In this document: positions 1 to 64,000 of the stretch, in pieces | Numbering within the stretch: the first letter of the stretch is position 1 | Layout: each line of letters begins with the position of its first letter | DNA from: Candidatus Magasanikiibacteriota bacterium | Lineage (GTDB): Bacteria > Patescibacteriota > Patescibacteriia > Magasanikbacterales > GWA2-37-8 | Direction: 5' to 3' | Length of the DNA stretch: 64,000 bases | NCBI GenBank assembly: GCA_016189025.1 | Contig: JACPGS010000005.1 | Coordinates: 385 to 64,384 of the forward strand | Position numbers and translations under genes: made by a program | Notes under the pieces: model-generated | The model's database searches: none | What the model saw: only the letters and a program-made list of their open reading frames with translations | Told to the model about the DNA's origin: nothing

Positions 1-1194
1 CACCGGCGCCATTTTGCCGGTTTCCATTAAAGTAAGCAGTTCAAACAGCTGATGCAGAGTGCCAAAGCCGCCGGGGAAAAAGATAAAAGCCCGGGAGGGG
101 GAAGTAATAATCAGCTTGCGGACAAAAGGAAAGACAAAATCAATAGAGCGCGTTAAATAACTGTTCATCCGCTGCCGGCCGCGTAATCGCATATTGATGC
201 CAATACTCTCCCCGCCTGATTCCCAGGCGCCTTTGTTGGCGGCTTCCATTATCCCCGGGCCGCCGCCGGTTACCACGGCTAATTTTTGCTTGGCCAGTAA
301 TTGCCCAACTTCATAGGCAGCGCGGTAATAAGGGGAGCCGGGCAGCACGCTTTTGGTGCCGAGCACGGTAACGTTTTGTCCTAATTCGGTTAAAAATTCA
401 AAACCCTCCACCAGTTCGGCCATAATGTGAAAAATCTTCCAGTCGGTCCCCTGGATGCACAGCGGGTTGGTAGGGTCGTCGGTGCAGACATTGGGGCGGT
501 CAGCAGTGTCTTTCACTATCGCATAAGCCTCCTCGGCGCTACTAGCCACCTGGCAGTGCCGGGTATCGGCCTCGGTAATCGCCTGCACTTCGCCCAGGCT
601 TTTCTCGCGCAAAAATTTTAAGAGCGGCTGCCAGTATTCCGGCCCCACCAGCGACAGCGGCGCCGAATCCATCTGGCCAAGCTCCATATAATCCAGCACT
701 TCAAAAAATTCATCCAGCGTGCCGAAGCCGCCCGGGAAAAAGACAAAGGCGTTGGCGGGCGAAGTGAGCATTACTTTGCGGGTAAAAAAGTAATAGAACG
801 CCACCGAATCTTTAACATAAGGATTAATGCGCTGTTCGCGGGGCAGCTGAATGTTGAGCCCGACCGATTGGCCGCCGCCCTCGTGCGCGCCCTTGTTGGC
901 CGCTTCCATTATTCCGGGCCCACCGCCGGTGATGGTGGTAAAACTGTTTTTGGCGAGGAGTTTGCCCAGCTGTTCGGCAATTTTGTAATAAGGATTATTG
1001 GCCGGCAAACGCGCCGAGCCCAGAACAGTAACTTCTTTGGTGAATTTGCCGAGAAATTGATAGCCCTCCACGAACTCCGCCATAATCCGAAAAATCCGCC
1101 AGGAGTCGCGGTAGTTAATGGGCGCACCGGCAGTCACCAAAGCCGGCGAGGCGACTGTCGGGCTAACTGTTGGAGTAGATGCTTTACGAGGCAT
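1..1194 (-). CDS. LOG-family (cytokinin riboside 5-prime-monophosphate phosphoribohydrolase-like / TIGR00730) protein. Two LOG units fused in one frame; C-terminus lies beyond window start
   Basis: Own minus-strand translation (this ORF runs off the window edge and is absent from the ORF track). Unit 1: MAEFVEGYQFL...TITGGGPGIMEAANKG...FFPGGFGTLDEFFE. Unit 2: MAELVEGFEFL...VVTGGGPGIMEAANKG...FFPGGFGTLHQLFE. No stop codon between the units. Candidate starts at 1194 (4 nt after the gatA stop) or 1083. Confidence 0.6.
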   Translation of the reverse strand, partial: MPRKASTPTVSPTVASPALVTAGAPINYRDSWRIFRIMAEFVEGYQFLGKFTKEVTVLGSARLPANNPYYKIAEQLGKLLAKNSFTTITGGGPGIMEAANKGAHEGGGQSVGLNIQLPREQRINPYVKDSVAFYYFFTRKVMLTSPANAFVFFPGGFGTLDEFFEVLDYMELGQMDSAPLSLVGPEYWQPLLKFLREKSLGEVQAITEADTRHCQVASSAEEAYAIVKDTADRPNVCTDDPTNPLCIQGTDWKIFHIMAELVEGFEFLTELGQNVTVLGTKSVLPGSPYYRAAYEVGQLLAKQKLAVVTGGGPGIMEAANKGAWESGGESIGINMRLRGRQRMNSYLTRSIDFVFPFVRKLIITSPSRAFIFFPGGFGTLHQLFELLTLMETGKMAPV

Positions 1195-1198
1195 AAAA

Positions 1199-2638
1199 TT
1201 AATAAAATGACAATTGATGGCCGACGCTCATTACTAATGCTTCGGATAATCGTGGACCCATAATTTGTACTCCTACCGGCAATCCAGCGGCAGTTTTTCC
1301 CGCGGGCACGGATAGCGCCGGAATGCCGGCTACCGCTGCCGGGCCGACCAAAACATCAGTCAGATACATCGCTAGAGGGTCCGCCGCCTTCTCTCCCATG
1401 CCGAACGGTGGAAACGGAGAAGTGGGGGAAATCAGCACATCCACCTTGTCAAATACTTGATCAAAATCCTGTTTAATCAAAGTCCGCACCCGCGCCGCTT
1501 TTTTGTAATAGGCGTCGTAATATCCGGCCGAGAGCGCATAGGTGCCAATGAGGATGCGGCGCTTCACTTCTTCGGGGAACCCCCAGGCGCGGGAACGGGC
1601 ATAGACATCATACAGACTGCCGGCTTCGGCTCTCACCCCATACCGAATCCCATCCAACCGCGCCAAATTAGAGCTGTCTTCGCTGGGAACAATAATATAG
1701 TAGGCGGCGATCGCGTATTTGGTATGCGGCAGTGATACTTCTTCAATCTTACCGCCTAAACTTTTAAATCTTTTAATCGCCTCTTCGGTGATCGCTCGCA
1801 CCTCCGAATTCATCCCGGCAACGTCAAAATACTCCCGCGGCACGCCGATTCTCAATTTCTGAATTTCCTTATTTCCCAATTTTGTTATTTCTTCGCTATA
1901 TTTAGGAATATTATCACTCACCGTCGTCGCGTCCCGCTCATCGCGTCCCGCCACCACCTCCATCACCAGCGCCGTGTCCGCCACGGTTTTGGTAATCGGC
2001 CCCACGGTGTCGAGCGACGAGGCCATGGGCATTACTCCGTAGCGCGAATTGCGTCCATAGCTGGGGCGCAATCCCACCACCCCGCAGAAGCTTGCCGGAT
2101 AGCGGATGGAGCCGCCGGTATCTTCCGCGATCGCGTAGATACACATGTTATCCGCCACCGCGGCCGCGGAACCGCCCGACGAACCGCCGGCGACTTTGGT
2201 TAAATCGTGGGGATTCTTCACCGGCCCGTACATGCTATTCTCATTACTCGCCCCATGCCCAAACGTATCGCAATTATTTTTGCCGAGCAAAACTCCGCCC
2301 TGCTCCCTAATTTTTTTAATCACCGTCGCGTCGTAGGGCGGCAGATAATTATCCAAAATTTTCGCCGCGCCGGTGGAGCGAACATCAGCCGTGCAAATAG
2401 CGTCCTTCACCGCAAACGGGATACCCGTAAGCATCCTACCCTCTCCCTTTGCAATCATCTCGTCCGCCTTCTTAGCTTCTTCCATCGCAGATTCGTCGGC
2501 CACCGTAATAAAGGCGTTGATGTCTTTATTGCGTTCGTTGATGCGCGCCAAACAAGCCTTGGTTAATTCAACCGAGGAAAATTTCTTTTTGCGCAATCCC
2601 TCTGCCGCTTGCGTTATTGTCAACTCATTCAATTCCAT
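1199..2638 (-). CDS. gatA: Glu-tRNA(Gln)/Asp-tRNA(Asn) amidotransferase subunit A
   Basis: 479-aa ORF with the amidase signature GGSSGGSAAAVA and a typical GatA N-terminus; directly downstream of gatC. Confidence 0.9.
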   Translation of the reverse strand: MELNELTITQAAEGLRKKKFSSVELTKACLARINERNKDINAFITVADESAMEEAKKADEMIAKGEGRMLTGIPFAVKDAICTADVRSTGAAKILDNYLPPYDATVIKKIREQGGVLLGKNNCDTFGHGASNENSMYGPVKNPHDLTKVAGGSSGGSAAAVADNMCIYAIAEDTGGSIRYPASFCGVVGLRPSYGRNSRYGVMPMASSLDTVGPITKTVADTALVMEVVAGRDERDATTVSDNIPKYSEEITKLGNKEIQKLRIGVPREYFDVAGMNSEVRAITEEAIKRFKSLGGKIEEVSLPHTKYAIAAYYIIVPSEDSSNLARLDGIRYGVRAEAGSLYDVYARSRAWGFPEEVKRRILIGTYALSAGYYDAYYKKAARVRTLIKQDFDQVFDKVDVLISPTSPFPPFGMGEKAADPLAMYLTDVLVGPAAVAGIPALSVPAGKTAAGLPVGVQIMGPRLSEALVMSVGHQLSFY

Positions 2639-2641
2639 AAT

Positions 2642-2938
2642 TCATGATTCTTCGCCAAACACCGCCGGCACCACTAACTCCTCGTTTTCAACCTCCGGCA
2701 TCTGTCCTATTAATTTATCGCGTACATCACAATTTATCGCCCGGTCTTCTCTCACCACATTCGTGAGCCCCGTCACCTGATACGTCCCCTCCACTCCGCC
2801 CGTATCCACCTCATTCAAAATTTTCATATAATCCAACACCGCCGAAATGGTTTCGGCGTGGCGGGCTTCTTCTGCGGGGGTCAATTCCAGACGGGCTAAT
2901 TGGGCGATCTTTTTTACTTCGGCGATGGAGATGGTCAT
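2642..2938 (-). CDS. gatC: Glu-tRNA(Gln) amidotransferase subunit C
   Basis: Internal Met MTISIAEVKKIAQLARLELTPAEE... is a typical GatC N-terminus. The ORF-track start at 3028 is probably too far upstream. Ends 4 nt before gatA. Confidence 0.8.
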   Translation of the reverse strand: MTISIAEVKKIAQLARLELTPAEEARHAETISAVLDYMKILNEVDTGGVEGTYQVTGLTNVVREDRAINCDVRDKLIGQMPEVENEELVVPAVFGEES

Positions 2939-3030
2939 AACGGGAGTTAGTATACTAAAAATAGTTATCAAACACAATGAGCATTGTAATTTTGTTAAAA
3001 TAATGGTAGATTTATCACAAGGAGGCAACC

Positions 3031-3495
3031 ATGGCTACGACCGACCCCGAAGTGAGTGCTTTGCGCGCAATAGAAGAACTCAACCTGCGGGGTTTCCTCT
3101 ATCCCGCCGAGCAGAAGACTCTGCGGCTGGAGCGCTTCCACACCGAGTGCCCCAACCACGTCGAGTGCTGGATCCGGCAACGTCTGCTCGTATTCCTCGG
3201 GACATTCTTCAGGTTGAGGAATGCGCGGGAAAAAGAAGCGCTGGAGCTGACCTTCCTGACCGAGATGGCCGACATCATCTTCCAGACGGTGGAGCCAGAG
3301 ATGCGCATTTCGATTGAGTTGATGGCTGGAGCCATGCATGTCTCTGCCCGCGCTACCTATGTAGCACTCGCCATCTACGTCAAACAGCTCGGCCTCGAAC
3401 GCAATCCGCCTCTCCTGACCATTCGCGGGCAGACGATCACGTGGGAACAGGAGACGCACCGGCACTTGCTGGAGCGTCAAGCTCCCAGTTCGTGA
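3031..3495 (+). CDS. hypothetical protein (154 aa)
   Basis: Strong SD AAGGAGG 5 nt upstream of ATG. The overlapping 222-aa minus-strand ORF has a low-complexity R/G/Q-rich composition and is judged spurious. Confidence 0.5.
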   Translation: MATTDPEVSALRAIEELNLRGFLYPAEQKTLRLERFHTECPNHVECWIRQRLLVFLGTFFRLRNAREKEALELTFLTEMADIIFQTVEPEMRISIELMAGAMHVSARATYVALAIYVKQLGLERNPPLLTIRGQTITWEQETHRHLLERQAPSS

Positions 3496-3610
3496 CTCAC
3501 TCCTGCCCAGCTGACCCGTCGTCCGGCACCACCTCTCGGGCCAGCCTTCGTTCCTTCCCTCCTCGGCCCAATCTCCAGAATAATCAAAGTTTGATTGTTC
3601 TGGAGAGCCG

Positions 3611-3650
3611 AGGAATATAAAACAGTCCGTTACGGCGGGCTGTTTTGATT
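3611..3650 (+). terminator. candidate intrinsic terminator after the 3031..3495 gene
   Basis: aaacagtccgttacggcgggctgtttt hairpin followed by a T-rich stretch. Confidence 0.3.
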
Positions 3651-3716
3651 TTGCTATAGACATAAAACATTGCTGACGCTATACTTTCCCTAGTTCCTTA
3701 ACAAGGGGAGAAGAGT

Positions 3717-3775
3717 GTTGAAATCCGGCCTGGACTGCCGCGCAATAATGCCCGGCGGCCCTTCCGGATTTCAAC
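3717..3775 (+). promoter_or_regulatory. long imperfect hairpin in the 5-prime UTR of the 3791 gene
   Basis: Arms TTGAAATCCGG ... CCGGATTTCAA of 11 bp enclose a GC-rich loop, immediately upstream of the AGGAG RBS. A TAGACA-N17-TATACT promoter-like pair lies about 60 bp upstream. Confidence 0.35.
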
Positions 3776-3790
3776 GCCAGGAGTGTCCCC

Positions 3791-4858
3791 ATGGCTACCA
3801 TGCTGATCGTTGTGCTCGCCGGATTCATTTTCTGCCTTGCCCTGTTGACCTGGCTCACTGCTTCCCAGCGGTGGCACTACACTGAATACCTCTATAATCT
3901 GGAATACTTCAATTTCAAGCAGTTCGACGGGGGCATCGCGGCGGTGGAAAAAAAGAATCCCGCGGCGCTCGGCGCACTCCATAATCTGCTGCGGATGATG
4001 CCGGAACGGCTGTTCGTAGCGGTATTCATCATGATGATTCCTTTCACCATCATGATGGACTTTCCGCCGACCATTATCGCTTTGGCGCTCGCCGCTTCCG
4101 GTGGTTTCCTCAATCAACCTCTGCATACGCTCGCCGGCCGCATCCAGTTCTTTTGGGCGATGCTCGGCGGGCGCGACCATCACGGCACCTGGACGCCTCT
4201 CGCCCGCGCGGAGTTCCAACGGATAGGTGAACTGCACCGGGGGTCAGAGCATGCCCCGCCTAAACGTAAAGTATCACCGGCTACCCACCGGCCGGACATG
4301 ACCAATGTGCTGGTGGAAGTATACTTCACGGTGCGCTGGTGGAACCGGCGGCTCGGCTGGCGAAAGCTGCTCCCGGAAGAAGAACGGCTGATCTGCCTGT
4401 GGCTCGCCGACATCGCCTATGGCATGGGTATTCCTGGCTTCCCGCTGACGCCGGAGGAATTTACCCAACGCCGCTTGTTGTACCACCGTTTCCATTTCCC
4501 CAGCGCCACGCCGGAAACCAGCCAGGCGCTCCTCAATGGCCTGCTCGGCGGCCTGCGCCAGCTGGTGCATGGTTATCTGTCGGTGGCGACGCTGCGCGCC
4601 CTGGTGCTCGCGGCCGAGCGCCCCGAGTTCGCGGACGCCTTCCGGCTCCCCCGGCCGCGCTGGTGGGTGCGATTGCCGGTACAGCTGGCCTTGCTGGGCA
4701 TTAAGCACTTCTTCCTCCTGCCCCTGGCGTTCTTCGCTCCCTACCGCCGCCTTCATTTCCCTTACGAAAAACTCGTCCGCTGGTTCCAAGCGCAAGCCAA
4801 ACGCTACGAACCCGCTGTCGAGCGCCCCCGCGAATCCTCCGCACCCCCGGCCGCCTAA
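3791..4858 (+). CDS. hypothetical integral membrane protein (355 aa)
   Basis: AGGAG RBS; several hydrophobic helices in the N-terminal half. Antisense ORFs 3698..4237 and 4274..4795 are rejected. Confidence 0.5.
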   Translation: MATMLIVVLAGFIFCLALLTWLTASQRWHYTEYLYNLEYFNFKQFDGGIAAVEKKNPAALGALHNLLRMMPERLFVAVFIMMIPFTIMMDFPPTIIALALAASGGFLNQPLHTLAGRIQFFWAMLGGRDHHGTWTPLARAEFQRIGELHRGSEHAPPKRKVSPATHRPDMTNVLVEVYFTVRWWNRRLGWRKLLPEEERLICLWLADIAYGMGIPGFPLTPEEFTQRRLLYHRFHFPSATPETSQALLNGLLGGLRQLVHGYLSVATLRALVLAAERPEFADAFRLPRPRWWVRLPVQLALLGIKHFFLLPLAFFAPYRRLHFPYEKLVRWFQAQAKRYEPAVERPRESSAPPAA

Positions 4859-4962
4859 CCCGCCGCTCTTCTCTCCTTTTCTCCCCCCTCCCTCCTCCGC
4901 TTCACCCCCCCAGGGCAGTGTAATTTATACTGCTGTGGCGGGCGGAGGAGGATATACAAAAA

Positions 4963-4985
4963 CTCCGACTTAGTCGGGGTTTTTT
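4963..4985 (+). terminator. hairpin CTCCGACTTAGTCGGGG plus T6; a copy of the CCCCGAC...GTCGGGG core palindrome acting as a terminator-like element
   Basis: Perfect palindrome CCGACTTAGTCGG followed by TTTTTT. Preceded by the 10-bp inverted repeat CCTCCTCCGC/GCGGAGGAGG and a polypyrimidine tract at 4861..4925. Confidence 0.45.
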
Positions 4986-5012
4986 GACAAAAATCACTGC
5001 TCTTGGTATTGA
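4984..5012 (+). promoter_or_regulatory. sigma70-like promoter for tsaE
   Basis: TTGACA-N17-TATTGA located 10 nt upstream of the tsaE ATG region. Confidence 0.3.
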
Positions 5013-5022
5013 TTATTGTACT

Positions 5023-5553
5023 ATGTCGGTTAGCAACTCGGAACAAGAAACCAAAACGATGGGGAAGAAACTTGCTGCCCGGCTTAGGGGCGGTGAAATT
5101 GTTTGTTTATATGGAGAACTAGGGGCCGGAAAAACAACGCTCGTCAAAGGAATGGCGGAAGGATTGGGAATTAAAGAAGAAATTACTAGTCCCACTTTCA
5201 CCTTAATGAACGTATATCGCCTACCGGCTACCGCCTACCAGCTACAAGCTCTCGTACACATTGATACTTATCGCCTCAAAAATGAGCAGGAATTAAGAGC
5301 AATCGGCGCCGAGGATTATATTGGCAAACTAGAAACCGTGACGGTAATTGAATGGCCGGAGAAGATGGAAAATTTGCTAAAAGGGAAAAAGACGATTAAA
5401 ATAACTTTGGAGCATGGGGAGAACGGCGAGCGAAAAATTACTTCTTCAAATAATTATTCCCTTTTAATTCCGGTGGCAGATACTCCTGTTCAACCGGTAC
5501 CTCATAATCCGGATTATACTTATAATCCTTCCCATACCCAATCTCCTTCATGA
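5023..5553 (+). CDS. tsaE: tRNA threonylcarbamoyladenosine biosynthesis protein TsaE (YjeE-like P-loop ATPase)
   Basis: GELGAGKTTLVKG Walker A and SPTFTL motif. Start taken at the internal Met (MSVSNSEQE). The 3-prime end overlaps convergent rarA by about 116 nt. Confidence 0.7.
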   Translation: MSVSNSEQETKTMGKKLAARLRGGEIVCLYGELGAGKTTLVKGMAEGLGIKEEITSPTFTLMNVYRLPATAYQLQALVHIDTYRLKNEQELRAIGAEDYIGKLETVTVIEWPEKMENLLKGKKTIKITLEHGENGERKITSSNNYSLLIPVADTPVQPVPHNPDYTYNPSHTQSPS

Positions 5554-6643
5554 ATCTAGTCGGCGCGTTGCGCAGGTGCAAAGGGACGCCCAGGTGCGAA
5601 GTAACGCGCGCGTCTGCCGCTGCCCGGCCATAAGCAGTGTAAAGTAAATTAGATTTTTTTGATTTGGCGCAATAGACTACTGCTTGGGCAAGATGCACTG
5701 TACACTCCGGCATCCCGATTTTGTGGCAGGCGTCATACGCGGCATTAGCTTGAATTAGCGCCTCGGCATTGGCCATGCCAATATCTTCGCTGGCAAATCG
5801 CAGCACGCGACGAGCAATATACAAGGGATCAGCCCCGCCCTCCAGCATCCGCGCCAGCCAATAGAGCGCGGCATTGGCGTTTCCCCCGCGCATGGACTTA
5901 TGCAAAGCCGAGATGACGTTATAAAATTCCTCGCCTTGCTTGTCGAACACCAAATGTGTTCGCTGCAGCGCTTCTTTGATATCATCAGAGGTAATTTGGG
6001 CTTCCTCCCCTTTCCCCTTCACCGCCATCTCCAAAGCATTTAAGGCCACCCGCGCATCGCCCCCAGCTAACTCGGCCAACAATTCAATCGCCTCATCCTT
6101 AATTTCAATTTTCCCTAACCCCCGTTCTTCATCCTTCACCGCGCGCTGAATAATCCGCCTAATATCTTCCGGCTCCAACCGTTTCAAAATAAACACCCGC
6201 GACCGCGACAGCAAGGCGCCAATAATTTCAAAAGATGGATTTTCCGTCGTAGCTCCGATCAGAATTACCACTCCCTTCTCTACATACGGCAATAAAGCAT
6301 CTTGCTGCGCCTTATTCCAGCGATGGATTTCGTCAATAAACAAAACCGTGCGCTGCTGCCCCGCTAACAGTCGCTGTGCGGCGGCGCTCACAATCCGCTT
6401 TAATTCTTCCTTGCCGCTCATTACGGCCGACAAGGCGGCAAAGTGCGACTTCGTTTGCTCCGCAATAATGTGCGCCAGCGTGGTCTTGCCTACCCCCGGC
6501 GGCCCCCACAGAATAAGCGAGGACAGCTCATCATTGGCAATAAGCTGGCGTAATAACTTTCCTTCCCCGATAATCTGTTCCTGGCCGACAAATTCGTCAA
6601 AATTGCGCGGCCGCAGGCGGTCGGCGAGCGGAGTAGTAATCAT
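5438..6643 (-). CDS. rarA: replication-associated recombination protein A (AAA+ ATPase, MgsA/WRNIP family)
   Basis: GPPGVGKTTLA Walker A and a C-terminal ...YLPPELKGNNYLKK typical of RarA. Start taken at MITTPLADRLRP. Its ATG overlaps the cls stop in an ATGA arrangement. Confidence 0.85.
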   Translation of the reverse strand: MITTPLADRLRPRNFDEFVGQEQIIGEGKLLRQLIANDELSSLILWGPPGVGKTTLAHIIAEQTKSHFAALSAVMSGKEELKRIVSAAAQRLLAGQQRTVLFIDEIHRWNKAQQDALLPYVEKGVVILIGATTENPSFEIIGALLSRSRVFILKRLEPEDIRRIIQRAVKDEERGLGKIEIKDEAIELLAELAGGDARVALNALEMAVKGKGEEAQITSDDIKEALQRTHLVFDKQGEEFYNVISALHKSMRGGNANAALYWLARMLEGGADPLYIARRVLRFASEDIGMANAEALIQANAAYDACHKIGMPECTVHLAQAVVYCAKSKKSNLLYTAYGRAAADARVTSHLGVPLHLRNAPTRFMKEIGYGKDYKYNPDYEVPVEQEYLPPELKGNNYLKK

Positions 6644-7752
6644 AAATAATCTTCTATCCGCCGGGCGCCCCATTCCTGCAACTTCTGCCAAAATCCGCGC
6701 TTTTCCCAAGCCTCCCGCAATAGCGGCACTGCCTCGCGCCGCCAGTCGTTAAATAATAAATTCAAATCGCGCACCATATTGGCTTCACTAAAGGCAATGC
6801 CGCTTTCTTCATCCCAATAAAAACTGCGCCGGTTTAAATTGCCGCTGCCGATAAAACCCAGGGTAGAATCCACGCTCATTGCCTTGCCGTGATGCATGCG
6901 CGGCAGCAGAAAAATGTCGGCGCCGGCGCGCGCGGTGGCCGCATAATAAGCGCGGGCCGCCCACTCCATTATCCGGTGGTCAAGGCGAGTGGGAATAAAT
7001 AAATTTACTTTTACCCCCCGGCGCCGCGCCGCCGCTACCGCCCGCAAAAACTGCCGATCCGGCACATAATAAGGAGTGAGGAGGTTTACGCTCTCGCGCG
7101 CCATCCGCAAACTGTCGCGGTAGAGCTGGCGCAGGCGGGCAGTGCGGGGATGTTGCGGCGAGTGGATGATAAAACGGATTTTTTCGCGCCACTCCCGCCA
7201 TTCCGGCAAATGTAAGGCGAGCTTAGGGTGAAGCAGGTGACGTACCGCCCCCCGCTCCCCGCCGGCCGCTAAATAACTCTTGGCAAAGGCGCGCAATAAG
7301 GGGCGCACTAAAGGGCCCCGGATCTCCACGTGCAAATCGTCCCAGGAACCGCAGCTAGCCATAATGTTAACCCCGCCCAGGAAAACTGTTTCTTCATCAA
7401 TAATCAGAGTTTTGCGGTGCGTGCGGTGAGAAATGCGGCGCCAAAAATGACGCCAAGAGAACTCCGGGTAAGGCGGATGAAAACGCAATACTTCCACCCC
7501 GCTCCCGCGCAGACGCGCCAGCGCCGCCCCCGACAGATCAGCGCTGCCGATGGCATCAATTATCAGCTTAACTTCTACGCCCGCCCTAGCCTTGTCACAC
7601 ATTAATTGAATAAAGCGATTGCCTACCTCGTCATCCAAAAAAATATAAACTTCCCAATAGATTGATTGGGTGGCGGCCGAGACACCCTGGAACATCGCCT
7701 CCCAGGCCTCGGCCGTGGTACGGTAGAAGTGGTAAGCAAAAGGGAAAGTCAT
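6640..7752 (-). CDS. cls: phospholipase D / cardiolipin synthase family protein (two HKD motifs)
   Basis: HRKTLIIDE...GGVN and HGKAMSVDS...GSGNLNRRS match two HxKxxxxD motifs. Start taken at MTFPFAYHF. Confidence 0.75.
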   Translation of the reverse strand: MTFPFAYHFYRTTAEAWEAMFQGVSAATQSIYWEVYIFLDDEVGNRFIQLMCDKARAGVEVKLIIDAIGSADLSGAALARLRGSGVEVLRFHPPYPEFSWRHFWRRISHRTHRKTLIIDEETVFLGGVNIMASCGSWDDLHVEIRGPLVRPLLRAFAKSYLAAGGERGAVRHLLHPKLALHLPEWREWREKIRFIIHSPQHPRTARLRQLYRDSLRMARESVNLLTPYYVPDRQFLRAVAAARRRGVKVNLFIPTRLDHRIMEWAARAYYAATARAGADIFLLPRMHHGKAMSVDSTLGFIGSGNLNRRSFYWDEESGIAFSEANMVRDLNLLFNDWRREAVPLLREAWEKRGFWQKLQEWGARRIEDYL

Positions 7753-7809
7753 ACAACAATTAAAACAAAAACTCCTAAGAGGGATTATAGCACGGCCAGC
7801 CCAGGCGTC

Positions 7810-7849
7810 AAAAAACAGCTCCACGGAGCTGTTTACGGAGCTGTTTTTT
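7810..7849. terminator. bidirectional intrinsic terminator-like hairpin
   Basis: A6-CAGCTCCacgGAGCTG-(tttacGGAGCTG)-T6. On the minus strand it sits just downstream of the 7917..8573 gene. Confidence 0.4.
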
Positions 7850-7916
7850 GATTTAAGTACAAATTTACGACCGCGCCGGGCTCTTTTTCGTAATTATGGG
7901 GATTTTCGTGCACGTT

Positions 7917-8573
7917 TCACGCGCGCGCCGTTGGCGTGACCACCCCTTCACAACAAACCTGGTGCTGCATGTTCCAAATTAAATATCTCACCGCCGAACT
8001 CTCTAAAACGGTAGATTGGCTGGAAAGAAGTTTTTTAATTTTACGAGCAAAGGACTGTTTAGAATTTTTATGAGCTTCTTTTGGTGTGTGATTTTTAAGT
8101 AATGACACCATTACCTGATTAGACGGTTCTAAAAATATCTCGGCGGTCTTATCTTGCTCTGGCCGCGTTCGCTTATTCTCATCATACAAAAAAATGAAAT
8201 CTTCATCATAACCAATGTACGCGTCCGCTTCGGCTTTTATGCTGCTTGGTCCCAAAATTTTACCAGAACGGCAAGATAGAGCATAAATAACTTTTGACTT
8301 TAACAATTTTTCATTATCACCGGCACGAACCAATTCCTCATTGTCTTGACCAGTTACAACATCATAATTTCCATGACCATTCAAAAATACTATTGTTGGC
8401 TCGTTTTTCTTAATCATACTTTCAAATTCTTTGCGGCTAGCCCGTTTTTTGTCTAAATCAAAAACATCGCTACCTTTTTCTTTGGCCAGTGTGATTATTT
8501 TATTAGCCCAAGTAGAAATGTAGCGAGTGGTCAAATCAAAATTTGGCCTGGTAACAAGCAACCTATGCTTCAT
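7917..8573 (-). CDS. caspase-like (clan CD, caspase-hemoglobinase fold) cysteine peptidase-like protein, 218 aa
   Basis: His-Cys dyad context TIVFLNGHGNYDVVTGQD ... VIYALSCRSG resembles caspase SHG...QACRG, with 37-aa His-Cys spacing. AT-rich codon usage. Confidence 0.45.
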   Translation of the reverse strand: MKHRLLVTRPNFDLTTRYISTWANKIITLAKEKGSDVFDLDKKRASRKEFESMIKKNEPTIVFLNGHGNYDVVTGQDNEELVRAGDNEKLLKSKVIYALSCRSGKILGPSSIKAEADAYIGYDEDFIFLYDENKRTRPEQDKTAEIFLEPSNQVMVSLLKNHTPKEAHKNSKQSFARKIKKLLSSQSTVLESSAVRYLIWNMQHQVCCEGVVTPTARA

Positions 8574-8775
8574 ACAGCGCTCCTTCCTTAAGGCCGCGCA
8601 AGAAACTCATCTCTACCTCAACTATTTTTTGGCCGATATCATCGCCGTTTTCTACATGAGCAATCATTTCATTTCTGTCAAAATTTCCTTGTGAGCCAAT
8701 CGACATGCCAGTATCCTCCGGCAAGGTCTTAAGCCGCTCAATAACTAATTGTTTTATCTCTTGTTCAGAAACCAT
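8563..8775 (-). CDS. hypothetical small protein (70 aa)
   Basis: Tightly packed upstream of the caspase-like gene (11-nt overlap); AT-rich. Confidence 0.35.
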   Translation of the reverse strand: MVSEQEIKQLVIERLKTLPEDTGMSIGSQGNFDRNEMIAHVENGDDIGQKIVEVEMSFLRGLKEGALYEA

Positions 8776-8778
8776 ATA

Positions 8779-8973
8779 CTATATAATTTTTAAATCGGAT
8801 AATTTCTCCAAAATCATAGCACCTATTTCGGTATCATTATCCACTTCCAAAAAGGCTACCTGCCAAGTAATTGGACCTTTGCCGGGGATAACCAAAATAA
8901 CTTCTTCGCGGAAATTTATAGGAAGATTAGCAAAAACTTTATAGAATTGTTGTTTTTGTTGTTCTTTGCTCAT
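8779..8973 (-). CDS. hypothetical small protein (64 aa)
   Basis: First gene of the AT-rich three-gene cassette; 4-nt gap to the next gene. Confidence 0.35.
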   Translation of the reverse strand: MSKEQQKQQFYKVFANLPINFREEVILVIPGKGPITWQVAFLEVDNDTEIGAMILEKLSDLKII

Positions 8974-9120
8974 ATAGTTTATACTACTCTAAACACTCAT
9001 AAAATTCAATACTTACCAATGCATACCGATCTTTTAATACTTATCCTTAATTTCCCATGTTCTTTCAGGAGTCTTGGTCATATAATACATTTCACCTTCT
9101 ATAAATTTAGTATGGTTATA

Positions 9121-9338
9121 CAACCAAATCCGAACCTATTTTATCGCAAATGTGTAATTTTGGGAAGGCCGCCCGACGGCTCCGCGCCCCGACCGAAGCG
9201 TCGGGGCTGGCAAATCCCGCAAAAATTTTCAATTCTTTTTATAGGGCGCGAAGCGGGCAAAAATTCCCTCTCCCTAACCCTCTTCCTTTTTGCCCGCTTA
9301 CGAGGGCGGCGGCCGATTTTTTGGGCGGGCGGCGGGCG
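9121..9338. repeat. long inverted repeat A, copy 1; partner at 14195..14518
   Basis: About 218 bp nearly identical to the reverse complement of 14195..14518, which carries an extra insertion of about 110 bp. Contains the hairpin GCCCCGACcgaagcGTCGGGGC. ORFs inside it (9150..9524, 9141..9428) are repeat artefacts. Confidence 0.7.
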
Positions 9339-9342
9339 GACG

Positions 9343-10050
9343 TTAGTAAATGTTCTTTTTCGGTCTGTTCTGTCCTTTCCACCAATCTTTTCTCCGCTCA
9401 TTCTCTTGATAAGCAAAGGGTCGTCCAAGATGTATCAAATCCATCTCCTCTTTCATCTTTTCCGGAGATTTATCTGAAAACTCAAGACTCAACGCATACA
9501 GCGACAGCTCTCCATAGGTGTTGATTGGTGATCCAATGTATTGAGGTATCTGTGTTGGATGTTTTCTCGAATGTCGTTTAAGATATGCAAACCACTGCTT
9601 TCCCTTAAAATTACGTCCTTGCTCAATAAAATATATTTTGCCTTGATCTTTTTCAGGATCATGCCAAGGGTAAAATGAATCCTCACGCGGATGGTATTGT
9701 ATTCCTATCTCGCGCGAATCAGGAAAAGTGCGATCTTCTCTTAACTCGCCAACCGTGCGATCAGCGATCTCCGCCAGTGTTGATCCTTGCAACACCTTGT
9801 CCGCTTCGTATCTCCCGCCCGGCCCGTCCGCCGCAAATACTCGCTCTTGAAATTTACCCCATCGAGCTGCGCTGCGTGATTCTCTGTACAATTCAATAAA
9901 TTGGCGCACGGCTTCTTCTTCCTTGCGTCGTTCTTCTTCTCGTTTTTGTTTTCTTCCGGCATCTTCAAAACCCTCCGTATCTTCGACGGTTCTGCGTGCC
10001 TGGTCTTCATCACCAGTATGCGGCTGCTGTGACTCTCCACGCTCTGGCAT
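9343..10050 (-). CDS. hypothetical protein (235 aa), Glu/Arg-rich N-terminus
   Basis: Last gene of the minus-strand operon, directly after the PRMT-like gene. Confidence 0.45.
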   Translation of the reverse strand: MPERGESQQPHTGDEDQARRTVEDTEGFEDAGRKQKREEERRKEEEAVRQFIELYRESRSAARWGKFQERVFAADGPGGRYEADKVLQGSTLAEIADRTVGELREDRTFPDSREIGIQYHPREDSFYPWHDPEKDQGKIYFIEQGRNFKGKQWFAYLKRHSRKHPTQIPQYIGSPINTYGELSLYALSLEFSDKSPEKMKEEMDLIHLGRPFAYQENERRKDWWKGQNRPKKNIY

Positions 10051-10052
10051 AA

Positions 10053-10922
10053 TCAGTTAATTAATTTTGCTCTGCATCGTATTGCATCCCAATTTGTATG
10101 ATAGCTGTAACGAATATCTAATTGGATCATATCACCTTTTATCACATGCACATCTTTGTTGAGTGGTATAATAACCGGCGGCATCAAACTATCAGAGGAC
10201 TCAAAATTGATCCCATCATAAACTTGAAGAGGAGAAGTTAATCGCAAGCTATTTAAGGTTCCTTCCCGCGCTATCTTGATCTTGATACTCCTGTTGATTC
10301 GTAAAGAATTCTGCTGCCGAAGGTCAATCGTGGTAAATAGTTGTCGTTTCGACAGTATACGCGGTTTTTTGACTCCAGTAAACCCAAAATAATGGGTTCT
10401 TATCTCCACCGCATTTTCAAATTGATATTGAGATTGGGCAAGCTCAACATAATTGAAAATAAGGGCTGGAATTCGTGCGCCATCTTGCTTGATAAGATTT
10501 TTGTTGATGTAATTCAATATTGGGATCTGCGGCTCCGTCACTTGCCAAGTGCTTAAATTTTCCGCAATCACCACATCTACTTTTTCATCATCAAGGTCTT
10601 CGAGTGTAGTCTTGAAAATATCCTTACGAATAAGTTTGATGCGATCTTGAAAACCACTCTTTCTTATGTTCGCCTCGGCAAAGCGTGCGACTTTCGGGTC
10701 AATCTCTACTGCATATACTTTTTTCGCTCCCGCTTTTGCCGCAAGAATACTTAAAATACCTGAACCCGCGCCGCTTTCCAAGACCCGCTTGCCCTTGCAC
10801 ACCTTTTGTATCGCCTTCTTAAATGGCGTGACTCGTTTCGCATCGGATACCATTTCGTAATGATAGGGCAGCCCAAGCGCTTCTGCCTGCTGTGGATTGT
10901 TGTATTGAATTCTTGATGTCAT
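10053..10922 (-). CDS. class I SAM-dependent methyltransferase with protein-arginine-methyltransferase (PRMT)-like core
   Basis: VLESGAGSGILSILAAKAGAKKVYAVE closely matches PRMT/CARM1 motif I plus post-I. VDVVIAENLSTWQVTE resembles the double-E loop. THYFG resembles the THW loop. A C-terminal beta-rich domain follows. Confidence 0.6.
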   Translation of the reverse strand: MTSRIQYNNPQQAEALGLPYHYEMVSDAKRVTPFKKAIQKVCKGKRVLESGAGSGILSILAAKAGAKKVYAVEIDPKVARFAEANIRKSGFQDRIKLIRKDIFKTTLEDLDDEKVDVVIAENLSTWQVTEPQIPILNYINKNLIKQDGARIPALIFNYVELAQSQYQFENAVEIRTHYFGFTGVKKPRILSKRQLFTTIDLRQQNSLRINRSIKIKIAREGTLNSLRLTSPLQVYDGINFESSDSLMPPVIIPLNKDVHVIKGDMIQLDIRYSYHTNWDAIRCRAKLIN

Positions 10923-10924
10923 AA

Positions 10925-11740
10925 TTACAAATTTTTATATATTTCCAAGTCTAGTTTCACAGATCCGAGTGACTCTTTTGTGACCACTCCTTGCACATAT
11001 CTTTTAATTTCAATGAATGATTGTGAAAATTCTGTTTTGAGATCACGAGGGCGCGGTAGATTAACGGTAACTTTTTCACGAATAGTGCCCGGCGATGGAG
11101 CCAAAATGTATACATTGTCACCGAGAAAGACCGCTTCCTCAACATCATGGGTAACAAAAACAACTGTCCTTGGTTCATATTGCAATATTTGCAAAAAAAG
11201 ATCCTGCATAAGCCGCTTCGTCTGCACATCGAGTGCGGCAAATGGTTCATCCATTAAAAGTATTTTTGGGTTCGTCGCAAATGCTCGTCCTAACGCGACT
11301 CGTTGTTGCATGCCGCCCGAGAGTTCCTTCGGATACGCTTTCTCAAAACCCTTCAATCCAATTGCTTCAATGTAGTGCGCAACGATTTGTGAGCGTTTAT
11401 CTGGAGCTGTATTTCGTATAAAAAGTCCGAATCCGATATTATCCTCAACCGTGAGCCAGGGAAAAAGATTGTAATGTTGAAATACGACGCCGCGATCATG
11501 TGAATCTCCGTCAATTTGTTTTCCATATTCCAGAACCCGTCCTGCGGTCGGTTTGAGTAGGCCAGCCAATAACTTAATGAGTGTGGACTTCCCGCAGCCG
11601 GAAGGACCAATCAAAGAAACAAATTCGCCCTCATGCACCTCAAAATTGACATCTTTGAGTGCGTCAATCGTTTCTCTGGTGGAGAGAAGATATTGTTTTG
11701 AAACATGTTCGATTGATAAAATAGGTTTTTTCTTGAGCAT
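10925..11740 (-). CDS. ABC transporter ATP-binding protein (NitT/TauT = nitrate/sulfonate/bicarbonate family)
   Basis: GPSGCGKSTL Walker A, LSGGMQQRVALGRA signature, LLMDEPFAALD Walker B. Start taken at MLKKKPILSIEHV. Confidence 0.85.
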   Translation of the reverse strand: MLKKKPILSIEHVSKQYLLSTRETIDALKDVNFEVHEGEFVSLIGPSGCGKSTLIKLLAGLLKPTAGRVLEYGKQIDGDSHDRGVVFQHYNLFPWLTVEDNIGFGLFIRNTAPDKRSQIVAHYIEAIGLKGFEKAYPKELSGGMQQRVALGRAFATNPKILLMDEPFAALDVQTKRLMQDLFLQILQYEPRTVVFVTHDVEEAVFLGDNVYILAPSPGTIREKVTVNLPRPRDLKTEFSQSFIEIKRYVQGVVTKESLGSVKLDLEIYKNL

Positions 11741-11744
11741 AGAA

Positions 11745-12509
11745 TTACCAGAAAAAATACTTTTCTCGCACGCGGCGCAACAGATAATCAGACAAAAGGG
11801 CAACTGCCGCGATCAAAATGAGTCCGGCAAAAACCTCATGGCTCCTCTGAAGCCGTCCCGCGATGTTGATGAGGTATCCCAGGCCGTTTTTTGCGTTAAT
11901 AATCTCGGCAAGAATTACATACGTCCATCCGATACCATTCATCACAATGATGCCATCAAGCATTTGCGGTAGCGCATGCGGCCAGTAGACGCGACGGGCG
12001 ATTGTTGCCCAAGATGCGCCAAATGATCGCGCAACGTCAATGTATTCTTGGGGAGTATGTCGAATAGCATTCCGAACTACGGGAATAATGTAAAATGCGA
12101 CTCCAACAAAAAGAAAAATAATCTTCATTGTCTCCCCGATTCCAAACCAAAGTATAAGTAACGGGATTAATGCCGTGATCGGGAGATAACGAAGCGGCTG
12201 GGTCAATGGATTCAGAAGGTATTCTATCCGTTTAGAAATCCCCATTAAGACCCCAATAATGGAACCGAAAATTACCGCGAGAAATGTGGCACTAGCAATA
12301 CGCGCAAAACTAATGAATAGTGCGCGAGCAAAACGTCCGCTCACAAGAAGCTCCCAAAGAGCGGACGCGGTACTGGATGGGGTTGGTAAAAAAATAGGGC
12401 GAACCAGTCCCGCGGTGGTTACCAGATGCCAAATCACAAGCACCACAACGATTGTTGTGGTACCCAATAGAAATGCTTGTGATAAACGAAATACAAATTT
12501 TCTCTTCAT
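11745..12509 (-). CDS. ABC transporter permease (SsuC/TauC-like, BPD_transp_1)
   Basis: Six TM segments and an EAA-like loop; adjacent to the ATPase gene. Confidence 0.85.
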   Translation of the reverse strand: MKRKFVFRLSQAFLLGTTTIVVVLVIWHLVTTAGLVRPIFLPTPSSTASALWELLVSGRFARALFISFARIASATFLAVIFGSIIGVLMGISKRIEYLLNPLTQPLRYLPITALIPLLILWFGIGETMKIIFLFVGVAFYIIPVVRNAIRHTPQEYIDVARSFGASWATIARRVYWPHALPQMLDGIIVMNGIGWTYVILAEIINAKNGLGYLINIAGRLQRSHEVFAGLILIAAVALLSDYLLRRVREKYFFW

Positions 12510-12550
12510 GCAACGAGTGGCTAATTAAGAGCTAAAGCTCGCTTTGCCTA

Positions 12551-12916
12551 CTAAAGCATTCTACCAATCATGAGCGCGAGCTCTAAGCCATCCTCAATCG
12601 CTGCGGTTGGCGCCTCACTCGGCTGGAGATCTCCGTAAAGATGCACCTCGTCAGTAATTCGGATGCTGTAGACAATTTTTCGGTTCAGAGATACCATCAG
12701 CCAGTTTCTGTCGCCGGCAGGATCAATCTTTGTCGCTTTATTTGTCTCAACATCCATGTATAGCTTCTCTACTTTCATGAATTTTTTTGTATCACCAGAA
12801 CTAAATGTGGTTGCGATCACTTTTTGCTTGGGAAGGTTATAAACCATCAAACCATTGATGTCCGGATCTTTTGTAACTACCTCGTTGATTAGTTTCGCAA
12901 TTTTTTCTTGTTGCAT
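12551..12916 (-). CDS. hypothetical protein (121 aa), possibly a roadblock/LC7-like small alpha/beta protein
   Basis: Conserved-looking small ORF inside the transporter operon; no diagnostic motif. Confidence 0.4.
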   Translation of the reverse strand: MQQEKIAKLINEVVTKDPDINGLMVYNLPKQKVIATTFSSGDTKKFMKVEKLYMDVETNKATKIDPAGDRNWLMVSLNRKIVYSIRITDEVHLYGDLQPSEAPTAAIEDGLELALMIGRML

Positions 12917-12972
12917 AATTCGTGGGGTTATTATTTATTGATTATAAGTAGCCAGCAAGTCGACCTTTTACC

Positions 12973-14061
12973 TTACTTGGCGTAAATTTTACGAATAACT
13001 GAATCGTCTTTTGCTTGTACGGCATCAAGCGGTTTCTCTATCATACCGAGCGACTTCCAAACCTCGCTTGCATTTGCGAAAACTGAATCAAAGAGAGCTG
13101 GCTGTCCATCAAGACCAAACATGCGGGCATTATCTTCAAGGTTCGGCCAATATACCCATGATAGACTTTCTTTCGTCGTCCCAATTCCTAAATCCGCAAA
13201 AAGCGGCTCATTCTCTACTAACACTTGCGCCGCAAAATCAGGATTGCGTTTTGCTTCTTCTACTCCATCTAACCAGCCACGCACGAATGCTTCTATTGCT
13301 TTCGGATGTGCGTTAATGAATTCCTGCTTTGCTACCATGACATCCGCAATAATGTTCGGAAAATCTTGCGTACTGATTAAAACATGGGCACTTTGCTTTT
13401 TCAGTGCTTGTTTTACATCCGGTTCCCACAATACTGCGGCATTGACTTGTCCGGCGGCAAACGCAGCTCTGGCAGTTTGCACATCTTGCGTGAATACAAG
13501 ACCATCGCGTATTTTTTGTTGTTCGGTTTCAGTGAGTTGTGAACTGCGCAACGCTGTTTCTAAAAGCCAGTGGCTTGGAGTAAACTGGACCAAAGATATT
13601 TTCTTACCCTTCAAATCTTCCACCCTCTTGATATCGGTGTCCGCCACCAAAGCATCTCCTCCTCGACTCCAGTCAACGTGTAAAAACGCTTTTCCATTGA
13701 TCCCGCCTGCGACGAAATTGGGAAGCTCATTTGCCCAGAAATCAATCGTTGACCACACTACATCAACGCCATCGGGGCCGCCTTTTGCAAAGGCTTTCCC
13801 TCGCGCGTCAATATCTTCAATCAGCACAAAGCGGACAGGCAAGCCATATTTTTTGGTATATATGCTTTCTGGATTTTCTTTGAATCCGCCATTAGCCACA
13901 ATTCCTCCAGCATAACCTGGCCAGGAAACGACGCCTACAATCAATGGGCGATCAAGGTCTACCCGCGACAATGGACTGCGCGCTCCGCGATTAGCGTAGA
14001 TGAGAGTGGCTACTATTATTAAAACTAAAATCCCCGCGAACACCAATTTTTTGTGTTTCAT
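12973..14061 (-). CDS. ABC transporter substrate-binding protein (NMT1/SsuA/TauA-like)
   Basis: N-terminal signal/TM segment followed by a periplasmic-binding fold; operon context. Confidence 0.8.
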   Translation of the reverse strand: MKHKKLVFAGILVLIIVATLIYANRGARSPLSRVDLDRPLIVGVVSWPGYAGGIVANGGFKENPESIYTKKYGLPVRFVLIEDIDARGKAFAKGGPDGVDVVWSTIDFWANELPNFVAGGINGKAFLHVDWSRGGDALVADTDIKRVEDLKGKKISLVQFTPSHWLLETALRSSQLTETEQQKIRDGLVFTQDVQTARAAFAAGQVNAAVLWEPDVKQALKKQSAHVLISTQDFPNIIADVMVAKQEFINAHPKAIEAFVRGWLDGVEEAKRNPDFAAQVLVENEPLFADLGIGTTKESLSWVYWPNLEDNARMFGLDGQPALFDSVFANASEVWKSLGMIEKPLDAVQAKDDSVIRKIYAK

Positions 14062-14194
14062 ATTGAGCTACGAATTATCATAAATCATTGTAATTATTAT
14101 ACCAGATTGGATGTGAATACACAATCGTCGTAGGGGAGTTCATATTTGTTGCGCGCGCAAGGGTGGGTGGGGCAAGCGCAACGACTATTATTTC

Positions 14195-14518
14195 GCCCGC
14201 CGCCCGCCCAAAAATCGCCTGCCGTCCTCGCAAGCGGGCAAAAAGGAAGAGGGTCAGGGAGAGGGAATTTTTGCCCGCTTGCGTTTCGCGCCGAAGGCGC
14301 GATGGGGAAAGCGGCTCCGCCTCCGCCGAATGGCGGAGAGACAATCCCGCAAAAATTTTCTTCCTTATTTGGAAAAGAAAAATCGCGCGCGCCCTATAAA
14401 AAGAATTGAAAATTTTTGCGGGATTTGCCAGCCCCGACGCTTCGGTCGGGGCGCGGAGCCGTCGGGCGGCCTTCCCAAAATTACACATTTGCGATAAAAT
14501 AGGTTCGGATTTGGTTGT
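14195..14518. repeat. long inverted repeat A, copy 2 (with an insertion of about 110 bp)
   Basis: Reverse complement of 9121..9338. ORF 14078..14629 and others inside it are repeat artefacts. Confidence 0.7.
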
Positions 14519-14519
14519 T

Positions 14520-14577
14520 TGTCGCCGATTTTTGGCGCGCCGAGGCGCGCCTGTTTCCCCGCCAAGAGGAGGTTCGA
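14520..14577. repeat. 58-bp inverted repeat, left copy, flanking the serine recombinase gene
   Basis: TGTCGCCGATTTTTGGCGCGCCGAGGCGCGCCTGTTTCCCCGCCAAGAGGAGGTTCGA is perfectly reverse-complementary to 16181..16238. Confidence 0.75.
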
Positions 14578-14794
14578 CATCCCGTGCGATTTTGAAATTC
14601 TGTATCGTTTGAGTATTTGCTTTGCCCAATACAAAAAGAATTTTTGCGACAGGGATAAGGTATGGTATACTGATAATGCTACCAACCTAAATCCGAGAAA
14701 CTCTTTTTTAATGGCCGTCTCGGACAATCTTTGAGAGTTTCTCTCTTGGGTTGGTAGCACCGGGGCGGCCATTTAAGTTTTAACGCATAAACAT

Positions 14795-16354
14795 ATGACG
14801 CAAAAATTCTTTTTGTACACCCGCAAGTCTACGGATGTTGAGGATAAACAAATCCTCTCGATTGAAGCCCAACTCACAGAATTGCGCGCCTTTGCCAAAG
14901 AGAATAATTTGGAAATCGTGGAGGAGTTAATTGAAAAACAAACCGCGAAAGTGCCGGGTCGTCCCATTTTTAATGTTATGCTTGCCAGAATAGAAAAAGG
15001 AGAGGCCAATGGAATTTTGTCTTGGCACGCAGATCGTTTGGCGCGCAATTCCGTGGACGGTGGAAGAATTATTTACTTGCTTGATATAGGTAGACTTGCG
15101 GCGTTGAAATTTCCAACGCTGTGGTTTGACAACACGCCGCAAGGAAAGTTCATGCTCAACATCGCTTTTGGGCAAAGCAAATACTACGTTGATTCACTTT
15201 CGGAGAATGTGAAACGAGGATTGCGCCAAAAAGTCAGACGCGGAGAATATCCGAGCATTGCGCCAGTCGGCTATCTCAATGACGTGCGGCTGAAAACAGT
15301 CGTAGTGGACAAAAAGAAGTCGGCGATTATTAGTCAAGCGTTCGAACTCTACGCGAAAAATGACAGCCGTCTCGAAGATATATCTGACTTTTTGGCGCAC
15401 CAAGGCATTACCTCTCGCGGTGGCAAACCGCTCAAACGAGACAGAATTTCTTTTATCCTTTCCAACCCGTTCTATGTTGGGCTGTTTCAGTACGCAGGCG
15501 AGCTTTACGAAGGAAAACACCAGCCAGTTATCTCAAAGAAAATTTTTGACCACGTGCAGGAAGTATTAAAGCAGAGAGGACGGCCGCACCATAAAATCAA
15601 GAATGAATCGCAACCGTTCTGCGGACTTTTTTACTGCACCTGCGGCATGATGATTACTGGCGAATACAAGGTTAAGAGACAAAAAAATGGCAACGTGCAT
15701 TACTACACTTACTACCATTGCTCCCGAAAATCCAAAACCATCATTTGCAAAGAACCTTGTATTCGCCAAGAGGCATTGGATATACAGGTGTCCTCTCTGC
15801 TTCAAAAATTTTCTTTGAGCGAGGATTGGGCGGCGGAACTTTTGAAAATGTTTGAAAAGGACAGCGTGCAAGCCGCCCAATCCTCGACGGCTTTTGTTCA
15901 AGAGGCGCAGGGGAAGATTGAGGAAATTAAAACCAAGCTCCAGCGACTTCTGGACTCATATTTAGAGCAGGATGTTGAGCGCGAAGTGTATCTCAAAAAG
16001 AAGGCGGAACTGATGGGCGAAAAGAAGTCGTTGGAAGAAAAAAGTATCACTCTTAAACAAAAGCAAACTGGCTGGGTCGAACCGATGCGGAAATGGATAA
16101 AACAGGCAGAATATCTGCCCAAAATCGCATGGGATAGCAACCTTTTTGGCAAAAAGGTTGCCGCCAAAGAAATCTTTGGGTCGAACCTCCTCTTGGCGGG
16201 GAAACAGGCGCGCCTCGGCGCGCCAAAAATCGGCGACAATTGGGGGCAAAATCAATGGGCGGCCTTGCAGGCCGCCCACCAATTGGCTTCTGAAAACCCG
16301 AAAAGTTTTGTATTGGTACCGCGTACGGGAATCGAACCCGTGTTTGATGGCTGA
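14795..16354 (+). CDS. large serine recombinase (resolvase/invertase N-terminal domain + recombinase domain + zinc ribbon + coiled coil)
   Basis: N-terminal YTRKSTDVEDKQ...SIEAQ catalytic-serine region, Cys cluster CGLFYCTCG...YYHCSRK, long coiled-coil tail. The ORF reads through the right IR into tRNA-Glu, so the true C-terminus is uncertain. Confidence 0.75.
   Translation: MTQKFFLYTRKSTDVEDKQILSIEAQLTELRAFAKENNLEIVEELIEKQTAKVPGRPIFNVMLARIEKGEANGILSWHADRLARNSVDGGRIIYLLDIGRLAALKFPTLWFDNTPQGKFMLNIAFGQSKYYVDSLSENVKRGLRQKVRRGEYPSIAPVGYLNDVRLKTVVVDKKKSAIISQAFELYAKNDSRLEDISDFLAHQGITSRGGKPLKRDRISFILSNPFYVGLFQYAGELYEGKHQPVISKKIFDHVQEVLKQRGRPHHKIKNESQPFCGLFYCTCGMMITGEYKVKRQKNGNVHYYTYYHCSRKSKTIICKEPCIRQEALDIQVSSLLQKFSLSEDWAAELLKMFEKDSVQAAQSSTAFVQEAQGKIEEIKTKLQRLLDSYLEQDVEREVYLKKKAELMGEKKSLEEKSITLKQKQTGWVEPMRKWIKQAEYLPKIAWDSNLFGKKVAAKEIFGSNLLLAGKQARLGAPKIGDNWGQNQWAALQAAHQLASENPKSFVLVPRTGIEPVFDG
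16181..16238. repeat. 58-bp inverted repeat, right copy
   Basis: Perfect reverse complement of 14520..14577. Confidence 0.75.
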
Positions 16355-16388
16355 GAACCATCTGTCCTAGCCCCTAGACGAACGCGGC
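16314..16388 (-). tRNA. tRNA-Glu (anticodon CTC)
   Basis: Minus-strand sequence GCCGCGTTCGTCTAGGGGCTAGGACAGATGGTTCTCAGCCATCAAACACGGGTTCGATTCCCGTACGCGGTACCA. Glu-type D-arm, anticodon loop TTCTCAG, TTCGATT T-loop, CCA end. Confidence 0.75.
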
Positions 16389-16450
16389 ATACAATGAACA
16401 GCAGAGAGTATAAAACATTTATCCGGTCGCGTCAACGCTGACTCCCGCCG

Positions 16451-16942
16451 TTAGAATTCGTACACAAAAATGCCCTGCTCGGAGTGGGTAGGCTGGCGAC
16501 CAGGCAACGAAAAAGCGTAGGAAACGACCTTCGCCCCCGGTGGTAACTCGCGGGTAAGTTTGGGAAGCAGTTGCGCCATAAACCGACGCGATAAAAAAGC
16601 AAAAACTACCTCGGCCTGGCTTAAATCCGCCCGGTAAAGCGAGCGCCAATACACCTGCACCCGACCCGCTAGTCCCCGCCGGCGAATCTGCCACCTAGTC
16701 CACCAATAAAGCCAGGGGTTAAGTTCGTAGCCCGCTGCCGCGGCGCCCCGCGCTGCTGCCAGCCATAGCAAGCGCCCGGCGCCGGAGCCCAAATCCACTA
16801 CCCGCGTACCCGGTTTAATTGCGGCAAGCTCTATCATGCGCACTGCCTGCTGGCGATGAGTAGGGATAAAAGGCACTCCTAGGAAGGCGGAAATGGCGAT
16901 AATAGAGAATAAAAGGAATAAGAAAATAATTATGCCAAACAT
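16451..16942 (-). CDS. small membrane-anchored class I SAM-dependent methyltransferase
   Basis: N-terminal TM segment, then VVDLGSGAGRLL motif I. Confidence 0.55.
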   Translation of the reverse strand: MFGIIIFLFLLFSIIAISAFLGVPFIPTHRQQAVRMIELAAIKPGTRVVDLGSGAGRLLWLAAARGAAAAGYELNPWLYWWTRWQIRRRGLAGRVQVYWRSLYRADLSQAEVVFAFLSRRFMAQLLPKLTRELPPGAKVVSYAFSLPGRQPTHSEQGIFVYEF

Positions 16943-16960
16943 AGTGGCAGGGGATTCTTC

Positions 16961-16977
16961 CCCCGACTAAGTCGGGG
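16961..16977. repeat. core palindrome CCCCGACTAAGTCGGGG (intergenic copy)
   Basis: Identical 17-nt palindrome also found at 19535, 25484 and 29641; variants at 4963 and 19731. Confidence 0.6.
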
Positions 16978-16997
16978 TCAGAATGACACAGAAAGAT

Positions 16998-18731
16998 TTA
17001 ACGCGTGCCGGGAATGCCGTAGTAATTTAAGGCAAACTCCATTACGTCGCGGAATACCGGTAGCGCCGTCTGCTCGGCCCAGCGCCGCGCCGGCTCTTCA
17101 TACTTCACCAATAATACCAGCTGGGCCCGGTCCGCCGGGGCCAAACCGATAAAGGTATGATTAGTACGGGTAGCGCTATAACGCCCCCGCTCGGCAATTT
17201 GCGCCGTGCCGGTTTTGCCGGCCACATAGTAATGCGGGATTCTGGCCCGCCGATAATGATTTTCCACTACCGCGGTAAGCATGCCTAAAGTGGCCTGGGC
17301 CGCGGCTGGCGATACCACGCGCTCTAGTTCGTCCGGCGTAGTTTTTTCACGCCGGCCGCCGGGGTAGCGCGCTTCCGAAATAATCTGCGGCTGCAGTAGC
17401 CGCCCTTCGTTGGCCAGCGCCCCAAAGGCCAGCGCCAGCTGGAGCGGGGTGGCAGTAAACCCTTGCCCGAACGAAGCATTCGCGCCGAAGATATGACCCG
17501 GTTTATTGAGCGAGCTGACATCGCCCGCGCTTTCGGTATCCAGAGTAATACCGGATTTTTTGCCAAAGCCGAAGCGCCGCACATAATCGCCGAATCGTTC
17601 GTTGCCGATCTGCTCCTGCACCCACACGGCGCCGGTGTTAATGGACTGCTCCAATACCTGCGTCATGGTCTGCCGACCGTAACATTTGCCGTCGGCATTG
17701 CGGATCCGGTGGCCGTTGATTACCCGCTGGCAGGGATCAACAAAAGTCGTCTCGGACTTAATCAATCCCAAGTCCAGCCCGGCGGCCATGGTAATTGCCT
17801 TAAACACCGACCCGGGCTCAAAGGGAGTAAAAACCGTGCGGTTATTAAAAACGTCAATTGTGTCCACCCGGGAATATTCATTCGGATTAAAGGCCGGCAA
17901 ACTGCACATCGCCCGAATCGCTCCGGTCGGCACATCCAGCAGCACCAAAGCCGCGCCTTTTGCCTGATATTCTTTTAGTCCCTCGGCCAGCCGAGCGCAG
18001 GCCTTAAACTGCAGATTGCGGTCAATCGTTAAAATTAAATCCGCGCCGTCCTCGGCCGGTACCGACTCGCCGCCGGCCTGCGGGATAAGATTACCGAGCG
18101 CCCCGCGCGCGCCAGCCTTGAATCCCACCCGACCCGCCAAGGTTTTATCCCAATAACCTTCCAAACCATACTGACCCCAGGGTTCCCCGTTTTCGGTTTC
18201 TCCGACAAATCCCAATACCGGGGCCGCCAGCTCGCCCTCGGGGTAAAAACGATGCTCCTCTTTGGCAAAAGCCAGGCCGGCCAGCGCCGCGGTTTTTAAA
18301 CGTTCCACCGCTTCCGCCGGCACCTTGCGCGCCACCACATAGTAGCGCAGATTTTTATCGGCAAATTTTTCCTGCAGTTTTTGGGCGCGCTCGGGGGTGA
18401 GTCCGGCTAGCGCCGCGGCAAGCTGGCGCACGGTTGCTTCTTCTTTACCGGCCGGAATTTCCTGGGGCACTGCGTATACCGTATCCCATTCTTTATTTAC
18501 GGCCGCGGGAAAAAGCTCGCCGGAGCGGGTGTCTTGCAGATAAATGGCGCCGCGGTGGGGCCGCACCGGCCGCGCTACTTCCTGGGCGCGCGCGGCGAGG
18601 CTGACATAATAATCATGACGGATAATTTGCAGATAAAACAACCGCGCGCCGATCCAGAGGCTAAGCACGCCAAAACCGACTGCCACCAGGCGCAGCCGCA
18701 AATTAACTGTTCGCCGTTGCGGAAAAACCAT
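16998..18731 (-). CDS. peptidoglycan D,D-transpeptidase (PBP2/FtsI family)
   Basis: N-terminal TM segment, SxxK (GSVFK), SxN (EQSINT) and KTG (KTGTAQ) motifs. Confidence 0.85.
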   Translation of the reverse strand: MVFPQRRTVNLRLRLVAVGFGVLSLWIGARLFYLQIIRHDYYVSLAARAQEVARPVRPHRGAIYLQDTRSGELFPAAVNKEWDTVYAVPQEIPAGKEEATVRQLAAALAGLTPERAQKLQEKFADKNLRYYVVARKVPAEAVERLKTAALAGLAFAKEEHRFYPEGELAAPVLGFVGETENGEPWGQYGLEGYWDKTLAGRVGFKAGARGALGNLIPQAGGESVPAEDGADLILTIDRNLQFKACARLAEGLKEYQAKGAALVLLDVPTGAIRAMCSLPAFNPNEYSRVDTIDVFNNRTVFTPFEPGSVFKAITMAAGLDLGLIKSETTFVDPCQRVINGHRIRNADGKCYGRQTMTQVLEQSINTGAVWVQEQIGNERFGDYVRRFGFGKKSGITLDTESAGDVSSLNKPGHIFGANASFGQGFTATPLQLALAFGALANEGRLLQPQIISEARYPGGRREKTTPDELERVVSPAAAQATLGMLTAVVENHYRRARIPHYYVAGKTGTAQIAERGRYSATRTNHTFIGLAPADRAQLVLLVKYEEPARRWAEQTALPVFRDVMEFALNYYGIPGTR

Positions 18732-18751
18732 ACTACCCTGATAATCCGGGT

Positions 18752-19450
18752 CTAAAAAATTTCTATCTTAATCCGCGGCAAGGCAATACCCTGATCTAAA
18801 ATCATTGACCGCGCCTCCTTAACCATCGCCAAGCTGCCGCATAAATAATAATCGGCTCCCGGGGTAATCAACCCCGGCAGACGTTCGGTAACGCGCCCCC
18901 GCTCCCCGCCCCAATTGCCTGCTGGCTGCGACAGAGTGATGAGAAAAGAAAAATTCTGATGGCGTTCCGCCAGCGCCGGCAGCCGCCCCGGCCAAAACAA
19001 ATCCGCTGCCGATCGCACGCCCCACAACAAACGAAAGGGCGTGGCCGGAGCGCGCGGCACCGCGTCCTCCAGGATGCTTATAATCGGAGCCAGGCCGACG
19101 CCGGTGGCGACCAAAACTTTGGGCCTCTCCTCTTTCCCCGAACAGACAAACACCCCCCGCGCCGCCGAAATCTCCGCCCCCTCCCCTACCGGCAAGCTGG
19201 TAAACCAATCCGAGGCCTTGCCTCCCGGTATCATTTTAGCACAAAATTCCAAATCAGGGGCGGCGGGCGGGGCGGCCAGGGAAAAATTACGTATTACTAC
19301 GGCCCCGTCGGCCGTCGGCACCTTGAACTGCACAAACTGGCCGGCCTGGAAAACAAAGCCCTGGGGTTTCTCAAAATGAAGCGCTAAAACCGCCCGGGCA
19401 ATCATTTGTTTAGCAAGCAATTTTACTGAATAAAACTCCGCCTTTGCCAT
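18752..19450 (-). CDS. FAD/NAD(P)-binding oxidoreductase (ferredoxin-NADP reductase-like fold)
   Basis: RNFSLA (RxYS-like FAD motif) and a glycine-rich NAD-binding segment VLVATGVGLAP. Confidence 0.6.
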   Translation of the reverse strand: MAKAEFYSVKLLAKQMIARAVLALHFEKPQGFVFQAGQFVQFKVPTADGAVVIRNFSLAAPPAAPDLEFCAKMIPGGKASDWFTSLPVGEGAEISAARGVFVCSGKEERPKVLVATGVGLAPIISILEDAVPRAPATPFRLLWGVRSAADLFWPGRLPALAERHQNFSFLITLSQPAGNWGGERGRVTERLPGLITPGADYYLCGSLAMVKEARSMILDQGIALPRIKIEIF

Positions 19451-19475
19451 AATTACCAGTTATGCTAATCATTTT

Positions 19476-19589
19476 GGCTAAAATATATCAATTTTCTTAA
19501 GCGGTCATCGCGGTCGCCTAAGGCGACCGACCGACCCCGACTAAGTCGGGGAGGGAGTTTGACCGCTAGAAAATTGATATATTTTAGCC
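19476..19589. repeat. MITE-like nested-hairpin element (family A)
   Basis: 30-bp terminal inverted repeats GGCTAAAATATATCAATTTTCTTAAGCGGTCA / TGACCGCTAGAAAATTGATATATTTTAGCC. They enclose the palindromes CGGTCGCCTAAGGCGACCG and CCCCGACTAAGTCGGGG. Confidence 0.65.
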
Positions 19590-19688
19590 TTTTCCTAAAT
19601 CGGCTAATTAACATCGGTCATAATTGTCTGCCGATTGACCAGGACTAATTTTTACGGTAAAATTGCCCAACCGAGCTATGGATTACGA

Positions 19689-19781
19689 AACCGAGCGAGG
19701 GAGTGGTAGACGAGAACTCTACGCGCGCATCCCGACTAAGTCGGGAGAGCACGTAGAGTGTCTACCACGACCGAGCGACCA
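19689..19781. repeat. hairpin repeat family B, copy 1
   Basis: AACCGAGCGAGGGAGTGGTAGACG...GTGTCTACCACGACCGAGCGACCA flanks are shared with 58863..58956. Central palindrome CCCGACTAAGTCGGG. Confidence 0.65.
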
Positions 19782-19853
19782 AGGTAGGACATTTTCGTAA
19801 TTCACAGCAACCGAGTAGCACTGATGATAACATAAACCCTTCCTTACGCCAAT

Positions 19854-22415
19854 ATGAGCAAAAGGGTTAAGACGGCAAAGCCGAGGGTCGCCCCCCCGCC
19901 GCGGCAACTCTACGACGCCTCTGACCAGACGCCGGTCCGGTTTGCCGTGTCGCCCGGATTGTCGGAGGAGATAATCCGGGAAATCTCGCGCCAAAAGCAG
20001 GAGCCGGCGTGGCTGTTAGAAAAACGTCTAAAAGCTTGGGGACTTTTTACCCAAACGCCCGTACCCACCTGGGGCGCTGATTTGTCTAAACTTGATTTGG
20101 ATAAAATTGTTTATTTTGTCCGGCCCGATGCCGCGGAAACCAAAAATTGGGCCGAGGTGCCGGCCGAGATTAAAAAAACCTTTGACCGGCTAGGTATCCC
20201 CGAAGCCGAAAAAAAAGCCCTGGCCGGCGTAGGGGCGCAATACGATAGCGACGTCGTGTATCACAAGCTCAAAAAACAATGGGAAGACAAAGGAGTGATT
20301 TTTGAGAATATGGACGTGGCGGTGCAGAAGTATCCGGAGCTGGTGAAAAAATACTTCATGACGCAATGCATTCCGATTAACGATCATAAATTCGCTATGC
20401 TCCACGCCGCGGTGTGGAGCGGCGGCACCTTTATTTATGTGCCCAAAAACGTCAGCGTGGATTTGCCGCTCCAGGCGTACTTCCGCATGAACGCGCGGGG
20501 CGGCGGGCAGTTTGAGCACACGCTCATCATCGTGGACGAGGGAGCGCAATTACATTATATTGAAGGCTGTTTTGTTAAAGGCACATACATTAAAACTGAC
20601 AAGGGCGACAAAACAATAGAAAGTATTAAAATTGGCGACAAGGTAATGACACATACAGGTGTGTATAAACCCGTATATCATACCCAGACAAGAAGACATA
20701 CTGGTGAGTTATATAACATAATATATTATGGTGATAGCACAGCAAATTTGTTGGTAACAAATGAGCATCCGTTCCTAGCCGTAAAAAGGCAACACAAAAA
20801 TGAGAAAAACGAAACGTGGGAAAAAGAGTGGATAAAACCACCGCAGTTAACCAAGCATGACTATCTCACTATACCTATTAATAAAACAATACGTACCGCA
20901 AAAAAATGTACTTTCACAATAAAAACATGGAACAATACAACCAAGGCATTTTATAATAAAAAAATTTCTGTGCTAAATGTTCCAGAATTTTATCGGCTGA
21001 TTGGATACTACCTTGCCGAAGGAAGCATCAGTGGCGGATATTATCTGAACTTCTCATTCGGAATAGAGGAGATAGTCTACATCGAAGACGTTGAAAATAT
21101 ACTCACTTCTTTATTTGGCGTCAAAAAAGTGCATCACATGGTTCACAAAACAAACCACGGAGTTTCACTGGTGGCATGTTCAGTGCAGCTCGCCCGTATT
21201 TTTGAGCAATTCGGAAAAAAGAATAATCTTAAACAATTGCCAAATTGGGCAATAACTGAATCACTTGAAAATCAAAAACAGCTTATTAAAGGATATTTTC
21301 GCGGTGATGGCAACTATTATAATCGTCGCCACGCTTCGGGATTTAAGGAAACCTTCAGAATGAATACAACCTCCAAAAAATTAACCTACCAAATGCGTGA
21401 CATACTCCTGCGTTTAAAAATCCCGGCTTTTATTAACCTGCGCGATAGAAAAAAAGAACATCGCCAGCCAATGTATACCATTGGAATTAGCGGAAATCAT
21501 ATGAAAAGCTTTGGCAATATAGTTGGCTTACCTGTTCCAGAAAAAATGCACGGTAAAAAACGTGCGTCACGATTTTATATTGATGATAACTATGCCTATT
21601 ATCCCATTAAATCTATACAAAAAAGAATGGTTAAAAAATTACCCGTCTATAATTTTAGCGTATTGGATAATGAAAGTTATATGGCCAACGGTGTTACGGT
21701 TCACAATTGTTCCGCCCCGCGCTACGGCACCAGCTCCCTGCACGCCGGCGGCGTGGAGATATTTGTCGGACGCGGCGCCCGGATGCGCTATTCCTCCATT
21801 GAAAACTGGTCGCACGACACCTATAATTTGAATACCAAACGCGCGCTGGTGGACGAGGATGGCATAATGGAGTGGGTCAACGGCAATCTGGGATCGTGCA
21901 CCACCATGCTCTACCCCTGCTCAATTCTGCGCGGGCGAGGGAGCCGCTCGGATTCGCTTGGCATTGCTTTTGCCGGCCCGGGCCAAAACCAAGACACCGG
22001 CGCCAAGGCCATCCACGCCGCGCCGCATACCAGTTCCACGATTGTTTCAAAATCTATCTCGGTGAATGGCGGCATCAATACTTTCCGCGGCCTGATTAAA
22101 ATAATGCCGATGGCTACGAACGTCAACGCCTCCATGGTCTGCGATGCGCTGCTCATCGGCAACCAGGCCATTGCCAACACCATTCCGGAGCTAAAGATAA
22201 AAAACGACCAGGTGCAGGTCGCCCACGAAGCGCGCGTCGGCAAAATCGGCGAAGAAGAAATTTTCTTTTTGCAATCAAGAGGGCTTAACGAGCAGGAAGC
22301 GACGCGATTAGTTGTCTCCGGTTTTATTGAACCGATTGTCAAAGCCTTGCCGGTGGAGTATGCTTTGGAATTGAATAGGCTGATTGAGATGGAAATGGAT
22401 GGGGCGGTTGGTTAA
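19854..22415 (+). CDS. sufB: Fe-S cluster assembly protein SufB interrupted by an intein
   Basis: SufB extein sequences flank an insertion. The junctions LHYIEG|C and HN|CSAP match the conserved SufB EGCxAP site. Confidence 0.85.
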   Translation: MSKRVKTAKPRVAPPPRQLYDASDQTPVRFAVSPGLSEEIIREISRQKQEPAWLLEKRLKAWGLFTQTPVPTWGADLSKLDLDKIVYFVRPDAAETKNWAEVPAEIKKTFDRLGIPEAEKKALAGVGAQYDSDVVYHKLKKQWEDKGVIFENMDVAVQKYPELVKKYFMTQCIPINDHKFAMLHAAVWSGGTFIYVPKNVSVDLPLQAYFRMNARGGGQFEHTLIIVDEGAQLHYIEGCFVKGTYIKTDKGDKTIESIKIGDKVMTHTGVYKPVYHTQTRRHTGELYNIIYYGDSTANLLVTNEHPFLAVKRQHKNEKNETWEKEWIKPPQLTKHDYLTIPINKTIRTAKKCTFTIKTWNNTTKAFYNKKISVLNVPEFYRLIGYYLAEGSISGGYYLNFSFGIEEIVYIEDVENILTSLFGVKKVHHMVHKTNHGVSLVACSVQLARIFEQFGKKNNLKQLPNWAITESLENQKQLIKGYFRGDGNYYNRRHASGFKETFRMNTTSKKLTYQMRDILLRLKIPAFINLRDRKKEHRQPMYTIGISGNHMKSFGNIVGLPVPEKMHGKKRASRFYIDDNYAYYPIKSIQKRMVKKLPVYNFSVLDNESYMANGVTVHNCSAPRYGTSSLHAGGVEIFVGRGARMRYSSIENWSHDTYNLNTKRALVDEDGIMEWVNGNLGSCTTMLYPCSILRGRGSRSDSLGIAFAGPGQNQDTGAKAIHAAPHTSSTIVSKSISVNGGINTFRGLIKIMPMATNVNASMVCDALLIGNQAIANTIPELKIKNDQVQVAHEARVGKIGEEEIFFLQSRGLNEQEATRLVVSGFIEPIVKALPVEYALELNRLIEMEMDGAVG
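20568..21707 (+). mobile_element. intein (380 aa) with LAGLIDADG homing-endonuclease domain inside sufB
   Basis: Starts with Cys (CFVKG), ends with ...VHN followed by extein Cys. Two LAGLIDADG-like motifs (LIGYYLAEGSISG and LIKGYFRGDGN). AT-rich relative to the exteins. Confidence 0.8.
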
Positions 22416-22448
22416 ACAAAATAACCCTCCTAGAGAGAGTTATTCGGG

Positions 22449-22523
22449 TGGTGGACCGACGGGGACTTGAACCCCGAACGCCACTTGTCAAAGGTGGTAT
22501 TTTGCCAGTTAAACTATCGGCCC
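22449..22523 (-). tRNA. tRNA (anticodon not resolved by eye; anticodon loop reads TTTGACA)
   Basis: Minus-strand sequence GGGCCGATAGTTTAACTGGCAAAATACCACCTTTGACAAGTGGCGTTCGGGGTTCAAGTCCCCGTCGGTCCACCA. 7-bp acceptor stem, TTCAAGT T-loop, CCA end. Confidence 0.65.
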
Positions 22524-22584
22524 ACAGTCCACCTTTATTAGAATACCATAAAGTACACCTTAAAAACAAGAGATTCCCGAATTG

Positions 22585-22640
22585 GGAATCCTTGCTGACA
22601 AGTGGCATTTGGACCAGCAGTTTAACTGGTACCACCCTTT
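22585..22640 (+). other. degenerate tRNA-like fragment in opposite orientation next to the tRNA
   Basis: Shares GACAAGTGGC, GTTTAACTGG and ACCACC blocks with the adjacent tRNA, but rearranged. Confidence 0.3.
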
Positions 22641-22703
22641 AGGTACTAAACTACCTGATAAACTGATATTTGTCAAGATTATTTATCCACAGTACCTCCA
22701 ATT

Positions 22704-23915
22704 ATGCTGATAACTAAAATTAAACAACGGTTCCCCACCCTCAAAAACAATCCTGCCTTGGTGTACCTCGACTCCGCCGCTTCCTCCCTCACCCCGCAAA
22801 TAGTGATTGACGCCATGAACGAGTATTACCAAAAATATCGCTCTAACGTGCACCGGGGATTGTATGACATCAGCCTCAAAGCCACCGAAGCCTACGAAGG
22901 CGCGCGGGTGGAGATTGCCAAATTTATCAACGCCGAACCGAATGAGATTATTTTTACCGCCGGCACCACCCATGGGCTGAATCTACTCGCCTACACCCTC
23001 GCCCCCCGCCTCACCCACCGCGACAACATCGTGCTGACCAGAATGGAGCACCACGCCAATTTAGTGCCGTGGCAGCAGATGGCGAAACATTATGGGTTTG
23101 AGATCCGCTTCATCGAACTTGATACTACTTCCTACTCTCTACTCCCTACTTCTTTCAATGTCATCGACGCCAACACCAAAATCGTCTCCTTTGCCCATGT
23201 TTCCAACGTGCTCGGCACCATTGCGCCGGCCAAAGAGATTATTAAAATCGCCCGCGCCCAATCGCGCGCCCTCACCATTATTGACGCCGCGCAATCTATC
23301 GCGCACATCCCTACCGACGTCAAAGACCTGGACTGCGACTTTCTCGTTTTCTCCGGCCACAAAATGTACGGGCCCACCGGCATTGGCGTCTTGTACGGAA
23401 AAAAAGTGATGCTGGAAGAACATTTGGAACCCTTTTTCTTTGGCGGCGATATGGTGGCTGACGTTACCTATGCTGATGCCGTGTGGAATGACATTCCCTA
23501 TAAATTTGAGGCCGGCACGCCCCCGATCGCCGGCGCCATTGGCCTGGGCGCCGCCGTAAAATTTATCCAGGGAATCGGCTGGGAGGGAATTATTCAACAC
23601 GAACAATCACTTACCAATAAACTAATAAACCAATTAACTAATAACGGCGTACAAATTATAGGACCTAAAACTAGTAACGACCGAACAGGAGTAGTATCTT
23701 TTGTTATTCCCACCGTTCACCCGCACGACATTGGCGAAATCGTCAACCGCGCCGGCGTCGCCATTCGCGTCGGCCACCACTGCGCTATTCCCCTCCACAA
23801 AATGCTGCGGCTAACCGGCACGGCGCGCGCTTCATTGGGGGTGTATAATACGGAGGAAGATATTGATAAGTTGATGGAAGGAATAAAAAACGTGATAAAA
23901 ATTTTTGAGAAATAA
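22704..23915 (+). CDS. sufS: cysteine desulfurase SufS (PLP-dependent class V aminotransferase)
   Basis: SGHKMYGPTGIGVLYG contains the PLP-binding lysine; sits in the suf cluster. Confidence 0.85.
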   Translation: MLITKIKQRFPTLKNNPALVYLDSAASSLTPQIVIDAMNEYYQKYRSNVHRGLYDISLKATEAYEGARVEIAKFINAEPNEIIFTAGTTHGLNLLAYTLAPRLTHRDNIVLTRMEHHANLVPWQQMAKHYGFEIRFIELDTTSYSLLPTSFNVIDANTKIVSFAHVSNVLGTIAPAKEIIKIARAQSRALTIIDAAQSIAHIPTDVKDLDCDFLVFSGHKMYGPTGIGVLYGKKVMLEEHLEPFFFGGDMVADVTYADAVWNDIPYKFEAGTPPIAGAIGLGAAVKFIQGIGWEGIIQHEQSLTNKLINQLTNNGVQIIGPKTSNDRTGVVSFVIPTVHPHDIGEIVNRAGVAIRVGHHCAIPLHKMLRLTGTARASLGVYNTEEDIDKLMEGIKNVIKIFEK

Positions 23916-23933
23916 AAAAATGCAAGCGAGTAT

Positions 23934-24317
23934 ATGTCCGACCCGCTCTACCAGGAATATATCCTGGAGCTCTACCGCCAGCCGCACAACAAAACCGTGC
24001 CGGCGGAATTTGACGTGCGCCACAAAGAACGCAATCCGCTTTGCAGTGATGAAGTGGAAATATTTGTTAAATTTGACAGCGCCGGCCGCGTTACCGACAT
24101 CGGCTTCCAAGGCGAAGGCTGTGCCATTTCCCAAGCAGGCATTTCGCTCATCACTGACCACGCCAAGGGAAAACCTAAAGAAGAACTGAAGCAAATGACT
24201 ACCGACGATATGCTCCGCCTCCTCGGCCTCCCCAATATCTCCCCGGCCCGCCTGGGCTGCGCGACATTAGGGTTGAAGGCGTTGCAGAAAAGCATCAACA
24301 ATCCGACTCAAAAATAA
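23934..24317 (+). CDS. sufU: SufU/NifU-like Fe-S cluster assembly scaffold / sulfur acceptor
   Basis: Conserved Cys residues (NPLCSDE, GEGCAISQA) in a 127-aa NifU-N-like protein. Confidence 0.7.
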   Translation: MSDPLYQEYILELYRQPHNKTVPAEFDVRHKERNPLCSDEVEIFVKFDSAGRVTDIGFQGEGCAISQAGISLITDHAKGKPKEELKQMTTDDMLRLLGLPNISPARLGCATLGLKALQKSINNPTQK

Positions 24318-24327
24318 CAATGAAACC

Positions 24328-25071
24328 ATGTCTCTCGATATCCAAAATCTAGCAATCGCCGTCGCTGATAAAAAAATCGTCCACGGAGTTTCACTAGAGA
24401 TTAAACCCGGCGAAGTTCACACCATCATGGGGCCCAACGGCTCGGGCAAATCCACCCTCGCCAACGCGCTCCTGGGGCATCCTAAATACACGATTACGGA
24501 AGGACAGATACTGCTTGACGGCAAAGAGATTACCAAAGACTCGCCCGACAAACGCGCCCGAGCCGGATTATTTTTATCAATGCAGCATCCGCCGGAGATC
24601 CCCGGCGTATCGGTAGCGAATTTTCTGCGGCTGGCCGTAGGGGCCGTGAGCGGCAACCCCCAAAATCCCTTAACGTTCTTTCCGGAATTAACTAAACAAA
24701 TGGCTGGACTGGGCATTGACCCGGAATTTGCCAAACGCCACGTGCACGGCGGCTTCAGCGGCGGCGAAAAAAAGAAAGTGGAAATTTTACAATTACTCCT
24801 CCTGAACCCGAAATACGCCATTCTGGACGAAACCGACTCGGGCCTGGACGTGGACGCCCTGAAAATTGTCGCCGCCGGCATCAACCGCTTTAAGTCAAAA
24901 AACAATAGCGTCCTCCTGATTACCCACTACAACCGCATTTTGGAATATGTCATTCCCGATTTCGTGCACATTATGGTAGGAGGGAAGATTGTCAAAAGCG
25001 GGGGGAAGGAGTTGGCGAGGGAGATTGAAAAAAATGGTTACTTGTCATTTCGAAATGACGATAAAATATGA
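24328..25071 (+). CDS. sufC: Fe-S cluster assembly ATPase SufC
   Basis: GPNGSGKSTL Walker A, FSGGEKKKVEILQLL signature, ILDETDSGLD Walker B. Confidence 0.85.
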   Translation: MSLDIQNLAIAVADKKIVHGVSLEIKPGEVHTIMGPNGSGKSTLANALLGHPKYTITEGQILLDGKEITKDSPDKRARAGLFLSMQHPPEIPGVSVANFLRLAVGAVSGNPQNPLTFFPELTKQMAGLGIDPEFAKRHVHGGFSGGEKKKVEILQLLLLNPKYAILDETDSGLDVDALKIVAAGINRFKSKNNSVLLITHYNRILEYVIPDFVHIMVGGKIVKSGGKELAREIEKNGYLSFRNDDKI

Positions 25072-25358
25072 CACTAACCAAAAACCAAATAATTGAAGCG
25101 CTAAAAACCGTCACCGACCCCGAAGTGGGCCTGGATATCTGGACCATGGGGTTAATTTATAATTTAGAGATTCAAGGCGACATGGTAAAAATCCTAATGA
25201 CCTACACCACGCCGTTTTGCCCCTGGGGGCCGCAGTTGAATGAAGCAATAACCAATGCCCTGCAAGACCGGCTGGGTGTGAGCAAAGTAGAGATTAAAAT
25301 CACTTTTGATCCGCCCTACAAAATTCCCGATGAATTGCGAGCGATGTTGGGGGTTTAA
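25068..25358 (+). CDS. DUF59/MIP18-family Fe-S cluster assembly protein (SufT-like)
   Basis: 96-aa protein with DPEVGLDIWTMGLIY...TTPFCP, characteristic of the DUF59 family. Confidence 0.65.
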   Translation: MTLTKNQIIEALKTVTDPEVGLDIWTMGLIYNLEIQGDMVKILMTYTTPFCPWGPQLNEAITNALQDRLGVSKVEIKITFDPPYKIPDELRAMLGV

Positions 25359-25409
25359 TGCTCAAAAATAGTAAGGCCGTATTGCAGCGACGCTCTATAA
25401 TATTATGAA

Positions 25410-25539
25410 ACTGTAGAAGAAGCCTACTATATCGTTATCCGCCTGGTCGCTATCGCTATTGCGGTAACTTACTTGGTTGGTCGCCCCGACTAAGTCGGGG
25501 CTCCCTGATGCTGACTAGTTTTTCCAATTCTTCTACAGT
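25410..25539. repeat. MITE-like element family C, copy 1
   Basis: TIRs ACTGTAGAAGAA / TTCTTCTACAGT. Internal region shared with 29549..29724, including TTATCCGCCTGGTCGCTATCGCTATTGC, ACTTACTTGGTTGGTCGC and the core CCCCGACTAAGTCGGGG. Confidence 0.7.
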
Positions 25540-25566
25540 GTCATTATACTAAATGTCAAGGCAATT

Positions 25567-25863
25567 ATGCACACCGAACCAAAACTCCCTCCTGACCTCC
25601 CGGAAAATCTAAGCCAAAAAATCCGGGCTGGCGGCAAAATCCGCCGGATTGTGATAGACCGGCAGCAGTGCATTGGCGCCGGATCGTGCGTAGCCGTGGC
25701 GCCGGGAGTGTTCCAGCTGGATAAAGATAACCTGGCCTATATTGTTGACCCGGAAGCTGCCAATGAAGACGACCTGCTGCTCGCCGCGCAATCCTGCCCG
25801 GTGCTGGCGATTTCCCTGTATGATGAAGCCGGCAACAAAATTTTTCCGGCGGAAAAAATCTGA
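25567..25863 (+). CDS. small ferredoxin (single Fe-S cluster, CxxxxxC...C type)
   Basis: CIGAGSCVAVAP ... SCP cysteine pattern in a 98-aa protein. Confidence 0.6.
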   Translation: MHTEPKLPPDLPENLSQKIRAGGKIRRIVIDRQQCIGAGSCVAVAPGVFQLDKDNLAYIVDPEAANEDDLLLAAQSCPVLAISLYDEAGNKIFPAEKI

Positions 25864-25872
25864 TACAAAAAA

Positions 25873-25895
25873 TCCCGACCGGAAACCAGTCGGGA
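25873..25895. terminator. hairpin TCCCGAC-N9-GTCGGGA flanked by an A-run; acts as a terminator for minus-strand transcription
   Basis: A6 upstream of the hairpin on the plus strand, giving a T-run after the hairpin on the minus strand. Confidence 0.4.
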
Positions 25896-25937
25896 TTCTT
25901 CCTCTGGATATCACCACTGACATCCACAGGACGACGA

Positions 25938-25985
25938 GGACGATGGGGCTGACCTCCTTTCTATTGCCCCATCGTCCGTTTTTTT
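25938..25985 (+). terminator. strong intrinsic terminator (12-bp stem GGACGATGGGGC / GCCCCATCGTCC plus T7)
   Basis: Perfect 12-bp stem followed by GTTTTTTT, downstream of the suf/ferredoxin genes. Confidence 0.6.
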
Positions 25986-26397
25986 ATCTCACCGTCGTCA
26001 CCACTGGCGTGGCGACGAGGCGGTTGACGTACCAGGGCGCGGCGAGTACCCGGCGCAGGTGGAAAGCGGCGAGGCGGGCGAATTCGCCGATACAGCCGCG
26101 AAATGAGCGGTAGCGCTCCAGTGCGAAAACGCACTGCCGCATCTCGGGGCGACTCCGGGGCTCAAACAAACACTGCTTATAGAGCGCCAGGAATCCGTCA
26201 AAATACTCTCTCTCCGAGGGCCAGTCGGATTCCCGCTCCACTGCCGGGCACTCGGGCGGCCAGAGTCCGGCGAGCACGCACCGACCGTAGGCGACTTCCC
26301 TGTCCTCCCCGAACGGGTTAAGGGTAGCAGGCGGGGAGGAATTGACCGCGGCGCACCCGGCAAGGGCGAGCCACCCGAGGCCGATAATGTAGCGCAT
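25984..26397 (-). CDS. hypothetical lipoprotein (138 aa)
   Basis: Start taken at MRYIIGLGWLALAGCAAV (signal peptide plus LAGC lipobox); GC-rich. Confidence 0.45.
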   Translation of the reverse strand: MRYIIGLGWLALAGCAAVNSSPPATLNPFGEDREVAYGRCVLAGLWPPECPAVERESDWPSEREYFDGFLALYKQCLFEPRSRPEMRQCVFALERYRSFRGCIGEFARLAAFHLRRVLAAPWYVNRLVATPVVTTVR

Positions 26398-26799
26398 GGC
26401 GCCCTCCTTTTCGGGTGCCTGACCCGAAGTTTTGGACTTGAAAAAAGAGCCGCTGGCGCGGCCCTGGGCAAACAAAAAGGCAGCGAACAGCTGCCTACTA
26501 TAACATTTTCTGCCACCACTGTCAAGAGATGGGGTGCTCGGGGTGAAGAAACCGTGCGCCCCGACGCTCTAATTTTGGCTTCGTGCCCGACAGCCCCGTT
26601 AAGAGCGCCCCATTCTGTCTCCTTCCGTACGCCGACGGCCACGTGGGCGGAGAAATCAGCCAGACGCCAAAGAACACTAGGGCGGTGCTGCCTCCGAAAA
26701 AGCAGCTGGCCGCCGTCTTTGCGTGGGCTGATCCTGTTGCCCCGCATTGGTCGCTTCACCCCGAGCTTCCTCTATTATACCAAAACAAGATTAGGGAAG

Positions 26800-29526
26800 T
26801 CAAACTACTGCCGCTTTCTGACTCCGCCGCAATATCAGTTTATAAAACTCCCCCCCTACCAGCACCAAAGAAGATAAGAGCGCCGCTAGCACCAACTCGC
26901 CCGCGCCCGGCGCCGTAAACCGGAAAACGCGCTGCAGCAGAGGCACGTAAAGCACTACCGCCATTAACATTACCGAAGCCAATACGGTGAGCGGCACCCA
27001 AGGGTTGCGCGGCAGGGCGCGGCTGAAGCAAGAGTGCTTCAGCGAACGCAGATTCCAAACGTTGATAATCTGGGTGAGCGACATAATCACGAACGCTGCG
27101 GTGCGCGCCGAATTGATGCCTTGCGGCAAATACCAACGGAAGGCCGCAATCGTTAACGCCACCATAATTATCGTCATCAGAATTAAAAACGGAAAAATAC
27201 TGCGGGTAAGAATCGGCTCATCTTTATGCTTGGGCGGCTCGCGCAAGGCATCAGCCGCGCCCGGCTCCAGGGCCAGCCCCACCGTATTAAATCCGTCAGT
27301 CACCAAATTAAGCCACAGCACATGAATGGGAAGCAGAGGCAAAGGGAAACCGAGGAAAAGAGTAACCACAATGGTGGCCATTTCCGCAAAGTTGGTGGTA
27401 AGCAGGTAATAACTGGCTTTGCGGGTGTTATCAAACACAATCCGCCCTTCCTCAATGGCGTTAACAATGCTGGCAAAATTATCATCCGCCAAAATCAGGT
27501 GGCTCGCCTCGCGGGCCACGTCAGTCCCCACCACTCCCATGGCAATGCCGATGTCAGCGCGCTTTAAGGCCGGCGCATCGTTCACTCCGTCGCCGGTCAT
27601 TGCCACAATTTCGCCCTGGCGCTGGAGCAGTTCGGCAATCTGCAATTTGCGCGCCGGAGTAAGGCGGGCAAAGATGCTGACGGTGTTAACCGCCCGAGCA
27701 AAACCCGCCGGGTCCAAAGCCGCCAGTTCGGTTTCCGTCAAGGCTGGCTCTCCTTCCTTTACTAGGCCAATCCGTTTACCGATGGCCAGGCCGGTCGCGG
27801 CATGGTCGCCGGTCGCCATAATAACGCGAATCCCGGCCCCCCGCGCCCGCGCTACTGCGGCGGACACCTCGGCGCGCGGCGGGTCCATCATACCCACTAA
27901 CCCGACCAAAGTAAGCGACTCTACAAAAGTATCAGCCACATCAGTAATCGGGGTGTCCGCCGCGCGATAAGCCAAGGCAATCACCCGCATGGCCTCGCCG
28001 GAAAGCGCCTCAACCTTCTGCTCCAGGTGCTGCCGCGCCGCCAAATCTAAAACCTGCTCCCCGGCGCCGACCAGTACGTTCTGGCAACGCGCCAGCAATA
28101 CCTCCGGCGCCCCCACGGCGTAAAGATAACGCCGCCCCCCATCCTTTGCTTCTTCAATTAACGACGCTCGGTATTTACGGTCAGAATTAAACGGCAAATC
28201 TGCTAGGCGCCGTTCGCTTTCTTCCACCACCTCGCGCTTCAGGCCAGCCTTTTCTGCGAGCACCACTAAGGCTCCTTCGGTCGGATCGCCGATTATTTTA
28301 TAACCATCATTTTCCTCTTTCACCAACTCCGCGTTATTGCAGAGCAGAGCAATATGCAGCAGCCGATCCAGCGCCGGATTCTCCAGGGGAATCAAGTCGC
28401 GCCTCTCCCCCCCGGGAATCTGCTCTTGGAAATTGCCGTGCGGCTCCCAACCAATGCCGGTTACCGTAATCTCTTCACCGCTGCCTAACACCACGGTAGC
28501 CACCCGGAGGGTATTCTCGGTCAGGGTGCCGGTTTTATCAGTAATAATAACCGTTGCTACTCCCAGCGTTTCCGTGGTAGGGAGGGTCCGGATAATCGCC
28601 CGGCGCCGCGCCATGCGATAAGCGCCGACCGCAAGCACAATGGTTAACACCGCCGGCAACCCCTCGGGAATGGCGGAAACCAAAGTCGCTACCGAAAACA
28701 GAAAAATGTCCACAAACCCCAAACCGCGCAGGAAAAAACCCACCCCAAAAGTAACCGCGGCTCCGACGAGCGCTACGGCCCCCATGTGCCGCACTAACTC
28801 CCGGCTCTTGCGTTCAAAATGGCTGGGGGCGGGCTTGACTTGCGCCATTAAGGTTGCCACTTGTCCAATGGCAGTGGAGAGGCCGGTAGCAACCACTACC
28901 CCCCGCGCGGTGCCGCTGGCCAAAAAAGTGGACATCCATACCATATTGCGACGATCGGCGAGCGCCGTTTCCCCGGGCAGCGCCTCGGTGTGTTTTTCCA
29001 CCGGCAACGACTCGCCGGTCAGCGAGGCTTCCACGGCGCGGCAGCCAGTGGCTTCGGAAAGCCGCGCGTCCGCCGGCACCCGATCGCCTTCTTCCAGCAG
29101 AATAATGTCGCCCGGCACCAGTTCGCGCGCCGGCAGCTGCACTACTTCGCCGTCGCGGTAGCATTTGGCCTGGGCAATAATCAATTTTTTCAGGGCGGCA
29201 ATGGCCTGGTCAGCGCGATACTCCTGCACAAAACCAATAATGGCATTGAGCACCACTATTCCGAGAATTACGTAAGTATCAAGCAGGTGCCCAAACCACC
29301 AGGAAATTGCCGCCGCCACAATCAAAATGTAAACCAGGATGTTTTTAAACTGACGCAAAAAAATCAACGCCGGGTGGACGCGCCCCCGGGCCGGTAATTC
29401 ATTGCTGCCGTATTGGGCTAACCGCTCGGCGGCCACCGCGGCCGACAAGCCAGTACGGCTAGTCTGTAGTTTTTCCCAAACCTCCGGCACCGGCAAACTA
29501 TGCCAGTGATTATTAGGATAATTCAT
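26800..29526 (-). CDS. P-type cation-transporting ATPase (P2-type, SERCA/MgtA-like)
   Basis: DKTGTLT phosphorylation motif and TGDGVNDAPAL hinge motif; about 10 TM helices; 908 aa. Confidence 0.9.
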   Translation of the reverse strand: MNYPNNHWHSLPVPEVWEKLQTSRTGLSAAVAAERLAQYGSNELPARGRVHPALIFLRQFKNILVYILIVAAAISWWFGHLLDTYVILGIVVLNAIIGFVQEYRADQAIAALKKLIIAQAKCYRDGEVVQLPARELVPGDIILLEEGDRVPADARLSEATGCRAVEASLTGESLPVEKHTEALPGETALADRRNMVWMSTFLASGTARGVVVATGLSTAIGQVATLMAQVKPAPSHFERKSRELVRHMGAVALVGAAVTFGVGFFLRGLGFVDIFLFSVATLVSAIPEGLPAVLTIVLAVGAYRMARRRAIIRTLPTTETLGVATVIITDKTGTLTENTLRVATVVLGSGEEITVTGIGWEPHGNFQEQIPGGERRDLIPLENPALDRLLHIALLCNNAELVKEENDGYKIIGDPTEGALVVLAEKAGLKREVVEESERRLADLPFNSDRKYRASLIEEAKDGGRRYLYAVGAPEVLLARCQNVLVGAGEQVLDLAARQHLEQKVEALSGEAMRVIALAYRAADTPITDVADTFVESLTLVGLVGMMDPPRAEVSAAVARARGAGIRVIMATGDHAATGLAIGKRIGLVKEGEPALTETELAALDPAGFARAVNTVSIFARLTPARKLQIAELLQRQGEIVAMTGDGVNDAPALKRADIGIAMGVVGTDVAREASHLILADDNFASIVNAIEEGRIVFDNTRKASYYLLTTNFAEMATIVVTLFLGFPLPLLPIHVLWLNLVTDGFNTVGLALEPGAADALREPPKHKDEPILTRSIFPFLILMTIIMVALTIAAFRWYLPQGINSARTAAFVIMSLTQIINVWNLRSLKHSCFSRALPRNPWVPLTVLASVMLMAVVLYVPLLQRVFRFTAPGAGELVLAALLSSLVLVGGEFYKLILRRSQKAAVV

Positions 29527-29548
29527 AGGTCAACGCCTATCATTGGAC

Positions 29549-29724
29549 GGTAGAAGAATACTAACTCATTATCCGCCTAGTCGCTATCGCTATTGCTAAA
29601 ATTTACTTGGTTGGTCGCGGCAGATACTCTTTGAGTGCTCCCCCGACTAAGTCGGGGTGCGCGCCCAAAGACACTCGTCTGCCGCTCCCGGATGCTAGCT
29701 GGTTGTTTTTGTTCTTCTCCAGTC
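29549..29724. repeat. MITE-like element family C, copy 2
   Basis: TIR-like GGTAGAAGAA / TTCTTCTCCAGT. Internal blocks are homologous to copy 1. Core CCCCGACTAAGTCGGGG at 29641..29657. ORF 29577..29768 is an artefact of the repeat. Confidence 0.7.
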
Positions 29725-29739
29725 TCATCATAACATAAA

Positions 29740-32061
29740 CTAGCGTTTCCAAAAACGCCCCTGCTCAAACATCTGGCGTTTCCAGCGGTAAAAATGCCGG
29801 TAATCGCACAGGGTTAACTCGGCCGAAGCGCGGTAATCATAATCCGCAGGACACTCTACCTGGCTCGGTATTGAATAATCAATTCTCCGCTTGCCGGCCT
29901 GGTCAAGCTGATTGATATACAACCCCAGCTCATGCATGCCGAGCAAGTTAGGATAAGCGCGCCGATCGTCAAAAATTGAGTGTCCTTCAAATGAATTGAG
30001 CATATTAATACCCAGGAGCTGCAATAAAGTCGGGGTAAAATCCAACCCCGACGAGTATAAGTCTACTTCTTTAGGCAGGACCGTATCCGGAACATAAAGC
30101 AAAAAAGCATTTTCGTCGTAAAAAGTTAGCTTACCGGCTTCGGCCGGGAACAAATCGCGGGTAAACGCGGCCGGAAATACCGCGTGGTCACCCACGGCCA
30201 CCACGATAGTATTGGTAGCGTACCGGCTGGCCTGAAACTCCTGCCAAAATTTACCAAACGCGTCGTCGGTAGTGCGAAAAGCGTTTAGCAGGGTGCTTTT
30301 GCCGTCGCCGTAAGTCAGCCCGTCTTTGGCCAGGTTAAACGGCGGATGAGTGTCTACCGTAGAAAGCATAACTAAAAACGGCTCGCGCGCCCGCTCTCCA
30401 ATAATCTGCCACAGCGCCGGCAGCATCTGATGATCCGAATATCCCCAAGATTTAGGCGCCGCCTCAATCCAGCGGGCGAGTTCCGCGGTGCCGTACACTT
30501 CCTGCGTTCCCATGCTGGCAAAAATGCCGTCTTTATTGGCAAAATCTTTTTGTACGGCAGTAATATAAGCGCTATATTGATAACCAGAGCGATGAAGTGC
30601 TTCCGGCAGACACAACAAACGATGGCGCTTGAGTTTGCGCTCGTTCTGAATTTCTTCGTGGCCGGTGGGCGGCAAAAATGAACACAACTGGGAGAGGAGA
30701 CCGGTAACGGTAGGAGTGGAAGCATTGTAATATTTTTTAAAAATGGTGGTGTCGGGATTCCCGGCCATGGCTTCCAGCCCCGGAGTAAGGCCGGGGAAAC
30801 GTTTGCTGTAAACGCTGGTTAAACGGGTAGAATAAGATTCCAAAAAAATGATAATGATATTGGGGCGCTGTTGCCGGAATTTCTCCGGCAGGAGCCGGGC
30901 CGTATTAGTAGGGCTATACACGAACGGCCGCTCGGCAATATAGAACGTGTCGGGATTATAGCGCAAACCGAAACGTTCTAACTTAGAGCGCACGGCCGGA
31001 TTGAGCACCAACGGCGCTTGGGGACGGAAATAGTACTCATAAAATGATTTAGCCACCGCCCGCTCCGGCGTGGTGCGGAAAGATGCCAGGCCAAACCAGG
31101 CGAACAATGCCAGAATAATTACTCCCGCCTGATAAAACTGCCAGTAACGCGCCGGCGCCTGGCGGTGGGCCCGGGCGACGCGTTTAATTACCAAAACAAA
31201 ACCGACTGTTACTACCGCTAGCAGCGACAGGAGCGGCACCGTAGAACTATTCTTTACCACTTCTCCCCCGCCCCGCAGATGCTGCAGCGCGACCGGCGAC
31301 AGCGGTAGTCCGGAATAATACAGCACGCCCACGTTCACGGTCCAAAAAAATAAGCCGACCACAAAAAACCCTGACCACAGGGTAACCACCAGGTAACGCC
31401 ACCATCCCTCAAGCTTCCAGAATAACCAGCCGCCCGCCGCAAACCCCACCAGCCAGAATAAACTCATCGCTAGGGCGCGGAATACTACAATATTGGGAAA
31501 ACGAACATTAGAATCCAGAATATAAAAACGCCAGCTGGCGTACTGCACCGCTGCTTGCACCAAAAAAATAAAAAACACCAGGGCAAACACGTGCGCGTGC
31601 ACCGTAAGCCAAGGAGCAGCCGCCGGATGACGCGCCAGCGCACTGCGCAGCTGCCAAAAAAACAGCAGTAATACCAAAGAAACGTAGATTAAACTGGCTA
31701 GTTCATTGCGCAAGAAAAAAGTAACGAACAGCAACGAACCAGCGGCAAACAGCCGATCCAGGAGCAAGGCAAATTCAGCGCGCCAAAAAGGATGGCGCCG
31801 AAAGCGCTGAACCAGATACAAATAAAGTAGCACGCCCAGCCGATAACCCAGGTACACCGCCGCCCAGGTGAGCAGAGAAATAACGACAAAGCGCTCGTGG
31901 GGAGAAATGGTCCAAACTTTTACCCGGCGCGGCAGATGATACCAATTCCAGCCGGCGGCAATGATAAAAGACCCAGCTATCGCATATAAGCTGGGAAAGA
32001 AACGACGAAAAAAATATTGCCCCAAAGAAATTTTCATTGTGGCGCTAGATTTAAATTTCAC
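29740..32061 (-). CDS. LTA-synthase-family sulfatase (N-terminal polytopic membrane domain + extracellular alkaline-phosphatase-superfamily domain)
   Basis: Several TM helices, then a sulfatase-like domain (IIIFLESYSTR..., VGDHAVF). The annotated start is GTG overlapping the hpf stop; an ATG alternative lies at 32037. Confidence 0.75.
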   Translation of the reverse strand: MKFKSSATMKISLGQYFFRRFFPSLYAIAGSFIIAAGWNWYHLPRRVKVWTISPHERFVVISLLTWAAVYLGYRLGVLLYLYLVQRFRRHPFWRAEFALLLDRLFAAGSLLFVTFFLRNELASLIYVSLVLLLFFWQLRSALARHPAAAPWLTVHAHVFALVFFIFLVQAAVQYASWRFYILDSNVRFPNIVVFRALAMSLFWLVGFAAGGWLFWKLEGWWRYLVVTLWSGFFVVGLFFWTVNVGVLYYSGLPLSPVALQHLRGGGEVVKNSSTVPLLSLLAVVTVGFVLVIKRVARAHRQAPARYWQFYQAGVIILALFAWFGLASFRTTPERAVAKSFYEYYFRPQAPLVLNPAVRSKLERFGLRYNPDTFYIAERPFVYSPTNTARLLPEKFRQQRPNIIIIFLESYSTRLTSVYSKRFPGLTPGLEAMAGNPDTTIFKKYYNASTPTVTGLLSQLCSFLPPTGHEEIQNERKLKRHRLLCLPEALHRSGYQYSAYITAVQKDFANKDGIFASMGTQEVYGTAELARWIEAAPKSWGYSDHQMLPALWQIIGERAREPFLVMLSTVDTHPPFNLAKDGLTYGDGKSTLLNAFRTTDDAFGKFWQEFQASRYATNTIVVAVGDHAVFPAAFTRDLFPAEAGKLTFYDENAFLLYVPDTVLPKEVDLYSSGLDFTPTLLQLLGINMLNSFEGHSIFDDRRAYPNLLGMHELGLYINQLDQAGKRRIDYSIPSQVECPADYDYRASAELTLCDYRHFYRWKRQMFEQGRFWKR

Positions 32062-32411
32062 TCCTGGTATTCCTTATTCTCCCGCACGATCTCTTTGGTC
32101 TTCTTCAACTCTCCCCGCAGTTTAGCCTTATGCTTTTTCAACCGCCGCTCCAGGTGGTCTTTAAGCGAATCAACCGCTTCGTAAAGGCTGCTGGCTTCGC
32201 GGCGCACAAATACGTCATAACCCGGCACCTCCAGCCGCCCCTCGGCAAAAAAGAGATTGCCCTGCTGGTGGCGTTTAGTGTCTTCGCCGAGCACAATATC
32301 CGCCCGGATAATGCCGGAGAAAAACTTGGCGACGGCATTGAGCTTTTTGCCGACGTAATCTTCAATGGCGTCGGTCAGGCGCACGCCGCGTCCCGAGATG
32401 ATGATTTGCAT
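32058..32411 (-). CDS. hpf: ribosome hibernation promoting factor (HPF/RaiA family)
   Basis: MQIIISGRGVRLTDAIEDYVGKKL is a canonical HPF N-terminus. Confidence 0.8.
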   Translation of the reverse strand: MQIIISGRGVRLTDAIEDYVGKKLNAVAKFFSGIIRADIVLGEDTKRHQQGNLFFAEGRLEVPGYDVFVRREASSLYEAVDSLKDHLERRLKKHKAKLRGELKKTKEIVRENKEYQE

Positions 32412-32519
32412 AAATGGATTAATAAAATAATACTCAATAATGCTAACTGGTTATTACTATTCTTCCACCATCTCACTATATCGTAATAAAGAAAGGCGGC
32501 CGCGTCAACCCAGAAAAGG

Positions 32520-33473
32520 TTAGGGCCTCACCACCATTACCTCCGGCTCCAGCGCTACCCCAAACTTATCGTACACCCGGCGCTGGGCTTCCTCGGCCAC
32601 TGCTAACACATCAGTCTGGGTAGCGCCACCTAGATTAACAATAAAATTAGCGTGTTCCGAGGAGACTTGCGCCCCGCCCACCCGATAACTTTTAAGCCCG
32701 GCCTGCTCAATCAGCCAGCCCGCGGCAATTTTCTGGTACTGCCGAAAGCGTTCCGGGAGTTCCGCCGGGTCGCGTTTCCATTCGGTTAAAAATACGTTTT
32801 TGAAAAAACTGCCGGCCGAGGGCGCGCGCGCCTGCTTGGCTCGGCGCTCGGCGATAATTTGCTGGGTAATGGCCAGGGAGTCCGCCGTCCGGCCCGGCGC
32901 CAACTGTATCCGCGCCGCGAGCACTACGTCCGGACCATGCTTAAAGATGCTGTCGCGGTAACCAAACTCACACTCCGCTGCCGTCAGCTCTACCACTTCC
33001 CCATCGCGCCAGGCCGTTACCGAAATTATAAAATCTTTTAACTCCCCTTGCGCCGTCGCATAGCGCGCGCCGGCGTTCCCCCGCACCGCCCCGCCGACCG
33101 TGCCCGGAATTCCAGCCGCCCACTCCAGCCCGGTTAAACTGTGTGCCACCGACAAATTCACCCAGTCGCCCAACGAATAGCCGGCCGAGGCTGCCAGCTT
33201 GTCCCCCTCGGCGCGCGCGGCGGATACCAAATTCCGCACCACCACTCCGGGCAAACCCTCATCGGGCAACAACAAATTTGACCCCCCGCCCAGAATAAAA
33301 TACGGGATTCCTTCGCCGGAAACAAAATTAAGCAGTGCTACCAGCTGATCATTGTCAGATACTTCAACCAACCATTCTGCCGGCCCGCCGATTTTGAAGG
33401 TAGTGTATTTGGCGAGCGGCGCGTTAGCCCGGACGCGGCCGAAATTTTTTAATTCTTTAAGCAATCCAAGCAT
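32520..33473 (-). CDS. murB: UDP-N-acetylenolpyruvoylglucosamine reductase MurB
   Basis: FAD-binding PCMH domain (FKIGGPAEW, ILGGGSNLL) and a MurB C-terminal domain. Confidence 0.85.
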   Translation of the reverse strand: MLGLLKELKNFGRVRANAPLAKYTTFKIGGPAEWLVEVSDNDQLVALLNFVSGEGIPYFILGGGSNLLLPDEGLPGVVVRNLVSAARAEGDKLAASAGYSLGDWVNLSVAHSLTGLEWAAGIPGTVGGAVRGNAGARYATAQGELKDFIISVTAWRDGEVVELTAAECEFGYRDSIFKHGPDVVLAARIQLAPGRTADSLAITQQIIAERRAKQARAPSAGSFFKNVFLTEWKRDPAELPERFRQYQKIAAGWLIEQAGLKSYRVGGAQVSSEHANFIVNLGGATQTDVLAVAEEAQRRVYDKFGVALEPEVMVVRP

Positions 33474-33475
33474 AG

Positions 33476-33766
33476 CTATTTTACCACAATATTTTGCACC
33501 CGCCCCACCTGGCCGCTCGTCAGCCGCACTTTTATACCATGCGGGTGGGTAGCAGAATTCGTCAAAATCTCGGCCACCATGCCGCGGGTCAATGCCCCGG
33601 TGCGCTGGTCGGCTTTCTGGTCGGCTTTAAGGATAATTTCTACTTCTAGCCCTGGGTAGATATCGGAGCGGTTTTGGGCGGGCATATATTTAATTTTACC
33701 GCCCCACCCGTTCACCGAGGCGGTGGTCAAGAGGACATTCATGAAGTTATTGGTTAAATTTTCCAC
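33476..33766 (-). CDS. hypothetical protein, YwbE/DUF2196-like
   Basis: C-terminal ...HPHGIKVRLTSGQVGRVQNIV pattern. Confidence 0.4.
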   Translation of the reverse strand: MENLTNNFMNVLLTTASVNGWGGKIKYMPAQNRSDIYPGLEVEIILKADQKADQRTGALTRGMVAEILTNSATHPHGIKVRLTSGQVGRVQNIVVK

Positions 33767-33944
33767 CTTTCAATAATTTATGATCCAATTGCACATGCGT
33801 AAAAAATTTCCACACCGCCCCGCAATCCGGACAGGTTAAATCAATTGAGTCGTCACTCGGCAAGGCTAACAACCCATCTGTATCTAAATCTTTTTTGCAA
33901 TACATGCATTTGAATTGGCCGGGAAAATAGTAACGATCACTCAT
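33747..33944 (-). CDS. small zinc-ribbon protein (65 aa)
   Basis: CxxC...CxxC arrangement (CMYCKK ... CPDCG). Confidence 0.4.
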   Translation of the reverse strand: MSDRYYFPGQFKCMYCKKDLDTDGLLALPSDDSIDLTCPDCGAVWKFFTHVQLDHKLLKGGKFNQ

Positions 33945-33958
33945 ATTTTTTAATTAAA

Positions 33959-34162
33959 TTATTTTTTAAATCCCTGCCAGATTAATGCTAATGTTAGAAT
34001 TACTAAAACGGTGGTTAAAGTAACCATTGCGATACTGGCCTTTTTTGTTGAGGAATCAAGTTTATTAATTGAATCTACCAGTTGTTTAGAACTCCTCTCA
34101 ACGCTTTGTACGACTGGAGTAGTAGACGTGCTGAAATCTCCTGGTGGAATAATATTAGGCAT
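33959..34162 (-). CDS. small single-TM membrane protein (67 aa)
   Basis: C-terminal hydrophobic helix; overlaps the hsdS stop (co-transcribed). Confidence 0.3.
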   Translation of the reverse strand: MPNIIPPGDFSTSTTPVVQSVERSSKQLVDSINKLDSSTKKASIAMVTLTTVLVILTLALIWQGFKK

Positions 34163-34166
34163 AAAT

Positions 34167-35516
34167 TTATGACTTACCTTTTTCCATCATCTCCTCAACC
34201 TTTCGTTTCGCCTCCGCCAACAGCTCCTTTGCTTTCTTTCGTGCTGCATGCGATGCTCGGACCAGGTCAGTAATTTTCTTTTGCGTTGCCGCTGGCAAAA
34301 TGGGGATTAATAAATTTTTTATATCCTTGTAACTAATGTTAGTTTGCACGCCACCCGTTCCAATTCTTGCTAATTGATCTTTACCTATAATTGAGTTAAG
34401 CAACAACACTAAATAATCGGGGTCAATATCCTTTGGTTTGAAATGCAGAATCCGCTGATTAATGCTGCACTTTTGAATGTCTGGAGGAATTAAAGAAGTC
34501 AAACCGATTGAACCAGACATTGATAAAACAATATCCCCCGGTCGTGCTAAATCTTTTTTAGAGAGAGAAGCGTCTTTCTCGGTAATATAGGCTGTGTCAG
34601 AAAGATCAAGCACGCCCTTCCCTATGTTATTAATTCTAATTAACGGTATGCCATTCTCCTGATAATTCTCACTTTTGAAAGGAAAACCCGTTGAATAATC
34701 TTTTATACAATCTTCTAACATCTTTACTGCTTTTTCTCTTATCTTTTTAATCAAATTATTATACAAGGGTTGATAAAATTCCGCATCCATCCGTTCGGCC
34801 GATTTAACATCGGAAAAATTAACTACGGTGTATGGTTCATTTTCTGTTTCAAAATTTTCTAAGCCTAATTCTTGTAAAAGCAGCTGTTCGGCTTGATGAT
34901 AAAATTTTCCAGCATCTTCTTTTTGATTGTGAATCTCTAAACATATTTGCTCAATTTTCTTTTGTTCATTTTCGCTAAAAATTGGTATTTTTATCTCTTT
35001 AATATTGGGAATATTTAAATTTGGTTGCGCCATGCCTGTTTGGAGCCGTAGGGTCTGAAAAATACCATATTTAGTGTTTAAAAAAAGGCCGGCAAAAAAC
35101 GGATTAACTTTATTAAACCGCACCCTAATTGTGTAAGAGCCAAAGGTGGCGCCTCTTAATTTTGGATAAACTACACTGGTTGCACCGGTGTTAGCCCCAC
35201 TTCTCGTAATTAAGCAATCTCCTGCCTCAAGTTTATATTCTGGTGGTACTTTCGCTCCATCAATTTTTAAAATTTCACCATCAATATCATAATCAAAAAG
35301 ATTCATGGCTCGTATGAAATCTACACCTCTCTCTAAATAATCGGGCTCTAAATACAGACCATACCTAACATCGCTTGTCAATGCACCGATTGTAGATGCT
35401 TTGGATAATTTTTTCATTGCATCCAAATACTCCGGCTGGTAATACTCCGCATCCAGCCGGTGCGCGCCTTCCAGTTGGGATTTTTGGATAATTGAACAGG
35501 CAATCACACAAATCAT
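34167..35516 (-). CDS. hsdS: type I restriction-modification specificity subunit HsdS (two target-recognition domains)
   Basis: Duplicated RLDAEYYQPEY / RMDAEFYQPLY conserved regions and a coiled-coil C-terminus. Confidence 0.85.
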   Translation of the reverse strand: MICVIACSIIQKSQLEGAHRLDAEYYQPEYLDAMKKLSKASTIGALTSDVRYGLYLEPDYLERGVDFIRAMNLFDYDIDGEILKIDGAKVPPEYKLEAGDCLITRSGANTGATSVVYPKLRGATFGSYTIRVRFNKVNPFFAGLFLNTKYGIFQTLRLQTGMAQPNLNIPNIKEIKIPIFSENEQKKIEQICLEIHNQKEDAGKFYHQAEQLLLQELGLENFETENEPYTVVNFSDVKSAERMDAEFYQPLYNNLIKKIREKAVKMLEDCIKDYSTGFPFKSENYQENGIPLIRINNIGKGVLDLSDTAYITEKDASLSKKDLARPGDIVLSMSGSIGLTSLIPPDIQKCSINQRILHFKPKDIDPDYLVLLLNSIIGKDQLARIGTGGVQTNISYKDIKNLLIPILPAATQKKITDLVRASHAARKKAKELLAEAKRKVEEMMEKGKS

Positions 35517-35995
35517 TTAATAAGGGGGCCTAGAATATAAGTTTCTAAAACTTTTTGGATTCCTAATTTAACCTGTGTTCCTTGTTTAAATATGGCCTCA
35601 TCTAATCTGCCATCCCCATAAGAAAGCGCAGCCTGATCAAAGTCAACCAAAGAATTATAACGAATTATTTCTCTATAGATAGGATTCAAAGTTTTTATCA
35701 TATCTCCAGGCAGTATCCCTGCGTTCAGTTTTGCCATTTCGTAAGCTTTATCTAGAAACCGTATTTTAGCACCGTTTACCATTATATTGTCACTCAAAGA
35801 TAAATTGAAGTCTAGTTCCTCTTTTAGATAATTAAGAATCTGTTTTACTAAATCTCTTTCATGCTCCAGCCGCCTTTGTACATCTAACTCTGCTGTCTCA
35901 CGTATCGATTTGATTGTTGCAAAATAGGTTACGCCCGCACCTATTATTGAACCAAAAAAGCCGCTTAATAAATTTCCCCATTCCATATTAAACAA
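35513..35995 (-). CDS. hypothetical membrane-anchored protein (160 aa) inserted between hsdM and hsdS
   Basis: N-terminal TM helix (LLSGFFGSIIGAGVTYFATI). Overlaps both neighbours by 4-8 nt, implying translational coupling. Confidence 0.5.
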   Translation of the reverse strand: MFNMEWGNLLSGFFGSIIGAGVTYFATIKSIRETAELDVQRRLEHERDLVKQILNYLKEELDFNLSLSDNIMVNGAKIRFLDKAYEMAKLNAGILPGDMIKTLNPIYREIIRYNSLVDFDQAALSYGDGRLDEAIFKQGTQVKLGIQKVLETYILGPLIK

Positions 35996-37940
35996 AATTT
36001 AATTTTTCCCTCCTCGCAAACTCTCTAAACCCCTCCGCAATCTCATCTAAATCGTGATCAAGCACTTTGCGACCTTTGCCATCGTACATATTACTCCCAT
36101 CGGGCATTTTTTTGTATACATAATCCCCGGAATTATTTTTGCCGCCCTTTTTGGATACGGCCATAAAAATTGGATAATCCTTTAGCGGCTCACCGGCCCA
36201 CTTTTGCAAGAACAATACGCTTGTTTTTACTCCAGCATGAGGTCTAAAAGTATTTTGATGCAAACCAATAACCGCAAGTATCCGTGCCCTTTCAAAAAGG
36301 TATTCACGGATATATTCCGCATTTGTATTATTTAAAATCCCCTGCGGCAACACTATTGCCATCCGCCCACCAGGCCGCAGTAAATCCAGGCAACGTTCGA
36401 TAAACAAAATATGTCGCTCAATTTTGTTTACCAGCCTGCCGTTCTTTTTGCCAAAGTTATACTGCCGGAGCAAACCTGGATCTTTAACTTCGCCGGCAAA
36501 CGGCGGATTGGTAAGGAGCACGTTAAAGTTAAAATAGTGAAAGGTGCGGCGATTTTCGGTATTGTCGGCGGCATTGCCCATATCTAATAGCCGCGTTTGC
36601 AATTTGGATCGCGCGTCAAGTAGCTGGGCATCTTCACCTTGCCACTCACGCGGGTCTAAAGAGTTGAGCTTAAACAAGTGCGACCGGCCGTCTCCGGCAA
36701 TGAGCATCAGCGCTCGCGATACCTTAGAAATTTCCTCGGCAAAATCTATACCCCAGACACGCTCTTTGGCATACTCGCGCATCGCCTCGTCGGAACTTTT
36801 GCAATGCTGATCACGCGCCCAGTACATAGCGCTGATTAAAAATCCGCCGGAGCCGGTAGCCGGATCAATAACATATTCATCGCGTTTTGGATCCAGCATT
36901 TTTACCGCCATAGAAATGACATGGCGCGGGGTAAAATATTGTCCTTTCTTACCTTTGGCTACTTCCGGAATAAGATATTCAAATGCTTCATCAATAATGG
37001 ACAAATCCGAACCGAATAAACGCGCCTTCTCCAATTCGCCCACCACTATCGATAAATGCTCCGGCGATAAATTAACATTCTCCTGTTCGTAAAAAGTACT
37101 GGGCCATTTTTTTATTGCTTGCTTGAACAAATTATTTATTGCTTGATAAGTGCGCGCAGTATCTTTGTATTTGCGAAACTGCACTTCGTTGTCCGGCCGG
37201 TGCAAACGCGCTTCCACTTCATCAAATAATTTTGCATAAATGAGTTTAAACACTTCGGTAAATACGTCAACGCCGGAGTTGGCCAGCACCAGTTCTTCCA
37301 TGTTCTTAATAATTTCGCGCAAATCCATTTTGGCACTGGTATATTCAAATAGTGTCTTTTTTGCTTCCAGTAAATCGTCTACAGTTTGGTCCGCCTTCGG
37401 CAAGTCGGGCAGAGTATCGTCAAATTCTTTGGGATACGGCCGGTATAAAATGATGTGCTTGTTGCCATTGGACCATAAACCAATTTCCGCGCCTTCGGAA
37501 TTAAGGTACGACTTAAGCTGTTCAATACCCTTTGCTTCTTTGGGGCTTTTTACTTCAACAATAATGTAAGGCGTAATTTGGTCTGGTTTATGTACCACAA
37601 TATCCGCTTTTTTGGCGTGGATTTCGCGGCCAAAATGTATTGATTTTTCGATGGCCAATCGATCGGCCGGATATTGATACCCGGCACGAAGTTTATGAAC
37701 CCACAGTTGGCGGATAATTTCTTCCGGGTGGCCCTTTTGCTTTTGATTATCGTACACTACGCGGTATTGGTCTGGCGCCAAAAGATCTTGTATATAATAT
37801 TTACCATCGTTGCGATTCACAATATAAAGTGCTTCATCTATTGCTATTCCCTCAAACTCTTTAAGGCCAAACCCGTCCAGTGAATTATGAAAAATTTTTG
37901 CGATGGCTTCTTTGACTTTATTTGGTTTTACAGTGGGCAT
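35988..37940 (-). CDS. hsdM: type I R-M N6-adenine DNA methyltransferase HsdM with an N-terminal extension of about 190 aa containing a PD-(D/E)xK-like motif
   Basis: LLTNPPFAGE motif IV and FTPRHV... motif I region. N-terminal ADIVVHKPDQITPYIIVEVKSPKE resembles an HsdR_N/Mrr-type nuclease core. Confidence 0.85.
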   Translation of the reverse strand: MPTVKPNKVKEAIAKIFHNSLDGFGLKEFEGIAIDEALYIVNRNDGKYYIQDLLAPDQYRVVYDNQKQKGHPEEIIRQLWVHKLRAGYQYPADRLAIEKSIHFGREIHAKKADIVVHKPDQITPYIIVEVKSPKEAKGIEQLKSYLNSEGAEIGLWSNGNKHIILYRPYPKEFDDTLPDLPKADQTVDDLLEAKKTLFEYTSAKMDLREIIKNMEELVLANSGVDVFTEVFKLIYAKLFDEVEARLHRPDNEVQFRKYKDTARTYQAINNLFKQAIKKWPSTFYEQENVNLSPEHLSIVVGELEKARLFGSDLSIIDEAFEYLIPEVAKGKKGQYFTPRHVISMAVKMLDPKRDEYVIDPATGSGGFLISAMYWARDQHCKSSDEAMREYAKERVWGIDFAEEISKVSRALMLIAGDGRSHLFKLNSLDPREWQGEDAQLLDARSKLQTRLLDMGNAADNTENRRTFHYFNFNVLLTNPPFAGEVKDPGLLRQYNFGKKNGRLVNKIERHILFIERCLDLLRPGGRMAIVLPQGILNNTNAEYIREYLFERARILAVIGLHQNTFRPHAGVKTSVLFLQKWAGEPLKDYPIFMAVSKKGGKNNSGDYVYKKMPDGSNMYDGKGRKVLDHDLDEIAEGFREFARREKLNFV

Positions 37941-37947
37941 AAAAAAA

Positions 37948-38586
37948 TTATTTGATGGGCAACCACTGCCCGCTTTTACTCACGGAAATAACTTTTCCCT
38001 TGAGTTCAATATTATCTTTAAACAAAATATTTTGGTATTTAGGATTCTCCGGCTTCAAAAACAAATAAGGCGGCTGATCGGTAGACATAAACCGCTTGAC
38101 GGTGGTTTCATCGTCCACCTGCGCAAAAACAATGTCGCCGGAGACAAAATACTTTTGAGTTTGCACCAATACCTGGTCGCCGTCATCAATACCGGCGTTA
38201 ATCATGGAGTCGCCGGAAATTCGCAAGACAAAAACCTCATCTTTTAGTTTAGCCAAGCCGCCCGGCAAGGTTTGCCACTCTCCGGTGATTGCGAGAGCTT
38301 GAATCGGTGGACCGCCGGCAGCAACTCCCATAAATGGCGCCATTGGCTGGCGACCAAGCGCCTCATAGCCAAGCGGCAAGAGTGTTAAACCCCGTGCCGC
38401 GGCCTCGCTCCGCTTGATATAGCCATTTTCAACCAACTTTTTTAGAAGATCAACCACCGATTGATTAGACGCAACTTTCAATTCCTCCCGCATCTCCTCA
38501 AAGGTCGGCGGGTAGCCGCTGCCTTGAAAATAGTCATAAATTATTCCAAGTAACTGTTTTTGTCGCTCGGTAATGTCCTTTTTCAT
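37948..38586 (-). CDS. lexA: LexA repressor (S24 peptidase)
   Basis: N-terminal winged-HTH, Ala-Gly cleavage-site region, GDSM catalytic Ser and VKR Lys. The annotated first codon is TTG, so start is taken at the ATG (MKKDITERQ). Only 8 nt from the hsdM start. Confidence 0.8.
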   Translation of the reverse strand: MKKDITERQKQLLGIIYDYFQGSGYPPTFEEMREELKVASNQSVVDLLKKLVENGYIKRSEAAARGLTLLPLGYEALGRQPMAPFMGVAAGGPPIQALAITGEWQTLPGGLAKLKDEVFVLRISGDSMINAGIDDGDQVLVQTQKYFVSGDIVFAQVDDETTVKRFMSTDQPPYLFLKPENPKYQNILFKDNIELKGKVISVSKSGQWLPIK

Positions 38587-38591
38587 ACCCA

Positions 38592-38622
38592 AATAGTATA
38601 CCCGACTATTTGTACAGGTACA
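38592..38622. promoter_or_regulatory. candidate LexA operator palindromes just upstream of lexA
   Basis: AATAGTatacccgACTATT followed by TGTACAggTACA, in the lexA / ATP-grasp divergent intergenic region. Confidence 0.25.
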
Positions 38623-38685
38623 ATGACTCCCCCCTGTGGATAACCAATCTTCGTTAAACTGGTTACCGAATTCTCATAAAAACAT

Positions 38686-40014
38686 ATGCCCTGTCGCCAC
38701 TCATTCATTCCCAGTTTATTTATTGCCAACTACCCACTTTTCTCGTATAATCCCGCTATTATGCCAGCGCTAGAAAACCGGCTAAAATTCACTCCCCTGG
38801 TTTATGTCACGCGAGATTTAGAGCGAGCTTTAGGGCTGCCCCTAAAAACTAAAAATTATTACCTGGTAACTAACGCCACGCCCTTTGCCAAGGCCACGGC
38901 TGCCGCGGCGGCGCGCGTGCTCTTGATAAAAGCAAAGGAACCGCTGGATACCCGCGAGCTGCTGCAACATCCGCCGACGATAAACTTCATCAAAAAAATG
39001 AAGAGGCAACCGGCTATTTTAGTTTTTAAAAATACTCCGCAAATAGAAAGAATCTGCGCGGCGCGGGGATGGCGCTTGCTGAACCCGAGCGCCGAGCTAG
39101 CCAATCGCGTGGAAGAAAAAATTTCGCAGTTAGAGTGGCTCGGGCCGCTAAAAAAATATTTGCCGCCGCATCAGGTGATGCTGGGCAAAGACTTGGCGTG
39201 GCAAAACAAAAAATTCATCCTCCAATTCAACCGCGCCCACACCGGACTCGGCACCATGCTAATTGAATCGGCCAGACAAATCCAGGAATTAAAAAAGAAA
39301 TTCCCCCGGCGTGAGGTACGCGTGACTAAATTTATCTCGGGGCCGATCTTTACTGTCAATAGCGTGGTGTGGGGCAATCGCGTGCTGGTCGGCAACATCA
39401 GTTACCAAATTACCGGCTTGGCGCCGTTTACTGACCAGCCCTTTGCCACGATTGGCAATGACTGGGCGTTGGCGAACCAAGCGCTAAGCTATCAACAGGG
39501 TAAGCAGATTAAGCAGATTCAACGTATCGCGATTGACATAGGGAAACGGCTGAGGGACGACGGGTGGCGAGGACTGTTTGGGATTGATGTAGTAGTAGAA
39601 GAAACCACCGGACGCGTTTATCTGCTAGAAATTAACGCCCGCCAGCCGGCCAGCGCGGCGTATGAGTCGCAGTTACAGGCGAGGAATAAAGGATCAAGTA
39701 GCAAGTACAAGGTATCGACATTTGAAGCGCATTTGGCCGCCTTACTCGGTCTCCCTCTTGCTCGCCCTGCTCTAATTCCCATTACCGCTGGAGCGCAAAT
39801 TATCCAGCGGGTCATTCGCTCCGCTTCCCCGCTTCCCGCTTCCCGCTTCGCTCTTACCAAATTATCCCACGCTGGCTTCACCATCATCCCCTATGCCAAC
39901 CCCCGCCCCGGCGCCGACCGGTTGCGCATCCAGAGCAAACAAGGAATAATGAAAGGGCATAACGAACTTAATACTGCTGGCAAGGGGATTGCTTCGTCGC
40001 GGAGTTTACACTGA
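38686..40014 (+). CDS. ATP-grasp superfamily protein (C-terminal ATP-grasp fold; N-terminal domain of unknown function)
   Basis: GIDVVVEETTGRVYLLEINARQ matches the ATP-grasp Mg/ATP-binding motif. Alternative start at 38761. Confidence 0.6.
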   Translation: MPCRHSFIPSLFIANYPLFSYNPAIMPALENRLKFTPLVYVTRDLERALGLPLKTKNYYLVTNATPFAKATAAAAARVLLIKAKEPLDTRELLQHPPTINFIKKMKRQPAILVFKNTPQIERICAARGWRLLNPSAELANRVEEKISQLEWLGPLKKYLPPHQVMLGKDLAWQNKKFILQFNRAHTGLGTMLIESARQIQELKKKFPRREVRVTKFISGPIFTVNSVVWGNRVLVGNISYQITGLAPFTDQPFATIGNDWALANQALSYQQGKQIKQIQRIAIDIGKRLRDDGWRGLFGIDVVVEETTGRVYLLEINARQPASAAYESQLQARNKGSSSKYKVSTFEAHLAALLGLPLARPALIPITAGAQIIQRVIRSASPLPASRFALTKLSHAGFTIIPYANPRPGADRLRIQSKQGIMKGHNELNTAGKGIASSRSLH

Positions 40015-40051
40015 GCGGAGCGAATGTGCTCCTCGCAATGACACCATTTAT

Positions 40052-40819
40052 ATGCTCTCTGAACCAGCTCAACAAATTATCAACCGCTACCTCCACCTCC
40101 CTTTCAAAAATTTAAGCGGGGTGGGTTGCCCTTATTTTTTGAATAAAGGAAACCGGGTGCGGGGGGGCCTGCGGGCGCTGATCGGCAAAGGCAGCCCGGA
40201 GGATATTAGGGAAGAGGCGATGATTATTTCCCTGCGCGATAAAATTGAACTCGCGGGTTTGAATGCTGAACAATTGAAAAAATTTCTGGTAGACCACCGG
40301 CTGGGGGTGGACTGCTCGGCGCTCTTGTACTACGCCCTGGAGGCGGAATGCCGGGCACGCGGTTTAGGCAAATTAAAAAATCTGCTGCGTTTTCCGACCC
40401 AAAACCCCTGGCGTAAACTGCTGATTAAATTGCGTCCGGTGGAAAATACCAGCGTGCGGGTATTCGCGGCCCCGGAAAACAGCCGGGCAATCGCTCTAGC
40501 CGAAGCAGCGGCCGGAGATTTTATTATTGTCCTCAACTGGGACCCGGCGGAACATTACGATCATATTATGCTGATTCACGATGTTACGCGCTCTACTGAT
40601 GCACCGCCCGTCCTCCATTATACTCACTCCCTGCGCTGGGCTACGGACGGACGCTATCACCACGGCGTGCGCCAGGGAACGATTGAGGTTATTCACCCCG
40701 CCGCTCCCCTTACCGCCCAGCGCTGGACCGAACAAGGCAAAACCGATACCGACAACGAAACCTTCACCCGCGCCCAACGCGCGGAAAAAATTGAACTACG
40801 CAGATTGAAAATCCTATAA
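40052..40819 (+). CDS. hypothetical protein with possible Cys/His (papain- or transglutaminase-like) catalytic pair
   Basis: GVDCSALLYYALE ... DHIMLIHDV. Sits downstream of the ATP-grasp gene. Confidence 0.35.
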   Translation: MLSEPAQQIINRYLHLPFKNLSGVGCPYFLNKGNRVRGGLRALIGKGSPEDIREEAMIISLRDKIELAGLNAEQLKKFLVDHRLGVDCSALLYYALEAECRARGLGKLKNLLRFPTQNPWRKLLIKLRPVENTSVRVFAAPENSRAIALAEAAAGDFIIVLNWDPAEHYDHIMLIHDVTRSTDAPPVLHYTHSLRWATDGRYHHGVRQGTIEVIHPAAPLTAQRWTEQGKTDTDNETFTRAQRAEKIELRRLKIL

Positions 40820-40917
40820 AAACAAAGCGACTCCGGGCGTTCGCTAACAATAAATACTGTTAGCGTCATATGCCGAAGTCGTCGCTGCTTCCCAACATAT
40901 TCAAGTAATATTGAATA

Positions 40918-41307
40918 TTACAGGAAGTAGAAAGAAGTTTCGAGGCCGCTGCCGGCTGATTCCGGCCGGATAAAGATTCTCTGCGGTGGTTGATAAGTCG
41001 TGATACTCCAGCGACCGGTAAATTGGCCATCTTCATACACGGCCCTCTCTACCTCCTGGAGTTCACCAATCCAAGTAGTACCATGCCGCAGTTTATGCTT
41101 CAGAACGATTTTGAGTTGTGCCTCAACTCCGGTAGGATCAACTACCTGGAAATACAGCGACCGACCAGCTCTCTGGAAGCGCCGTAATAACTCTTCGTTC
41201 TGAACCTTGGGTAAAGGTTCTTTCCACTCCCATCCTTTCTCCATTGGGAAGCTCCTTTTGTTCTCGCACAAAACCGCAACTATTGCGGCACTGACGAAGA
41301 ACACCAT
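40918..41307 (-). CDS. hypothetical protein
   Basis: ORF only. Confidence 0.3.
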   Translation of the reverse strand: MVFFVSAAIVAVLCENKRSFPMEKGWEWKEPLPKVQNEELLRRFQRAGRSLYFQVVDPTGVEAQLKIVLKHKLRHGTTWIGELQEVERAVYEDGQFTGRWSITTYQPPQRIFIRPESAGSGLETSFYFL

Positions 41308-41361
41308 AGTCTACCATAATTCCTTGCTTTTGTCAAGTCCTTCTGCTAAAATACGGCGGCT

Positions 41362-42495
41362 ATGATGTTGCCGCCGGAACAACTGGCGCTCTTGCGCACG
41401 GCCATTTTCTATGGCCTAATTTCGTCTTTAGCGGCCTTTGCCTGGGCGCCGCTCCTGATTAAGTTTCTCTACCGCTTCCGAATTGTCCGCGATAAAGAAT
41501 ACGACGCCACGCTCGCCCTGGGCGAACGCAAAAACAAGGCCGGCGTGCCGGTGATGGGCGGCTTATTGGTAGTGCTCACCGTGGCGGCGATTACTATGCT
41601 ATTTAACTGGGAGCGGCGTTTTACCTGGGTGCCCATTGGCGTAATGCTGCTGTCCGCCGCGCTCGGCGGTTTTGACGATATTCTTAACAATGTGATCGGC
41701 CGGGAACGGCGCCTGCGCACCATCCCCCATGTACTGCGGCTGATTTGGGTGCACCGCGAATGGCGCCAGCGGCTGTGGTACGCCGTTACTCTCCCCTGGA
41801 CGATTTTTCAACGTTTGAGTCTGCGCCTGGGCTCCCACCCGGGCAAAGGCCTGCACGTGCACGAACGGCTGATTTTTCAATTTTTGGCCGGCGCGATCAC
41901 CGCCTGGTGGATCTATAGCAAACTGGGGGCGCAGTGGCGCGAGGTTTATTTTCCGTTTGACGGATATGTCAACATCGGCGGCTGGATTATTCCGCTGATT
42001 ATTCTCTTTGTGATGCTCACCGCCAATGCGGTAAACATCGCCGATGGCATGGATGGCCTGGCCGGCGGCGCCCTGATGATTACTTTTTGCGCTCTGACGC
42101 TGATTAGCTGGCTGGACGGTTACCCGGCGATTACTCTGCTTAACGCTACCGTGGTCGGCGCGCTGATTACCTATACTTATTTCAACATCAAGCCGGCGCG
42201 CTTCCAGATGGGCGATGTCGGCTCGCTCGGCCTCGGCGCGCTCCTCGCCATCAATACCATTGTCATCAACCGGATGCTGCTCTTGCCCTTATTCGGCTTT
42301 ATTTTTTTTGTAGAATTAGGGAGCGTCATCATTCAACTCTCCGGACGCTACCTCCTAGGCCGGCGCATTTTCCGCATGGCGCCCCTGCATCACCACTTTG
42401 AACTGCGGGGCTGGAGCGAGGAAAAAACCGTCATGCGCTTTTGGATTCTGCATGCGGCGGCGGTACTCTTGGGGCTGTGGGTAGCTCTCTATTGA
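41362..42495 (+). CDS. mraY: phospho-N-acetylmuramoyl-pentapeptide transferase (MraY; glycosyltransferase family 4)
   Basis: NAVNIADGMDGLAGG motif and about 10 TM helices; Mur ligase nearby. Confidence 0.65.
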   Translation: MMLPPEQLALLRTAIFYGLISSLAAFAWAPLLIKFLYRFRIVRDKEYDATLALGERKNKAGVPVMGGLLVVLTVAAITMLFNWERRFTWVPIGVMLLSAALGGFDDILNNVIGRERRLRTIPHVLRLIWVHREWRQRLWYAVTLPWTIFQRLSLRLGSHPGKGLHVHERLIFQFLAGAITAWWIYSKLGAQWREVYFPFDGYVNIGGWIIPLIILFVMLTANAVNIADGMDGLAGGALMITFCALTLISWLDGYPAITLLNATVVGALITYTYFNIKPARFQMGDVGSLGLGALLAINTIVINRMLLLPLFGFIFFVELGSVIIQLSGRYLLGRRIFRMAPLHHHFELRGWSEEKTVMRFWILHAAAVLLGLWVALY

Positions 42496-42496
42496 T

Positions 42497-43750
42497 ATGC
42501 GAGAAAATTTTATCTTTCCTGATTACGAGGGCGACTGCCTCTCAAATGTGCCGCGTCTGGCGCAATCGCTATTAGGAATACCGGCCGAAGAAAATCCCTT
42601 GGCCAAGCTGATACCGGCTGATTTAGCCGGCCGGCCGGCGCCAAAAGTAATCCTGGTCTTGGTAGACGGCCTGGGCTGGAAGCAGTTCCAGGCCAGCGCT
42701 TTAACGCATCAGTTTTTTCAAAATTTAATGGCTAAAGGAGGGGCGCGTCCCCTTACCAGCGTCTTTCCCTCCACTACTGCCGCGGCCCTCTCTACCCTGC
42801 ACACCGGCCTCACTCCCCAAGAGCACGGACTGTTGGAATGGCGGGTATATTACGATGAGCTGGATCAGGTAGTGATTACTCTGCCGTTTACTACTTCGGA
42901 CAAAGAAGGGCCGGATAGCCTGCTGAAAAAAGGCGTGGACCCCAAACTGCTGATTGAGGCGCCGACGATTTACCAAAAGCTGAAAACTCAAGGCATCCCT
43001 TCTTTTGTATTTGCCAGCAAAGTTACGGCCCACGGCGCTTATTCCGGCCGCGTGCACGCCGGCGCTACTTCTATTGTTCACACCAACCTTTCGGACCTGC
43101 TGGTGAATCTGCGCGAAAAACTGGCCGCGGTCAGCGGGCCGGCGTATTTTTTTGTCTACTGGGAACTGTTTGATTCCATTGCCCACCACTATGGCCCGGG
43201 GAGCCGCCAGGCCGAGGCGGAGCTGGCAAGCCTGGCGCTGTTGTGGCAGAAAATTTTTGTGGAAGCGGTGGAACCGGCTGCCGCCCGTGATACAATTCTC
43301 CTCTTAACCGCCGACCACGGCCTGATTGATTTTGACCCGGCGACCACCGTGTACCTTACCGACTATCCCGAAATCATGGAGCTATTGGCAATTAGCCCGG
43401 CGGGCAAAAGAATCATGCCCTGGGGCAGTCCGCGCGACGTTTTTTTGCGGGCGCGGGAAGGGCAGATTACCGAGTTGCGTACCAAACTGGAGGCGCTCCT
43501 CGGCGAGCGGGCAGTAGTGGTGCCGACGGGGGAGCTACAGCAGGAGGGGCGATTCGGCTTGGGCGCTCCCCACCCAGCCTGGTTACGCCGTCTGGGCGAT
43601 TTGGTAATTCTTGCCCGCGATCACCAGGTAGTGTGGTACGAAGTTGCCCCGGGCGAGCGGGTGTTCAAACGCGGCATGCATGGGGGTTTGCACCCGGAAG
43701 AGATGCAGATTCCGCTCGCTATCACTCGGCTAACTGATTTACCAGAATAA
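42497..43750 (+). CDS. alkaline-phosphatase-superfamily metalloenzyme (phosphodiesterase / nucleotide pyrophosphatase / phosphomutase-like)
   Basis: VILVLVDGLGW metal-binding N-terminal motif and a TADHG motif. Confidence 0.55.
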   Translation: MRENFIFPDYEGDCLSNVPRLAQSLLGIPAEENPLAKLIPADLAGRPAPKVILVLVDGLGWKQFQASALTHQFFQNLMAKGGARPLTSVFPSTTAAALSTLHTGLTPQEHGLLEWRVYYDELDQVVITLPFTTSDKEGPDSLLKKGVDPKLLIEAPTIYQKLKTQGIPSFVFASKVTAHGAYSGRVHAGATSIVHTNLSDLLVNLREKLAAVSGPAYFFVYWELFDSIAHHYGPGSRQAEAELASLALLWQKIFVEAVEPAAARDTILLLTADHGLIDFDPATTVYLTDYPEIMELLAISPAGKRIMPWGSPRDVFLRAREGQITELRTKLEALLGERAVVVPTGELQQEGRFGLGAPHPAWLRRLGDLVILARDHQVVWYEVAPGERVFKRGMHGGLHPEEMQIPLAITRLTDLPE

Positions 43751-43753
43751 TCC

Positions 43754-44587
43754 ATGGCCTATTTTTCTTGGGGGCAACAAACTCTTACCGACTGGTCGGA
43801 CGCGGCAATCAATACCGCCTACGCTCAAGGCTATCTGTTTACGCGCCTGGGCAAGGGAGTGATGAATCAAACGCGCAGTCTGCGGATTGATTTGACAAAA
43901 TTTGAGCTGACCAGCGAAAACCGCCGGGTGCTGCACAAAACTGAAGCATTGAGTTTAGAAAAATTTCCTCTCCCCTACGCCAACTACCACTGGACGATCG
44001 GTAAGATGGCCAAAGACTTTTATGAACACAAATTTGGTTCGGGTACTTTCAGCGCCTTTAAAATTAAAGAATTGATGACTGATGAAGCCAAGAGTAATTT
44101 TAATACATTATTAGTGTATTCGCTGCCTATTGTCATTCTGAACGATGCCGCGACCTCGTCGGGGCATCGTGAAGAATTTCTATCCCCATCGCCAAACGGA
44201 CAGAGATCCTTCCCCCTCAACCCGGCTCGGGGTCAGGATGACAAAACGGCGATCGGCTACTGCATCGCCCGCGAAACTCGCGAACTGCTCCACTACGCCT
44301 ATCCGTTCTATCTTCTATCAGCTATCCGTTCGGCAGTGGATTCGGCAAGCTCACCACCGGTCTCAAGGCAGGCCAGCTACCAGCTACTGCCTAATACCGG
44401 TATTGGCATAATGCTCCGCGCTATCCTCTGGGCCAAAGACCGGGGCAAACAATACCTCTATCTTGGTTCTTTCTCGCGTCTAGCTGATACCTACAAACTG
44501 CAGTTTGCGGGATTGGAGTGGTGGAGTGGGAGGGGATGGAAAAAGGATTTAGATAAATTAAAAAAGATTTTAACACCAAAAATATGA
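43754..44587 (+). CDS. hypothetical protein, possibly aminoacyl-tRNA-protein transferase-like (Ate1/Bpt C-terminal-like motif)
   Basis: C-terminal YLYLGSFS..ADTYKLQFAGLEWW pattern. Confidence 0.3.
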   Translation: MAYFSWGQQTLTDWSDAAINTAYAQGYLFTRLGKGVMNQTRSLRIDLTKFELTSENRRVLHKTEALSLEKFPLPYANYHWTIGKMAKDFYEHKFGSGTFSAFKIKELMTDEAKSNFNTLLVYSLPIVILNDAATSSGHREEFLSPSPNGQRSFPLNPARGQDDKTAIGYCIARETRELLHYAYPFYLLSAIRSAVDSASSPPVSRQASYQLLPNTGIGIMLRAILWAKDRGKQYLYLGSFSRLADTYKLQFAGLEWWSGRGWKKDLDKLKKILTPKI

Positions 44588-44943
44588 CGGACATTGATCC
44601 GATGAGAAAAAAATTTGCAGAAATTATAGAGGAGATGCTGGAAGAATTAGTTGAGCGAGTAAGGGTGCCGCCAGAAACTAAAGAATACATCAAACAAAAA
44701 CTGACTCGCTTTTGGGATGAGACATCGATTACGGGAAAGTTAAATTTTCACGATCGAGTACGAGAAGCTTTTTTTCTTTTTAATAATCCGCAAAATCATC
44801 CGGAAAAAAATAGACAAGCGGTACTTGAAATTGTCAAACATTTACTCCCAATAGAAATGACGGAATTATTCATCTTAGGAAGTGAATTTCAAAAAAGAGA
44901 AGGCGAGCCTGATGCCAAAATTATTCCGTTTAAAAAAAAGTAA
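44584..44943 (+). CDS. hypothetical protein (119 aa)
   Basis: ORF only; overlaps its neighbours. Confidence 0.3.
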   Translation: MTDIDPMRKKFAEIIEEMLEELVERVRVPPETKEYIKQKLTRFWDETSITGKLNFHDRVREAFFLFNNPQNHPEKNRQAVLEIVKHLLPIEMTELFILGSEFQKREGEPDAKIIPFKKK

Positions 44944-44959
44944 AAACACTGATCGGTTT

Positions 44960-46360
44960 ATGGCAGCTGAAAGAATACATTTTATCGGCATTTGCGGGGT
45001 GGCGATGAGCGCCCTGGCGTTGGCGTTTAAGCGGCAGGAGTGGCGGGTAACGGGGAGCGACGTGGGGTTTTATCCGCCGGTTTCTACTCATCTGAAAGAG
45101 GCCGGCATTGATTTTTACCCGGGCTGGCATCCCGATAAAATGATCGCTGACGGGGTGCCGGATTTAGTGGTGGTAGGTAACGTCGCAAGCTCTAATAATC
45201 CCGAATGGCGCTATGTACAGGAACATCAAATTCCCTACCGCTCTTATCCGCAAATTGTAGCCGAGCGCCTGGTGAAAAAGAATTCTATCGTCTGTGCCGG
45301 AACTTTCGGCAAAACCACCTCAACTGCTTTCCTTAGCTGGATTCTGCAGTGCGCCGACTACCGACCTAGTTATCTATTTGGCGGCATCAGCCTAAATACC
45401 GCCGCTCTCCCCTCTGCCTGCCTGGCCGAATCGGAATGGAGCGTGGTGGAAGGCGACGAATACAAAAGCGCGCGCTGGGACGAGCGGCCGAAGTTCGCCC
45501 ACTACTCCCCTACTCACCTGCTGTTAACTTCGGTAGTGTGGGACCATGCCGACCTGTATCCTACTGCCGATGCCTACCGGGCGGCATTCCAGCAATTAGT
45601 TGCCGCGATTCCCCCCGCCGGAGTACGGGTGATTTCGGAAAAAGCTCTGCCGTTGATAAAAGAGCCGGCCGCCGGACAAAATATAATTACTTACGGCGCG
45701 GCGCTCACTAATGATTATCTGTACACCAATGTTGTTCAATCGCCAGCGGGAGTAGAGTTTGACATTGTCCAGGGCGCGGAAAAATTTACGCTCTCTACCG
45801 CGTGCCTCGGCGAATACATGGCCGATAATTTAACCGGCTGCTTTGCCCTGGCGCGCTCCCTCGGTATTGACCCCAAAAAAATAACCAAGGCGATCGCTTC
45901 GTTCCCCGGCCTCAAACGCCGCCTGGAAAAACGCTACCAGGGAACGATTACCATTTTTGACGATATCGCCCATAGCCCGAGCAAAGCCCAGGCAGTACTG
46001 GAATCGCTCCGCGCTATTTACGCGGGGAAAATCATTGCGGTCTTTGAACCTAATACCGGCAACCGCCGCCCCGAGGCGGCCCGCGGTTACGACGGAGCCT
46101 TTGCTGGCGCTGACGAAGTAATTATCCCGCGCCTTACTCACCTAAAAATTGACCCGACGGAACTGGAACCTCCCTTTGCCGGGGACGAACTGGCGCGCAT
46201 TATCGGCGCCACTCACCCCCCGGTGCACTATTTACCGGACGATGAACAATTAATAGAATATCTTAAACAAAAAACACAACCGGACGATGTGGTGGTGTTT
46301 ATGGGCAGCCACGGGTTTAGGGGGATGATTGAAGAATTGATCAAGAAGATAGGCGCCTAG
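44960..46360 (+). CDS. murC: Mur ligase family (UDP-N-acetylmuramate--L-alanine ligase MurC or Mpl-like)
   Basis: HFIGICGVAMSALA N-terminal Rossmann motif, GTFGKTTSTA P-loop. Start taken at MAAERIHF. Confidence 0.75.
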   Translation: MAAERIHFIGICGVAMSALALAFKRQEWRVTGSDVGFYPPVSTHLKEAGIDFYPGWHPDKMIADGVPDLVVVGNVASSNNPEWRYVQEHQIPYRSYPQIVAERLVKKNSIVCAGTFGKTTSTAFLSWILQCADYRPSYLFGGISLNTAALPSACLAESEWSVVEGDEYKSARWDERPKFAHYSPTHLLLTSVVWDHADLYPTADAYRAAFQQLVAAIPPAGVRVISEKALPLIKEPAAGQNIITYGAALTNDYLYTNVVQSPAGVEFDIVQGAEKFTLSTACLGEYMADNLTGCFALARSLGIDPKKITKAIASFPGLKRRLEKRYQGTITIFDDIAHSPSKAQAVLESLRAIYAGKIIAVFEPNTGNRRPEAARGYDGAFAGADEVIIPRLTHLKIDPTELEPPFAGDELARIIGATHPPVHYLPDDEQLIEYLKQKTQPDDVVVFMGSHGFRGMIEELIKKIGA

Positions 46361-46391
46361 ATCGGGATGACGCTCGCCGCCAGGGCCCGCG

Positions 46392-46556
46392 TCACTTCCC
46401 TTCCTCCACCACTTCTGCCAGCCACTGTCCCTTGCCGGTTTCCGTGATCATCAAGGCAATCCCGCACCAGCCGCACTCAATCATATCGTTGTGCTTAAGA
46501 TTAGGAAACCGCGCCAGCTTAACGTCATTTTTACACTCGGGGCAAATTAGTTCCAT
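46392..46556 (-). CDS. 54-aa zinc-ribbon protein, LysW-like (amino-group carrier protein-like)
   Basis: Own translation MELICPECKNDVKLARFPNLKHNDMIECGWCGIALMITETGKGQWLAEVVEEGK. CPEC...CGWCG zinc ribbon and acidic C-terminus. Below the ORF-track size cutoff. Confidence 0.35.
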   Translation of the reverse strand: MELICPECKNDVKLARFPNLKHNDMIECGWCGIALMITETGKGQWLAEVVEEGK

Positions 46557-46604
46557 AAATAGAGAAAATTAAGATTAAGCTTTAATAATAGTATACAACT
46601 TAGA

Positions 46605-47504
46605 TTGCCAATGTCAATGCGAGCGGATATGAAAACTCCCCAACTTCCCTACCCCAAACTCTCCCGCACCCTGGGTATCCCGAGCGAGGTCTGGTTCAAG
46701 CGCGAAGATCTGCATAAATACGGCTCGCATAAGGGACGCTCGCTCCCTTTAATGATTGATACCTACCGCCAGCAAGGTATTACTGATTTTATTATTGCTT
46801 CCTCGGGCAATGCGGCGCTGGCGGCGGCCCGCTATATTCAGACTAAGAATAAGGGGGGGTCAACGCCTCCGCTGACCCTGCAGATGCTGGTCGGCGCCAA
46901 AATTGACCCGGCTAAACTGCGGCTGCTCACCCAAACTACCGATGATAATATTACTTTAGAACAGAGGGAAGACCCTCTGCAAACTGCCTTTAAGCTAGAG
47001 CAAACCGGGCCGGGCAAATGGCTCCGCCAGTCGGCTGATGAATTGGCGCTGGTCGGATACTACGAATTGGCCGGGGAACTTGCCAAAATTCCCCAGTTAT
47101 CCGCCATATTTATTCCTACTTCGAGCGGCACTACCGCCCAAGGCCTGTACGAAGGCTGCCGGCCACTCAAACTCAATCCGCAAATTCACATTATTCAGAC
47201 GGACTATTGCCATCCGATGGTGGAAAAAGAAGAAAAGGAAAAGAGCGAAAGTTCGTTGGCGAAAGCGATTGTGGATCGGGTGGCGCGGCGCAAAGCCAAA
47301 GTTCAAGAAGCGATTAAAAACAGCGGCGGGGCCGGCTGGATTGCCACTGACGCGCAAATCAGCGCGGCGATGAAACTAGTTAAAGAACAAACCGGCCTTA
47401 TTATTTCTCCCAATAGCGCCCTCTCAATGGTCGGCCTGCAACAGGCCATTGCCGCCGGCTGGCGCTGGGAGGGGGCGGTGGTGTGCCTAATTACCGGGGC
47501 TTAA
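46605..47504 (+). CDS. PLP-dependent enzyme, fold type II (tryptophan-synthase-beta / threonine-synthase-like)
   Basis: GSHKGRS lysine region and glycine-rich SSGTTAQG loop. Confidence 0.55.
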   Translation: MPMSMRADMKTPQLPYPKLSRTLGIPSEVWFKREDLHKYGSHKGRSLPLMIDTYRQQGITDFIIASSGNAALAAARYIQTKNKGGSTPPLTLQMLVGAKIDPAKLRLLTQTTDDNITLEQREDPLQTAFKLEQTGPGKWLRQSADELALVGYYELAGELAKIPQLSAIFIPTSSGTTAQGLYEGCRPLKLNPQIHIIQTDYCHPMVEKEEKEKSESSLAKAIVDRVARRKAKVQEAIKNSGGAGWIATDAQISAAMKLVKEQTGLIISPNSALSMVGLQQAIAAGWRWEGAVVCLITGA

Positions 47505-47563
47505 TTATTGGGAATTGCACCGAGCGACCAAGTTAAAGTAATTTTTTTGGCAATTCGCAATAA

Positions 47564-49549
47564 TTATCTACTTAATACCACCACCGCATCTAGTAAACCC
47601 GCGCCGCCGGGGGCAGCGCCTAAAAATAAACTAACCGAGCCGGGCAAAACTGATACCGGAAACTCATTTTGCAATACTCCCCGCCCGGATAAAATTTTCA
47701 CCCGCGGCCGCGCGGGCTGCCCCAGGGCTACTGCCAGCTCAGCCGCGCCGCCGGCTCTAAAATTTCCTACTGCCACGGCCACCGGGCCGTTAATTTTTTT
47801 GCCCCCGGGCTGAAAACGCTGCCGCTCTTTAGTCAACTCTGCGTCATACACTAAAACTTCGGCCGCTCTCCCGCCGCCGGTGCCGAATACTACTTCGGGC
47901 TTGCCATCGCCATCAAGATCGCCGGCCGCCACCGCAAACCCGCCGCGATATTTTTTGCCGAGCGGAAAAATACTTTCCCCTAACTGTTTACCGTAATAAG
48001 CATAACGCTGCACCTCTCCATTATTGCTGCCGGCAATAATCAGCTCCACGGGGCGATCGGCCGCGCTCCGCACTACGGAGAGGCGCAGCGTGCCGCGGAA
48101 ATTGGCGCCGAACGGATAATCATTAAACCAGCGCTCACCGCGGCTGTTAAAAATTTCCAATTTTGGCCCGGTCGCGATAATTTGCTCCGCCCCGGGCGCG
48201 CCGTCCAGGTCGCCCTGGTAAATCACCGCGCTACCGACGTAACCATCCCGAAAGGAAAAAAACCCGTTGCGGGCGCGCGCTCCCTCGCCGGTAAAAAATC
48301 GGACAAACGAACCGTTCACAAACGGCACCGCCGAAAGCGATTGGGTGGTGCGCAATAGCAATAATCCGTCGCGGGGCGGCAGGCTGACCTCCTCGCTGAT
48401 TGACCCATCATTCGTCTCTGGGTCTTGTTTGCCGATCAGCCGCTCAAACTCGCCGCCGAGCGCCACTTCCTGCGCTTCGTTCGTGGCATTAACTAAAGCT
48501 AAGCCACCCTGATAATCGCGCCGCCACACGCCCTCCGAAAAATTATCACTATCCGCGGGCGATGTTGCAGGGGCCGCCACCGCACCCAGCGGCACGTCGT
48601 ACTCGTCGTACCACCAAATTTGGTGGTGGCTCTCGGTGCCGTGATCAAAACTAAAATAAACGTCGTCCAACAGGAGCGCGCTGGTAAGTCCAAAGCGCAT
48701 CCGGCGCCAGTCCAGGCGATTCCCGGTATTATTGGTATTGGCATTAAACACGGTAAGGAGCGGCGCCCGGTTTTGTTTTTGATTGACCTGGAGTTTATTC
48801 ATCAGCCCTCCCCAGGACCCGTGCGCCTCCCAAGGGGTAGGAAAATTTTCGTACAACCGTCCGTTGACAGACGGCTGAAAAACGCGGTCCGAACTGCCGT
48901 TAATCACCAAATAACGAACACCCAGTTTTTCCTGTGCCCGGGTAAGCAAATACTCAATCCGGCGCGCCCATTCCGTATCCAGACTGCCCGGTTCATCGCG
49001 TATCCCGTTGCGGTCAAGATCAAGGTCTCCCTGGTTAAACCAGGAAATTCCGTCATACACCACGTCAAAAAATACCCCGTCCCATACGCCGGCCGATAAA
49101 ATTTTATCGCGCACAAAATCAACCAGATAATCGCTCCAGCCGGCGCTCATATTGGTGCTCAAATGCCCGGGCCAATCCGAAGTAATCCGCCCGGCGCTGT
49201 CTTTTAGCCACCATTCAGGGTTTACCGTAAATCCGTTATAAACAGTATTCCCCGGATAAACTTCCCATTCGGTCAGATAACTTTTGCTCGGCACATAAGC
49301 GAGCAGAATAATTGATGGGTTACGTTGCTTAATATCATTAATTACCTCTTGGCTTACCACTGCCTGTTCTGGTGTTAAAATTAAAACATGATAACGCGCC
49401 AGGGTGGCGATACTGGCTTCGTCGGTGGGCAACGTGCCCAAAAAATAGTTGGCCAAAAGCGGCGCCGCGGCCGCCCGCACCGGCGAAAAAAGAAAGGGCC
49501 CCAGGAGCCCCCCACTGATTAAAACTGTACTAATGATTTTACGTCCCAT
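47564..49549 (-). CDS. secreted glycoside-hydrolase-like (GHL-type TIM barrel) protein with C-terminal FG-GAP repeats
   Basis: Signal peptide; central domain resembling putative glycosyl hydrolase-like family; GDLDGDGKPEVV FG-GAP motif. Confidence 0.5.
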   Translation of the reverse strand: MGRKIISTVLISGGLLGPFLFSPVRAAAAPLLANYFLGTLPTDEASIATLARYHVLILTPEQAVVSQEVINDIKQRNPSIILLAYVPSKSYLTEWEVYPGNTVYNGFTVNPEWWLKDSAGRITSDWPGHLSTNMSAGWSDYLVDFVRDKILSAGVWDGVFFDVVYDGISWFNQGDLDLDRNGIRDEPGSLDTEWARRIEYLLTRAQEKLGVRYLVINGSSDRVFQPSVNGRLYENFPTPWEAHGSWGGLMNKLQVNQKQNRAPLLTVFNANTNNTGNRLDWRRMRFGLTSALLLDDVYFSFDHGTESHHQIWWYDEYDVPLGAVAAPATSPADSDNFSEGVWRRDYQGGLALVNATNEAQEVALGGEFERLIGKQDPETNDGSISEEVSLPPRDGLLLLRTTQSLSAVPFVNGSFVRFFTGEGARARNGFFSFRDGYVGSAVIYQGDLDGAPGAEQIIATGPKLEIFNSRGERWFNDYPFGANFRGTLRLSVVRSAADRPVELIIAGSNNGEVQRYAYYGKQLGESIFPLGKKYRGGFAVAAGDLDGDGKPEVVFGTGGGRAAEVLVYDAELTKERQRFQPGGKKINGPVAVAVGNFRAGGAAELAVALGQPARPRVKILSGRGVLQNEFPVSVLPGSVSLFLGAAPGGAGLLDAVVVLSR

Positions 49550-49597
49550 AAGTTTGTGGTAGTATAGAGAAAACCAATAAGATAATCAACTGCCCCT

Positions 49598-50873
49598 GTG
49601 AAAAAACTTTTACTCTTGCTCGCCGCCCTGGCGGCGTTCATTATCCTCAACCCCTATGGCGGCCTGGATATTCTGGCCGGGCTAGTGGTAATCGGTCTGC
49701 TGCTTTACCATTTGGTAGGCGACTATGCAATACTAGCACTAATCGCCATCCGCCCCACGGTTGACCTCTGGCGCGACTATATTGTAGTAAGCACCGAGGA
49801 GTTTACCGTTAATCTTAATGCCGCTCTTTCCTTGCTGCTGGCCCTTTGGGCAATCTACTTTTTGGTCAAGGAATATCAGCGTCGGAAAAATTTACCAGGC
49901 AAATATTTACTGATAATCTTTATCGCCTGGAGTATGGCAACGCTGATTTGGAGCGTGGATCGTTTGTCCACCGTCACCGAAACCTTAAAAATTTTTAATC
50001 TGGGCGCGCTCTTCGCCATAGGTTTTATTTTGTCCCGGCGTGATGGCGCGCGATTCTTGGCTAAACTAACGCCGGCCTTGGCGCTCGGCAGCATCCCTCC
50101 CCTTGCTACGGCGCTCTATCAGCTGGCAACCGGCGGCGGGCAAACCATTGACGAAATTCCCGGCCGCCTGTTCGGTACCCTGGCTCACCCTAATGTCCTG
50201 GCTTTCCTCGGCCTGACGCTAATTTTTCTGTTGGCGCACCAGTCGCTGCAAAAACAGGCGCCGCCGCCACTTTTCCCCCAGCCAGTTACCCGCCTGGCGC
50301 TCGGCATCCTCCTGGCGATTACCCTGTTTACCTATACCCGCGTTGCCTGGCTCGGGGCAGTGATATTTTTCGCGCTGCTGGCCGCCCCCCTTCAACCGCT
50401 GGCTCGCTGACCGCAGCGGCTTGGATTTAACCGCGCTGCCGGTAATCGCTCGCCTTACTACCAGGACCCTAGGCGCTGATTCCCTTGCCTGGCGCCTGGA
50501 ACTGGCGGAAAAAATTCTACCCGTGGCCCTGGCTCGCCCGATTCATGGCTACGGGTACGGAACCTTTGCCACGGTCTGGGATAATCACAAGGGAGTTAAA
50601 AATATCTGGGACGATTCGTCCGAAGCCCATAATGATTATCTGAAATTGTTTGTGGAGGTAGGAGCGGTGGGCCTGATTTTCTATCTGGCGTTTTTTATTA
50701 TCCTGTTACGCGCCGCCGTCCAGCAAATAAGAACACACGGCTGGACACGAATTGTGTTCATGGGGAGCCTGGCGATTTATCTTATTCTTTCCCTCTCCGA
50801 CAACATGCTCCACCACACGCCGGTGGGCTGGTGGCTGTTTACGCTTTGGGGAGCCTGGGCCGGGGAAACTTAA
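49598..50873 (+). pseudogene. O-antigen ligase-like (Wzy_C/WaaL family) membrane protein split by a frameshift at a C6 homopolymer
   Basis: Two ORFs (49598..50410 and 50421..50873) lie in different frames. Removing one C from the CCCCCC tract at 50385..50390 fuses them: ...LAAPFNRWLADRSGLDLTALPV.... The downstream part carries PIHGYGYGTFA. Confidence 0.55.
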
Positions 50874-51096
50874 AGCCGAGGCAATTCCCCTACTGCTGCT
50901 TTCCCCGGCGGGAAAGCAAAAGTCGGGGAGGGAAGGAGGGCAGCAAGATCAATCAAAAGCAATCAATGCTAGCGCCACCTCGCCCTTCCTTCCCCAATAT
51001 ATATTTTCTCCTGCGCGTTACTCGTACACGCCGCGCAGATCAGGTGTAGTCTTTGCCTCGGGTAAGCGTGCTACTTGGCCCGGGGCTGTTGGCGGA

Positions 51097-54000
51097 CTAG
51101 TTGCAGCCGTCGTCTACGACGCCGTTGCAGTTATTGTCATACTGGTCGCACCACTCGGTAGAACCCGGGTGGTTGTGGTACGACCCGTCAGTGACAAACG
51201 AGAACCCCTGCAAAGGCGTTGAATCGGACGGGTTGTCGTCGCAGTCGCCGCCTTGGAGGTCGGCAACCGCGATTGCCGGGTTGCGACTGCCGGTACAGGG
51301 CGCCACTTCACAGAACCCATCGCCGTCGTCATCCCAGCTATCGCAGGTGGTGTCCGGCAACGGCCCGCCGCCCGCGCCCGATGCCCGCAGCGGCGTCAGC
51401 CCGTGCTGATCCAAGCAAACACCGGCGAGATCGGTGCCGGTCAGGTCTCGGCCGGTCAGGTCGCTCCCGGCAAGATCTGCCGCGGGACTGCCATCCGCTG
51501 CCCCGCCCGTGAGGTCGCTCGTGAGGTCAGAGGCCGCTGCAGTCAGGTCGCCGGCGCTTGCGAGGTCAGGGGCAACGGATTGATCCAGAAACACCAACCG
51601 ATCTGCTGCGACCGTGAGATCCGTTGCTACAGCGCTGTCACCCACTGCCGAAAAATCGGCTACGCCTCCGACACCATCCGCGCCCGTGAGATCCGGCAAC
51701 GACGACAGATCCATCGCCAGCGCCCCGTCCGCCATCGTGAGGTCTGGTACAACCGTAAGATCAGGCCCTACCGTAAGATCAGGCAGAACTGCCAGATCGG
51801 GCGGAGGCGTGAGGTCATTCGGAGGCAATTCGAGATCCGGCGAAGAAACGACCGCATCCGGCGGAACACCGAGATCCGGTGAGGGGCCGCTGGCATCACC
51901 GACGCCGCCATCCCCTACTGTCGCACATACCCCGCCGACGCAGGCGCCACTCGCGCAGTCGCCCGCGCTCGCGCAACGCGCTCCTATGGGACAACCCAGG
52001 CAACTCCCGCCACCGCAGTCAAGGTCGCTCTCGCTGCCGTTCCGGACGCTGTCGCTGCAGGTTGGCGGCCGGCAGGTGTTGTTGGTGCAGACGCCGCTGG
52101 CACAATCCAGGGCGCCGCCACAACTCATGCCGTCCGGACAGCCCGGGCAAGCACCGCCGCCGCAGTCCACGTTAGTCTCAAAGCCATTCCGGAAACCGTC
52201 GTTACACGACGACACGCAGACGTTGTTGGTGCACACATCGCTCGTACAATCCGAGCCATGCTGACACCCCTTGCCGTCCACGCACCGGCCGCACACGCCG
52301 CCGCCGCAATCCACGTCCGTTTCCTGCCCATTTACTGCCCCATCCGAGCAGGTGGCAATATCATGGCACGTTCCGCCGACACAGCTCATCCCTGCCGGGC
52401 AGACTTCCCCGCAAGCGCCGCAATTGGCATTGGTGCCAAGGGTGGTTTCGCAGCCGTCAGTGCGCTTGCTGCCGTTGCAATCCGCGAACCCGCTGGCGCA
52501 GGCACCGGTGCACTGGCCGCCAACGCATAGCCGGATAACGAGGTTGAGGCCCGAGCAGACTTGCCCGCAGCCTCCGCAGTGGTCCGGATCCGAGGTAGTG
52601 TTTACCTCGCAGCCGTCCAGAGCGTGATCGCTGTTGCAATCCGCAAAGCCAGGCGAACAGGTGCCGCGGCAAACTCCTGTGGTGCAGGTGCGGAGGGTGA
52701 TGTTCTGCGTGGAGCAGATTACCCCGCAGGCGCCGCAGTTCTCCACGTCGCCGTCGGTGTAACTTTCGCACCCGTCAGTGACATTGCTGTTGCAATCAGC
52801 GTAGCCGGCGTTGCCCCGGGTAAACCCGCACTGACCGTTGGTACAGGCGGGATTGGCATTGGGAGTGAGGCAGGGTTGACTGCAAACGCCGCAGTTCGCG
52901 AGGTCGGAATTCAGGTTGACCTCGCAGCCGTCGCGGCGCTTATCGCCGTTGCAATCCGCGAAGCCGGCGCTGCAGGCCCCACCGCAAACGCCAACCGTAC
53001 AGGTAGGCGCCGCGATGTTGTTGCCCGAGCACTCCGCCCCGCAACCACTGCAATGGCGCGGATCGGCGTTGACGTTCACCTCGCAGCCGTCGCGGCGCTG
53101 GTCAGCGTTGCAGTCGGCGAAGCCGGAAAGGCAATCGCCGGCGCAAGCGCCTTCCACGCACCGCAACATCGAGATGTTTACGCCCGAGCAGGTGTTCCCG
53201 CAGCCGCCGCAGTTGCCTACGTCAGTAGCGGTATTCACCTCGCAGCCGTTCCCCGCCGCGCCGTCGCAGTTGGCGTATCCGCTGTTGCAGGTCGCCACCT
53301 GGCAGGCGCCGCCGAAGCAGGCTGGCGTACCGTTCGCTGCGAAGCAAGCAATGCCGCACGCCCCGCAGTTGCCCACGTGGCGCTCGAGCTCTACTTCGCA
53401 GCCGTCGCTCGGATTGCTGTTGCAGTCCGCGAAGCCGGCGCTGCAGCTTGCCACCTGGCAGGCGCCGTTGGTACAGACCGGCGTGCCGTTGGCGACGACA
53501 CAGACCTTGCCGCAGGCGCCGCAATTATTGAGGTCGCGGGCGGTTTCGGTCTCACAGCCGTCCAGCTGCTTGTTGGCATTGCAGTCGGAGAATCCTGAAG
53601 CGCAGGCGCCGATACAGCTACCGGTAGAGCAGGTCGGCGCGACGTGATTTGCCGAGCAGACCGCGCCGCAGGCGCCGCAAGCGTCCTTGTTCAGGGTGAG
53701 GCTGGTCTCACAGCCGTCCGCGGCGCTGCTGTTGCAGTCCGCGAAGCCGGCGGAACAGGAGACTATCGTACAAGCTCCTCCGATGCAGTTGGAGGCGCCA
53801 TTGGGATTCAGGCACGCGCGGCTACAGACGCCGCAGTGCTGATTATCACTCCGCAGATCCACCTCGCAACCGTCGGCCGGATTGTTATTGCAATCCGCGA
53901 AGCCGGCGGCGCACTGCCCGATGACGCACGCCCCGCCCACACAGACCGGAGTGGCATTCGGCAGAGCGCACACCTTGCCACAGCCGCCGCAGTTGCCTAC

Positions 54001-57000
54001 GTCAGTAGCGGTATTCACTTCGCAGCCGTCCAGGCGCTTGTTGCCGTTGCAATCCGCGAAACCAGCGGCGCAGACGCCTGCCTCGCACGAACTCGCCGCA
54101 CAAGAGGCGGCGATATTCTGGGTGCTACAGGCCGACCCACACCCGCCGCAGCTCGTGGTGCTCGTCGCGAGGTTCGTCTCACACCCGTCGGCCGCATCCG
54201 CGTTGCAGTTGGCGTACCCCGCGTTGCAGGAGGCGATGTTGCACTTGCCTACCGAACACGCCGGCGTACCGTTTGCCGCCACGCAGCTTACCCCGCAGCC
54301 GCCGCAGTTCTCCGCGTCGCTTGCGAGGTTTGCCTCGCACCCGTCGCCCGACCAGCCGTTGCAGTCCTGGAAACCAGAGTGGCAGGAGGCGATCCCGCAA
54401 AAGCTACTGAAAAAGCCAGGGAAACACCCAGCGGTACCGTTCGGAGCCGAACACCGCACGCCGCAGAACCCGCAGTTATTGGGGTCAGCCGCGATGTTGG
54501 TTTCGCACCCCGTTCCGTACGCGCCGTCGCAGTCCGCAAAGCCAGGGTCGCACCCACCACTGATGGTGCAGGATCCTCCCCAACACATGGGGAGACCGTG
54601 CGCCGGCGGCGAGCAGACATTGCCACAGCTGCCACAGTTGCGCAGGTCGTAAAGAGTATTTACCTCGCAACCGTTACTTGGATTGCGGTCGCAATCCGCA
54701 TAACCGGAGTAACAGCTGGTAAGGGTACACTCCCCGCCGAGGCAGCTAGAAGTGCCGCCGAAGCGGGAACACGCCGCCCCGCAAGCGCCGCAGTTGCCGG
54801 CATTGCTCATGAGGTTGGTCTCGCAGCCGTCCGAGAGATTCGCATTGCAGTCCGCGAACCCGACGGAGCAGCCGACGAAGACACAGGAACCGGCCGAACA
54901 GACCGAGGCGCCATTCGCGAACAGACAGAGCCGTCCGCAGGCGCCGCAGTGCTGGGCGTTGATGCGGGTGTCAACTTCACACCCGTCCGCCGCCATGCCG
55001 TTGCAGTCCGCGAAGCCGGCAGCGCACGAGCCGACCGCGCACGCGCCGTTCAAACAAACAGCCGCGGCGTTCGGGAGTGAACACACTGCTCCGCACCCGC
55101 CGCAGTTCCGGACGTCGCTCATTGTATCGGTCTCGCAGCCGTCCGCGGCGCTGCTGTTGCAGTCCGCGAAGCCGACGGAACAGGAAACGATCGTGCAAGC
55201 CCCTCCGATACAGCGGGAGGCGCCGTTGGGATTCAGGCACGCGCGGCTACAGACGCCGCAGTGCTGGTTGTCGCTGCGGAGATCCGCCTCGCAGCCGTCC
55301 GAGAGATTCGCATTGCAGTCCGCGAACCCGACGGAGCAGCCGACGAAGACACAGGAACCGGCCGAACAGACCGAGGCGCCATTGGCGAACAGGCACAGCC
55401 GTCCGCAGGCGCCGCAGTTGGTGGCGCTGGTTGCGAGGTTGGTCTCGCAGCCATCCGCCACCACGCCGTTGCAGTCCGCGAAGCCAGGAGCACACGCCCC
55501 GATGGCGCACGCGCCGTTCAAACAAACAGCCGCGGCGTTCGGGAGTGAACACACTGCTCCGCACCCGCCGCAGTTCCGGACGTCGCTCATCGTGTCCATT
55601 TCGCAGCCGTCTAGACGCTTACTGCTGTTGCAGTCCGCGAAGCCCGGGAAGCATCCGCCGCCCTCGCACGAGCCGCTCTCGCAGGAGGCGACGATGTTCC
55701 GGGTGGAACACGCCGACCCGCAGCCGCCGCAGCTGGCGAGGGTGGTATTCAGGTTGACCTCGCAGCCGTCGGAGGCCTTACCGTTGCAGTCCGCGAAGCC
55801 GGTCTGGCAGGAGGCGACTGTACAGGCTCCACCCGCGCAGCCCGCAGCGCCATTCGCAATCACGCAGGCGTGGCCGCAGACGCCGCAGTTGCTGGGGTGG
55901 TTCTGGATGTTCACTTCACAGCCGTTCGCGACGTTGCCGTCGCAATCGGCAAAGCCCGCTTTGCACGAGCTAATACCGCACACTCCGCTGGCGCAGAGGG
56001 GGTTGGCGTTGGGAGGGGAAGGACACGGCTGGTTGCACCCGCCGCAGTGCGCCAGGTCGCGCGTGGTATCCACGCAGCGTCCCTGGCACTGGGCAAGCTC
56101 GGTCGGACACGGCTCACAGACGCCGAAGTGGCAGGTGCCGCTCCGGCAATCCGCGCCCGTGAGGCAATCCGAGAAGTCGCGGCACGGCAGGCACGCGCCG
56201 CCGCAGTCCACGTCAGTCTCTAGGCCATTCTTGATGCCGTCGCTACAGACCGGCGCCTGGCAGACGCCCCCGAGGCAAAGCCCGGAGGAACAGTCAGCCG
56301 CTAGTTCGCAGGAAAATCCCGGCTGACAGGCCGGACACCCGCCGCCGCAGTCCACGTCGGTTTCACGGCCGTTCTTCACGCTGTCGTGGCAGCTCGGCGC
56401 TGCGCAGCGGAGCGTCGGCAGATTGCAGACGCCGCTCACGCAGTCCGCGCCCAGGAAGCAGCGCTTACCGTCCGGACAGGGAGCACACAGCGGCCCCCCG
56501 CAATCCACATCGGTTTCGCTGCCGTTGGGGAACGACATGGTAGCGCCGTCCGCGCAACTCGGCTGGGGAGTGCAGAAAAGGTTGAAGCAGTTCCCAGTCA
56601 GGCAATCACGCCCCACCAGGCACTCCTGCCCAGCCTCACAGCGCCCGCACTTCCCGCCGCCGCAGTCCGCATCGGTTTCCAAGCCATTCTTCACGCCGTC
56701 GCGACACGTCGGGATGCACTCGCGGTTATTGCAGGTGAAGTTCCCCGTGGGCGCGCAGGCATACCAGCACGACCCACAGTTGTTCGCGTCATTCGCGAGG
56801 TTCACCTCGCAGCCGTCTATGGCATTCGCGTTGCAGTTCGCGAATCCAGGCTTGCAGGAAACGTCGCAGGTGCCGGAAACGCACACCGGATATCCCTGCG
56901 CCGATAGCGGACAGCGATTGCCGCAACCGTCGCAGTTGCGCGGGTCAACGTCGATGTTCGTCTCGCAGCCGTTGCCGACGTCGCCGTCGCAATCCGTGAA

Positions 57001-64000: not shown

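Follow-up and report, generated by a model that had tools for sequence, protein, structure and literature searches.

What do three small coupled genes on the minus strand of a Candidatus Magasanikbacteria contig encode, and what might a unit of 1 kb do for its host? We analyzed a window (the whole stretch of DNA, 64,000 nt) in which the ORF list placed gene A at 8779..8973, gene B at 8563..8775, and gene C at 7917..8573, all on the minus strand. Gene A, the first gene of the cassette, encodes an acidic small protein of 64 aa. Gene B encodes an acidic small protein of 70 aa, and gene C encodes a basic protein of 218 aa, which was modeled as a minimal caspase-like protein with a clan CD fold and is a putative cysteine peptidase. 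A and B are 3 nt apart in the identical frame, and B and C overlap by 11 nt. The cassette has a GC content of 38.5%, and the remainder of the window has 53.2%. These values and the ORF positions agreed with a sequence-only reading of this DNA, which had described an AT-rich cassette of three overlapping or abutting genes and had been unable to name the module. The family libraries gave no name either, as PADLOC, Pfam, NCBIfam, and PHROGs contained no family matching A, B, or C. The A-B-C cassette has not been described previously.

The cassette promoter (8981..9009, minus strand) was read from the sequence. It consists of a −35 element TTGAAT (9009-9004), a 17-nt spacer, and a −10 element TAGTAT (8986-8981), and its 8 of 12 consensus matches put it under the threshold of the consensus scan. 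The end of the −10 element is 7 nt from the ATG of A, and an mRNA starting at A is probably leaderless or nearly so. The same arrangement (TTGaaa-N17-TAtAAT), at an equal distance from the ATG, recurred in three related loci (L007, L009, and L010); similarity with these loci disappeared upstream of the −35 element. Downstream of C, repeat search and RNA folding identified a bidirectional intrinsic-terminator-like hairpin (7808..7851, A6-CAGCTCC ... GGAGCTG-T6), whose two 15-nt arms (7808-7822/7837-7851) are perfect inverted copies of each other, flanked by an A-run at one end and a T-run at the opposite end. The minus-strand RNA of 7795-7925 folded at −45.4 kcal/mol (z = −4.24), and none of 200 shuffled sequences was as stable. 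The bidirectional terminator proposed from the sequence was thus recovered as a strong hairpin of terminator shape. With its own promoter and terminator, the cassette is a self-contained unit. A long inverted repeat lies beyond A, with arms at about 9120-9338 and about 14194-14518 (131 nt at 100% identity and a further 74 nt at 92%). Its left arm begins 147 nt from the start codon of A, which places the cassette just outside the repeat, as had also been claimed. The window cassette is located in a low-GC island with a large serine recombinase adjoining tRNA-Glu, and no att-like repeat was found between the cassette and tRNA-Glu in the window.

The order A→B→C on one strand was kept in 86 of 86 related loci, with intergenic distances from −4 to +13 nt, as is typical where translation is coupled. 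The three ORFs are conserved and their order is kept in every locus, far more than chance would produce. The neighborhood comparison also showed the small ORFs to be conserved: A and B were present in all 86. The hosts belong to many CPR phyla and to the DPANN archaea, and most of the loci come from MAGs; implausible titles (Gammaproteobacteria, Bdellovibrionales, and Methanosarcinales) occur among the cassette records. Occurrence was patchy: by a very rough estimate, 800 of 185,579 species genomes carry the cassette. No natural fusions of A, B, or C were found, the extra length of one protein (P0038) being a frameshift tail, and no locus was seen to carry multiple copies of the cassette. No conserved neighbor gene other than A, B, and C was found; MgsA/RarA, considered as a conserved neighbor, occurred at 6 of 82 loci only. 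The nearest flanking genes, 134 in all, were housekeeping genes, and neither defence genes nor integrases or transposases were enriched among them.

The 3D structure of C was modeled using AlphaFold with a pLDDT of 93.8 and a pTM of 0.90. Foldseek analysis against the PDB returned the DdvA CHAT domain (8rw5, 3e-4) and SAVED-CHAT (8tl0, 4.6e-4, TMq 0.59), and the top matches also contained caspase-11 (6ns7, 8e-4), legumain, gingipain (1cvr, TMq 0.58), and separase. Legumain and butelase ligases were among the fold matches as well, and a fold search of BFVD led to a Megaviridae caspase-domain protein. In the model, His67 (NGHG) follows strand 61-65 and Cys101 (ALSC) follows strand 95-99; a three-helix bundle follows the core at the C-terminus. 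The α/β/α sandwich fold is common to families C11, C13, C14, C25, C50, and C80. C has both this fold and a His-then-Cys dyad on consecutive core strands, and the model shows it to have the clan CD (caspase-hemoglobinase) fold. The claim that the 218-aa protein is of clan CD was therefore upheld by structure prediction and fold search alike.

Sequence conservation pointed to the same residues. The motifs FLNGHGNYDVVTGQD and YALSCRSG were confirmed, and His67 and Cys101 were each kept in 325 of 325 C homologues, so the caspase-type His/Cys pair noticed earlier is invariant. The His-Cys spacing was 34 residues in 151 of the 167 scored sequences. In the 325 sequences, D141 was 99% conserved and position 13 was always D or E; as a speculation, the two acidic residues might line an S1 pocket. 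On the basis of the model, C is a putative peptidase with His67/Cys101 as the proposed catalytic dyad. C had no Pfam match at E ≤ 1 and none in NCBIfam or PADLOC. When 33 members of its family were searched at E ≤ 10, the most recurrent weak Pfam match was Peptidase_C25 (2 of 33 members, E = 0.0075), and CHAT (PF12770) and Peptidase_C14 (PF00656) were absent from the 25 most frequent of the 27 families matched. Neither Pfam nor the model indicated a sensor or regulatory domain of its own. The C family comprises 2366 clusters at 50% identity (E < 1e-3).

The two small proteins were analyzed in the same way. In the database, 1173 proteins of about 60 aa belong to the A family, all without annotation. 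P18, R22, and W37 are invariant and a '..KII' C-terminus is kept; A had no Pfam or PDB sequence match. The B family has 612 members of 67-90 aa, in which R14 and K63 are invariant. The AlphaFold model of B (pLDDT 91.3) is a helix/β-hairpin/helix/helix fold (H4-16, E23-26, E30-33, H34-43, and H46-63), and a PDB fold search with it gave nothing significant, the best match being prefoldin beta (E ~0.4). A and B are probable paralogues: MAFFT aligned the A family with the B family, but hhalign of A versus B gave only P = 0.01-0.04. The mean column identity of the two families was 44-50%. The median pI was 5.7 for A, 5.3 for B, and 8.8 for C. An 'LP…R' pattern raised the idea that A and B are sigma-70 region-4-like or HTH DNA-binding proteins. 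It was unsupported: the B model differs, its HTH fold matches had E > 1 and were no better than prefoldin, and no HTH Pfam match occurred in 64 and 72 A/B family members. An NCBIfam KH-domain match of B (E = 0.023) was taken as noise.

The closest structural relatives of C are CHAT proteases (PF12770), including SAVED-CHAT (8TL0), Csx29/TPR-CHAT of Craspase (7Y84 and 8D9H), and the DdvA anti-sigma factor (8RW5), with E values from 3e-4 to 1e-3. Both CHAT proteases and C are prokaryotic and have a His-then-Cys dyad after consecutive strands, and the CHAT proteases are associated with conflict systems. The 'GHG' and 'LSCxSG' motifs of C resemble 'HG' and 'LSAC' of CHAT, and NGHG/LSCxSG resemble SGHG and D/LSCxSG of metacaspases and CHAT. 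However, CHAT proteases are 470-870 aa long, whereas C has 218 aa and lacks a TPR, SAVED, or transmembrane sensor. Their partners are CRISPR effectors or cyclic-nucleotide sensors, in contrast to two novel proteins of 60-70 aa. To our knowledge, the characterized prokaryotic caspase-like/CHAT systems (Craspase, SAVED-CHAT, and gasdermin-activating proteases) all act in defence or cell death, and the literature that we found agrees with this role. C also shares its fold with caspases/metacaspases/orthocaspases (C14), legumain (C13), gingipain (C25), and separase (C50), but there was no family-level sequence match to these clan CD families. A p20/p10 linker and a prodomain are both missing from C, and the three-helix bundle of the model takes the place of the usual C-terminal part. 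A precedent for keeping a clan CD protease inactive through a small partner is the separase–securin pair.

In gene order, the cassette resembles three-component toxin–antitoxin operons (omega-epsilon-zeta and paaR-paaA-parE), in which two small proteins are followed by a larger enzyme with coupling. Acidic small proteins, a basic enzyme, and a self-contained, mobile, patchy cassette are further common features, and in AR20 the cassette shares its insertion hotspot with a HEPN–MNT toxin–antitoxin pair. The differences are that A, B, and C have no homology to known toxins or antitoxins, and that antitoxins are typically far less conserved than A and B. In the literature, no clan-CD-fold protease is known as the toxin of a three-component toxin–antitoxin module.

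We also compared C with CPR-C4 (7OB6), described as a 'highly conserved novel cysteine protease' of the CPR (JBC 2022; PMC9108980). Both are about 220 aa and belong to unannotated families of proven or putative cysteine proteases; CPR-C4 is the CPR-restricted one. CPR-C4 is vasohibin/transglutaminase-like, has an antiparallel sheet, and carries its triad in the order Cys61→His93→Leu115 (PMC9108980). The identity of C with CPR-C4 was rejected: C has another fold and the opposite order (His67 before Cys101), and gave no PDB sequence match to 7OB6.

Is the cassette fixed in place? When compared with its closest relative (L007) by blastn, identity was 83% over 1062 nt, exactly window 7947-9006, and the flanks showed no similarity at any locus. 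This interval (7947..9006, minus strand), which contains the promoter and A-B-C minus the variable C-terminal tail of C, is the conserved, mobile DNA unit. Among 20 locus pairs whose C proteins are 70-87% identical, not one pair shared any flanking gene. Locus-specific direct repeats of 19-151 nt flanked the cassette in at least 15 of 82 loci. Such repeats were present at 11 of 56 loci and at 1 of 194 control positions, being 40-fold rarer in controls (Fisher P = 3e-7), and turned up in independent assemblies too, the complete AR20 genome among them. The repeat-bounded unit is 1.14-1.42 kb with no recombinase inside, and the repeats often regenerate gene ends. One insertion (L058) was at the 3′ end of tRNA-Gln. 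In the archaeon AR20, the cassette is in tandem with a pair of HEPN and Polbeta-nucleotidyltransferase genes at a triplicated VanZ 3′ end, an insertion hotspot common to both. The cassette GC was lower than that of the flanks in 68 of 79 loci, by 15 points in the window. There were no terminal inverted repeats and no common att site, the flanking repeats differing by locus. Comparison of the loci showed the cassette to be horizontally mobile, with many insertion sites. The long, variable duplications would be explained by a homologous single crossover, or by integrases of the host or of an island acting in trans, rather than by a staggered-cut transposase. At the same time, the C tree roughly tracked taxonomy, and five archaeal copies were monophyletic; the tree suggests that much of the inheritance was vertical, an unusual pattern for toxin–antitoxin modules.

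Our tentative preference is for a mobile module of the addiction or defence type, with A and B restraining the protease C, and we give this reading somewhat less than an even chance. The effector would be C, a minimal caspase-like cysteine protease (His67/Cys101), with the acidic paralogues A and B co-translated with the basic C. Binding of A/B would keep C inactive or control its specificity in an antitoxin- or securin-like manner. When A/B are lost or displaced by stress, infection, or cassette loss, C would be freed and would cleave cellular or viral proteins, and the outcome would be a toxin–antitoxin-like addiction module or an abortive-infection-type module. We infer all of these elements: proteolysis by C, the A/B–C complex, inhibition by A/B, and the biological role. 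As in toxin–antitoxin systems, the genes of small proteins precede that of a larger effector, and the compact, autonomous operon is accessory, mobile, and variable in location; such mobility is typical of addiction and defence cassettes. Against the module, A and B are unusually well conserved for antitoxins, the modeled fold of B suggests neither DNA binding nor protease inhibition, the flanks are housekeeping genes, the libraries hold no family for A, B, or C, and the tree is partly vertical. The cassette neither matched an HMM of PADLOC-DB 2.0 nor resided in a defence island. The sequence-only reading had likened it to conflict/defence or protein-processing modules. For the conflict reading, PADLOC gave no direct support, and neither did the flanks, where defence and mobile genes were not enriched; indirect support came from the mobility and from the tandem HEPN–nucleotidyltransferase pair in AR20, which is the sole association seen.

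The same trio could serve protein maturation, with C as a site-specific protease (or a legumain-type transpeptidase/ligase), A and/or B as its substrates or adaptors, and a mature small-protein complex useful to ultra-small episymbiotic cells. We consider this unlikely. It accommodates the strict co-occurrence and coupling of A, B, and C, the housekeeping flanks, the partly taxonomic C tree, the typically narrow specificity of clan CD enzymes, and the ligases among the fold matches; A and B are also conserved over their whole length, and the invariant R22 of A and R14 and K63 of B could be P1 residues. Yet A and B are compact folded domains, not leader/core precursor peptides, no conserved neighbor could use a processed product, and the patchiness, insertion footprints, and varying position are more easily reconciled with an accessory selfish cassette than with a cellular pathway. 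It is quite improbable that C is caspase-like in fold and no protease, working with A/B as a non-catalytic scaffold or as a different thiol-dependent enzyme. The dyad is normally lost from caspase-like domains without catalytic function, and in C the His-Gly and Cys are invariant, exactly at the clan CD dyad positions, in motifs that resemble those of metacaspases/CHAT. This is set against a C that falls into no peptidase family by sequence, TM-scores of only 0.5-0.6 to clan CD structures, and putative S1-pocket residues that match no known specificity.

Two further readings concern the movement itself, and we regard both as very improbable. If A-B-C encoded its own mobility functions, the cassette would be a new minimal transposable or integrative element, as its movement without an internal recombinase and the common target duplications could suggest. 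But no resolvase, integrase, or transposase was among the fold matches of C, and no recombinase or transposase of its fold is known. The duplications are long and variable and often regenerate gene ends, terminal inverted repeats are missing, and no locus was seen with more than one copy. The repeats, GC anomaly, and cross-domain spread might instead be artefacts of MAG assembly and binning, with the cassette a conserved chromosomal operon of Patescibacteria. The preponderance of MAGs, the implausible titles, a 'Nanoarchaeia' copy (L083) nested in a bacterial clade at 76% identity on a 5.5-kb contig, and a repeat located at contig ends (L035) are in line with this. On the other hand, two archaeal copies are on complete chromosomes (CP010426 of AR20 and CP066684 of an Aenigmatarchaeota member), the five archaeal copies form their own clade, and the repeats recur in independent assemblies and are rare in controls.

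The restrained-protease module could be part of a wider picture: an unrecognized class of mobile protease 'switch' whose caspase-type effector would be the smallest known and would be regulated in trans by an A/B heterodimer of new fold. It would be carried on a recombinase-less cassette of 1.1-1.4 kb with long target duplications, exchanged across domains between CPR and DPANN specifically among ultra-small episymbionts, and would act in addiction or abortive infection. Taken as a whole, this picture is possible but doubtful. CPR and DPANN make up a large share of microbial diversity and have few lineage-specific genes with an assigned function. A recognizable catalytic core and two partner proteins in a 1-kb unit make the cassette directly testable. 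If active, C would be the most compact caspase-type protease known and a clean model of in-trans regulation of a clan CD protease. The footprints show a small cassette that moves without its own recombinase, also between domains of life, and its movement bears on gene exchange among episymbionts with reduced genomes.

The probable paralogy of A and B, the mobility of the cassette, and its sharing between CPR and DPANN had been missing from the sequence-only reading. A phage or plasmid origin was rejected, as there were no IMG/VR relatives, no plasmid matches, and no PHROGs family. The single distant viral homologue is a divergent two-gene version carried by an archaeal virus.

The three minus-strand genes of the cassette, A (8779-8973, 64 aa), B (8563-8775, 70 aa) and C (7917-8573, 218 aa), were all present as open reading frames (ORFs) on the contig of Candidatus Magasanikbacteria (Patescibacteria/CPR). 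A and B share a reading frame and are separated by 3 nt, and B overlaps C by 11 nt. C was identical (100%) to NCBI HYV42_00820. The GC content of the cassette was 38.5%, against 53.2% in the remaining window. On the 3' side of C, an inverted repeat with perfect 15-nt arms (7808-7822/7837-7851) and runs of A and T at its opposite ends folded as a strong RNA hairpin (z = −4.2), in agreement with the bidirectional terminator that the sequence-only reading had placed there. The long inverted repeat described next to the cassette was also real: its arms (about 9120-9338 and 14194-14518) match over 131 nt at 100% and 74 nt at 92%, and the left arm begins 147 nt beyond the start codon of A. As the ORFs, the GC drop, the inverted repeat and the hairpin were all found, every element of that first observation was confirmed.

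None of the three proteins had a match in Pfam, NCBIfam, PADLOC or PHROGs, and each belongs to a sizeable family without annotation. The C family comprised 172 close database clusters; an exhaustive profile search found 2366 representatives (50% identity) at E < 1e-3, 368 of them at E < 1e-30. The B family had 612 members (67-90 aa) and the A family 1173 (about 60 aa). We gathered 86 loci (82 distinct) from species-representative genomes and metagenomes. A, B and C were encoded together, in the same order and on one strand, in 86/86 loci, so the small ORFs taken as partners in the sequence-only reading are strictly conserved. The commonest gaps (A–B −4, B–C −8) are distances typical of translational coupling. 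Clustering of all flanking ORFs gave no further conserved neighbor, the next commonest being MgsA/RarA (6/82 loci, on varying sides). A, B and C are real genes and form an obligate trio.

The confident AlphaFold2 model of C (33-sequence alignment; pLDDT 93.8, pTM 0.90) consists of a core in which strands and helices alternate, then a three-helix bundle and a last strand. In a Foldseek search against PDB, clan CD peptidases ranked top, upholding the proposed caspase-like fold. The matches included the DdvA CHAT domain (8rw5, 3e-4), SAVED-CHAT (8tl0, 4.6e-4, TMq 0.59), caspase-11 (6ns7, 8e-4), gingipain R (1cvr, TMq 0.58), legumain, Craspase TPR-CHAT and separase. CheY-like receiver domains ranked after them with far lower TM-scores (about 0.33). 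In a viral structure library, the match was a Megaviridae "caspase domain protein". His67, in an N-G-H-G motif, directly follows strand 61-65 of the model, and Cys101, in A-L-S-C, directly follows strand 95-99, the placement by which the clan CD dyad is defined. The predicted His/Cys pair was invariant in 325/325 distinct full-length homologues; among these, D141 was 99% conserved and position 13 was always Asp or Glu. Family-level HMMs assigned C to no existing family across the 33 members scanned, the sole recurrent weak profile match being Peptidase_C25 (2/33 members), while structural comparison placed it in the clan. We conclude that C represents a new, minimal family of putative catalysts with a predicted caspase-hemoglobinase fold. 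The published CPR-C4 protease was considered and rejected as an identity for C, as it has a vasohibin-like fold with the residues in reverse order (Cys then His).

A and B are acidic (median pI 5.7 and 5.3), whereas C is basic (8.8). In two MAFFT alignments, the A family was overlaid on the B family across the entire core, with the hydrophobic pattern and two glycines (B G30/A G33 and B G48/A G51) in common. Profile-profile comparison aligned the same helix-turn-helix stretch each time, but with P of only 0.01-0.04; A and B are therefore probably paralogous, short of proof. The confident AlphaFold model of B (pLDDT 91.3) consists of helix 4-16, a β-hairpin (23-26/30-33), helix 34-43 and helix 46-63. 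It had no significant structural match in PDB (best, prefoldin beta subunits, E about 0.4), which leaves a sigma-region-4/HTH fold unsupported.

The cassette is also a mobile unit, a property absent from the sequence-only reading. Its nearest relative (locus L007) shared 83% DNA identity over 1062 nt, exactly window 7947-9006, and the flanks had no DNA match at all. The four closest loci have a common sigma-70-type promoter (TTGaaa-17 nt-TAtAAT) at the 5' edge, ending about 7 nt before the ATG of A, and similarity is gone upstream of the −35 element. With this shared promoter and the 3' terminator, the cassette is, by its predicted signals, transcriptionally self-sufficient. In 20 locus pairs with C 70-87% identical, a common homologous flanking gene was found in 0/20.

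Direct repeats of 19-151 nt (88-100% identity) bracketed the cassette in at least 15 of 82 loci, and the repeat-to-repeat unit was mostly 1.14-1.42 kb. Such repeats bracketed 11/56 real cassettes versus 1/194 pseudo-cassettes of equal size within the same loci (Fisher's exact P = 3e-7). They are unrelated across loci and duplicate target sequence at the site itself: the upstream gene's 3' end (L074, L020, L014), the downstream gene's 5' end (L068, L026) or, in L058 (5441-5466 and 6792-6866), the 3'-terminal 26 nt of the tRNA-Gln into which the cassette is inserted. At L053 (3986-4332), the cassette directly follows a tRNA-Leu, tRNA-Met, tRNA-Met cluster. The repeat-bounded unit contains no integrase. 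In L074, the complete genome of archaeon GW2011_AR20 (CP010426.1, 3869-6770), a VanZ-like gene has its 3' end (about 132 nt) in three copies. The first interval holds a HEPN and Polbeta-type nucleotidyltransferase pair, typical of HEPN-MNT toxin–antitoxin architecture with both Pfam scores just under the curated cut-offs, and the second holds A-B-C. This site is an insertion hotspot accumulating small cassettes in tandem. Cassette GC followed host GC (r = 0.65) and was below flank GC in 68/79 loci. One 1.6-kb contig (L035, CAZFNL010000023.1, 1618 nt) is hardly more than the cassette and has identical 26-nt ends (1-26 and 1593-1618), either the result of an assembly break at flanking repeats or a hint of a circular cassette form.

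The hosts were CPR bacteria (Magasanik-, Kuenen-, Falkow-, Uhr-, Roizman-, Gottesman-, Woese-, Moran- and Nomurabacteria, Saccharibacteria, Gracilibacteria, Peribacteria) and DPANN archaea, the latter including two complete chromosomes, AR20 and an Aenigmatarchaeota (CP066684). Fourteen loci on MAG contigs (L017, L027, L031, L032, L035, L039, L043, L049, L053, L059, L060, L069, L072, L077) had record titles naming Gammaproteobacteria, Bdellovibrionales, Omnitrophota or Methanosarcinales, yet their C proteins nest among CPR/DPANN; mislabeling or a host range beyond CPR and DPANN could explain this. From 119 confirmed matches to a peptide pattern carried by just 15% of family representatives, roughly 800 of 185,579 species genomes were estimated to have the cassette, which is thus widespread but patchy.

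Other observations temper a purely selfish or defensive reading. The 134 nearest flanking genes were ordinary housekeeping genes, with no enrichment of defense genes, integrases or transposases, and searches of IMG/VR and of plasmids gave no relatives. A neighbor-joining tree of C roughly followed CPR taxonomy, and five archaeal copies formed one clade, so the history of C looks largely vertical with few inter-domain transfers. One distant homologue (27% identity) was viral: L087 (BK063666.1, 4229-5172), from Caudoviricetes sp. vir519 of a Methanofastidiosa host. The GHG and ALSC motifs are retained in this 248-aa protein, which has an extra transmembrane segment at its C-terminal end. Its start is overlapped by just one 66-aa ORF, whose C-terminal half has a weak likeness to A/B (about 8 bits); L087 may represent a two-gene relative of the cassette. 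It also has a gene for a queuine tRNA-ribosyltransferase close by.

We tentatively favor an addiction- or abortive-infection-type mobile module. A and B, produced stoichiometrically with C, would bind this basic, domain-less putative protease and hold it in check; loss or displacement of A/B would set proteolysis free. The main rival, which we regard as unlikely, is a dedicated maturation system with A and/or B as substrates or adaptors. We give less weight to three further readings: that the C fold serves a non-proteolytic function, set against its invariant dyad; that the cassette encodes its own mobility; and that a metagenomic artefact is at work, set against the complete chromosomes. In function, the cassette is nearest to caspase-like/CHAT proteases of prokaryotic conflict systems, and in organization to three-component toxin–antitoxin operons, but it lies outside every catalogued family of either. 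No account of it was found in the searchable literature; what appears to be new is a minimal, model-based clan CD family accompanied by novel partner proteins on a mobile cassette common to CPR and DPANN.

In the window, a low-GC stretch runs from 7.9 to 16.4 kb and resembles an integrated island; the cassette occupies one edge of it, and it also includes an ABC-transporter operon within inverted repeats, a tRNA-Glu and the gene for a large serine recombinase. No repeats flanking the cassette were found here. The 4.9-kb segment between the long arms encodes a 235-aa ORF of no known kind, a SAM methyltransferase resembling PrmA, and the ATPase, permease and NMT1/THI5-like binding protein of an ABC transporter. 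The adjacent recombinase gene (14795-16354, plus strand, 519 aa, Resolvase and Recombinase domains) is bracketed by another inverted repeat, perfect over 60 nt (14519-14578 and 16180-16239), and ends inside or beside tRNA-Glu(CTC) (16314-16388, minus strand) at the right edge of the stretch. No att-type direct repeat was found. Each inverted-repeat pair may mark an invertible segment or a composite element, or may be an artefact of assembly. Just 3' of the cassette, on the minus strand, are genes for the MgsA/RarA AAA+ ATPase (5438-6709) and a two-HKD, cardiolipin-synthase-type PLD-like protein (6640-7824); the proximity of MgsA is probably leftover synteny rather than a functional link.

Follow-up and report, generated by a model that had tools for sequence, protein, structure and literature searches.

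An integrated cargo element with a large serine recombinase at tRNA-Glu of a CPR bacterium

SCC elements, mobilised by Ccr recombinases, are the closest analogues of a 7.2-kb insertion at the extreme 3' terminus of a tRNA-Glu gene in the window analysed here, 64,000 nucleotides from a Candidatus Magasanikiibacteriota bacterium (JACPGS010000005.1:385-64384). Both are small cargo cassettes, neither phage nor conjugative, that insert at the 3' ends of conserved housekeeping genes, with variable cargo, no apparent separate directionality factor, and tandem stacking via the surviving target half (suggested here by loci L020 and L086). The best curated-family similarity of the large serine recombinase (LSR) in the window is likewise to CcrB, CcrC and CcrA. 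In contrast to SCC elements, which use rlmH, the elements described here use the CCA end of many tRNAs, have one recombinase gene with the crossover within it, contain an internal inverted attP copy, and reside in Patescibacteria.

Phage LSRs (SPbeta SprA, A118/LI Int, phiC31, Bxb1) share with this enzyme the apparent order of catalytic, recombinase and zinc-ribbon domains, the invariant catalytic Ser/Arg set, a short core, and a recognition motif shifted by 4 nt between P-type and B-type arms. However, similarity to them reaches only E ~1e-7, viral contigs yield one 43% match, and the present elements have no conserved partner gene, an unconserved host-side half-site, and tRNA targets. Use of tRNA genes by serine integrases was unreported before, to the knowledge of Mageeney et al. 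(2020, PMC7192596), who found it in 4.9% of their serine-integrase elements. A minority of Prochlorococcus tycheposons carry an LSR (10.1101/2020.12.28.424599). These are also small cargo elements at tRNA genes of streamlined genomes, but most use tyrosine recombinases, replication genes are frequent, and a three-site inverted architecture is not described for them.

Three further systems resemble parts of the architecture. The yeast 2-micron plasmid replicates autonomously and carries Flp/FRT, a tyrosine recombinase system, within 599-bp inverted repeats, where inversion serves copy-number amplification. The putative circle of the present element would similarly hold two inverted target sites in long inverted repeats, separating two unique arcs with the recombinase gene on one; unlike the plasmid, it has a serine recombinase and no conserved replication gene. 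Hin/Gin invertases are ~190 aa long, with a C-terminal HTH and ~26-bp inverted sites. Shared with Hin/Gin/Pin systems are inverted crossover sites on either side of a serine recombinase gene and, as for the Mu G segment, an inversion that would swap the part of a gene encoding the C-terminus; the enzyme class differs, the gene with the swapped end is the recombinase itself, and the outer sites are host chromosome junctions. In mycobacteriophage integration-dependent immunity, attP lies inside a repressor gene and integration by a tyrosine integrase alters the C-terminus of the product. Here too the crossover falls in coding sequence and integrated and excised forms differ in a C-terminus, but the protein affected would be the recombinase, not a repressor.

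The integrated element and its recombinase

An earlier note on this DNA proposed an integrative mobile region with an LSR beside tRNA-Glu, and the repeats, protein domains and attachment sites bear this out (Table 1). The best overall explanation, with a probability of roughly three in four, is that the LSR mobilises an integrated SCC-like cargo element spanning ~9110-16318, one unit comprising both repeat pairs, the 519-aa LSR and tRNA-Glu(CTC). Its GC content is 41-47%, against 53-58% in the flanks. The ends, defined by comparison with relatives, extend past those of the repeats by 10 nt (left) and 79 nt (right); attL and attR have only the core GTA in common, which corresponds to U72-A73-C74 of the tRNA, and the same three-site logic in 17 loci supports the attL placement. 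Across attL, the internal site and attR only 2-6 nt are shared and direct repeats are absent, as expected of an LSR performing short-core conservative recombination without target duplication. The host-side half-site is not conserved, which is unusual for an LSR attB. Searches recovered neither an empty attB nor a circular contig for the window element. They also found no recombination directionality factor or other conserved accessory gene, and excision is therefore assumed by analogy with Ccr and TnpX.

Table 1. Features of the element and its target, in window coordinates
Feature	Position	Strand	Basis or remark
attL core GTA (host flank/arm A junction)	9110..9112	.	window attL and attR compared with the intact R/A junction of L001, L086-L090
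Arm A (outer IR-A copy)	9113..9338	+	repeat detection; 107-nt deletion relative to A'
Cargo, six genes	9343..14061	-	domain searches
Arm A' (inner IR-A copy, inverted)	14194..14518	+	longer version
Deletion scar in internal inverted attP copy	14518..14519	.	central 89 nt gone, core included
Arm B (left IR-B copy 14519-14578) plus 16-nt piece 14579-14594	14519..14594	+	repeat comparison
LSR gene promoter-like site, TTGCGA-16-TATACT with TG	14644..14671	+	consensus match only
Pseudoknotted 5' leader, conserved	14678..14781	+	covariation across 35 loci
LSR gene, 519 aa	14795..16354	+	Resolvase, Recombinase, Zn_ribbon_recom domains
Two adjacent hairpins within CDS (HP1 16137-16161, HP2 16164-16179)	16137..16179	+	absent from left arm
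Arm B' (right IR-B copy 16180-16239) plus R (16240-16315)	16180..16315	+	LSR C-terminal coding DNA
tRNA-Glu(CTC), target gene	16314..16388	-	C75 and A76 supplied by element
attR core GTA	16316..16318	.	complement of C74-A73-U72 of tRNA-Glu
tRNA-Glu promoter-like site	16435-16407	-	consensus match

Profile searches, a check the note had proposed, identify an integrase-type LSR. The catalytic domain is N-terminal (PF00239, residues 6-151, E 1e-20), PF07508 matches at E 8e-14, and the PF13408 zinc ribbon scores 22 bits, slightly below its 25.3 cutoff. Residues R10, S12, D80, R81 and R84 and six Cys are invariant in an alignment of 19 homologues (A1). The protein also aligns to residues 62-297 of A118 Int, an integrase of solved structure, at E of only ~1e-7, and the alignment passes through what is presumably the coiled-coil region of that integrase. 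None of the curated-family thresholds is reached: CcrB scores 121.5 against 900, CcrC 73 against 900, CcrA 68 against 700, and IS607 22.7 bits against 110. Since even the best of these, 121 bits, falls far short of 900, the enzyme is not a Ccr; it also targets a tRNA 3' end instead of rlmH (orfX). IS607 transposases carry a MerR-like HTH at the N-terminus and the catalytic domain at the C-terminus; the subcutoff score and the N-terminal catalytic domain rule out this family. A Hin/Gin-type invertase is ruled out by the length of 519 aa, the Recombinase and zinc-ribbon domains, and the core missing in the window.

The gene reads into the tRNA as the note described, overlapping it by 41 nt and ending in 12 codons of antisense tRNA. 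The crossover point is internal to the gene, 15-16 codons upstream of the stop used on reading into A. The LSR ends in a conserved A-encoded tail when the gene runs into A and in tRNA-antisense codons when it runs into the tRNA. In the window, 9113-9157 of arm A would extend the frame as WLYNQIRTYFIANV-stop, followed by GC-rich hairpins. The A-encoded tail, xLYNxxRTYFxxNx-stop, is conserved with synonymous CGA/AGA and ACN variation. Because the peptide across R/A is conserved at the protein level, R joined to A is a functional state of the gene. Among 120 homologue tails, ~16 are A-encoded and 78 are tRNA-antisense.

Two hairpin-containing features accompany the gene. In the leader, a hairpin spans 14678-14758 and its loop GGCCGTCTCGG (14713-14723) pairs with CCGGGGCGGCC (14760-14770); all 11 pairs of this pseudoknot helix covary, with 26 distinct variants among 35 loci. 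Rfam gave nothing for the leader at gathering score and nothing over 14678-14781 at E up to 10. Within the coding sequence, HP1 and HP2 show compensatory changes across 69 loci, some of which alter amino acids.

Inverted repeats and the internal attachment site

The IR-B arms (14519-14578 and 16180-16239) are 100% complementary over 60 nt, so the perfect repeat first reported is real but slightly longer than 58 bp. Nor does it simply bracket the recombinase gene: the left arm lies outside, but the right arm forms codons ~462-482. Arm B is inverted LSR C-terminal coding DNA minus the 44-nt two-hairpin segment, and its 16-nt extension is complementary to 16120-16135, with a 15-17-nt equivalent in many loci. 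Arm B' and R form the P arm of the attachment site.

The second pair, expected at about 220-320 bp around the cargo, is also real, with full copies of 219 nt (9120-9338) and 325 nt (14194-14518). The arms are 100% complementary over 131 nt (9120-9250 and 14388-14518) and 93% over a further 88 nt (9251-9338 and 14194-14280). Chance falls far short of explaining perfect inverted repeats 131 and 60 nt long. The right IR-A copy has 107 additional nt (14281-14387), previously read as an insertion marking degeneration. Relatives align continuously to this longer copy, which indicates a 107-nt deletion in the left one; A' is apparently the ancestral version.

A' and B adjoin exactly between 14518 and 14519, with no 2-bp gap, and the two pairs are not independent nested features but the halves of one internal inverted attP copy, as loci L001, L005 and more than 20 others establish. 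The site is intact in L001 (119-257 plus 54-121) and L005, and elsewhere the IR-A and IR-B arms join at a core in most loci. The 89 nt lost from the window are the reverse complement of 9110-9119 plus 16240-16318, and TTGT microhomology flanks the scar. This loss is a more telling decay than the difference in IR-A length. The internal site of the window copy is probably locked, and the outer sites and LSR are intact; site-specific inversion in the window is unlikely because the internal site has no crossover core.

Relatives in Patescibacteria and a proposed mechanism

A search of genome contigs found LSR relatives, 54-88% identical, at no fewer than 581 loci in Patescibacteria genomes; no description of the family was found in the searched literature. 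The layout host/A-cargo-A'.Rc.B-LSR-B'.R/tRNA is near-universal, and its middle site is an inverted copy of the circular-form junction R/A. In 61 of 73 loci the final 115-185 nt of the LSR gene recur as an inverted copy, in most cases with 96-100% identity inside the locus. The inner IR-A arm adjoins this copy in 17 of the 26 loci with an IR-A pair, the outer arm lies 1.4-8 kb from the inner one, and several loci have no detectable IR-A partner in the available DNA.

In 56 loci a minus-strand tRNA, of at least 13 identities overall, is found at the 3' end of the LSR. The choice is promiscuous; LSR genes 90-92% identical in nucleotides occupy different tRNAs, and tRNA targeting is not absolute, since the right end of L001 joins non-tRNA DNA. 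A motif resembling a T-loop is placed 17 nt from the core in A and 13 nt from it in the tRNA arm; this fits the attP/attB spacing offset of LSRs reportedly found with the Listeria LI/A118 integrase.

Across the family the cargo varies completely, with no protein family common to the interval between the IR-A arms in 26 elements, and its orientation relative to the LSR differs between loci. In the window it comprises a 235-aa ORF, a methyltransferase, an ABC ATPase and permease, a 121-aa ORF and an SsuA/NMT1-like binding protein. The importer is SsuA/TauC/SaoA-like and the two ORFs have no family matches, in agreement with the earlier note except that the methyltransferase is PrmA-like rather than PRMT-like. 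No conserved replication gene and no conserved transfer genes were found in the family. A transporter and a methyltransferase do not make a prophage, and 2.9 million viral contigs gave one match only, at 43% identity.

These comparisons suggest a role for the inverted internal site. The LSR would exchange strands at N73-C74 and would recognise, to either side of this point, the tRNA T-arm/acceptor and the end of its own gene, so that the circular form would carry two inverted attP sites. The circle might then integrate in either orientation, or the LSR module might flip in place; either route would alter the enzyme C-terminus and its position relative to tRNA read-through. Further elements could stack in tandem at the same tRNA, because the tRNA-side half-site survives integration. 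L020, with an R-like host arm, and L086, with direct arrays of R/A junctions, are as expected for such stacking. Logan contigs of the same population, taken as k=31 unitig-style contigs, match the window flanks at 99.99-100% and break at 9139 and 16289, whereas the window arrangement alone predicts 9149 and 16210. Breaks at these positions would arise if an R.GTA.A junction coexisted in the sample, an indirect indication drawn from contig ends.

Alternative readings

The earlier note also proposed a Hin/Gin-like phase switch, in which the 5-kb cargo, the 1.6-kb recombinase segment or both invert in place at a fixed chromosomal locus. The idea has substance because the recombinase module occurs in both orientations among relatives (56 versus ~10 loci), the flipped state in L093, L021, L030, L057 and L061 showing a plus-strand tRNA, then Rc.B, then the LSR; the inverted repeats flanking both segments and the variable cargo orientation are also consistent with it. 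It is unlikely, however, as the enzyme has integrase-type Recombinase and zinc-ribbon domains rather than those of a small HTH invertase, the same module is found at no fewer than 13 different tRNAs, where neither cargo nor host flanks are related, the GC content sets the region apart as foreign, and the window lacks the internal core. No single element was seen in both module orientations.

Just as unlikely are two separate modules inserted successively at the tRNA: an IS-like unit (Rc.B-LSR-B'.R) that ends in inverted repeats of 115-185 nt and whose circle would have a palindromic junction, and a cargo unit, A-cargo-A', that it mobilises. Each is bounded by its own inverted repeats, which meet at a core, the identities of the repeat pairs are sometimes discordant (89% versus 99.6% in L023, 91% versus 100% in L085), and in L089 A' and A face each other over 45 nt. 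Yet the peptide encoded across R/A is conserved at the protein level, no homologue tail reads across an R/Rc junction, and an LSR module with both arms and no adjoining A is not established.

Similarly unlikely is a single-strand reading. CPR bacteria are believed to depend on natural competence, and on an imported strand A could pair with A' and R with Rc, rebuilding double-stranded attP or splinting the ends for recombinase-independent circularisation, neither of which would call for a recombinase present beforehand, with the conserved hairpins as folding or priming elements. The long arms and an internal copy that is the exact reverse complement of the end-to-end junction suit this proposal, as do the segment missing from the left arm, which consists of two self-folding hairpins with compensatory changes, GC-rich hairpins that hold corresponding places in the two arms also where the hairpin sequences diverge, the lone viral match and the lack of conserved transfer genes. 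On the other hand, arm mismatches show no strand-asymmetric wobble bias (57 versus 57 in IR-B, 45 versus 36 in IR-A), transversions predominate among them, and the centre of the splint is missing from the window copy.

That a metagenome assembler made the repeats or the A'/B junction is highly improbable: contigs of many relatives do break within these repeats and the window's internal junction is unlike all relatives, but the architecture recurs in ~60 independent assemblies made by various projects with various assemblers, junction k-mers for a deletion of 89 nt with only 4 nt of microhomology are nothing that a de Bruijn assembler can invent, and the same-population Logan contigs match the window flanks.

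The SCC-like element mobilised by its LSR remains the preferred reading. If the single-strand reading were true, it would mean a new route for a mobile element between cells with neither phages nor conjugation.

Structure of the window element

The DNA from the outer left repeat to the 3' end of tRNA-Glu is a genuine mobile element, in itself an unremarkable representative of a remarkable family. It retains intact outer sites and an intact recombinase; decay has affected its internal site and one repeat arm (A). In the family layout, read from left to right, the outer repeat copy A, the cargo and the inverted copy A' are followed by Rc and B, by the large serine recombinase (LSR) gene, and by the tRNA, where B' and R denote C-terminal coding DNA of the LSR gene and B and Rc its inverted copy upstream. 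Searches for repeats, ORFs and tRNAs bear out both inverted-repeat pairs proposed in the earlier note, as well as a 519-aa LSR ORF that runs into tRNA-Glu. The inner pair (IR-B) is perfect, as described, and measures 60 nt instead of 58. The 2-bp gap placed between it and the outer pair (IR-A) does not exist, as A' and B abut exactly at 14518/14519. The right IR-A copy is longer than the left by 107 nt. Relatives align continuously to the longer copy, so the supposed insertion in the right copy is a 107-nt deletion in the left one. The cargo holds the expected ABC transporter, an importer, a PrmA-like methyltransferase and two ORFs without family match. GC content is 37-47% in the element region and 53-58% in the flanks.

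Features of the element and sequences around its attachment cores, in window positions
Feature	Position	Strand	Description
IR-A, outer block	9120-9250 / 14388-14518		131 nt, perfect
IR-A, second block	9251-9338 / 14194-14280		88 nt at 93%
IR-B	14519-14578 / 16180-16239		60 nt, perfect
Cargo			SsuA/TauC/SaoA-like ABC importer, PrmA-like methyltransferase, two ORFs without family match
22-nt inverted repeat	14630-14651 / 14796-14817		LSR promoter -35 region and first codons
LSR leader pseudoknot	14678-14781		5' leader of LSR gene
LSR ORF, 519 aa	14795-16354		Resolvase and Recombinase domains, probable zinc ribbon; extends 41 nt into tRNA
Hairpins in LSR coding sequence	16137-16161, 16164-16179		peptide SNLFxKKVAAKEIFG
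tRNA-Glu(ctc)	16314-16388	minus
attL	9110		...tataaatttaGTAtggttatacaacc
attR	16316		...gttttgtattgGTAccgcg (tRNA)
R-A junction (relatives)			...gttttgtactgGTAtggttatacaacc

The public record of the LSR (P0002, in a Candidatus Magasanikbacteria MAG) comprises the last 400 aa only and starts at an internal Met, so most of the catalytic domain is missing (window 14795-15151 affected). The deposited product would not be recognisable as a complete recombinase. The idea that the inverted copy holds a small gene of its own (ORF at window 14365-14772, minus strand; called as a gene in the related locus L001) was rejected, as the open frame upstream of the arm spans only 3-30 codons in most loci and has no conserved start.

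Other parts of the window also have low GC. Just left of attL, 7917-9109 has a GC content of 36.8% and three small minus-strand ORFs (218, 70 and 64 aa) that lack a Pfam match (218-aa ORF) or an NCBIfam match (all three). No A-like or R-like site was found in this interval, which may be a remnant of an older insertion. Low-GC islands at 34000-38000 and 44000-45000 (36-47% against a background of 50-65%) may represent further foreign DNA. Low GC at 20-22 kb raised the possibility of a second element at tRNA-Ser (22449-22523); this is ruled out, as a single 853-aa ORF (19854-22415) fills the interval and no A-like motif is present.

Attachment sites at the tRNA 3' end

LSR relatives number in the thousands at ~70% identity in CPR/Patescibacteria. 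In an alignment of 19 relatives, conservation covers the stretch encoded by 16180-16239 (FGSNLxLAxREAR...) and then QNQWAALxAAH..., and most of the proteins end in GIEP/GFEP-like peptides that correspond to a tRNA T-arm translated in antisense. Native coding sequence thus makes up the right IR-B arm, the left arm is its inverted duplicate, and the whole family abuts tRNA 3' ends. Upstream of its LSR gene, whose product is 88% identical to that of the window, L001 carries window 16180-16318 joined to 9110-9176 as one uninterrupted inverted copy. Read on the other strand, this is B' and R joined to A, the junction expected if the window element circularises. Comparison of attR, attL and the R-A junction of relatives places the element at ~9110-16318 and gives GTA as its core, which corresponds to U72-A73-C74 on the tRNA strand; C75 and A76 come from the element. 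In the window, the internal A'-B site is an inverted R-A junction minus the central 89 nt, with TTGT microhomology flanking the deletion.

When metagenomes were scanned with the initial 24 nt of A, the same A end was found on four different left partners: an R-like arm in L086 and unrelated host flanks in L088-L090, the core always being GGTA or GTA. Together with the R-A junction in L001, these partners define the att sites by comparison with relatives. A search for island borders marked by direct repeats of the tRNA 3' end gave none of at least 13 nt, in keeping with a serine integrase and not a tyrosine one. By eye, in the window and L010, there was no convincing R-to-A terminal inverted symmetry of the kind present in classical attP arms. 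Conservation is absent from the host-side arm of attL and present in the first 30 nt of A. A contains a T-loop-like CGAAC motif at a distance of 17 nt from the core, compared with 13 nt for the real T-loop in the tRNA arm. In work on the LI/A118 integrase, an outward shift of one recognition motif by a few nucleotides reportedly lets LSRs distinguish attP from attB.

In the closest relative, L001, the insertion site is not a tRNA gene (L001 2003-2100, L088 1-103). At the right end of the element GGTA is followed by aacacatgaatgg; the left end adjoins a coding region with the last codons YNHERPH, presumably the final part of a DDE-type transposase. The insertion resembles one at an off-target or secondary site.

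Contigs from the same population provide a further view of these junctions. Logan contigs, presumably k=31 unitig-style contigs, match the window flanks at 99.99-100%. They end at 9139, 9139, 9140 and 8902 on the left flank and at 16289, 16317, 16324 and 16333 on the right. The window arrangement alone predicts ends at 9149 and 16210, neither of which is seen; a coexisting R.GTA.A junction predicts 9139 and 16289, both of which are seen (run SRR12113419). These two ends are an indirect sign of a circular form in the population, or of a variant whose internal site is intact; the other contig ends fit no stated prediction.

Family architecture and the inverted internal site

A family scan with one genome per species yielded at least 581 loci, the best 80 of which were taken for analysis. 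Among these 80, a minus-strand tRNA overlaps the LSR 3' end in 56, with identities such as Glu, Gly, Lys, Val, Ile, Cys, Leu, Arg, Tyr, Asn, Thr, Gln and Phe. Pairs of LSR genes that share 90-92% nucleotide identity lie at different tRNAs (Gly-ccc/Val-tac, Arg-tct/Leu-tag, Val-cac/Arg-cct). Part of the LSR gene 3' end recurs as an inverted repeat in 61 of the 73 loci with enough upstream DNA, usually 70-300 nt 5' of the start codon. An intact arm covers the final 115-185 nt of the gene, and the two arms of a locus usually share 96-100% identity; shorter matches also occur, decayed or cut by contig ends. Contigs of many loci break inside the repeats, which fits genuine long inverted repeats. 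A second inverted-repeat pair was found in 26 loci; in 17 of the 26 the inner arm adjoins the first pair at the crossover point, and the outer arm is 1.4-8 kb off. In 17 fully resolved loci only 2-6 nt are common to all three sites (TGGTG, TGGAG, GTG, GAG, GTA or GT), and these blocks are the complement of tRNA position 72, the discriminator and CCA. The smallest shared block (GT for A73 tRNAs, GA for U73) points to a crossover at N73-C74.

No cargo protein family is shared across the 26 elements, leaving the LSR as the sole conserved gene; candidates for a directionality factor, for replication or for transfer are absent. Viral contigs gave one LSR match, at 43% identity; the family is not phage-borne. 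Since integration leaves the tRNA-side arm in place, attR should stay a usable target for tandem stacking. L020, in which the host arm is itself R-like, and L086 are consistent with this.

Several loci deserve separate mention. L086 (1-3753) has three R-A-like 60-nt junctions in direct orientation (59-118, 1124-1151, 3509-3568) and no LSR. The ORFs between them (121, 164, 162, 269 and 325 aa) are unrelated genes that by eye look like a toxin-antitoxin-like pair and IS200-type and IS30-type transposases, and the locus resembles an array of stacked or decayed cassettes. In the Saccharibacteria loci L083 and L085 (L083 arms 9705-9839 and 11402-11536), the left arm does not differ from the right in the 106 nt nearest the core, beyond which different GC-rich hairpins occupy the same position. 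Compared for concerted evolution, this orthologous pair is nearly invariant over the 106 nt in all four arms. CPR-type LSRs also lie beside tRNAs in MAGs labelled Gammaproteobacteria, Syntrophaceae, Phycisphaerae, Bacteroidetes or Planctomycetales (L007, L009, L012, L014, L021, L026, L031, L039, L042, L074); mis-binned contigs or wrong labels could account for this.

The reading frame of the inverted copy crosses the core into A, where it encodes the conserved peptide (W/C/S/Y)(L/I)YNxxRT(Y/H/F)FxxN(S/Y/C), followed by a stop. Its Arg is encoded by CGA or AGA and its Thr by ACC, ACT or ACA, and this synonymous codon use points to constraint at the protein level. Among the best 120 LSR homologues, 78 have the tRNA-antisense tail and ~16 the A-encoded tail (~522 aa). 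L093 displays the predicted flipped arrangement, with tRNA-Leu on the plus strand, Rc and B, and then an LSR gene reading into R-A. A plus-strand tRNA lies just 5' in L021, L030, L038, L057 and L061 as well, and L091 has the order Rc-B-LSR-R-A-cargo-A', broken in both repeats. In total, 56 loci are tRNA-facing versus ~10 in the other state. For the window element itself, neither an A-encoded tail nor both states were found: the exact LSR protein has no database record, and cluster look-ups added none.

The preferred reading of the internal site is that the circle would carry two inverted attP sites. The element could then integrate, or the LSR module flip, in either orientation. Such a change would swap the LSR tail between the A-encoded and tRNA-antisense forms and would place the LSR gene either opposing or downstream of the tRNA promoter (promoter-like site 16435-16407). 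An in-place flip and integration via the other of the two inverted attP sites yield the same local structure, and the data fit both.

A function of the inverted site in single-stranded DNA has low probability, with some support from two adjacent hairpins in the LSR coding sequence. These show many compensatory changes across 69 loci, some at amino-acid cost, and with the 2 nt between them they form the segment missing from the left arm. However, arm-to-arm mismatches show no wobble bias on either strand, which speaks against selection for arm-to-arm pairing in the single strand. A pure phase-variation switch is likewise improbable beside the preferred reading, and so is an origin of the structure in two independent modules.

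The LSR 5' leader forms a pseudoknot in which the hairpin loop GGCCGTCTCGG pairs with CCGGGGCGGCC directly 3' of the hairpin, with ATTTAAGTTTT next. It is present in 35 of ~75 loci (including L001, L008, L015 and L076-L085); covariation extends to all 11 pairs, and the helix occurs in 26 distinct variants. Where the pseudoknot is missing, the LSR N-terminus differs (MSMNNNKYFLY...). Rfam gave no credible match for the leader or the arms. A 22-nt inverted repeat pairs the LSR promoter -35 region (ACAAAAAGAATTTTTGC) with the first codons (QKFFLY), and by eye it recurs in pseudoknot-leader loci such as L008, L015 and L039. Possible roles are those of an operator pair or of a helix that masks the start site.

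Relation to known systems and gene flow

The curated families nearest to the recombinase are CcrB (121 bits, below its cutoff of 900), XisF, CcrC and CcrA. Among solved structures, SPbeta SprA and A118 Int come closest, at E ~1e-7 only. The window protein is an LSR without membership in any named family. The SCC cassette is closest in working: both are non-viral, carry variable cargo, use the 3' end of a conserved gene and stack in tandem. The element departs from SCC in four ways: its target is another one, its crossover lies within its own gene, it has an inverted internal site, and its hosts are different. Mageeney et al. 2020 wrote that they knew of no earlier report of serine integrases using tRNA genes, and observed such use in 4.9% of their serine-integrase elements (PMC7192596). 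A few tycheposons use LSRs (10.1101/2020.12.28.424599). No description of the present family was found in the searched literature, the coverage of which falls short of all journals.

The enzymology of the family is unusual, in contrast to the published rarity of tRNA-gene use by serine integrases (PMC7192596). Also unusual are the 90%-identical LSR genes at different tRNAs, the unconstrained host-side half-site and the crossover within the enzyme's own gene. The three-site architecture, two hairpins in the coding sequence and pseudoknotted leader are concrete, directly testable features, and an integrase for which a tRNA 3' end suffices could attract interest as a tool for insertion in a broad range of hosts. 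CPR/Patescibacteria are tiny, streamlined and mostly uncultured bacteria, and to our knowledge the movement of genes between their cells is largely unknown. Present in hundreds of species-level genomes, with one conserved gene, free cargo and a landing site on the universal tRNA CCA end, the family is a candidate vehicle for this gene flow.

Follow-up and report, generated by a model that had tools for sequence, protein, structure and literature searches.

A small family of layered hairpin repeats in the intergenic spacers of a Candidatus Magasanikbacteria genome

The spacer upstream of sufB in a Candidatus Magasanikbacteria bacterium contains a 93-nt nested hairpin, B1 (19689..19781, plus strand), which recurs as the 94-nt copy B2 (58863..58956, plus strand) in the same 64-kb stretch of DNA, analysed here as a whole and referred to as the window. 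The locus raises the questions of whether the hairpin is maintained as a structure, to which kind of repeat it belongs, and whether it serves sufB in particular. Genomes of CPR bacteria (Patescibacteria) are tiny and hold little non-coding DNA. A hairpin family of about 90 nt and -50 kcal/mol in such a genome would be either selfish DNA surviving in a streamlined background or, alternatively, a lineage-specific RNA-stability or processing signal placed before an essential Fe-S assembly operon. The gene content of the window is bacterial and includes PBP2, MurB, a Mur ligase, LexA and SmpB.

Copies B1 and B2 and their boundaries

Both copies were found where an earlier note on this DNA had placed them, with the sequences described there. 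The 5' half of B1 runs from AACCGAGCGA through a GG-GA-GT base, a GGTAGAC outer stem and the ACTCTACG middle stem to a C-GC-GCA loop; the apex TCCCGAC-TAA-GTCGGGA follows, and then a GA-GC-A loop, the return arms and GACCGAGCGACCA. B2 has the same ends, and its apex is CCCCGCG-TA-CGCGGGG in place of that of B1. The two centres had been described as perfect palindromes, which they are not, being hairpins with loops of 3 nt or 2/4 nt. As RNA, both copies fold into single long rods of -52.2 and -51.3 kcal/mol, with z = -8.1 and -4.2 for B1 and B2, respectively.

The flanks of 24 nt proved identical as the note had it, with none of 48 positions differing between the copies, while 13 of the 46 interior positions differ (Fisher p=3e-5). 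Either 24-nt flank is present at exactly two places in the window and in none of 100 dinucleotide-preserving shuffles. Terminal inverted repeats are present in both copies, GGGAGTGGTAGAC and GTCTACCACGACC being complementary at 11 of 13 positions and GTGGTAGAC/GTCTACCAC perfectly so; the 9-nt arm GTGGTAGAC is found in the window at the four arms of B1 and B2 and nowhere else. In pairwise alignment, the identity between the copies is restricted to the 93/94 nt. Local alignment of the 120 nt beyond them gave a score no better than shuffles upstream and p=0.06 downstream. The boundaries are sharp because no alignable sequence lies beyond the 93/94 nt.

Both copies are bounded by the same 9-nt direct repeat, ACCGAGCGA, located at 19690..19698 and 19770-19778 (plus strand) for B1 and at 58864-58872 and 58945-58953 for B2. 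Extra copies of AACCGAG lie close outside B1, at 19669 and 19809. Three of the seven AACCGAG copies on the plus strand of the window fall within 140 nt of B1, and the spacings between the copies around it are roughly 20, 80 and 40 nt.

The right junctions of B1 (L011) and B2 (L012 and L013) were recovered in independent short-read assemblies from other samples, and the two copies are therefore not assembly artefacts. Contigs of independent short-read assemblies are interrupted within B1 and B2, 28-32 nt from the right end, and the same assemblies also break at another known repeat boundary, 9140. Breaks at B1 and B2 would be expected if more copies exist in the genome, although this is suggestive only. 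Hairpin elements thus seem to break short-read assemblies here, a point of relevance to binning and to the annotation of spacers.

Further members, their common plan and covariation

The earlier note had described a family of two copies, which is too small. A third full member, E3 (29609..29693, minus strand, 85 nt), has about 70% identity to B1 and scored 77.7 bits (E 3e-16) with the covariance model, compared with 107.7 bits for B1 and 98.9 bits for B2. Read on the minus strand, E3 aligns to both from GGGAG through CGACC. Its base GGGAGC/GCGACC, its loops GCGCGCA and GAGCAC and its core apex are common to the plan of B1, and its outer and middle stems differ from those of B1 by seven double-sided changes. 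A covariance model of the three full members, run with filters off, returned no further full copy in the 64-kb window. A minimal form of 27 nt, M (25479..25505, minus strand), reads GGGAGC-CCCGACTTAGTCGGG-GCGACC and consists of the base and the core alone, without the intermediate layers.

M and E3 occupy the equivalent point of two paralogous units. The unit U2, which hosts E3 (29534..29745, minus strand), is roughly 200 nt long; U1, which hosts M (25400-25560), is about 85% identical to it outside the hairpin. Each unit is framed by the inverted ends ACTGKAGAAGAA / TTCTTCTACMGT and folds into a long hairpin.

The common plan begins with a clamp, 5'-GG-GA-GY...RC-GA-CC-3', which contains a tandem G.A opposition; in B1 and B2 the G.A step is extended to three and ends in the ACCGAGCGA direct repeat. 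Outer and middle helices, which are missing from M, lead to the internal-loop strands C-GC-GCA / GA-GC-A and to an apical hairpin. The 5' internal-loop motif GCGCGCA is invariant and lies at 19723..19729 and 58897-58903 on the plus strand and within 29654-29664 on the minus strand; its 3' partner GAGCAC lies at 19747-19752, at 58922-58927 and within 29635-29643. Both internal loops and the G.A-containing base (GGGAG / CGACC) do not vary among the full members. These measure 82-94 nt and stack three helices, M alone being within the size range of REPs. Within this small family of repeats, whose hairpins are built in layers, B1 and B2 are by sequence the most similar pair.

In three of the four members the apex is the 15-nt core CCCGACTAAGTCGGG. 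The apical hairpin of B1 (19730..19746, plus strand) is this core, which also occurs at 4964, 16962, 19536, 25485 and 29642 and, with six copies, is the commonest small hairpin repeat in the window; the copy at 4964-4978 is a textbook bidirectional terminator. Since the apex of B1 is the commonest small hairpin of the window, part of the difference between the centres of B1 and B2 looks like a difference of module rather than drift by point mutation.

A neighbouring hairpin at 19476..19589 (plus strand, 114 nt, -71.5 kcal/mol) is built from some of the same pieces. It consists of a perfect 22-nt AT-rich inverted repeat around two TAA-looped GC hairpins, and both end motifs of B1 and B2 flank the core there in swapped order: CGACCGACCGAC, core, GAGGGAGT. 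The motif CGACCGA[CG]CGAC is found in the window at B1, B2 and this hairpin only, and GAGGGAGT at the same three places plus one minus-strand site, 25591. The hairpin GGTCGCC-TAA-GGCGACC resembles a 'perfected' version of the flanks of M.

Covariation was counted over the three full members B1, B2 and E3. In a MAFFT alignment on the structure of B1, 93.2% of the pair cells hold standard pairs and six pairs are changed on both sides, a number reached in 1 of 500 shuffles; when the partner columns were slid by one to three positions as a control, pairing fell to 37-52%. In a structure-aware register with the middle helix of E3 shifted, comparison with B1 gave 10 double-sided changes (three in B2 and seven in E3), one wobble and three breaks. 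The change of CTCT/AGAG to CCCT/AGGG in the inner stem, which the earlier note had reported as compensated, is genuine, but two uncompensated changes in the middle stem of B2 (A.G and U.U oppositions) went unmentioned there, as did one change of U-A to U.G in that copy. The middle stem of B2 thus has one compensated pair and two mismatches. From B1 to B2, two further pairs in the apical stem are compensated, G-C to C-G and A-T to G-C.

Structure is conserved more than sequence, which argues for a maintained hairpin and not for random decay. This had been proposed from two copies and is borne out, with added strength from the covariation of E3; the structure-preserving variation that additional copies were expected to carry is present in that member. 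Three sequences are a small number, however, and matched stem changes can also be produced by template switching in a DNA palindrome, without selection.

The strand that reads GGGAG first is the more stable in all four members. The RNA energies of this strand and of the other are -52.2/-50.1 kcal/mol for B1, -51.3/-45.4 for B2, -48.0/-46.2 for E3 and -21.4/-18.2 for M, and DNA parameters agree in direction. The tandem G.A steps are stabilising on the GGGAG-first strand only, the opposite strand having destabilising U.C or T.C. Both G.U wobbles are on the GGGAG-first strand, whereas one C.A opposition in E3 becomes a wobble on the other strand only. The earlier note had allowed for an RNA element, a recombination site or a protein-binding site; the present observations weakly favour a single-stranded structure that is specific to one strand and lies in the transcribed sense.

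Genomic context and searches for relatives

B1 ends 72 nt before the ATG of sufB (19854..22415, plus strand), in agreement with the earlier estimate of about 70 nt. The gene encodes a protein of 853 aa with a SufBD core and a Hint/LAGLIDADG intein, and is followed by tRNA-Ser on the opposite strand, sufS, nifU, sufC and a FeS-assembly-P gene. A promoter-like site, TTGACC-17-TAAAAT (19635..19663, plus strand; 10/12, a consensus match only), lies 26 nt upstream of B1, and if it is used B1 would be in the sufB leader; a weaker one, TTCACA-16-GATGAT, lies between B1 and sufB at 19801-19828. Similarly, CTGGCA-17-TAGAAT (58813..58841, plus strand; 9/12, likewise a match to the consensus only) lies 22 nt upstream of B2. 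A gene for a Cys-rich hypothetical protein of 395 aa (58964..60151, minus strand) has its stop codon 7 nt from the right end of B2, and the B2 spacer also contains a tRNA-like gene at 58585-58675.

The four members occur in the divergent spacer or leader of sufB, at the 3' side of the Cys-rich protein gene, between genes of a sulfatase family and of a P-type ATPase, and in a convergent spacer that follows the suf cluster. The minus-strand genes beside E3 and M are read in the same sense as these two members, and sufB in the same sense as B1. Orientation is weak evidence, as three of the four sites are spacers between divergent or convergent genes, in which an element agrees in sense with one gene or another whichever way it points. 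With four members in four unrelated contexts and no flank homology, a link specific to sufB or the Cys-rich genes is unsupported, and the hairpin family is not a sufB-specific switch. The spacers of the closest SufB homologues (65-66% identity; L015 and L016) do not have the element, and a search for paralogues of the Cys-rich gene next to B2 returned none.

The element does not appear to be a fragment of a larger known IS, a possibility that the earlier note had raised, as neither Pfam scans of the window nor blastn against plasmids and phages revealed an IS or a transposase around any copy. Pfam scans of the window ORFs detected no transposase, RAYT/Y1, IS200/IS605, RT, tyrosine integrase or Nop domain. 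A gene for a large serine recombinase at 14795-16354 lies 3 kb from B1 and is accompanied by a tRNA and by 230-nt inverted repeats that belong to it.

Known RNA families gave no match. At Rfam gathering thresholds only tRNAs pass in the window and the hairpin family matches none; in a permissive search (E<=10) the best overlap was with atpB RNA, whose 11.1 bits (E 4.6) remain below the threshold of 37.4. The arm pattern of B1 and B2 gave only chance matches in GTDB representative genomes and JGI metagenomes, namely operator-like palindromes of Archangium and coding sequence, both scans having used the T-containing arms of B1 and B2, so that variants of the E3 type would escape them. The copies of the window were themselves not among the GTDB matches, the source MAG being outside that collection. 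IMG/VR yielded no match to a degenerate arm pattern and one to the loop motif (L023), which lies antisense in a baseplate gene of a GTA-like phage of roughly 70% GC and was rejected as chance. Two matches to the 17-mer core in the same collection were likewise dismissed as relatives, one in an RNA-virus-like contig that encodes an RdRp (L020) and one in a phage terminator (L021); that scan also matched contig L022. Blastn against plasmids and phages gave no match to the element, and translations of its open frames searched against 5.8 billion proteins gave no spurious ORF over another copy. Among Logan contigs at the edges of the window, those carrying GatA stay within it, and no contig was recorded at the SmpB edge. 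As judged from these sequence searches, the family would appear to be restricted to this Candidatus Magasanikbacteria bacterium among the collections searched. No repeat family of REP or MITE type has been described for CPR/Patescibacteria in the literature searched.

Likeness to known repeats and possible explanations

The spread of REPs is thought to depend on recognition of a single-stranded hairpin. The present family is like REP and BIME elements in consisting of GC-rich imperfect extragenic palindromes that occur in both orientations, have co-varying stems and form larger mosaic structures. REPs, which are associated with RAYT genes, are described as extragenic palindromes that lie mostly downstream of genes, are plausibly, and often, transcribed together with them and function as RNA hairpins; one of their ends bears a conserved tag, GTAG or CGTC, that is unpaired (PMC3733652). 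Such a tag was not found here, the conserved end being GGGAG(Y) and partly paired, with no unpaired GTAG or CGTC; GTAG lies inside the outer stem of B1 and B2, with GCAG in E3, and GACG is conserved but internal. The G.A-clamped GGGAG/CGACC base thus replaces the tag, and there is no RAYT gene among the window ORFs. REPs measure 20-40 bp and usually number more than 100 copies, whereas the present elements are multilayered and measure 82-94 nt, and the 64 kb of the window contain three full members and one minimal one, every one of them between genes and with both orientations represented.

The Correia elements of Neisseria, enterobacterial ERIC and pneumococcal BOX and RUP elements are also non-coding repeats of about 100 nt with conserved inverted ends and a more variable interior, and the pneumococcal BOX elements are modular like the present family. 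When MITE-like repeats are co-transcribed they form long RNA hairpins, which can alter the processing or stability of mRNA. MITEs have locus-specific target-site duplications, a test that the present family fails because the same 9-nt repeat bounds both B1 and B2. They also have related autonomous IS, and no parent IS was found among the window ORFs or in the sequence collections searched. Being the same at the two loci, ACCGAGCGA does not qualify as an ordinary target-site duplication; E3 and M have no flanking duplication and lack ACCGAGCGA. The interior of the present element is, unlike that of MITEs, itself fully palindromic, with compensatory evolution.

With integron attC sites the family shares ends that are conserved, a centre that varies in sequence while its structure is kept, and extrahelical or mismatched bases; attC sites function as a folded single strand in which such bases matter. 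An attC identity was nevertheless rejected, because the ends AACCGAGCGA ... GAGCGACCA contain no RYYYAAC / GTTRRRY core sites, Pfam scans detected no integrase domain, and the copies stand alone in ordinary spacers and not in a cassette array. Intrinsic terminators resemble the family as GC-rich hairpins near gene 3' ends, and the core itself terminates at 4964-4978 and in the phage contig L021. However, no U/T run stands on either side of B1, B2, E3 or M, and the element is therefore no canonical terminator. The tails of B1 and B2 are GACCAAGG / GACCAGGC, neither copy was called as a terminator-like site, while T-run terminators occur elsewhere in the window, and B1 precedes a gene. TIGR-Tas systems of CPR bacteria and phages have units with variable, consistently palindromic stems and short conserved motifs, arranged in tandem arrays beside a Nop-domain Tas gene and containing two unpaired 8-12-nt spacers and box C/D motifs (PMC12045711). 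The copies described here occur singly, at distances of 5 to 39 kb, and are paired over almost their whole length; with no match to a Nop domain in the window either, they differ from a TIGR-Tas array.

Several other identities were tried and rejected. A coding element or small peptide does not fit, as the GUG-initiated frame is unconserved between copies, because an indel frameshifts one relative to the other. The differences between copies are not adenine-specific and there is no RT, as a DGR template/variable repeat would require; the tandem G.A steps lack the 3-nt bulge of a K-turn; and spacing and motif do not suit the consensus of an IscR or SufR operator.

The reading that we favour, with a probability of roughly 0.45, is a lineage-specific dispersed palindromic element of REP/BIME-like kind that is kept as a hairpin and co-transcribed with its neighbours. 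Such an element may be analogous in function to REP/BIME, BOX or Correia-type repeats while having an architecture of its own. It would be framed by the constant G.A base clamp and the constant internal-loop pair, with optional outer and middle helices that could take any sequence so long as their arms stay complementary, and with an exchangeable apical hairpin, usually the common CCCGAC-TAA-GTCGGG core. The element was presumably copied or exchanged between sites as DNA, and the hairpin itself is probably what is recognised or selected. Co-transcription in sense with neighbouring genes would yield a very stable RNA rod. If the rod acts, it might be a ribonuclease barrier, in the manner of REP-like protection of mRNA ends, or a processing site of RNase III type, and it would not be a gene-specific regulator of sufB. 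This favoured reading leaves unaccounted for the presence of ACCGAGCGA at both copies, the extra AACCGAG copies and the 114-nt hairpin with its swapped order.

The invariant loops and co-varying stems fit a functional RNA selected by the host equally well. In such a structured module a specific protein or RNA partner would bind to the GA-rich base and the invariant loops, and the stems would be scaffolding; the module might form part of leaders, of 3' regions and of spacers between cistrons, or be a small RNA made from the promoter-like sites. Besides the invariance of loops and base over co-varying stems, the G.U wobbles and the stabilising G.A steps on the GGGAG-first strand speak for it, as do the similar distances (22-26 nt) of the promoter-like sites upstream of B1 and B2 and the resemblance of E3 to an expansion segment in a larger, well-folding paralogous unit. 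Against this, the C.A opposition in E3 wobbles on the other strand only, Rfam gave no match even at E<=10, no terminator follows B1 or B2, the contexts are functionally unrelated and the searches beyond this organism gave no conserved relatives. B1 and B2, moreover, have promoter regions that are not homologous, which means that the element was not carried along as a gene together with its promoter. A host-selected RNA module is thus possible but doubtful. A DNA-level site seems unlikely: a cruciform or single-strand hairpin that uses the ACCGAGCGA repeats for recombination or protein binding, for example as product or substrate of a site-specific recombinase or as a binding array for a nucleoid protein or regulator. 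ACCGAGCGA does abut both ends of both copies, AACCGAG clusters around B1, the large serine recombinase gene lies at 14795-16354, and hairpin-containing indels twice separate paralogous repeats. E3 and M are, however, without ACCGAGCGA, the recombinase 3 kb away has inverted repeats of its own and no link to the element, core sites of attC type are missing, and G.A-clamped bulged rods are poor binding sites for proteins that act on duplexes.

Template switching during replication is an established mechanism that yields matched changes in the arms of a palindrome. Neutral dynamics of this kind (quasi-palindrome correction) would keep the arms complementary without any function, and the matched arm changes seen here are what it produces. 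The perfect 22-nt inverted repeat around the neighbouring hairpin cluster, the GGTCGCC-TAA-GGCGACC hairpin with its look of perfected M flanks and the hairpin-bearing indels between paralogous repeats would also follow. Yet the unpaired loops and the G.A steps are invariant, although correction should erase G.A oppositions, and neither the absence of changes over 48 flank positions against 28% divergence in the interior nor the dispersal to unrelated sites is explained, which makes this account a very improbable one. Only slightly less remote, and still quite unlikely in our estimation, is that the series of M, E3 and B1/B2 represents an undescribed modular 'hairpin-in-hairpin' element of CPR bacteria, with a dedicated protein that recognises the GA-rich loops in ssDNA or RNA. 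Helix layers would then be added or exchanged between the fixed G.A-clamped base and the fixed core, and if this is true the family would be a new mobile or RNA-processing module and no look-alike of REPs or MITEs.

Hairpin-containing indels distinguish paralogous repeats of this genome in two cases. The short (M) and long (E3) alleles at the same point of the paralogous units offer a concrete way into the growth or exchange of such hairpins.

sufB and the hairpins upstream of it

The sufB gene of the window (19854-22415, plus strand) carries a Hint/LAGLIDADG intein. Outside the MAG, the best taxon-assigned homologues of its product were found in DPANN archaea (Woesearchaeota and Nanoarchaeota) and not in bacteria, with 51-61% identity over the full length with the intein counted; the two nearest matches were 65-66% identical. 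The nearest relative, with a SufB 66% identical, is encoded on contig L015, where an unrelated inverted repeat of about 190 nt with arms of 42 nt (contig positions 408-595) was found upstream of sufB. Since a GGAGG Shine-Dalgarno sequence is located in its right arm and the complementary CCTCC in its left arm, the sequence suggests a predicted hairpin that would sequester the sufB ribosome-binding site.

In the window, a 114-nt hairpin (19476-19589, plus strand, -71.5 kcal/mol) lies upstream of the hairpin repeat copy B1. Inside a perfect 22-nt AT-rich inverted repeat it has a pair of GC hairpins, each closed by a C-TAA-G loop, and its left arm includes the -35-like TTGATA of a divergent oxidoreductase gene. 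At 19513-19515, within this hairpin, four independent short-read contigs terminate.

Genes beside B2

A tRNA-like gene at 58585-58675 (plus strand), near the second hairpin copy B2, was called by ARAGORN as a 91-nt tRNA-Val(GAC) whose variable arm is long and whose CCA is encoded. In Rfam it matched tRNA-Sec alone, and its 35.7 bits fall short of the gathering score of 47. A Val tRNA of class-II shape would be unusual. On the minus strand, a gene at 51097-58188 encodes a Cys-rich protein of 2363 aa, made of repeats of about 52 aa (156 nt) and without a Pfam match. One repeat type is common to this protein and the adjacent 395-aa Cys-rich protein, for which a database search gave no paralogue.

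Other repeats and genes of the window

A pair of inverted repeats of about 230 nt (9120-9340 and 14190-14520) bounds a 4.85-kb segment coding for an ABC transporter and a methyltransferase, adjoined by a large serine recombinase gene (14795-16354) and a tRNA-Glu (16314-16388). The segment may be invertible, or it may have been integrated. The right copy has about 107 nt extra (14281-14388), composed of GC hairpins, and the Logan contig L017 breaks at 9140.

A 28-nt motif, TGTAGAAGAATTGGAAAAACTAGTCAGC and variants on the minus strand, is present at 25510-25537, 29694-29721, 32442-32469 and 60760-60787, each time following the stop codon of a minus-strand gene at a distance of 3-50 nt; two of the four copies form the outer arm of the paralogous units U1 and U2. 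A possible HPF/RaiA-like (ribosome hibernation factor) ORF was recognized by eye at about 32075-32412 (minus strand), having been masked in the ORF list by a longer overlapping antisense ORF (32130-32486).

Hairpins of a contig with an RdRp-like ORF

The 2.2-kb IMG/VR contig L020 (UViG 3300022523_000156, 1-2202) has only one ORF, which is RdRp-like, with a GDD motif and a weak match to mitovirus RdRp. It contains 15 perfect hairpins with variable stems of 6-9 bp and TAA or TTA loops, 12 of them with a CT(A/T)AG centre. One happens to be identical to the core hairpin, the commonest small hairpin of the window.

Follow-up and report, generated by a model that had tools for sequence, protein, structure and literature searches.

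The genes lexA, RM, orf160 and S, on the minus strand of the window (the whole 64-kb stretch of DNA that was analysed), are best explained, with somewhat better than even confidence, as a single operon running from about 38644 to 34167, which would be repressed by LexA, would encode a BcgI/BsaXI-like enzyme of the Type IIB kind (RM+S) and would carry orf160 as accessory cargo. The order of the genes on this strand is lexA, RM (first labelled 'HsdM'), orf160, HsdS, TM67, Zn-ribbon65 and YwbE/DUF2196, followed by murB. The initial annotation had reported an HsdM of 650 amino acids, an HsdS with two target-recognition domains (TRDs) and an upstream lexA in the same orientation, and all of these genes are present:

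DnaA-box-like element TTATCCACA, 38635..38643, minus strand: 11 nt before the -35 hexamer; marks where the conserved module begins upstream.
lexA promoter, 38595..38623, minus strand: -35 TTGTAC (38623-38618), a 17-nt spacer with the operator, and -10 TATACT (38600-38595).
Putative LexA operator GTACAAATAGTC, 38604..38615, minus strand: one mismatch, in the left half, to the family palindrome GAMYAWWTRGTC.
lexA, 37948..38586, minus strand: 212 aa from the true ATG at 38586 (ORF listed as 38592..37948).
RM subunit ('HsdM'), 35988..37940, minus strand: 650 aa; HSDR_N_2 nuclease and gamma-class N6-adenine methyltransferase domains.
orf160, 35513..35986, minus strand: 157 aa from ATG 35986, or 160 aa from TTG 35995.
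S subunit (HsdS), 34167..35516, minus strand: 449 aa; two TRDs.
TM67, 33959..34162, minus strand: 67-aa membrane protein; AT-rich.
Zn-ribbon65 (Zn65), 33747..33944, minus strand: 65-aa CxxC zinc-ribbon protein; AT-rich.
YwbE/DUF2196, ending at 33476, minus strand: GC content like that of the host.

The lexA stop codon lies 7 nt before the RM ATG, and orf160 and S overlap in the sequence ATGA. Overlaps of 4–8 nt had been described between M, orf160 and S; the ATGA bears this out at the second junction, but an overlap of 8 nt with RM exists only for the TTG start of orf160, and the ATG, which is the more likely start, is found 1 nt past the RM stop. The AT-rich block that had been described is clearly seen, with GC contents of 0.35–0.44 from RM to Zn65 (RM 0.44, orf160 0.35, S 0.375, TM67 0.36 and Zn65 0.38) against 0.53 for the window, and with lexA at 0.47. 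The values for YwbE (0.52) and murB (0.58) are host-like and, since YwbE is also separated from Zn65 by ~60 nt when its likely start is used, it is probably a host gene outside the operon. TM67 and Zn65, from their tight packing, are probably co-transcribed with S, such that the suggestion of three small genes continuing the operon probably holds for these two AT-rich genes and probably not for YwbE. Both nevertheless lie outside the conserved module, which stops at the S stop codon. Neither has a homologue in 85 related loci, their family matches are all sub-threshold, and the closest relative, locus L001, lacks both genes and has no nucleotide homology to the window past the S stop. At the other end, homology with L001 starts at 38644 and continues unbroken over the promoter and lexA and on into RM.

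The RM protein is not an M subunit of a Type I system: it joins a nuclease to a methylase and, together with S, most likely makes up a BcgI/BsaXI-like RM+S enzyme, for which HsdR would be unneeded. Its Pfam domains follow the order PD-(D/E)xK endonuclease (residues ~72–181), helical connector and gamma-class N6_Mtase (~315–597), with DPAxGSGGF preceding NPPF. A PD-(D/E)xK-like motif had been proposed for the N-terminal extension, and comparison with HsdR_N-type domains supports this, as residues 72–181 match Pfam HSDR_N_2 (E 1.6e-19) and include the DIVV...IIVEVK motif. At 650 aa, RM is close in size to BcgI A (637 aa). Its best PDB match is RM.BsaXI, a Type IIB enzyme (E 2.9e-26), a remote similarity whose significance stems from the methyltransferase domain, with the N-domain contributing a weak 6 bits inside the full-length match; a profile of the N-domain alone gave no match in the PDB. 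The catalytic residues of the BsaXI RM nuclease, E73/D90/E105/K107, have been proven by mutation (PMC11997821), and they align to E98/D113/E129/K131 of RM. These four residues, along with DPAxGSGGF (359–367) and NPPF (478–481), show no variation among 22 to 25 relatives, and the tetrad is retained even where identity falls to 56%. HSDR_N_2 is also matched by the nuclease fragment of BsaXI (E 9e-10), and a REBASE-derived PADLOC model spans RM from end to end, N-domain included, with 580 bits. The AF2 model of RM, with a pLDDT of 47, is too poor for fold comparison. It is because RM.BsaXI is the best solved relative, and the four catalytic residues are both aligned and invariant, that RM+S is placed with BcgI and BsaXI.

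With these Type IIB enzymes (IIG/IIH; PDB 8w0p; PMC11997821) RM+S shares the HSDR_N_2 PD-(D/E)xK N-domain and its E-D-ExK tetrad, the helical connector, the gamma-class N6-adenine methyltransferase with NPPF, a separate two-TRD S subunit and the absence of a translocase. Unlike the RM of the window, BsaXI RM has 916 aa and a C-terminal 'paddle', and only the window operon is led by lexA and has a variable gene between RM and S. As Type IIB systems of the BcgI/BsaXI type normally consist of a nuclease–methylase fusion with a separate S, the pair would be neither an orphan M+S unit nor a Type I system that is defective, both of which had been considered, and its architecture would not be the non-canonical one that had been suggested. 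Restriction most likely comes from RM itself, since its N-domain is a conserved PD-(D/E)xK nuclease; the nuclease activity, the cutting of both flanks of the site and the stoichiometry of RM+S are predictions.

The S protein matches Pfam Methylase_S in two stretches and PADLOC Specificity_I with 200 bits. When its gene is compared with that of L001, nucleotide identity is 91% over TRD1 and the central region and 82.5% over the C-terminal helix, with an unrelated TRD2, demonstrating TRD shuffling between the two. Mean identity among relatives is 40% for S as against 70% for RM.

The gap between RM and S is a hypervariable cassette slot for extra genes, of which relatives carry hundreds of different ones, often of Abi, toxin or ATPase type. 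The gap has a median length of 746 nt, is shorter than 100 nt in 3 of 67 loci, and is occupied in ~95% of loci by one to three hypervariable genes. The 89 cargo ORFs form 54 clusters, with matches to Schlafen/AlbA_2, DUF4145, Trypsin_2, DUF3800, OLD/AAA_15, GIY-YIG, NYN, MazF, KAP NTPase and HEPN, in keeping with the earlier remark that Abi factors or toxins take this position in some systems. No accompanying gene is found in L030, L047, L051 and L090. Nucleotide similarity between L001 and the window breaks cleanly at the RM stop codon and at the start of S, and a relative with 87% identity has an unrelated 160-aa gene in the position of orf160.

The orf160 protein consists of an N-terminal glycine-zipper transmembrane helix and a helical bundle, and it has no family match in Pfam, NCBIfam, PADLOC or PDB sequences. 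Its relatives amount to ~50 representatives among 1.8 billion proteins, all of 150–190 aa, with SGxxGxxxG, E60, N64, N114 and G129 conserved in the alignment, and some are found inside two other R-M operons. It is a rare cargo protein. Structure prediction, proposed earlier as a check, returned four helices (AF2, mean pLDDT 63) but no significant match in a fold search. Judged by its position, orf160 most likely serves in defence or exclusion as a membrane-anchored accessory protein, co-expressed with RM+S without being a subunit. It is unlikely to be a restriction component, because the slot can hold any of more than 50 unrelated genes, orf160 among them, and is empty in some relatives. Of the two sources of restriction that had been put forward, the HsdM N-domain and orf160, it is the former, with its conserved nuclease, that is retained.

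The strongest alternative is that RM and S are an M+S-only system, a LexA-controlled methyltransferase with an epigenetic or repair role, in which HSDR_N_2 would be a relic devoid of activity, or would serve in DNA binding or regulation, and no restriction would take place. Relatives of RM are annotated just as 'N-6 DNA methylase', some lexA-linked methylases (L092, L108) have no nuclease domain that Pfam recognises, and coupling to lexA together with a DnaA-like box would suit a methylase linked to replication or repair. However, the invariance of the tetrad down to 56% identity is difficult to account for if the domain is inactive as a nuclease, and the fast divergence of S relative to RM, with its TRD swaps, is expected under diversifying selection of the defence type. 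Moreover, the slot cargo is of Abi and toxin type, and one lexA-linked alternative, L107, has an explicit HNH nuclease. A system devoid of restriction is considered improbable.

The first gene of the proposed RM+S operon encodes a LexA protein with a winged-helix DNA-binding domain and an S24 self-cleaving peptidase (TIGR00498, 145 bits against a cutoff of 111; Pfam LexA_DNA_bind and Peptidase_S24 both matched). Each of 39 relatives retains the catalytic Ser (GDSM) and Lys (VKRF), the Ala-Gly cleavage site is present, and a protein with 100% identity carries the name 'repressor LexA [Candidatus Magasanikbacteria]'. As the ATG lies only 8 nt past the -10, the transcript would be leaderless or nearly so. 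The layout TTGACx-(operator)-GGGTAnnAT-~8 nt-ATG is common to ~45 loci and to all nine independently sampled lexA loci; in the window the -35 is a weak match, and a generic promoter scan did not flag the promoter. When 49 non-redundant lexA upstream regions were compared with shuffled sequences, the 12-bp palindrome GAMYAWWTRGTC was found between the -35 and the -10, at a fixed distance, in 45 (shuffles: mean 1.7, maximum 8). It is also present in 9/9 of the independently sampled loci, and in 977 kb of related loci its exact form occurs at lexA promoters only. Within the window, GTACAAATAGTC is the sole match to the motif that is located in a promoter. LexA most likely binds this palindrome and represses the whole operon, which would make the operon SOS-inducible. 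Exact copies of TTATCCACA occur in 15 of the same 49 regions (shuffles: mean 0.16), and copies with at most one mismatch in 30 (shuffles: 4.4), mostly at the same position and in the same orientation. From the match to the consensus, DnaA may bind there and have some role.

In the proposed mechanism LexA, as the first product, would bind the palindrome in the spacer of the near-leaderless promoter and so repress the operon, until DNA damage or phage-induced single-stranded DNA led to RecA-stimulated self-cleavage of LexA and to de-repression. RM and S would assemble as a BcgI/BsaXI-like enzyme of the Type IIB kind, presumably (RM)2S, with the two TRDs of S recognising a bipartite target. The gamma-class domain of RM would methylate adenines in host DNA, and the N-terminal PD-(D/E)xK domain would cut unmethylated DNA near the site with no need of an HsdR translocase, although both the cleavage and its geometry are predicted from sequence. 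Beside the enzyme, the product of orf160 in the cassette slot would be anchored in the membrane and assist in defence or exclusion.

Co-transcription of the M-S unit with lexA, which had been raised as a possibility, is almost certain given the 7-nt gap and the fact that neither a terminator nor a promoter was found between lexA and RM. The comparative set comprised 79 related loci, of which 65 had enough upstream sequence to be informative; lexA is directly upstream of RM in 43 of the 65 and within 500 nt in 7 more, with a spacing that is typically -25 to +26 nt. Pairwise identities of LexA and of RM correlate (r = 0.69). A methylase or R-M system follows 8/9 independently sampled CPR lexA genes in four different architectures, and the modules seen behind lexA are IIB-like RM+S, another N6_Mtase+S pair, Dam-like methyltransferases with an HNH nuclease, and an M-S fusion. 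In a subgroup without lexA, an XRE HTH gene and a RadC N-domain gene occupy the same position.

The linkage could also be positional only, with R-M modules inserting behind a housekeeping lexA and being transcribed and regulated independently. At least four R-M architectures behind lexA would be found at an insertion hotspot, the GC content of the window lexA is intermediate between those of host and cargo, and in a few loci lexA and RM are 350–400 nt apart with a further gene in between. Yet this is quite unlikely in view of the typically close spacing with no intervening terminator or promoter, the co-variation of LexA and RM identities, the uninterrupted homology with L001 from promoter to RM, and the other regulator-type pair that takes the same place in the subgroup lacking lexA.

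Across the loci compared, a lexA-led arrangement with a conserved operator appears to be the rule in the Patescibacteria (CPR) and not a local accident. The SOS regulon of this group was reportedly the subject of a study by Sanchez-Osuna et al. in 2017 (Environ Microbiol 19:3465); that study aside, a known R-M type in a lineage-wide LexA-led operon has gone unremarked. A fuller rule for the CPR can be put forward tentatively, as a possibility that falls short of an even chance, in which lexA would be the lead cistron of the cell's R-M operon, with nested Abi-type cargo, a LexA operator in the promoter, often a DnaA box, and interchangeable R-M modules. If this were true, DNA-damage and replication-stress signalling would feed straight into innate immunity in a superphylum where CRISPR is largely absent, and the main conserved target of LexA would be an immune operon and not repair genes.

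As initially reported, the window contains no HsdR. The search took in all ORFs of at least 492 aa outside the module, and ten large ORFs (276–2363 aa) have no helicase or ResIII domain. The large ORFs were identified as SufB with an intein, a P-type ATPase, a glycosyl hydrolase, a sulfatase, a PBP, a serine recombinase or a Mur ligase, or belong to no family. An HsdR lies within 8 kb in just one of 85 related loci, L001, where it is non-adjacent, being ~5 kb upstream on the far side of lexA with glnA and other genes between. Large ORFs in the flanks are housekeeping genes. A Klebsiella plasmid relative has RM+S alone, no HsdR lies beside the plasmid relatives, and Picosynechococcus pAQ6 carries an RM-S fusion. 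A classical Type I system, with hsdR elsewhere in the genome and an M2S1 complex recruiting the far-off gene's product to translocate and cleave DNA, would suit the typical two-TRD HsdS, the true HsdR of L001 and the 64-kb extent of the hsdR search, as well as the best PADLOC models, which are REBASE-derived and label the RM family 'Type I methyltransferase'. It is nevertheless very unlikely, as RM scores 44 bits with TIGR00497 hsdM against a cutoff of 242.75, and over the catalytic core only, RM carries its own nuclease, there is no HsdR homologue near 84 of the 85 loci or beside the plasmid relatives, and that of L001 is set apart from RM by lexA, glnA and other genes.

Genes embedded in Type I loci are known from the E. 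coli prr locus, where the PrrC anticodon nuclease lies within the hsd genes, and from the accessory rlo genes of Campylobacter jejuni. The operon in the window resembles these loci in its HsdS-like TRD shuffling and in the unrelated Abi- or toxin-type genes found between methylase and specificity genes, but it has no HsdR, its nuclease is fused to the methylase, lexA stands at its head, and the slot is ~95% occupied and far more diverse. Least probable is a MADS-like multi-component defence system, with RM and S as MAD2 and MAD5 (NF047738 and NF047740) and orf160, TM67 and Zn65 as divergent ATPase, kinase or nuclease partners: the HSDR_N-type and N6_Mtase order, the paired S, the best NCBIfam matches (MAD2, 309 bits and nearly full-length; MAD5, 184 bits), the PADLOC mad2 and mad5 matches and the small extra genes agree with it, but both scores are far under the equivalog cutoffs of 720 and 400, the other six mad genes are absent, the neighbouring genes match no PADLOC mad model, and the accompanying genes are hypervariable and missing from four relatives.

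In C-protein R-M operons, such as those of PvuII and Esp1396I, a small DNA-binding repressor is encoded by the first cistron and a palindromic operator overlaps the promoter. The LexA-led RM+S operon likewise has a repressor gene first and a palindromic operator in its promoter, and the sister subgroup, with an XRE-type HTH gene upstream of a RadC N-domain gene, is a further likeness. In contrast, the regulator in the window is a full self-cleaving LexA, above the TIGR00498 cutoff, which would couple control to RecA and DNA damage and not to simple autogenous timing. Delay of R relative to M would not be the purpose, because R and M are one polypeptide. The induction of a restriction enzyme during SOS is seemingly risky for the host, which makes the regulatory logic less than obvious.

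DNA-damage-responsive regulators of defence systems are also found in CapH/CapP of CBASS and in the WYL/BrxR type. The operon in the window would be similar in that a signal of DNA damage, by inactivating the repressor, would lift the repression of immune genes, but here that repressor is the canonical SOS repressor itself, encoded in cis by the leading gene of the operon, and this superphylum-wide.

The module occupies the minus strand of the window, which is itself nearly all of a 64,825-bp contig of a Candidatus Magasanikbacteria MAG. An ORF map drawn over 30–42 kb of the window, together with the control elements in front of lexA, gives the following order of features.

38643..38635, minus strand: DnaA-box-like element TTATCCACA, just upstream of the lexA -35
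38615..38604, minus strand: putative LexA operator GTACAAATAGTC, between TTGTAC and TATACT
38586..37948, minus strand: lexA, with its real ATG at 38586 (listed as TTG 38592); passes the TIGR00498 cutoff
37940..35988, minus strand: RM, methylase-like, 650 aa, with HSDR_N_2 at 72–181 and N6_Mtase at 315–597
35995/35986..35513, minus strand: orf160, a 160-aa ORF; family scans without a credible match
35516..34167, minus strand: S (HsdS-like specificity subunit), 449 aa, with two Methylase_S stretches
after S, minus strand: a 67-aa membrane ORF (TM67) and a 65-aa zinc-ribbon ORF (Zn65); family scans without a credible match
after the two small ORFs, minus strand: a YwbE/DUF2196 gene, then murB

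The genes are tightly packed: lexA and RM are 7 nt apart, the orf160 ATG follows the RM stop by 1 nt, and an ATGA overlap joins orf160 and S. The AT-rich block described in the initial annotation is evident as a dip in GC content relative to the 0.53 of the window, running from lexA (0.47) and RM (0.44) through orf160 (0.35) and S (0.375) to the two small ORFs (0.36–0.38), beyond which YwbE (0.52) and murB (0.58) are host-like. The absence of HsdR from the window also holds, as none of the ten large ORFs scanned (276–2363 aa, including all of at least 492 aa outside the module) contains a helicase or ResIII domain. An Rfam scan of the region gave no matches.

The limits of the module emerge from a nucleotide comparison with L001, the closest related locus, whose RM is 87% identical. 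Identity of 82% extends from 38644, at the DnaA-box-like element, across the promoter and lexA as far as the stop codon of RM; homology is then absent over orf160, is 91% over the first half of S (TRD1 and the central helix), is absent again over TRD2 and stands at 82.5% over the final 143 nt of S. As nucleotide homology stops at both ends, the module is defined as 38644..34167, and TM67 and Zn65 are additions local to the window. The cargo gene, that is the gene in the slot between RM and S, and TRD2 are swapped as cassettes. At window 34322-34775 and L001:11436-11889 the two loci show TRD shuffling: their TRD2 sequences are unrelated, and the 91% identity of TRD1 exceeds the 82% of lexA–RM; with TRD1 but not TRD2 shared, one half-site of the two recognition sites is expected in common. 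An integrative mobile element is rejected, because direct or inverted repeats, a tRNA and an integrase were looked for at the flanks of the island and none was found. Cassette exchange through homologous recombination in the conserved flanks is the better fit.

The reading of RM as HsdM, a Type I M subunit, does not survive, since the protein scores 44 bits with TIGR00497 against a cutoff of 243. The nuclease-like N-terminal extension noticed at the same time is well founded, with HSDR_N_2 at residues 72–181 and E98, D113, E129 and K131 aligning (phmmer) with the catalytic residues E73, D90, E105 and K107 of RM.BsaXI, a Type IIB nuclease-methylase subunit and the best solved relative of RM (E 2.9e-26). 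In the BsaXI cryo-EM study these N-terminal PD-(D/E)xK residues prove essential on mutagenesis, and they are stated to be conserved across Type IIB enzymes (PMC11997821). Their counterparts never vary among 22 full-length relatives of RM or among 25 N-domains with identities as low as 56%, and the same holds for DPAxGSGGF, the SAM motif, and NPPF, the catalytic motif, which stand in gamma-class order. The N-domain part of the RM–BsaXI alignment is weak on its own and a profile of the RM N-domain alone has no match among PDB sequences at E<=1. BsaXI residues 43–112 match Pfam HSDR_N_2 above the cutoff (E 9e-10), which places the two nuclease domains in the same family. An AlphaFold2 model of RM, built with 22 close homologs, is too poor to compare folds (pLDDT 47), and the assignment thus rests on sequence and profile evidence.

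Relatives in cultured bacteria agree with this reading: on a Klebsiella IncF plasmid S comes immediately after a 674-aa RM and HsdR is absent, and on Picosynechococcus pAQ6 the relative is a 1179-aa RM–S fusion; a single-chain RMS composition is counted among Type IIB enzymes in the BsaXI paper (PMC11997821). It is concluded that RM and S most likely form a BcgI/BsaXI-like self-contained R-M enzyme with predicted cleavage activity, of the same known kind as the Type IIB/IIG/IIH RM+S enzymes. Membership tests place RM+S outside both Type I and MADS: the closest NCBIfam models are MAD2 for RM (309 bits) and MAD5 for S (184 bits), but these scores are below the respective cutoffs of 720 and 400 and the other mad genes are absent. 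A phage-borne module is rejected for the family, as viral contigs hold distant relatives only, at most 47% identical.

Among the candidates scored, the RM family comprises 4,906 clusters at E<=1e-10, with thousands of 90%-identity clusters, and the best 120 of the relatives scored are 70–87% identical and about 650 aa long. They come from Magasanik-, Falkow-, Kerfeld-, Azam-, Giovannoni-, Levy-, Peregrini- and Paceibacteria, among others. The family is uncharacterised; it is also very abundant and, with about 70% identity across the classes of the CPR (Patescibacteria), unusually well conserved. A metagenome scan with an alignment as query recovered 80 related loci, compared with only 2 from a contig scan with a single protein. 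Once ORFs had been called, searched with the window proteins and clustered, only three clusters were conserved across loci, RM (85), S (72) and LexA (57), and the flanks consisted of unrelated housekeeping genes, among them rpoC, ftsK, aminoacyl-tRNA synthetases and EF-Tu/S10. The non-redundant set holds 79 loci, 65 of which have at least 700 nt upstream and were used for the upstream statistics. In these, lexA directly adjoins RM in 43 and lies less than 500 nt away, with a small membrane-protein gene between, in 7; a RadC N-terminal-domain gene (UPF0758_N) replaces it in 11, all of them in a subgroup with 55–58% identity RM, and something else is found in the remaining 4. An HsdR homolog is present in L001 only, 5 kb away beyond glnA.

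Several variations on this layout were observed. In the 55–58% subgroup the RadC N-domain gene encodes roughly 110 aa with HhH and frequently lies behind an XRE-type HTH gene of about 70 aa; in two loci it is a full RadC with a JAB domain. Genes of RadC type lie just upstream of RM in L050, L060, L064, L066, L067, L071-L073, L077, L078, L084 and L087. The lexA–RM junction is a second, rarer insertion point, occupied in about 6 loci (L029, L033, L044, L058, L070 and L095) by c11, a conserved cluster of 123–137-aa membrane proteins. The HsdR of L001 (L001:1-3053) is a genuine Type I protein (HSDR_N, ResIII, T1RH-like_C) encoded about 5 kb upstream of lexA, with glnA, NYN and PIF1/WYL helicase genes between, and the part of L001 examined holds no matching hsdM or hsdS. 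In L094:7641-9594 the RM reading frame shifts within the conserved motif VFxExFKLIYAKL, leaving an HSDR_N_2 ORF of 237 aa and an N6_Mtase ORF of 429 aa; the gene is either a pseudogene or misassembled.

The region upstream of lexA has a single layout in nearly all loci: TTGACx, a 12-bp palindrome of the form GAMYAWWTRGTC (for example GACTAAATAGTC or GACCATATGGTC), GGGTAnnAT and then, about 8 nt on, the ATG, which implies a leaderless or near-leaderless lexA mRNA. The consensus palindrome is GACTAAATAGTC and the window version GTACAAATAGTC. Allowing at most one mismatch, it is present at a fixed distance in 45 of 49 non-redundant lexA upstream regions (shuffled sequences: 1.7). Across 977 kb of CPR DNA, exact copies are confined to lexA promoters. 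The element TTATCCACA matches the DnaA-box consensus perfectly or nearly so; 15 of the 49 regions carry an exact copy (0.16 expected), and elements of this type are also seen in L011, L015, L024, L027, L030, L041, L057-L059, L093, L095, L106 and L108. Its recurrence suggests possible co-regulation of the lexA–R-M operon by DnaA. The LexA proteins have invariant Ser and Lys residues and an Ala-Gly site, and their pairwise identities correlate with those of RM (r = 0.69). In L090:2944-6894 a 1316-aa UvrD/AddA-like helicase-nuclease gene with an intein diverges from the lexA promoter region and may share the LexA operator.

To avoid circularity, nine LexA homologs were selected by length of contig alone. 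Behind five of them come a gene of this RM family (frameshifted in one), 0–3 cargo genes and then S. Of the others, one precedes a 600-aa N6_Mtase of a different lineage, with its own D...IECK motif, and a short 317-aa S (L092:7001-10491), one two Dam-like D12 methylases and an HNH nuclease (L107:6001-9970), one a 785-aa N6_Mtase–TRD fusion (L108:6001-9877) and one only a DUF3800 gene (L091:7001-8736). The operator-bearing promoter is kept in all nine. On this sample, the conserved feature is that lexA leads an R-M operon, beyond any one RM family.

LexA would be expected to repress its own promoter and hence RM, cargo and S, until RecA, activated by DNA damage or by phage-generated ssDNA, promotes LexA self-cleavage and so induces the operon. 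A predicted (RM)2S complex would methylate host sites and cut unmodified DNA via its fused nuclease, with the cargo as a second, variable layer. Alternatively, LexA may mainly provide tight negative autoregulation in the style of a C protein. In the sister subgroup, an XRE HTH gene and a RadC N-domain gene stand at the position of lexA.

S lies downstream of RM in 67 loci and is adjacent to it in only 3, the gap having a median of 746 nt (IQR 559–1005, maximum 2505). The interval holds 89 ORFs in 54 clusters, mostly singletons. Pfam and PADLOC matches include Schlafen/AlbA_2, DUF4145, Trypsin_2, DUF3800, AAA_15/OLD-like and AbiEii-like ATPases, GIY-YIG, NYN, PemK/MazF, KAP NTPase, HEPN, an RnlA-like domain, AbiLi, AriA-/GajA-like proteins and LmuA, a repertoire typical of defence islands. 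Even at 87% RM identity the slot does not hold orf160: L001–L003 keep the order lexA–RM–(160 aa)–S, but their 160-aa gene is unrelated to it. On this ground the suggestion that orf160 supplies the missing restriction component is rejected.

About 50 representative relatives of orf160, all of 150–190 aa, were found among 1.8 billion proteins, and none in viral contigs. Common to them are a TM helix with a glycine zipper (SGxxGxxxG) and a helical domain in which E60, N64, N114 and G129 are conserved, and the AlphaFold2 model has a long TM-containing helix and three further helices (pLDDT 63). Foldseek against the PDB returned generic four-helix bundles only (E>0.2), the family profile matched no PDB sequence, and Pfam scans of 31 members gave scattered glycine-zipper/TM noise only. 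A weak PADLOC match to AbiP (E 0.008) is rejected, as it was not reproduced. Two close relatives both lie inside R-M operons, one between an RM-family gene and S, the other between an HSDR_N_2+RAMA nuclease and an N6_N4 methylase, so orf160 is read as an R-M-associated accessory protein. From its gene position, it may be an abortive-infection or exclusion factor that acts at the membrane.

Accessory genes nested in hsd loci have precedents in prrC and the rlo genes. R-M operons led by a controller gene are likewise known, as are defence regulators that respond to DNA damage. No literature on a lexA–R-M link in the CPR was found, and no description was found of the combination of a canonical LexA in cis heading CPR R-M operons, a conserved operator accompanied by a DnaA-like box, and a hypervariable cargo slot that is almost always occupied. 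The study of the Patescibacteria SOS network by Sanchez-Osuna et al. 2017 may already contain part of it, and the claim to novelty is therefore provisional. The enzyme itself is ordinary in kind, being Type IIB-like. R-M operons led in cis by a canonical LexA throughout a superphylum would represent a regulatory logic new to restriction systems, and would testably link the SOS response, and possibly DnaA, to antiviral defence in tiny-genome organisms with few known defence systems. The RM–S gap, a well-delimited slot with conserved flanks, offers a practical site to search for new small defence or toxin genes of uncultured bacteria, with more than 50 unrelated and mostly unannotated cargo families, orf160 among them, in 80 loci. 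The current labels "N-6 DNA methylase" and "type I M protein" mask a probable restriction nuclease.

Other features of the window lie outside the module. The listed ORF 38686..40014 contains a strong promoter-like site, TTGCCA-17-TATAAT at 38723-38761 (+), and an in-frame ATG (MPALENR...) follows the end of this site at about 9 nt, so this divergent neighbour is probably also leaderless and shorter than listed; neither the divergent 442-aa protein nor the next, of 276 aa, has a Pfam match. The 2363-aa ORF at 51097-58188 (-) has no Pfam match at E<=1e-5. The SufB gene at 19854-22415 (+) is interrupted by an intein (Hint_2 and LAGLIDADG_3). The stretch 14795-16388 holds the gene of a 519-aa large serine recombinase (Resolvase and Recombinase domains), which ends in or beside tRNA-Glu (16314-16388, opposite strand), a junction that may mark the boundary of an integrated element.
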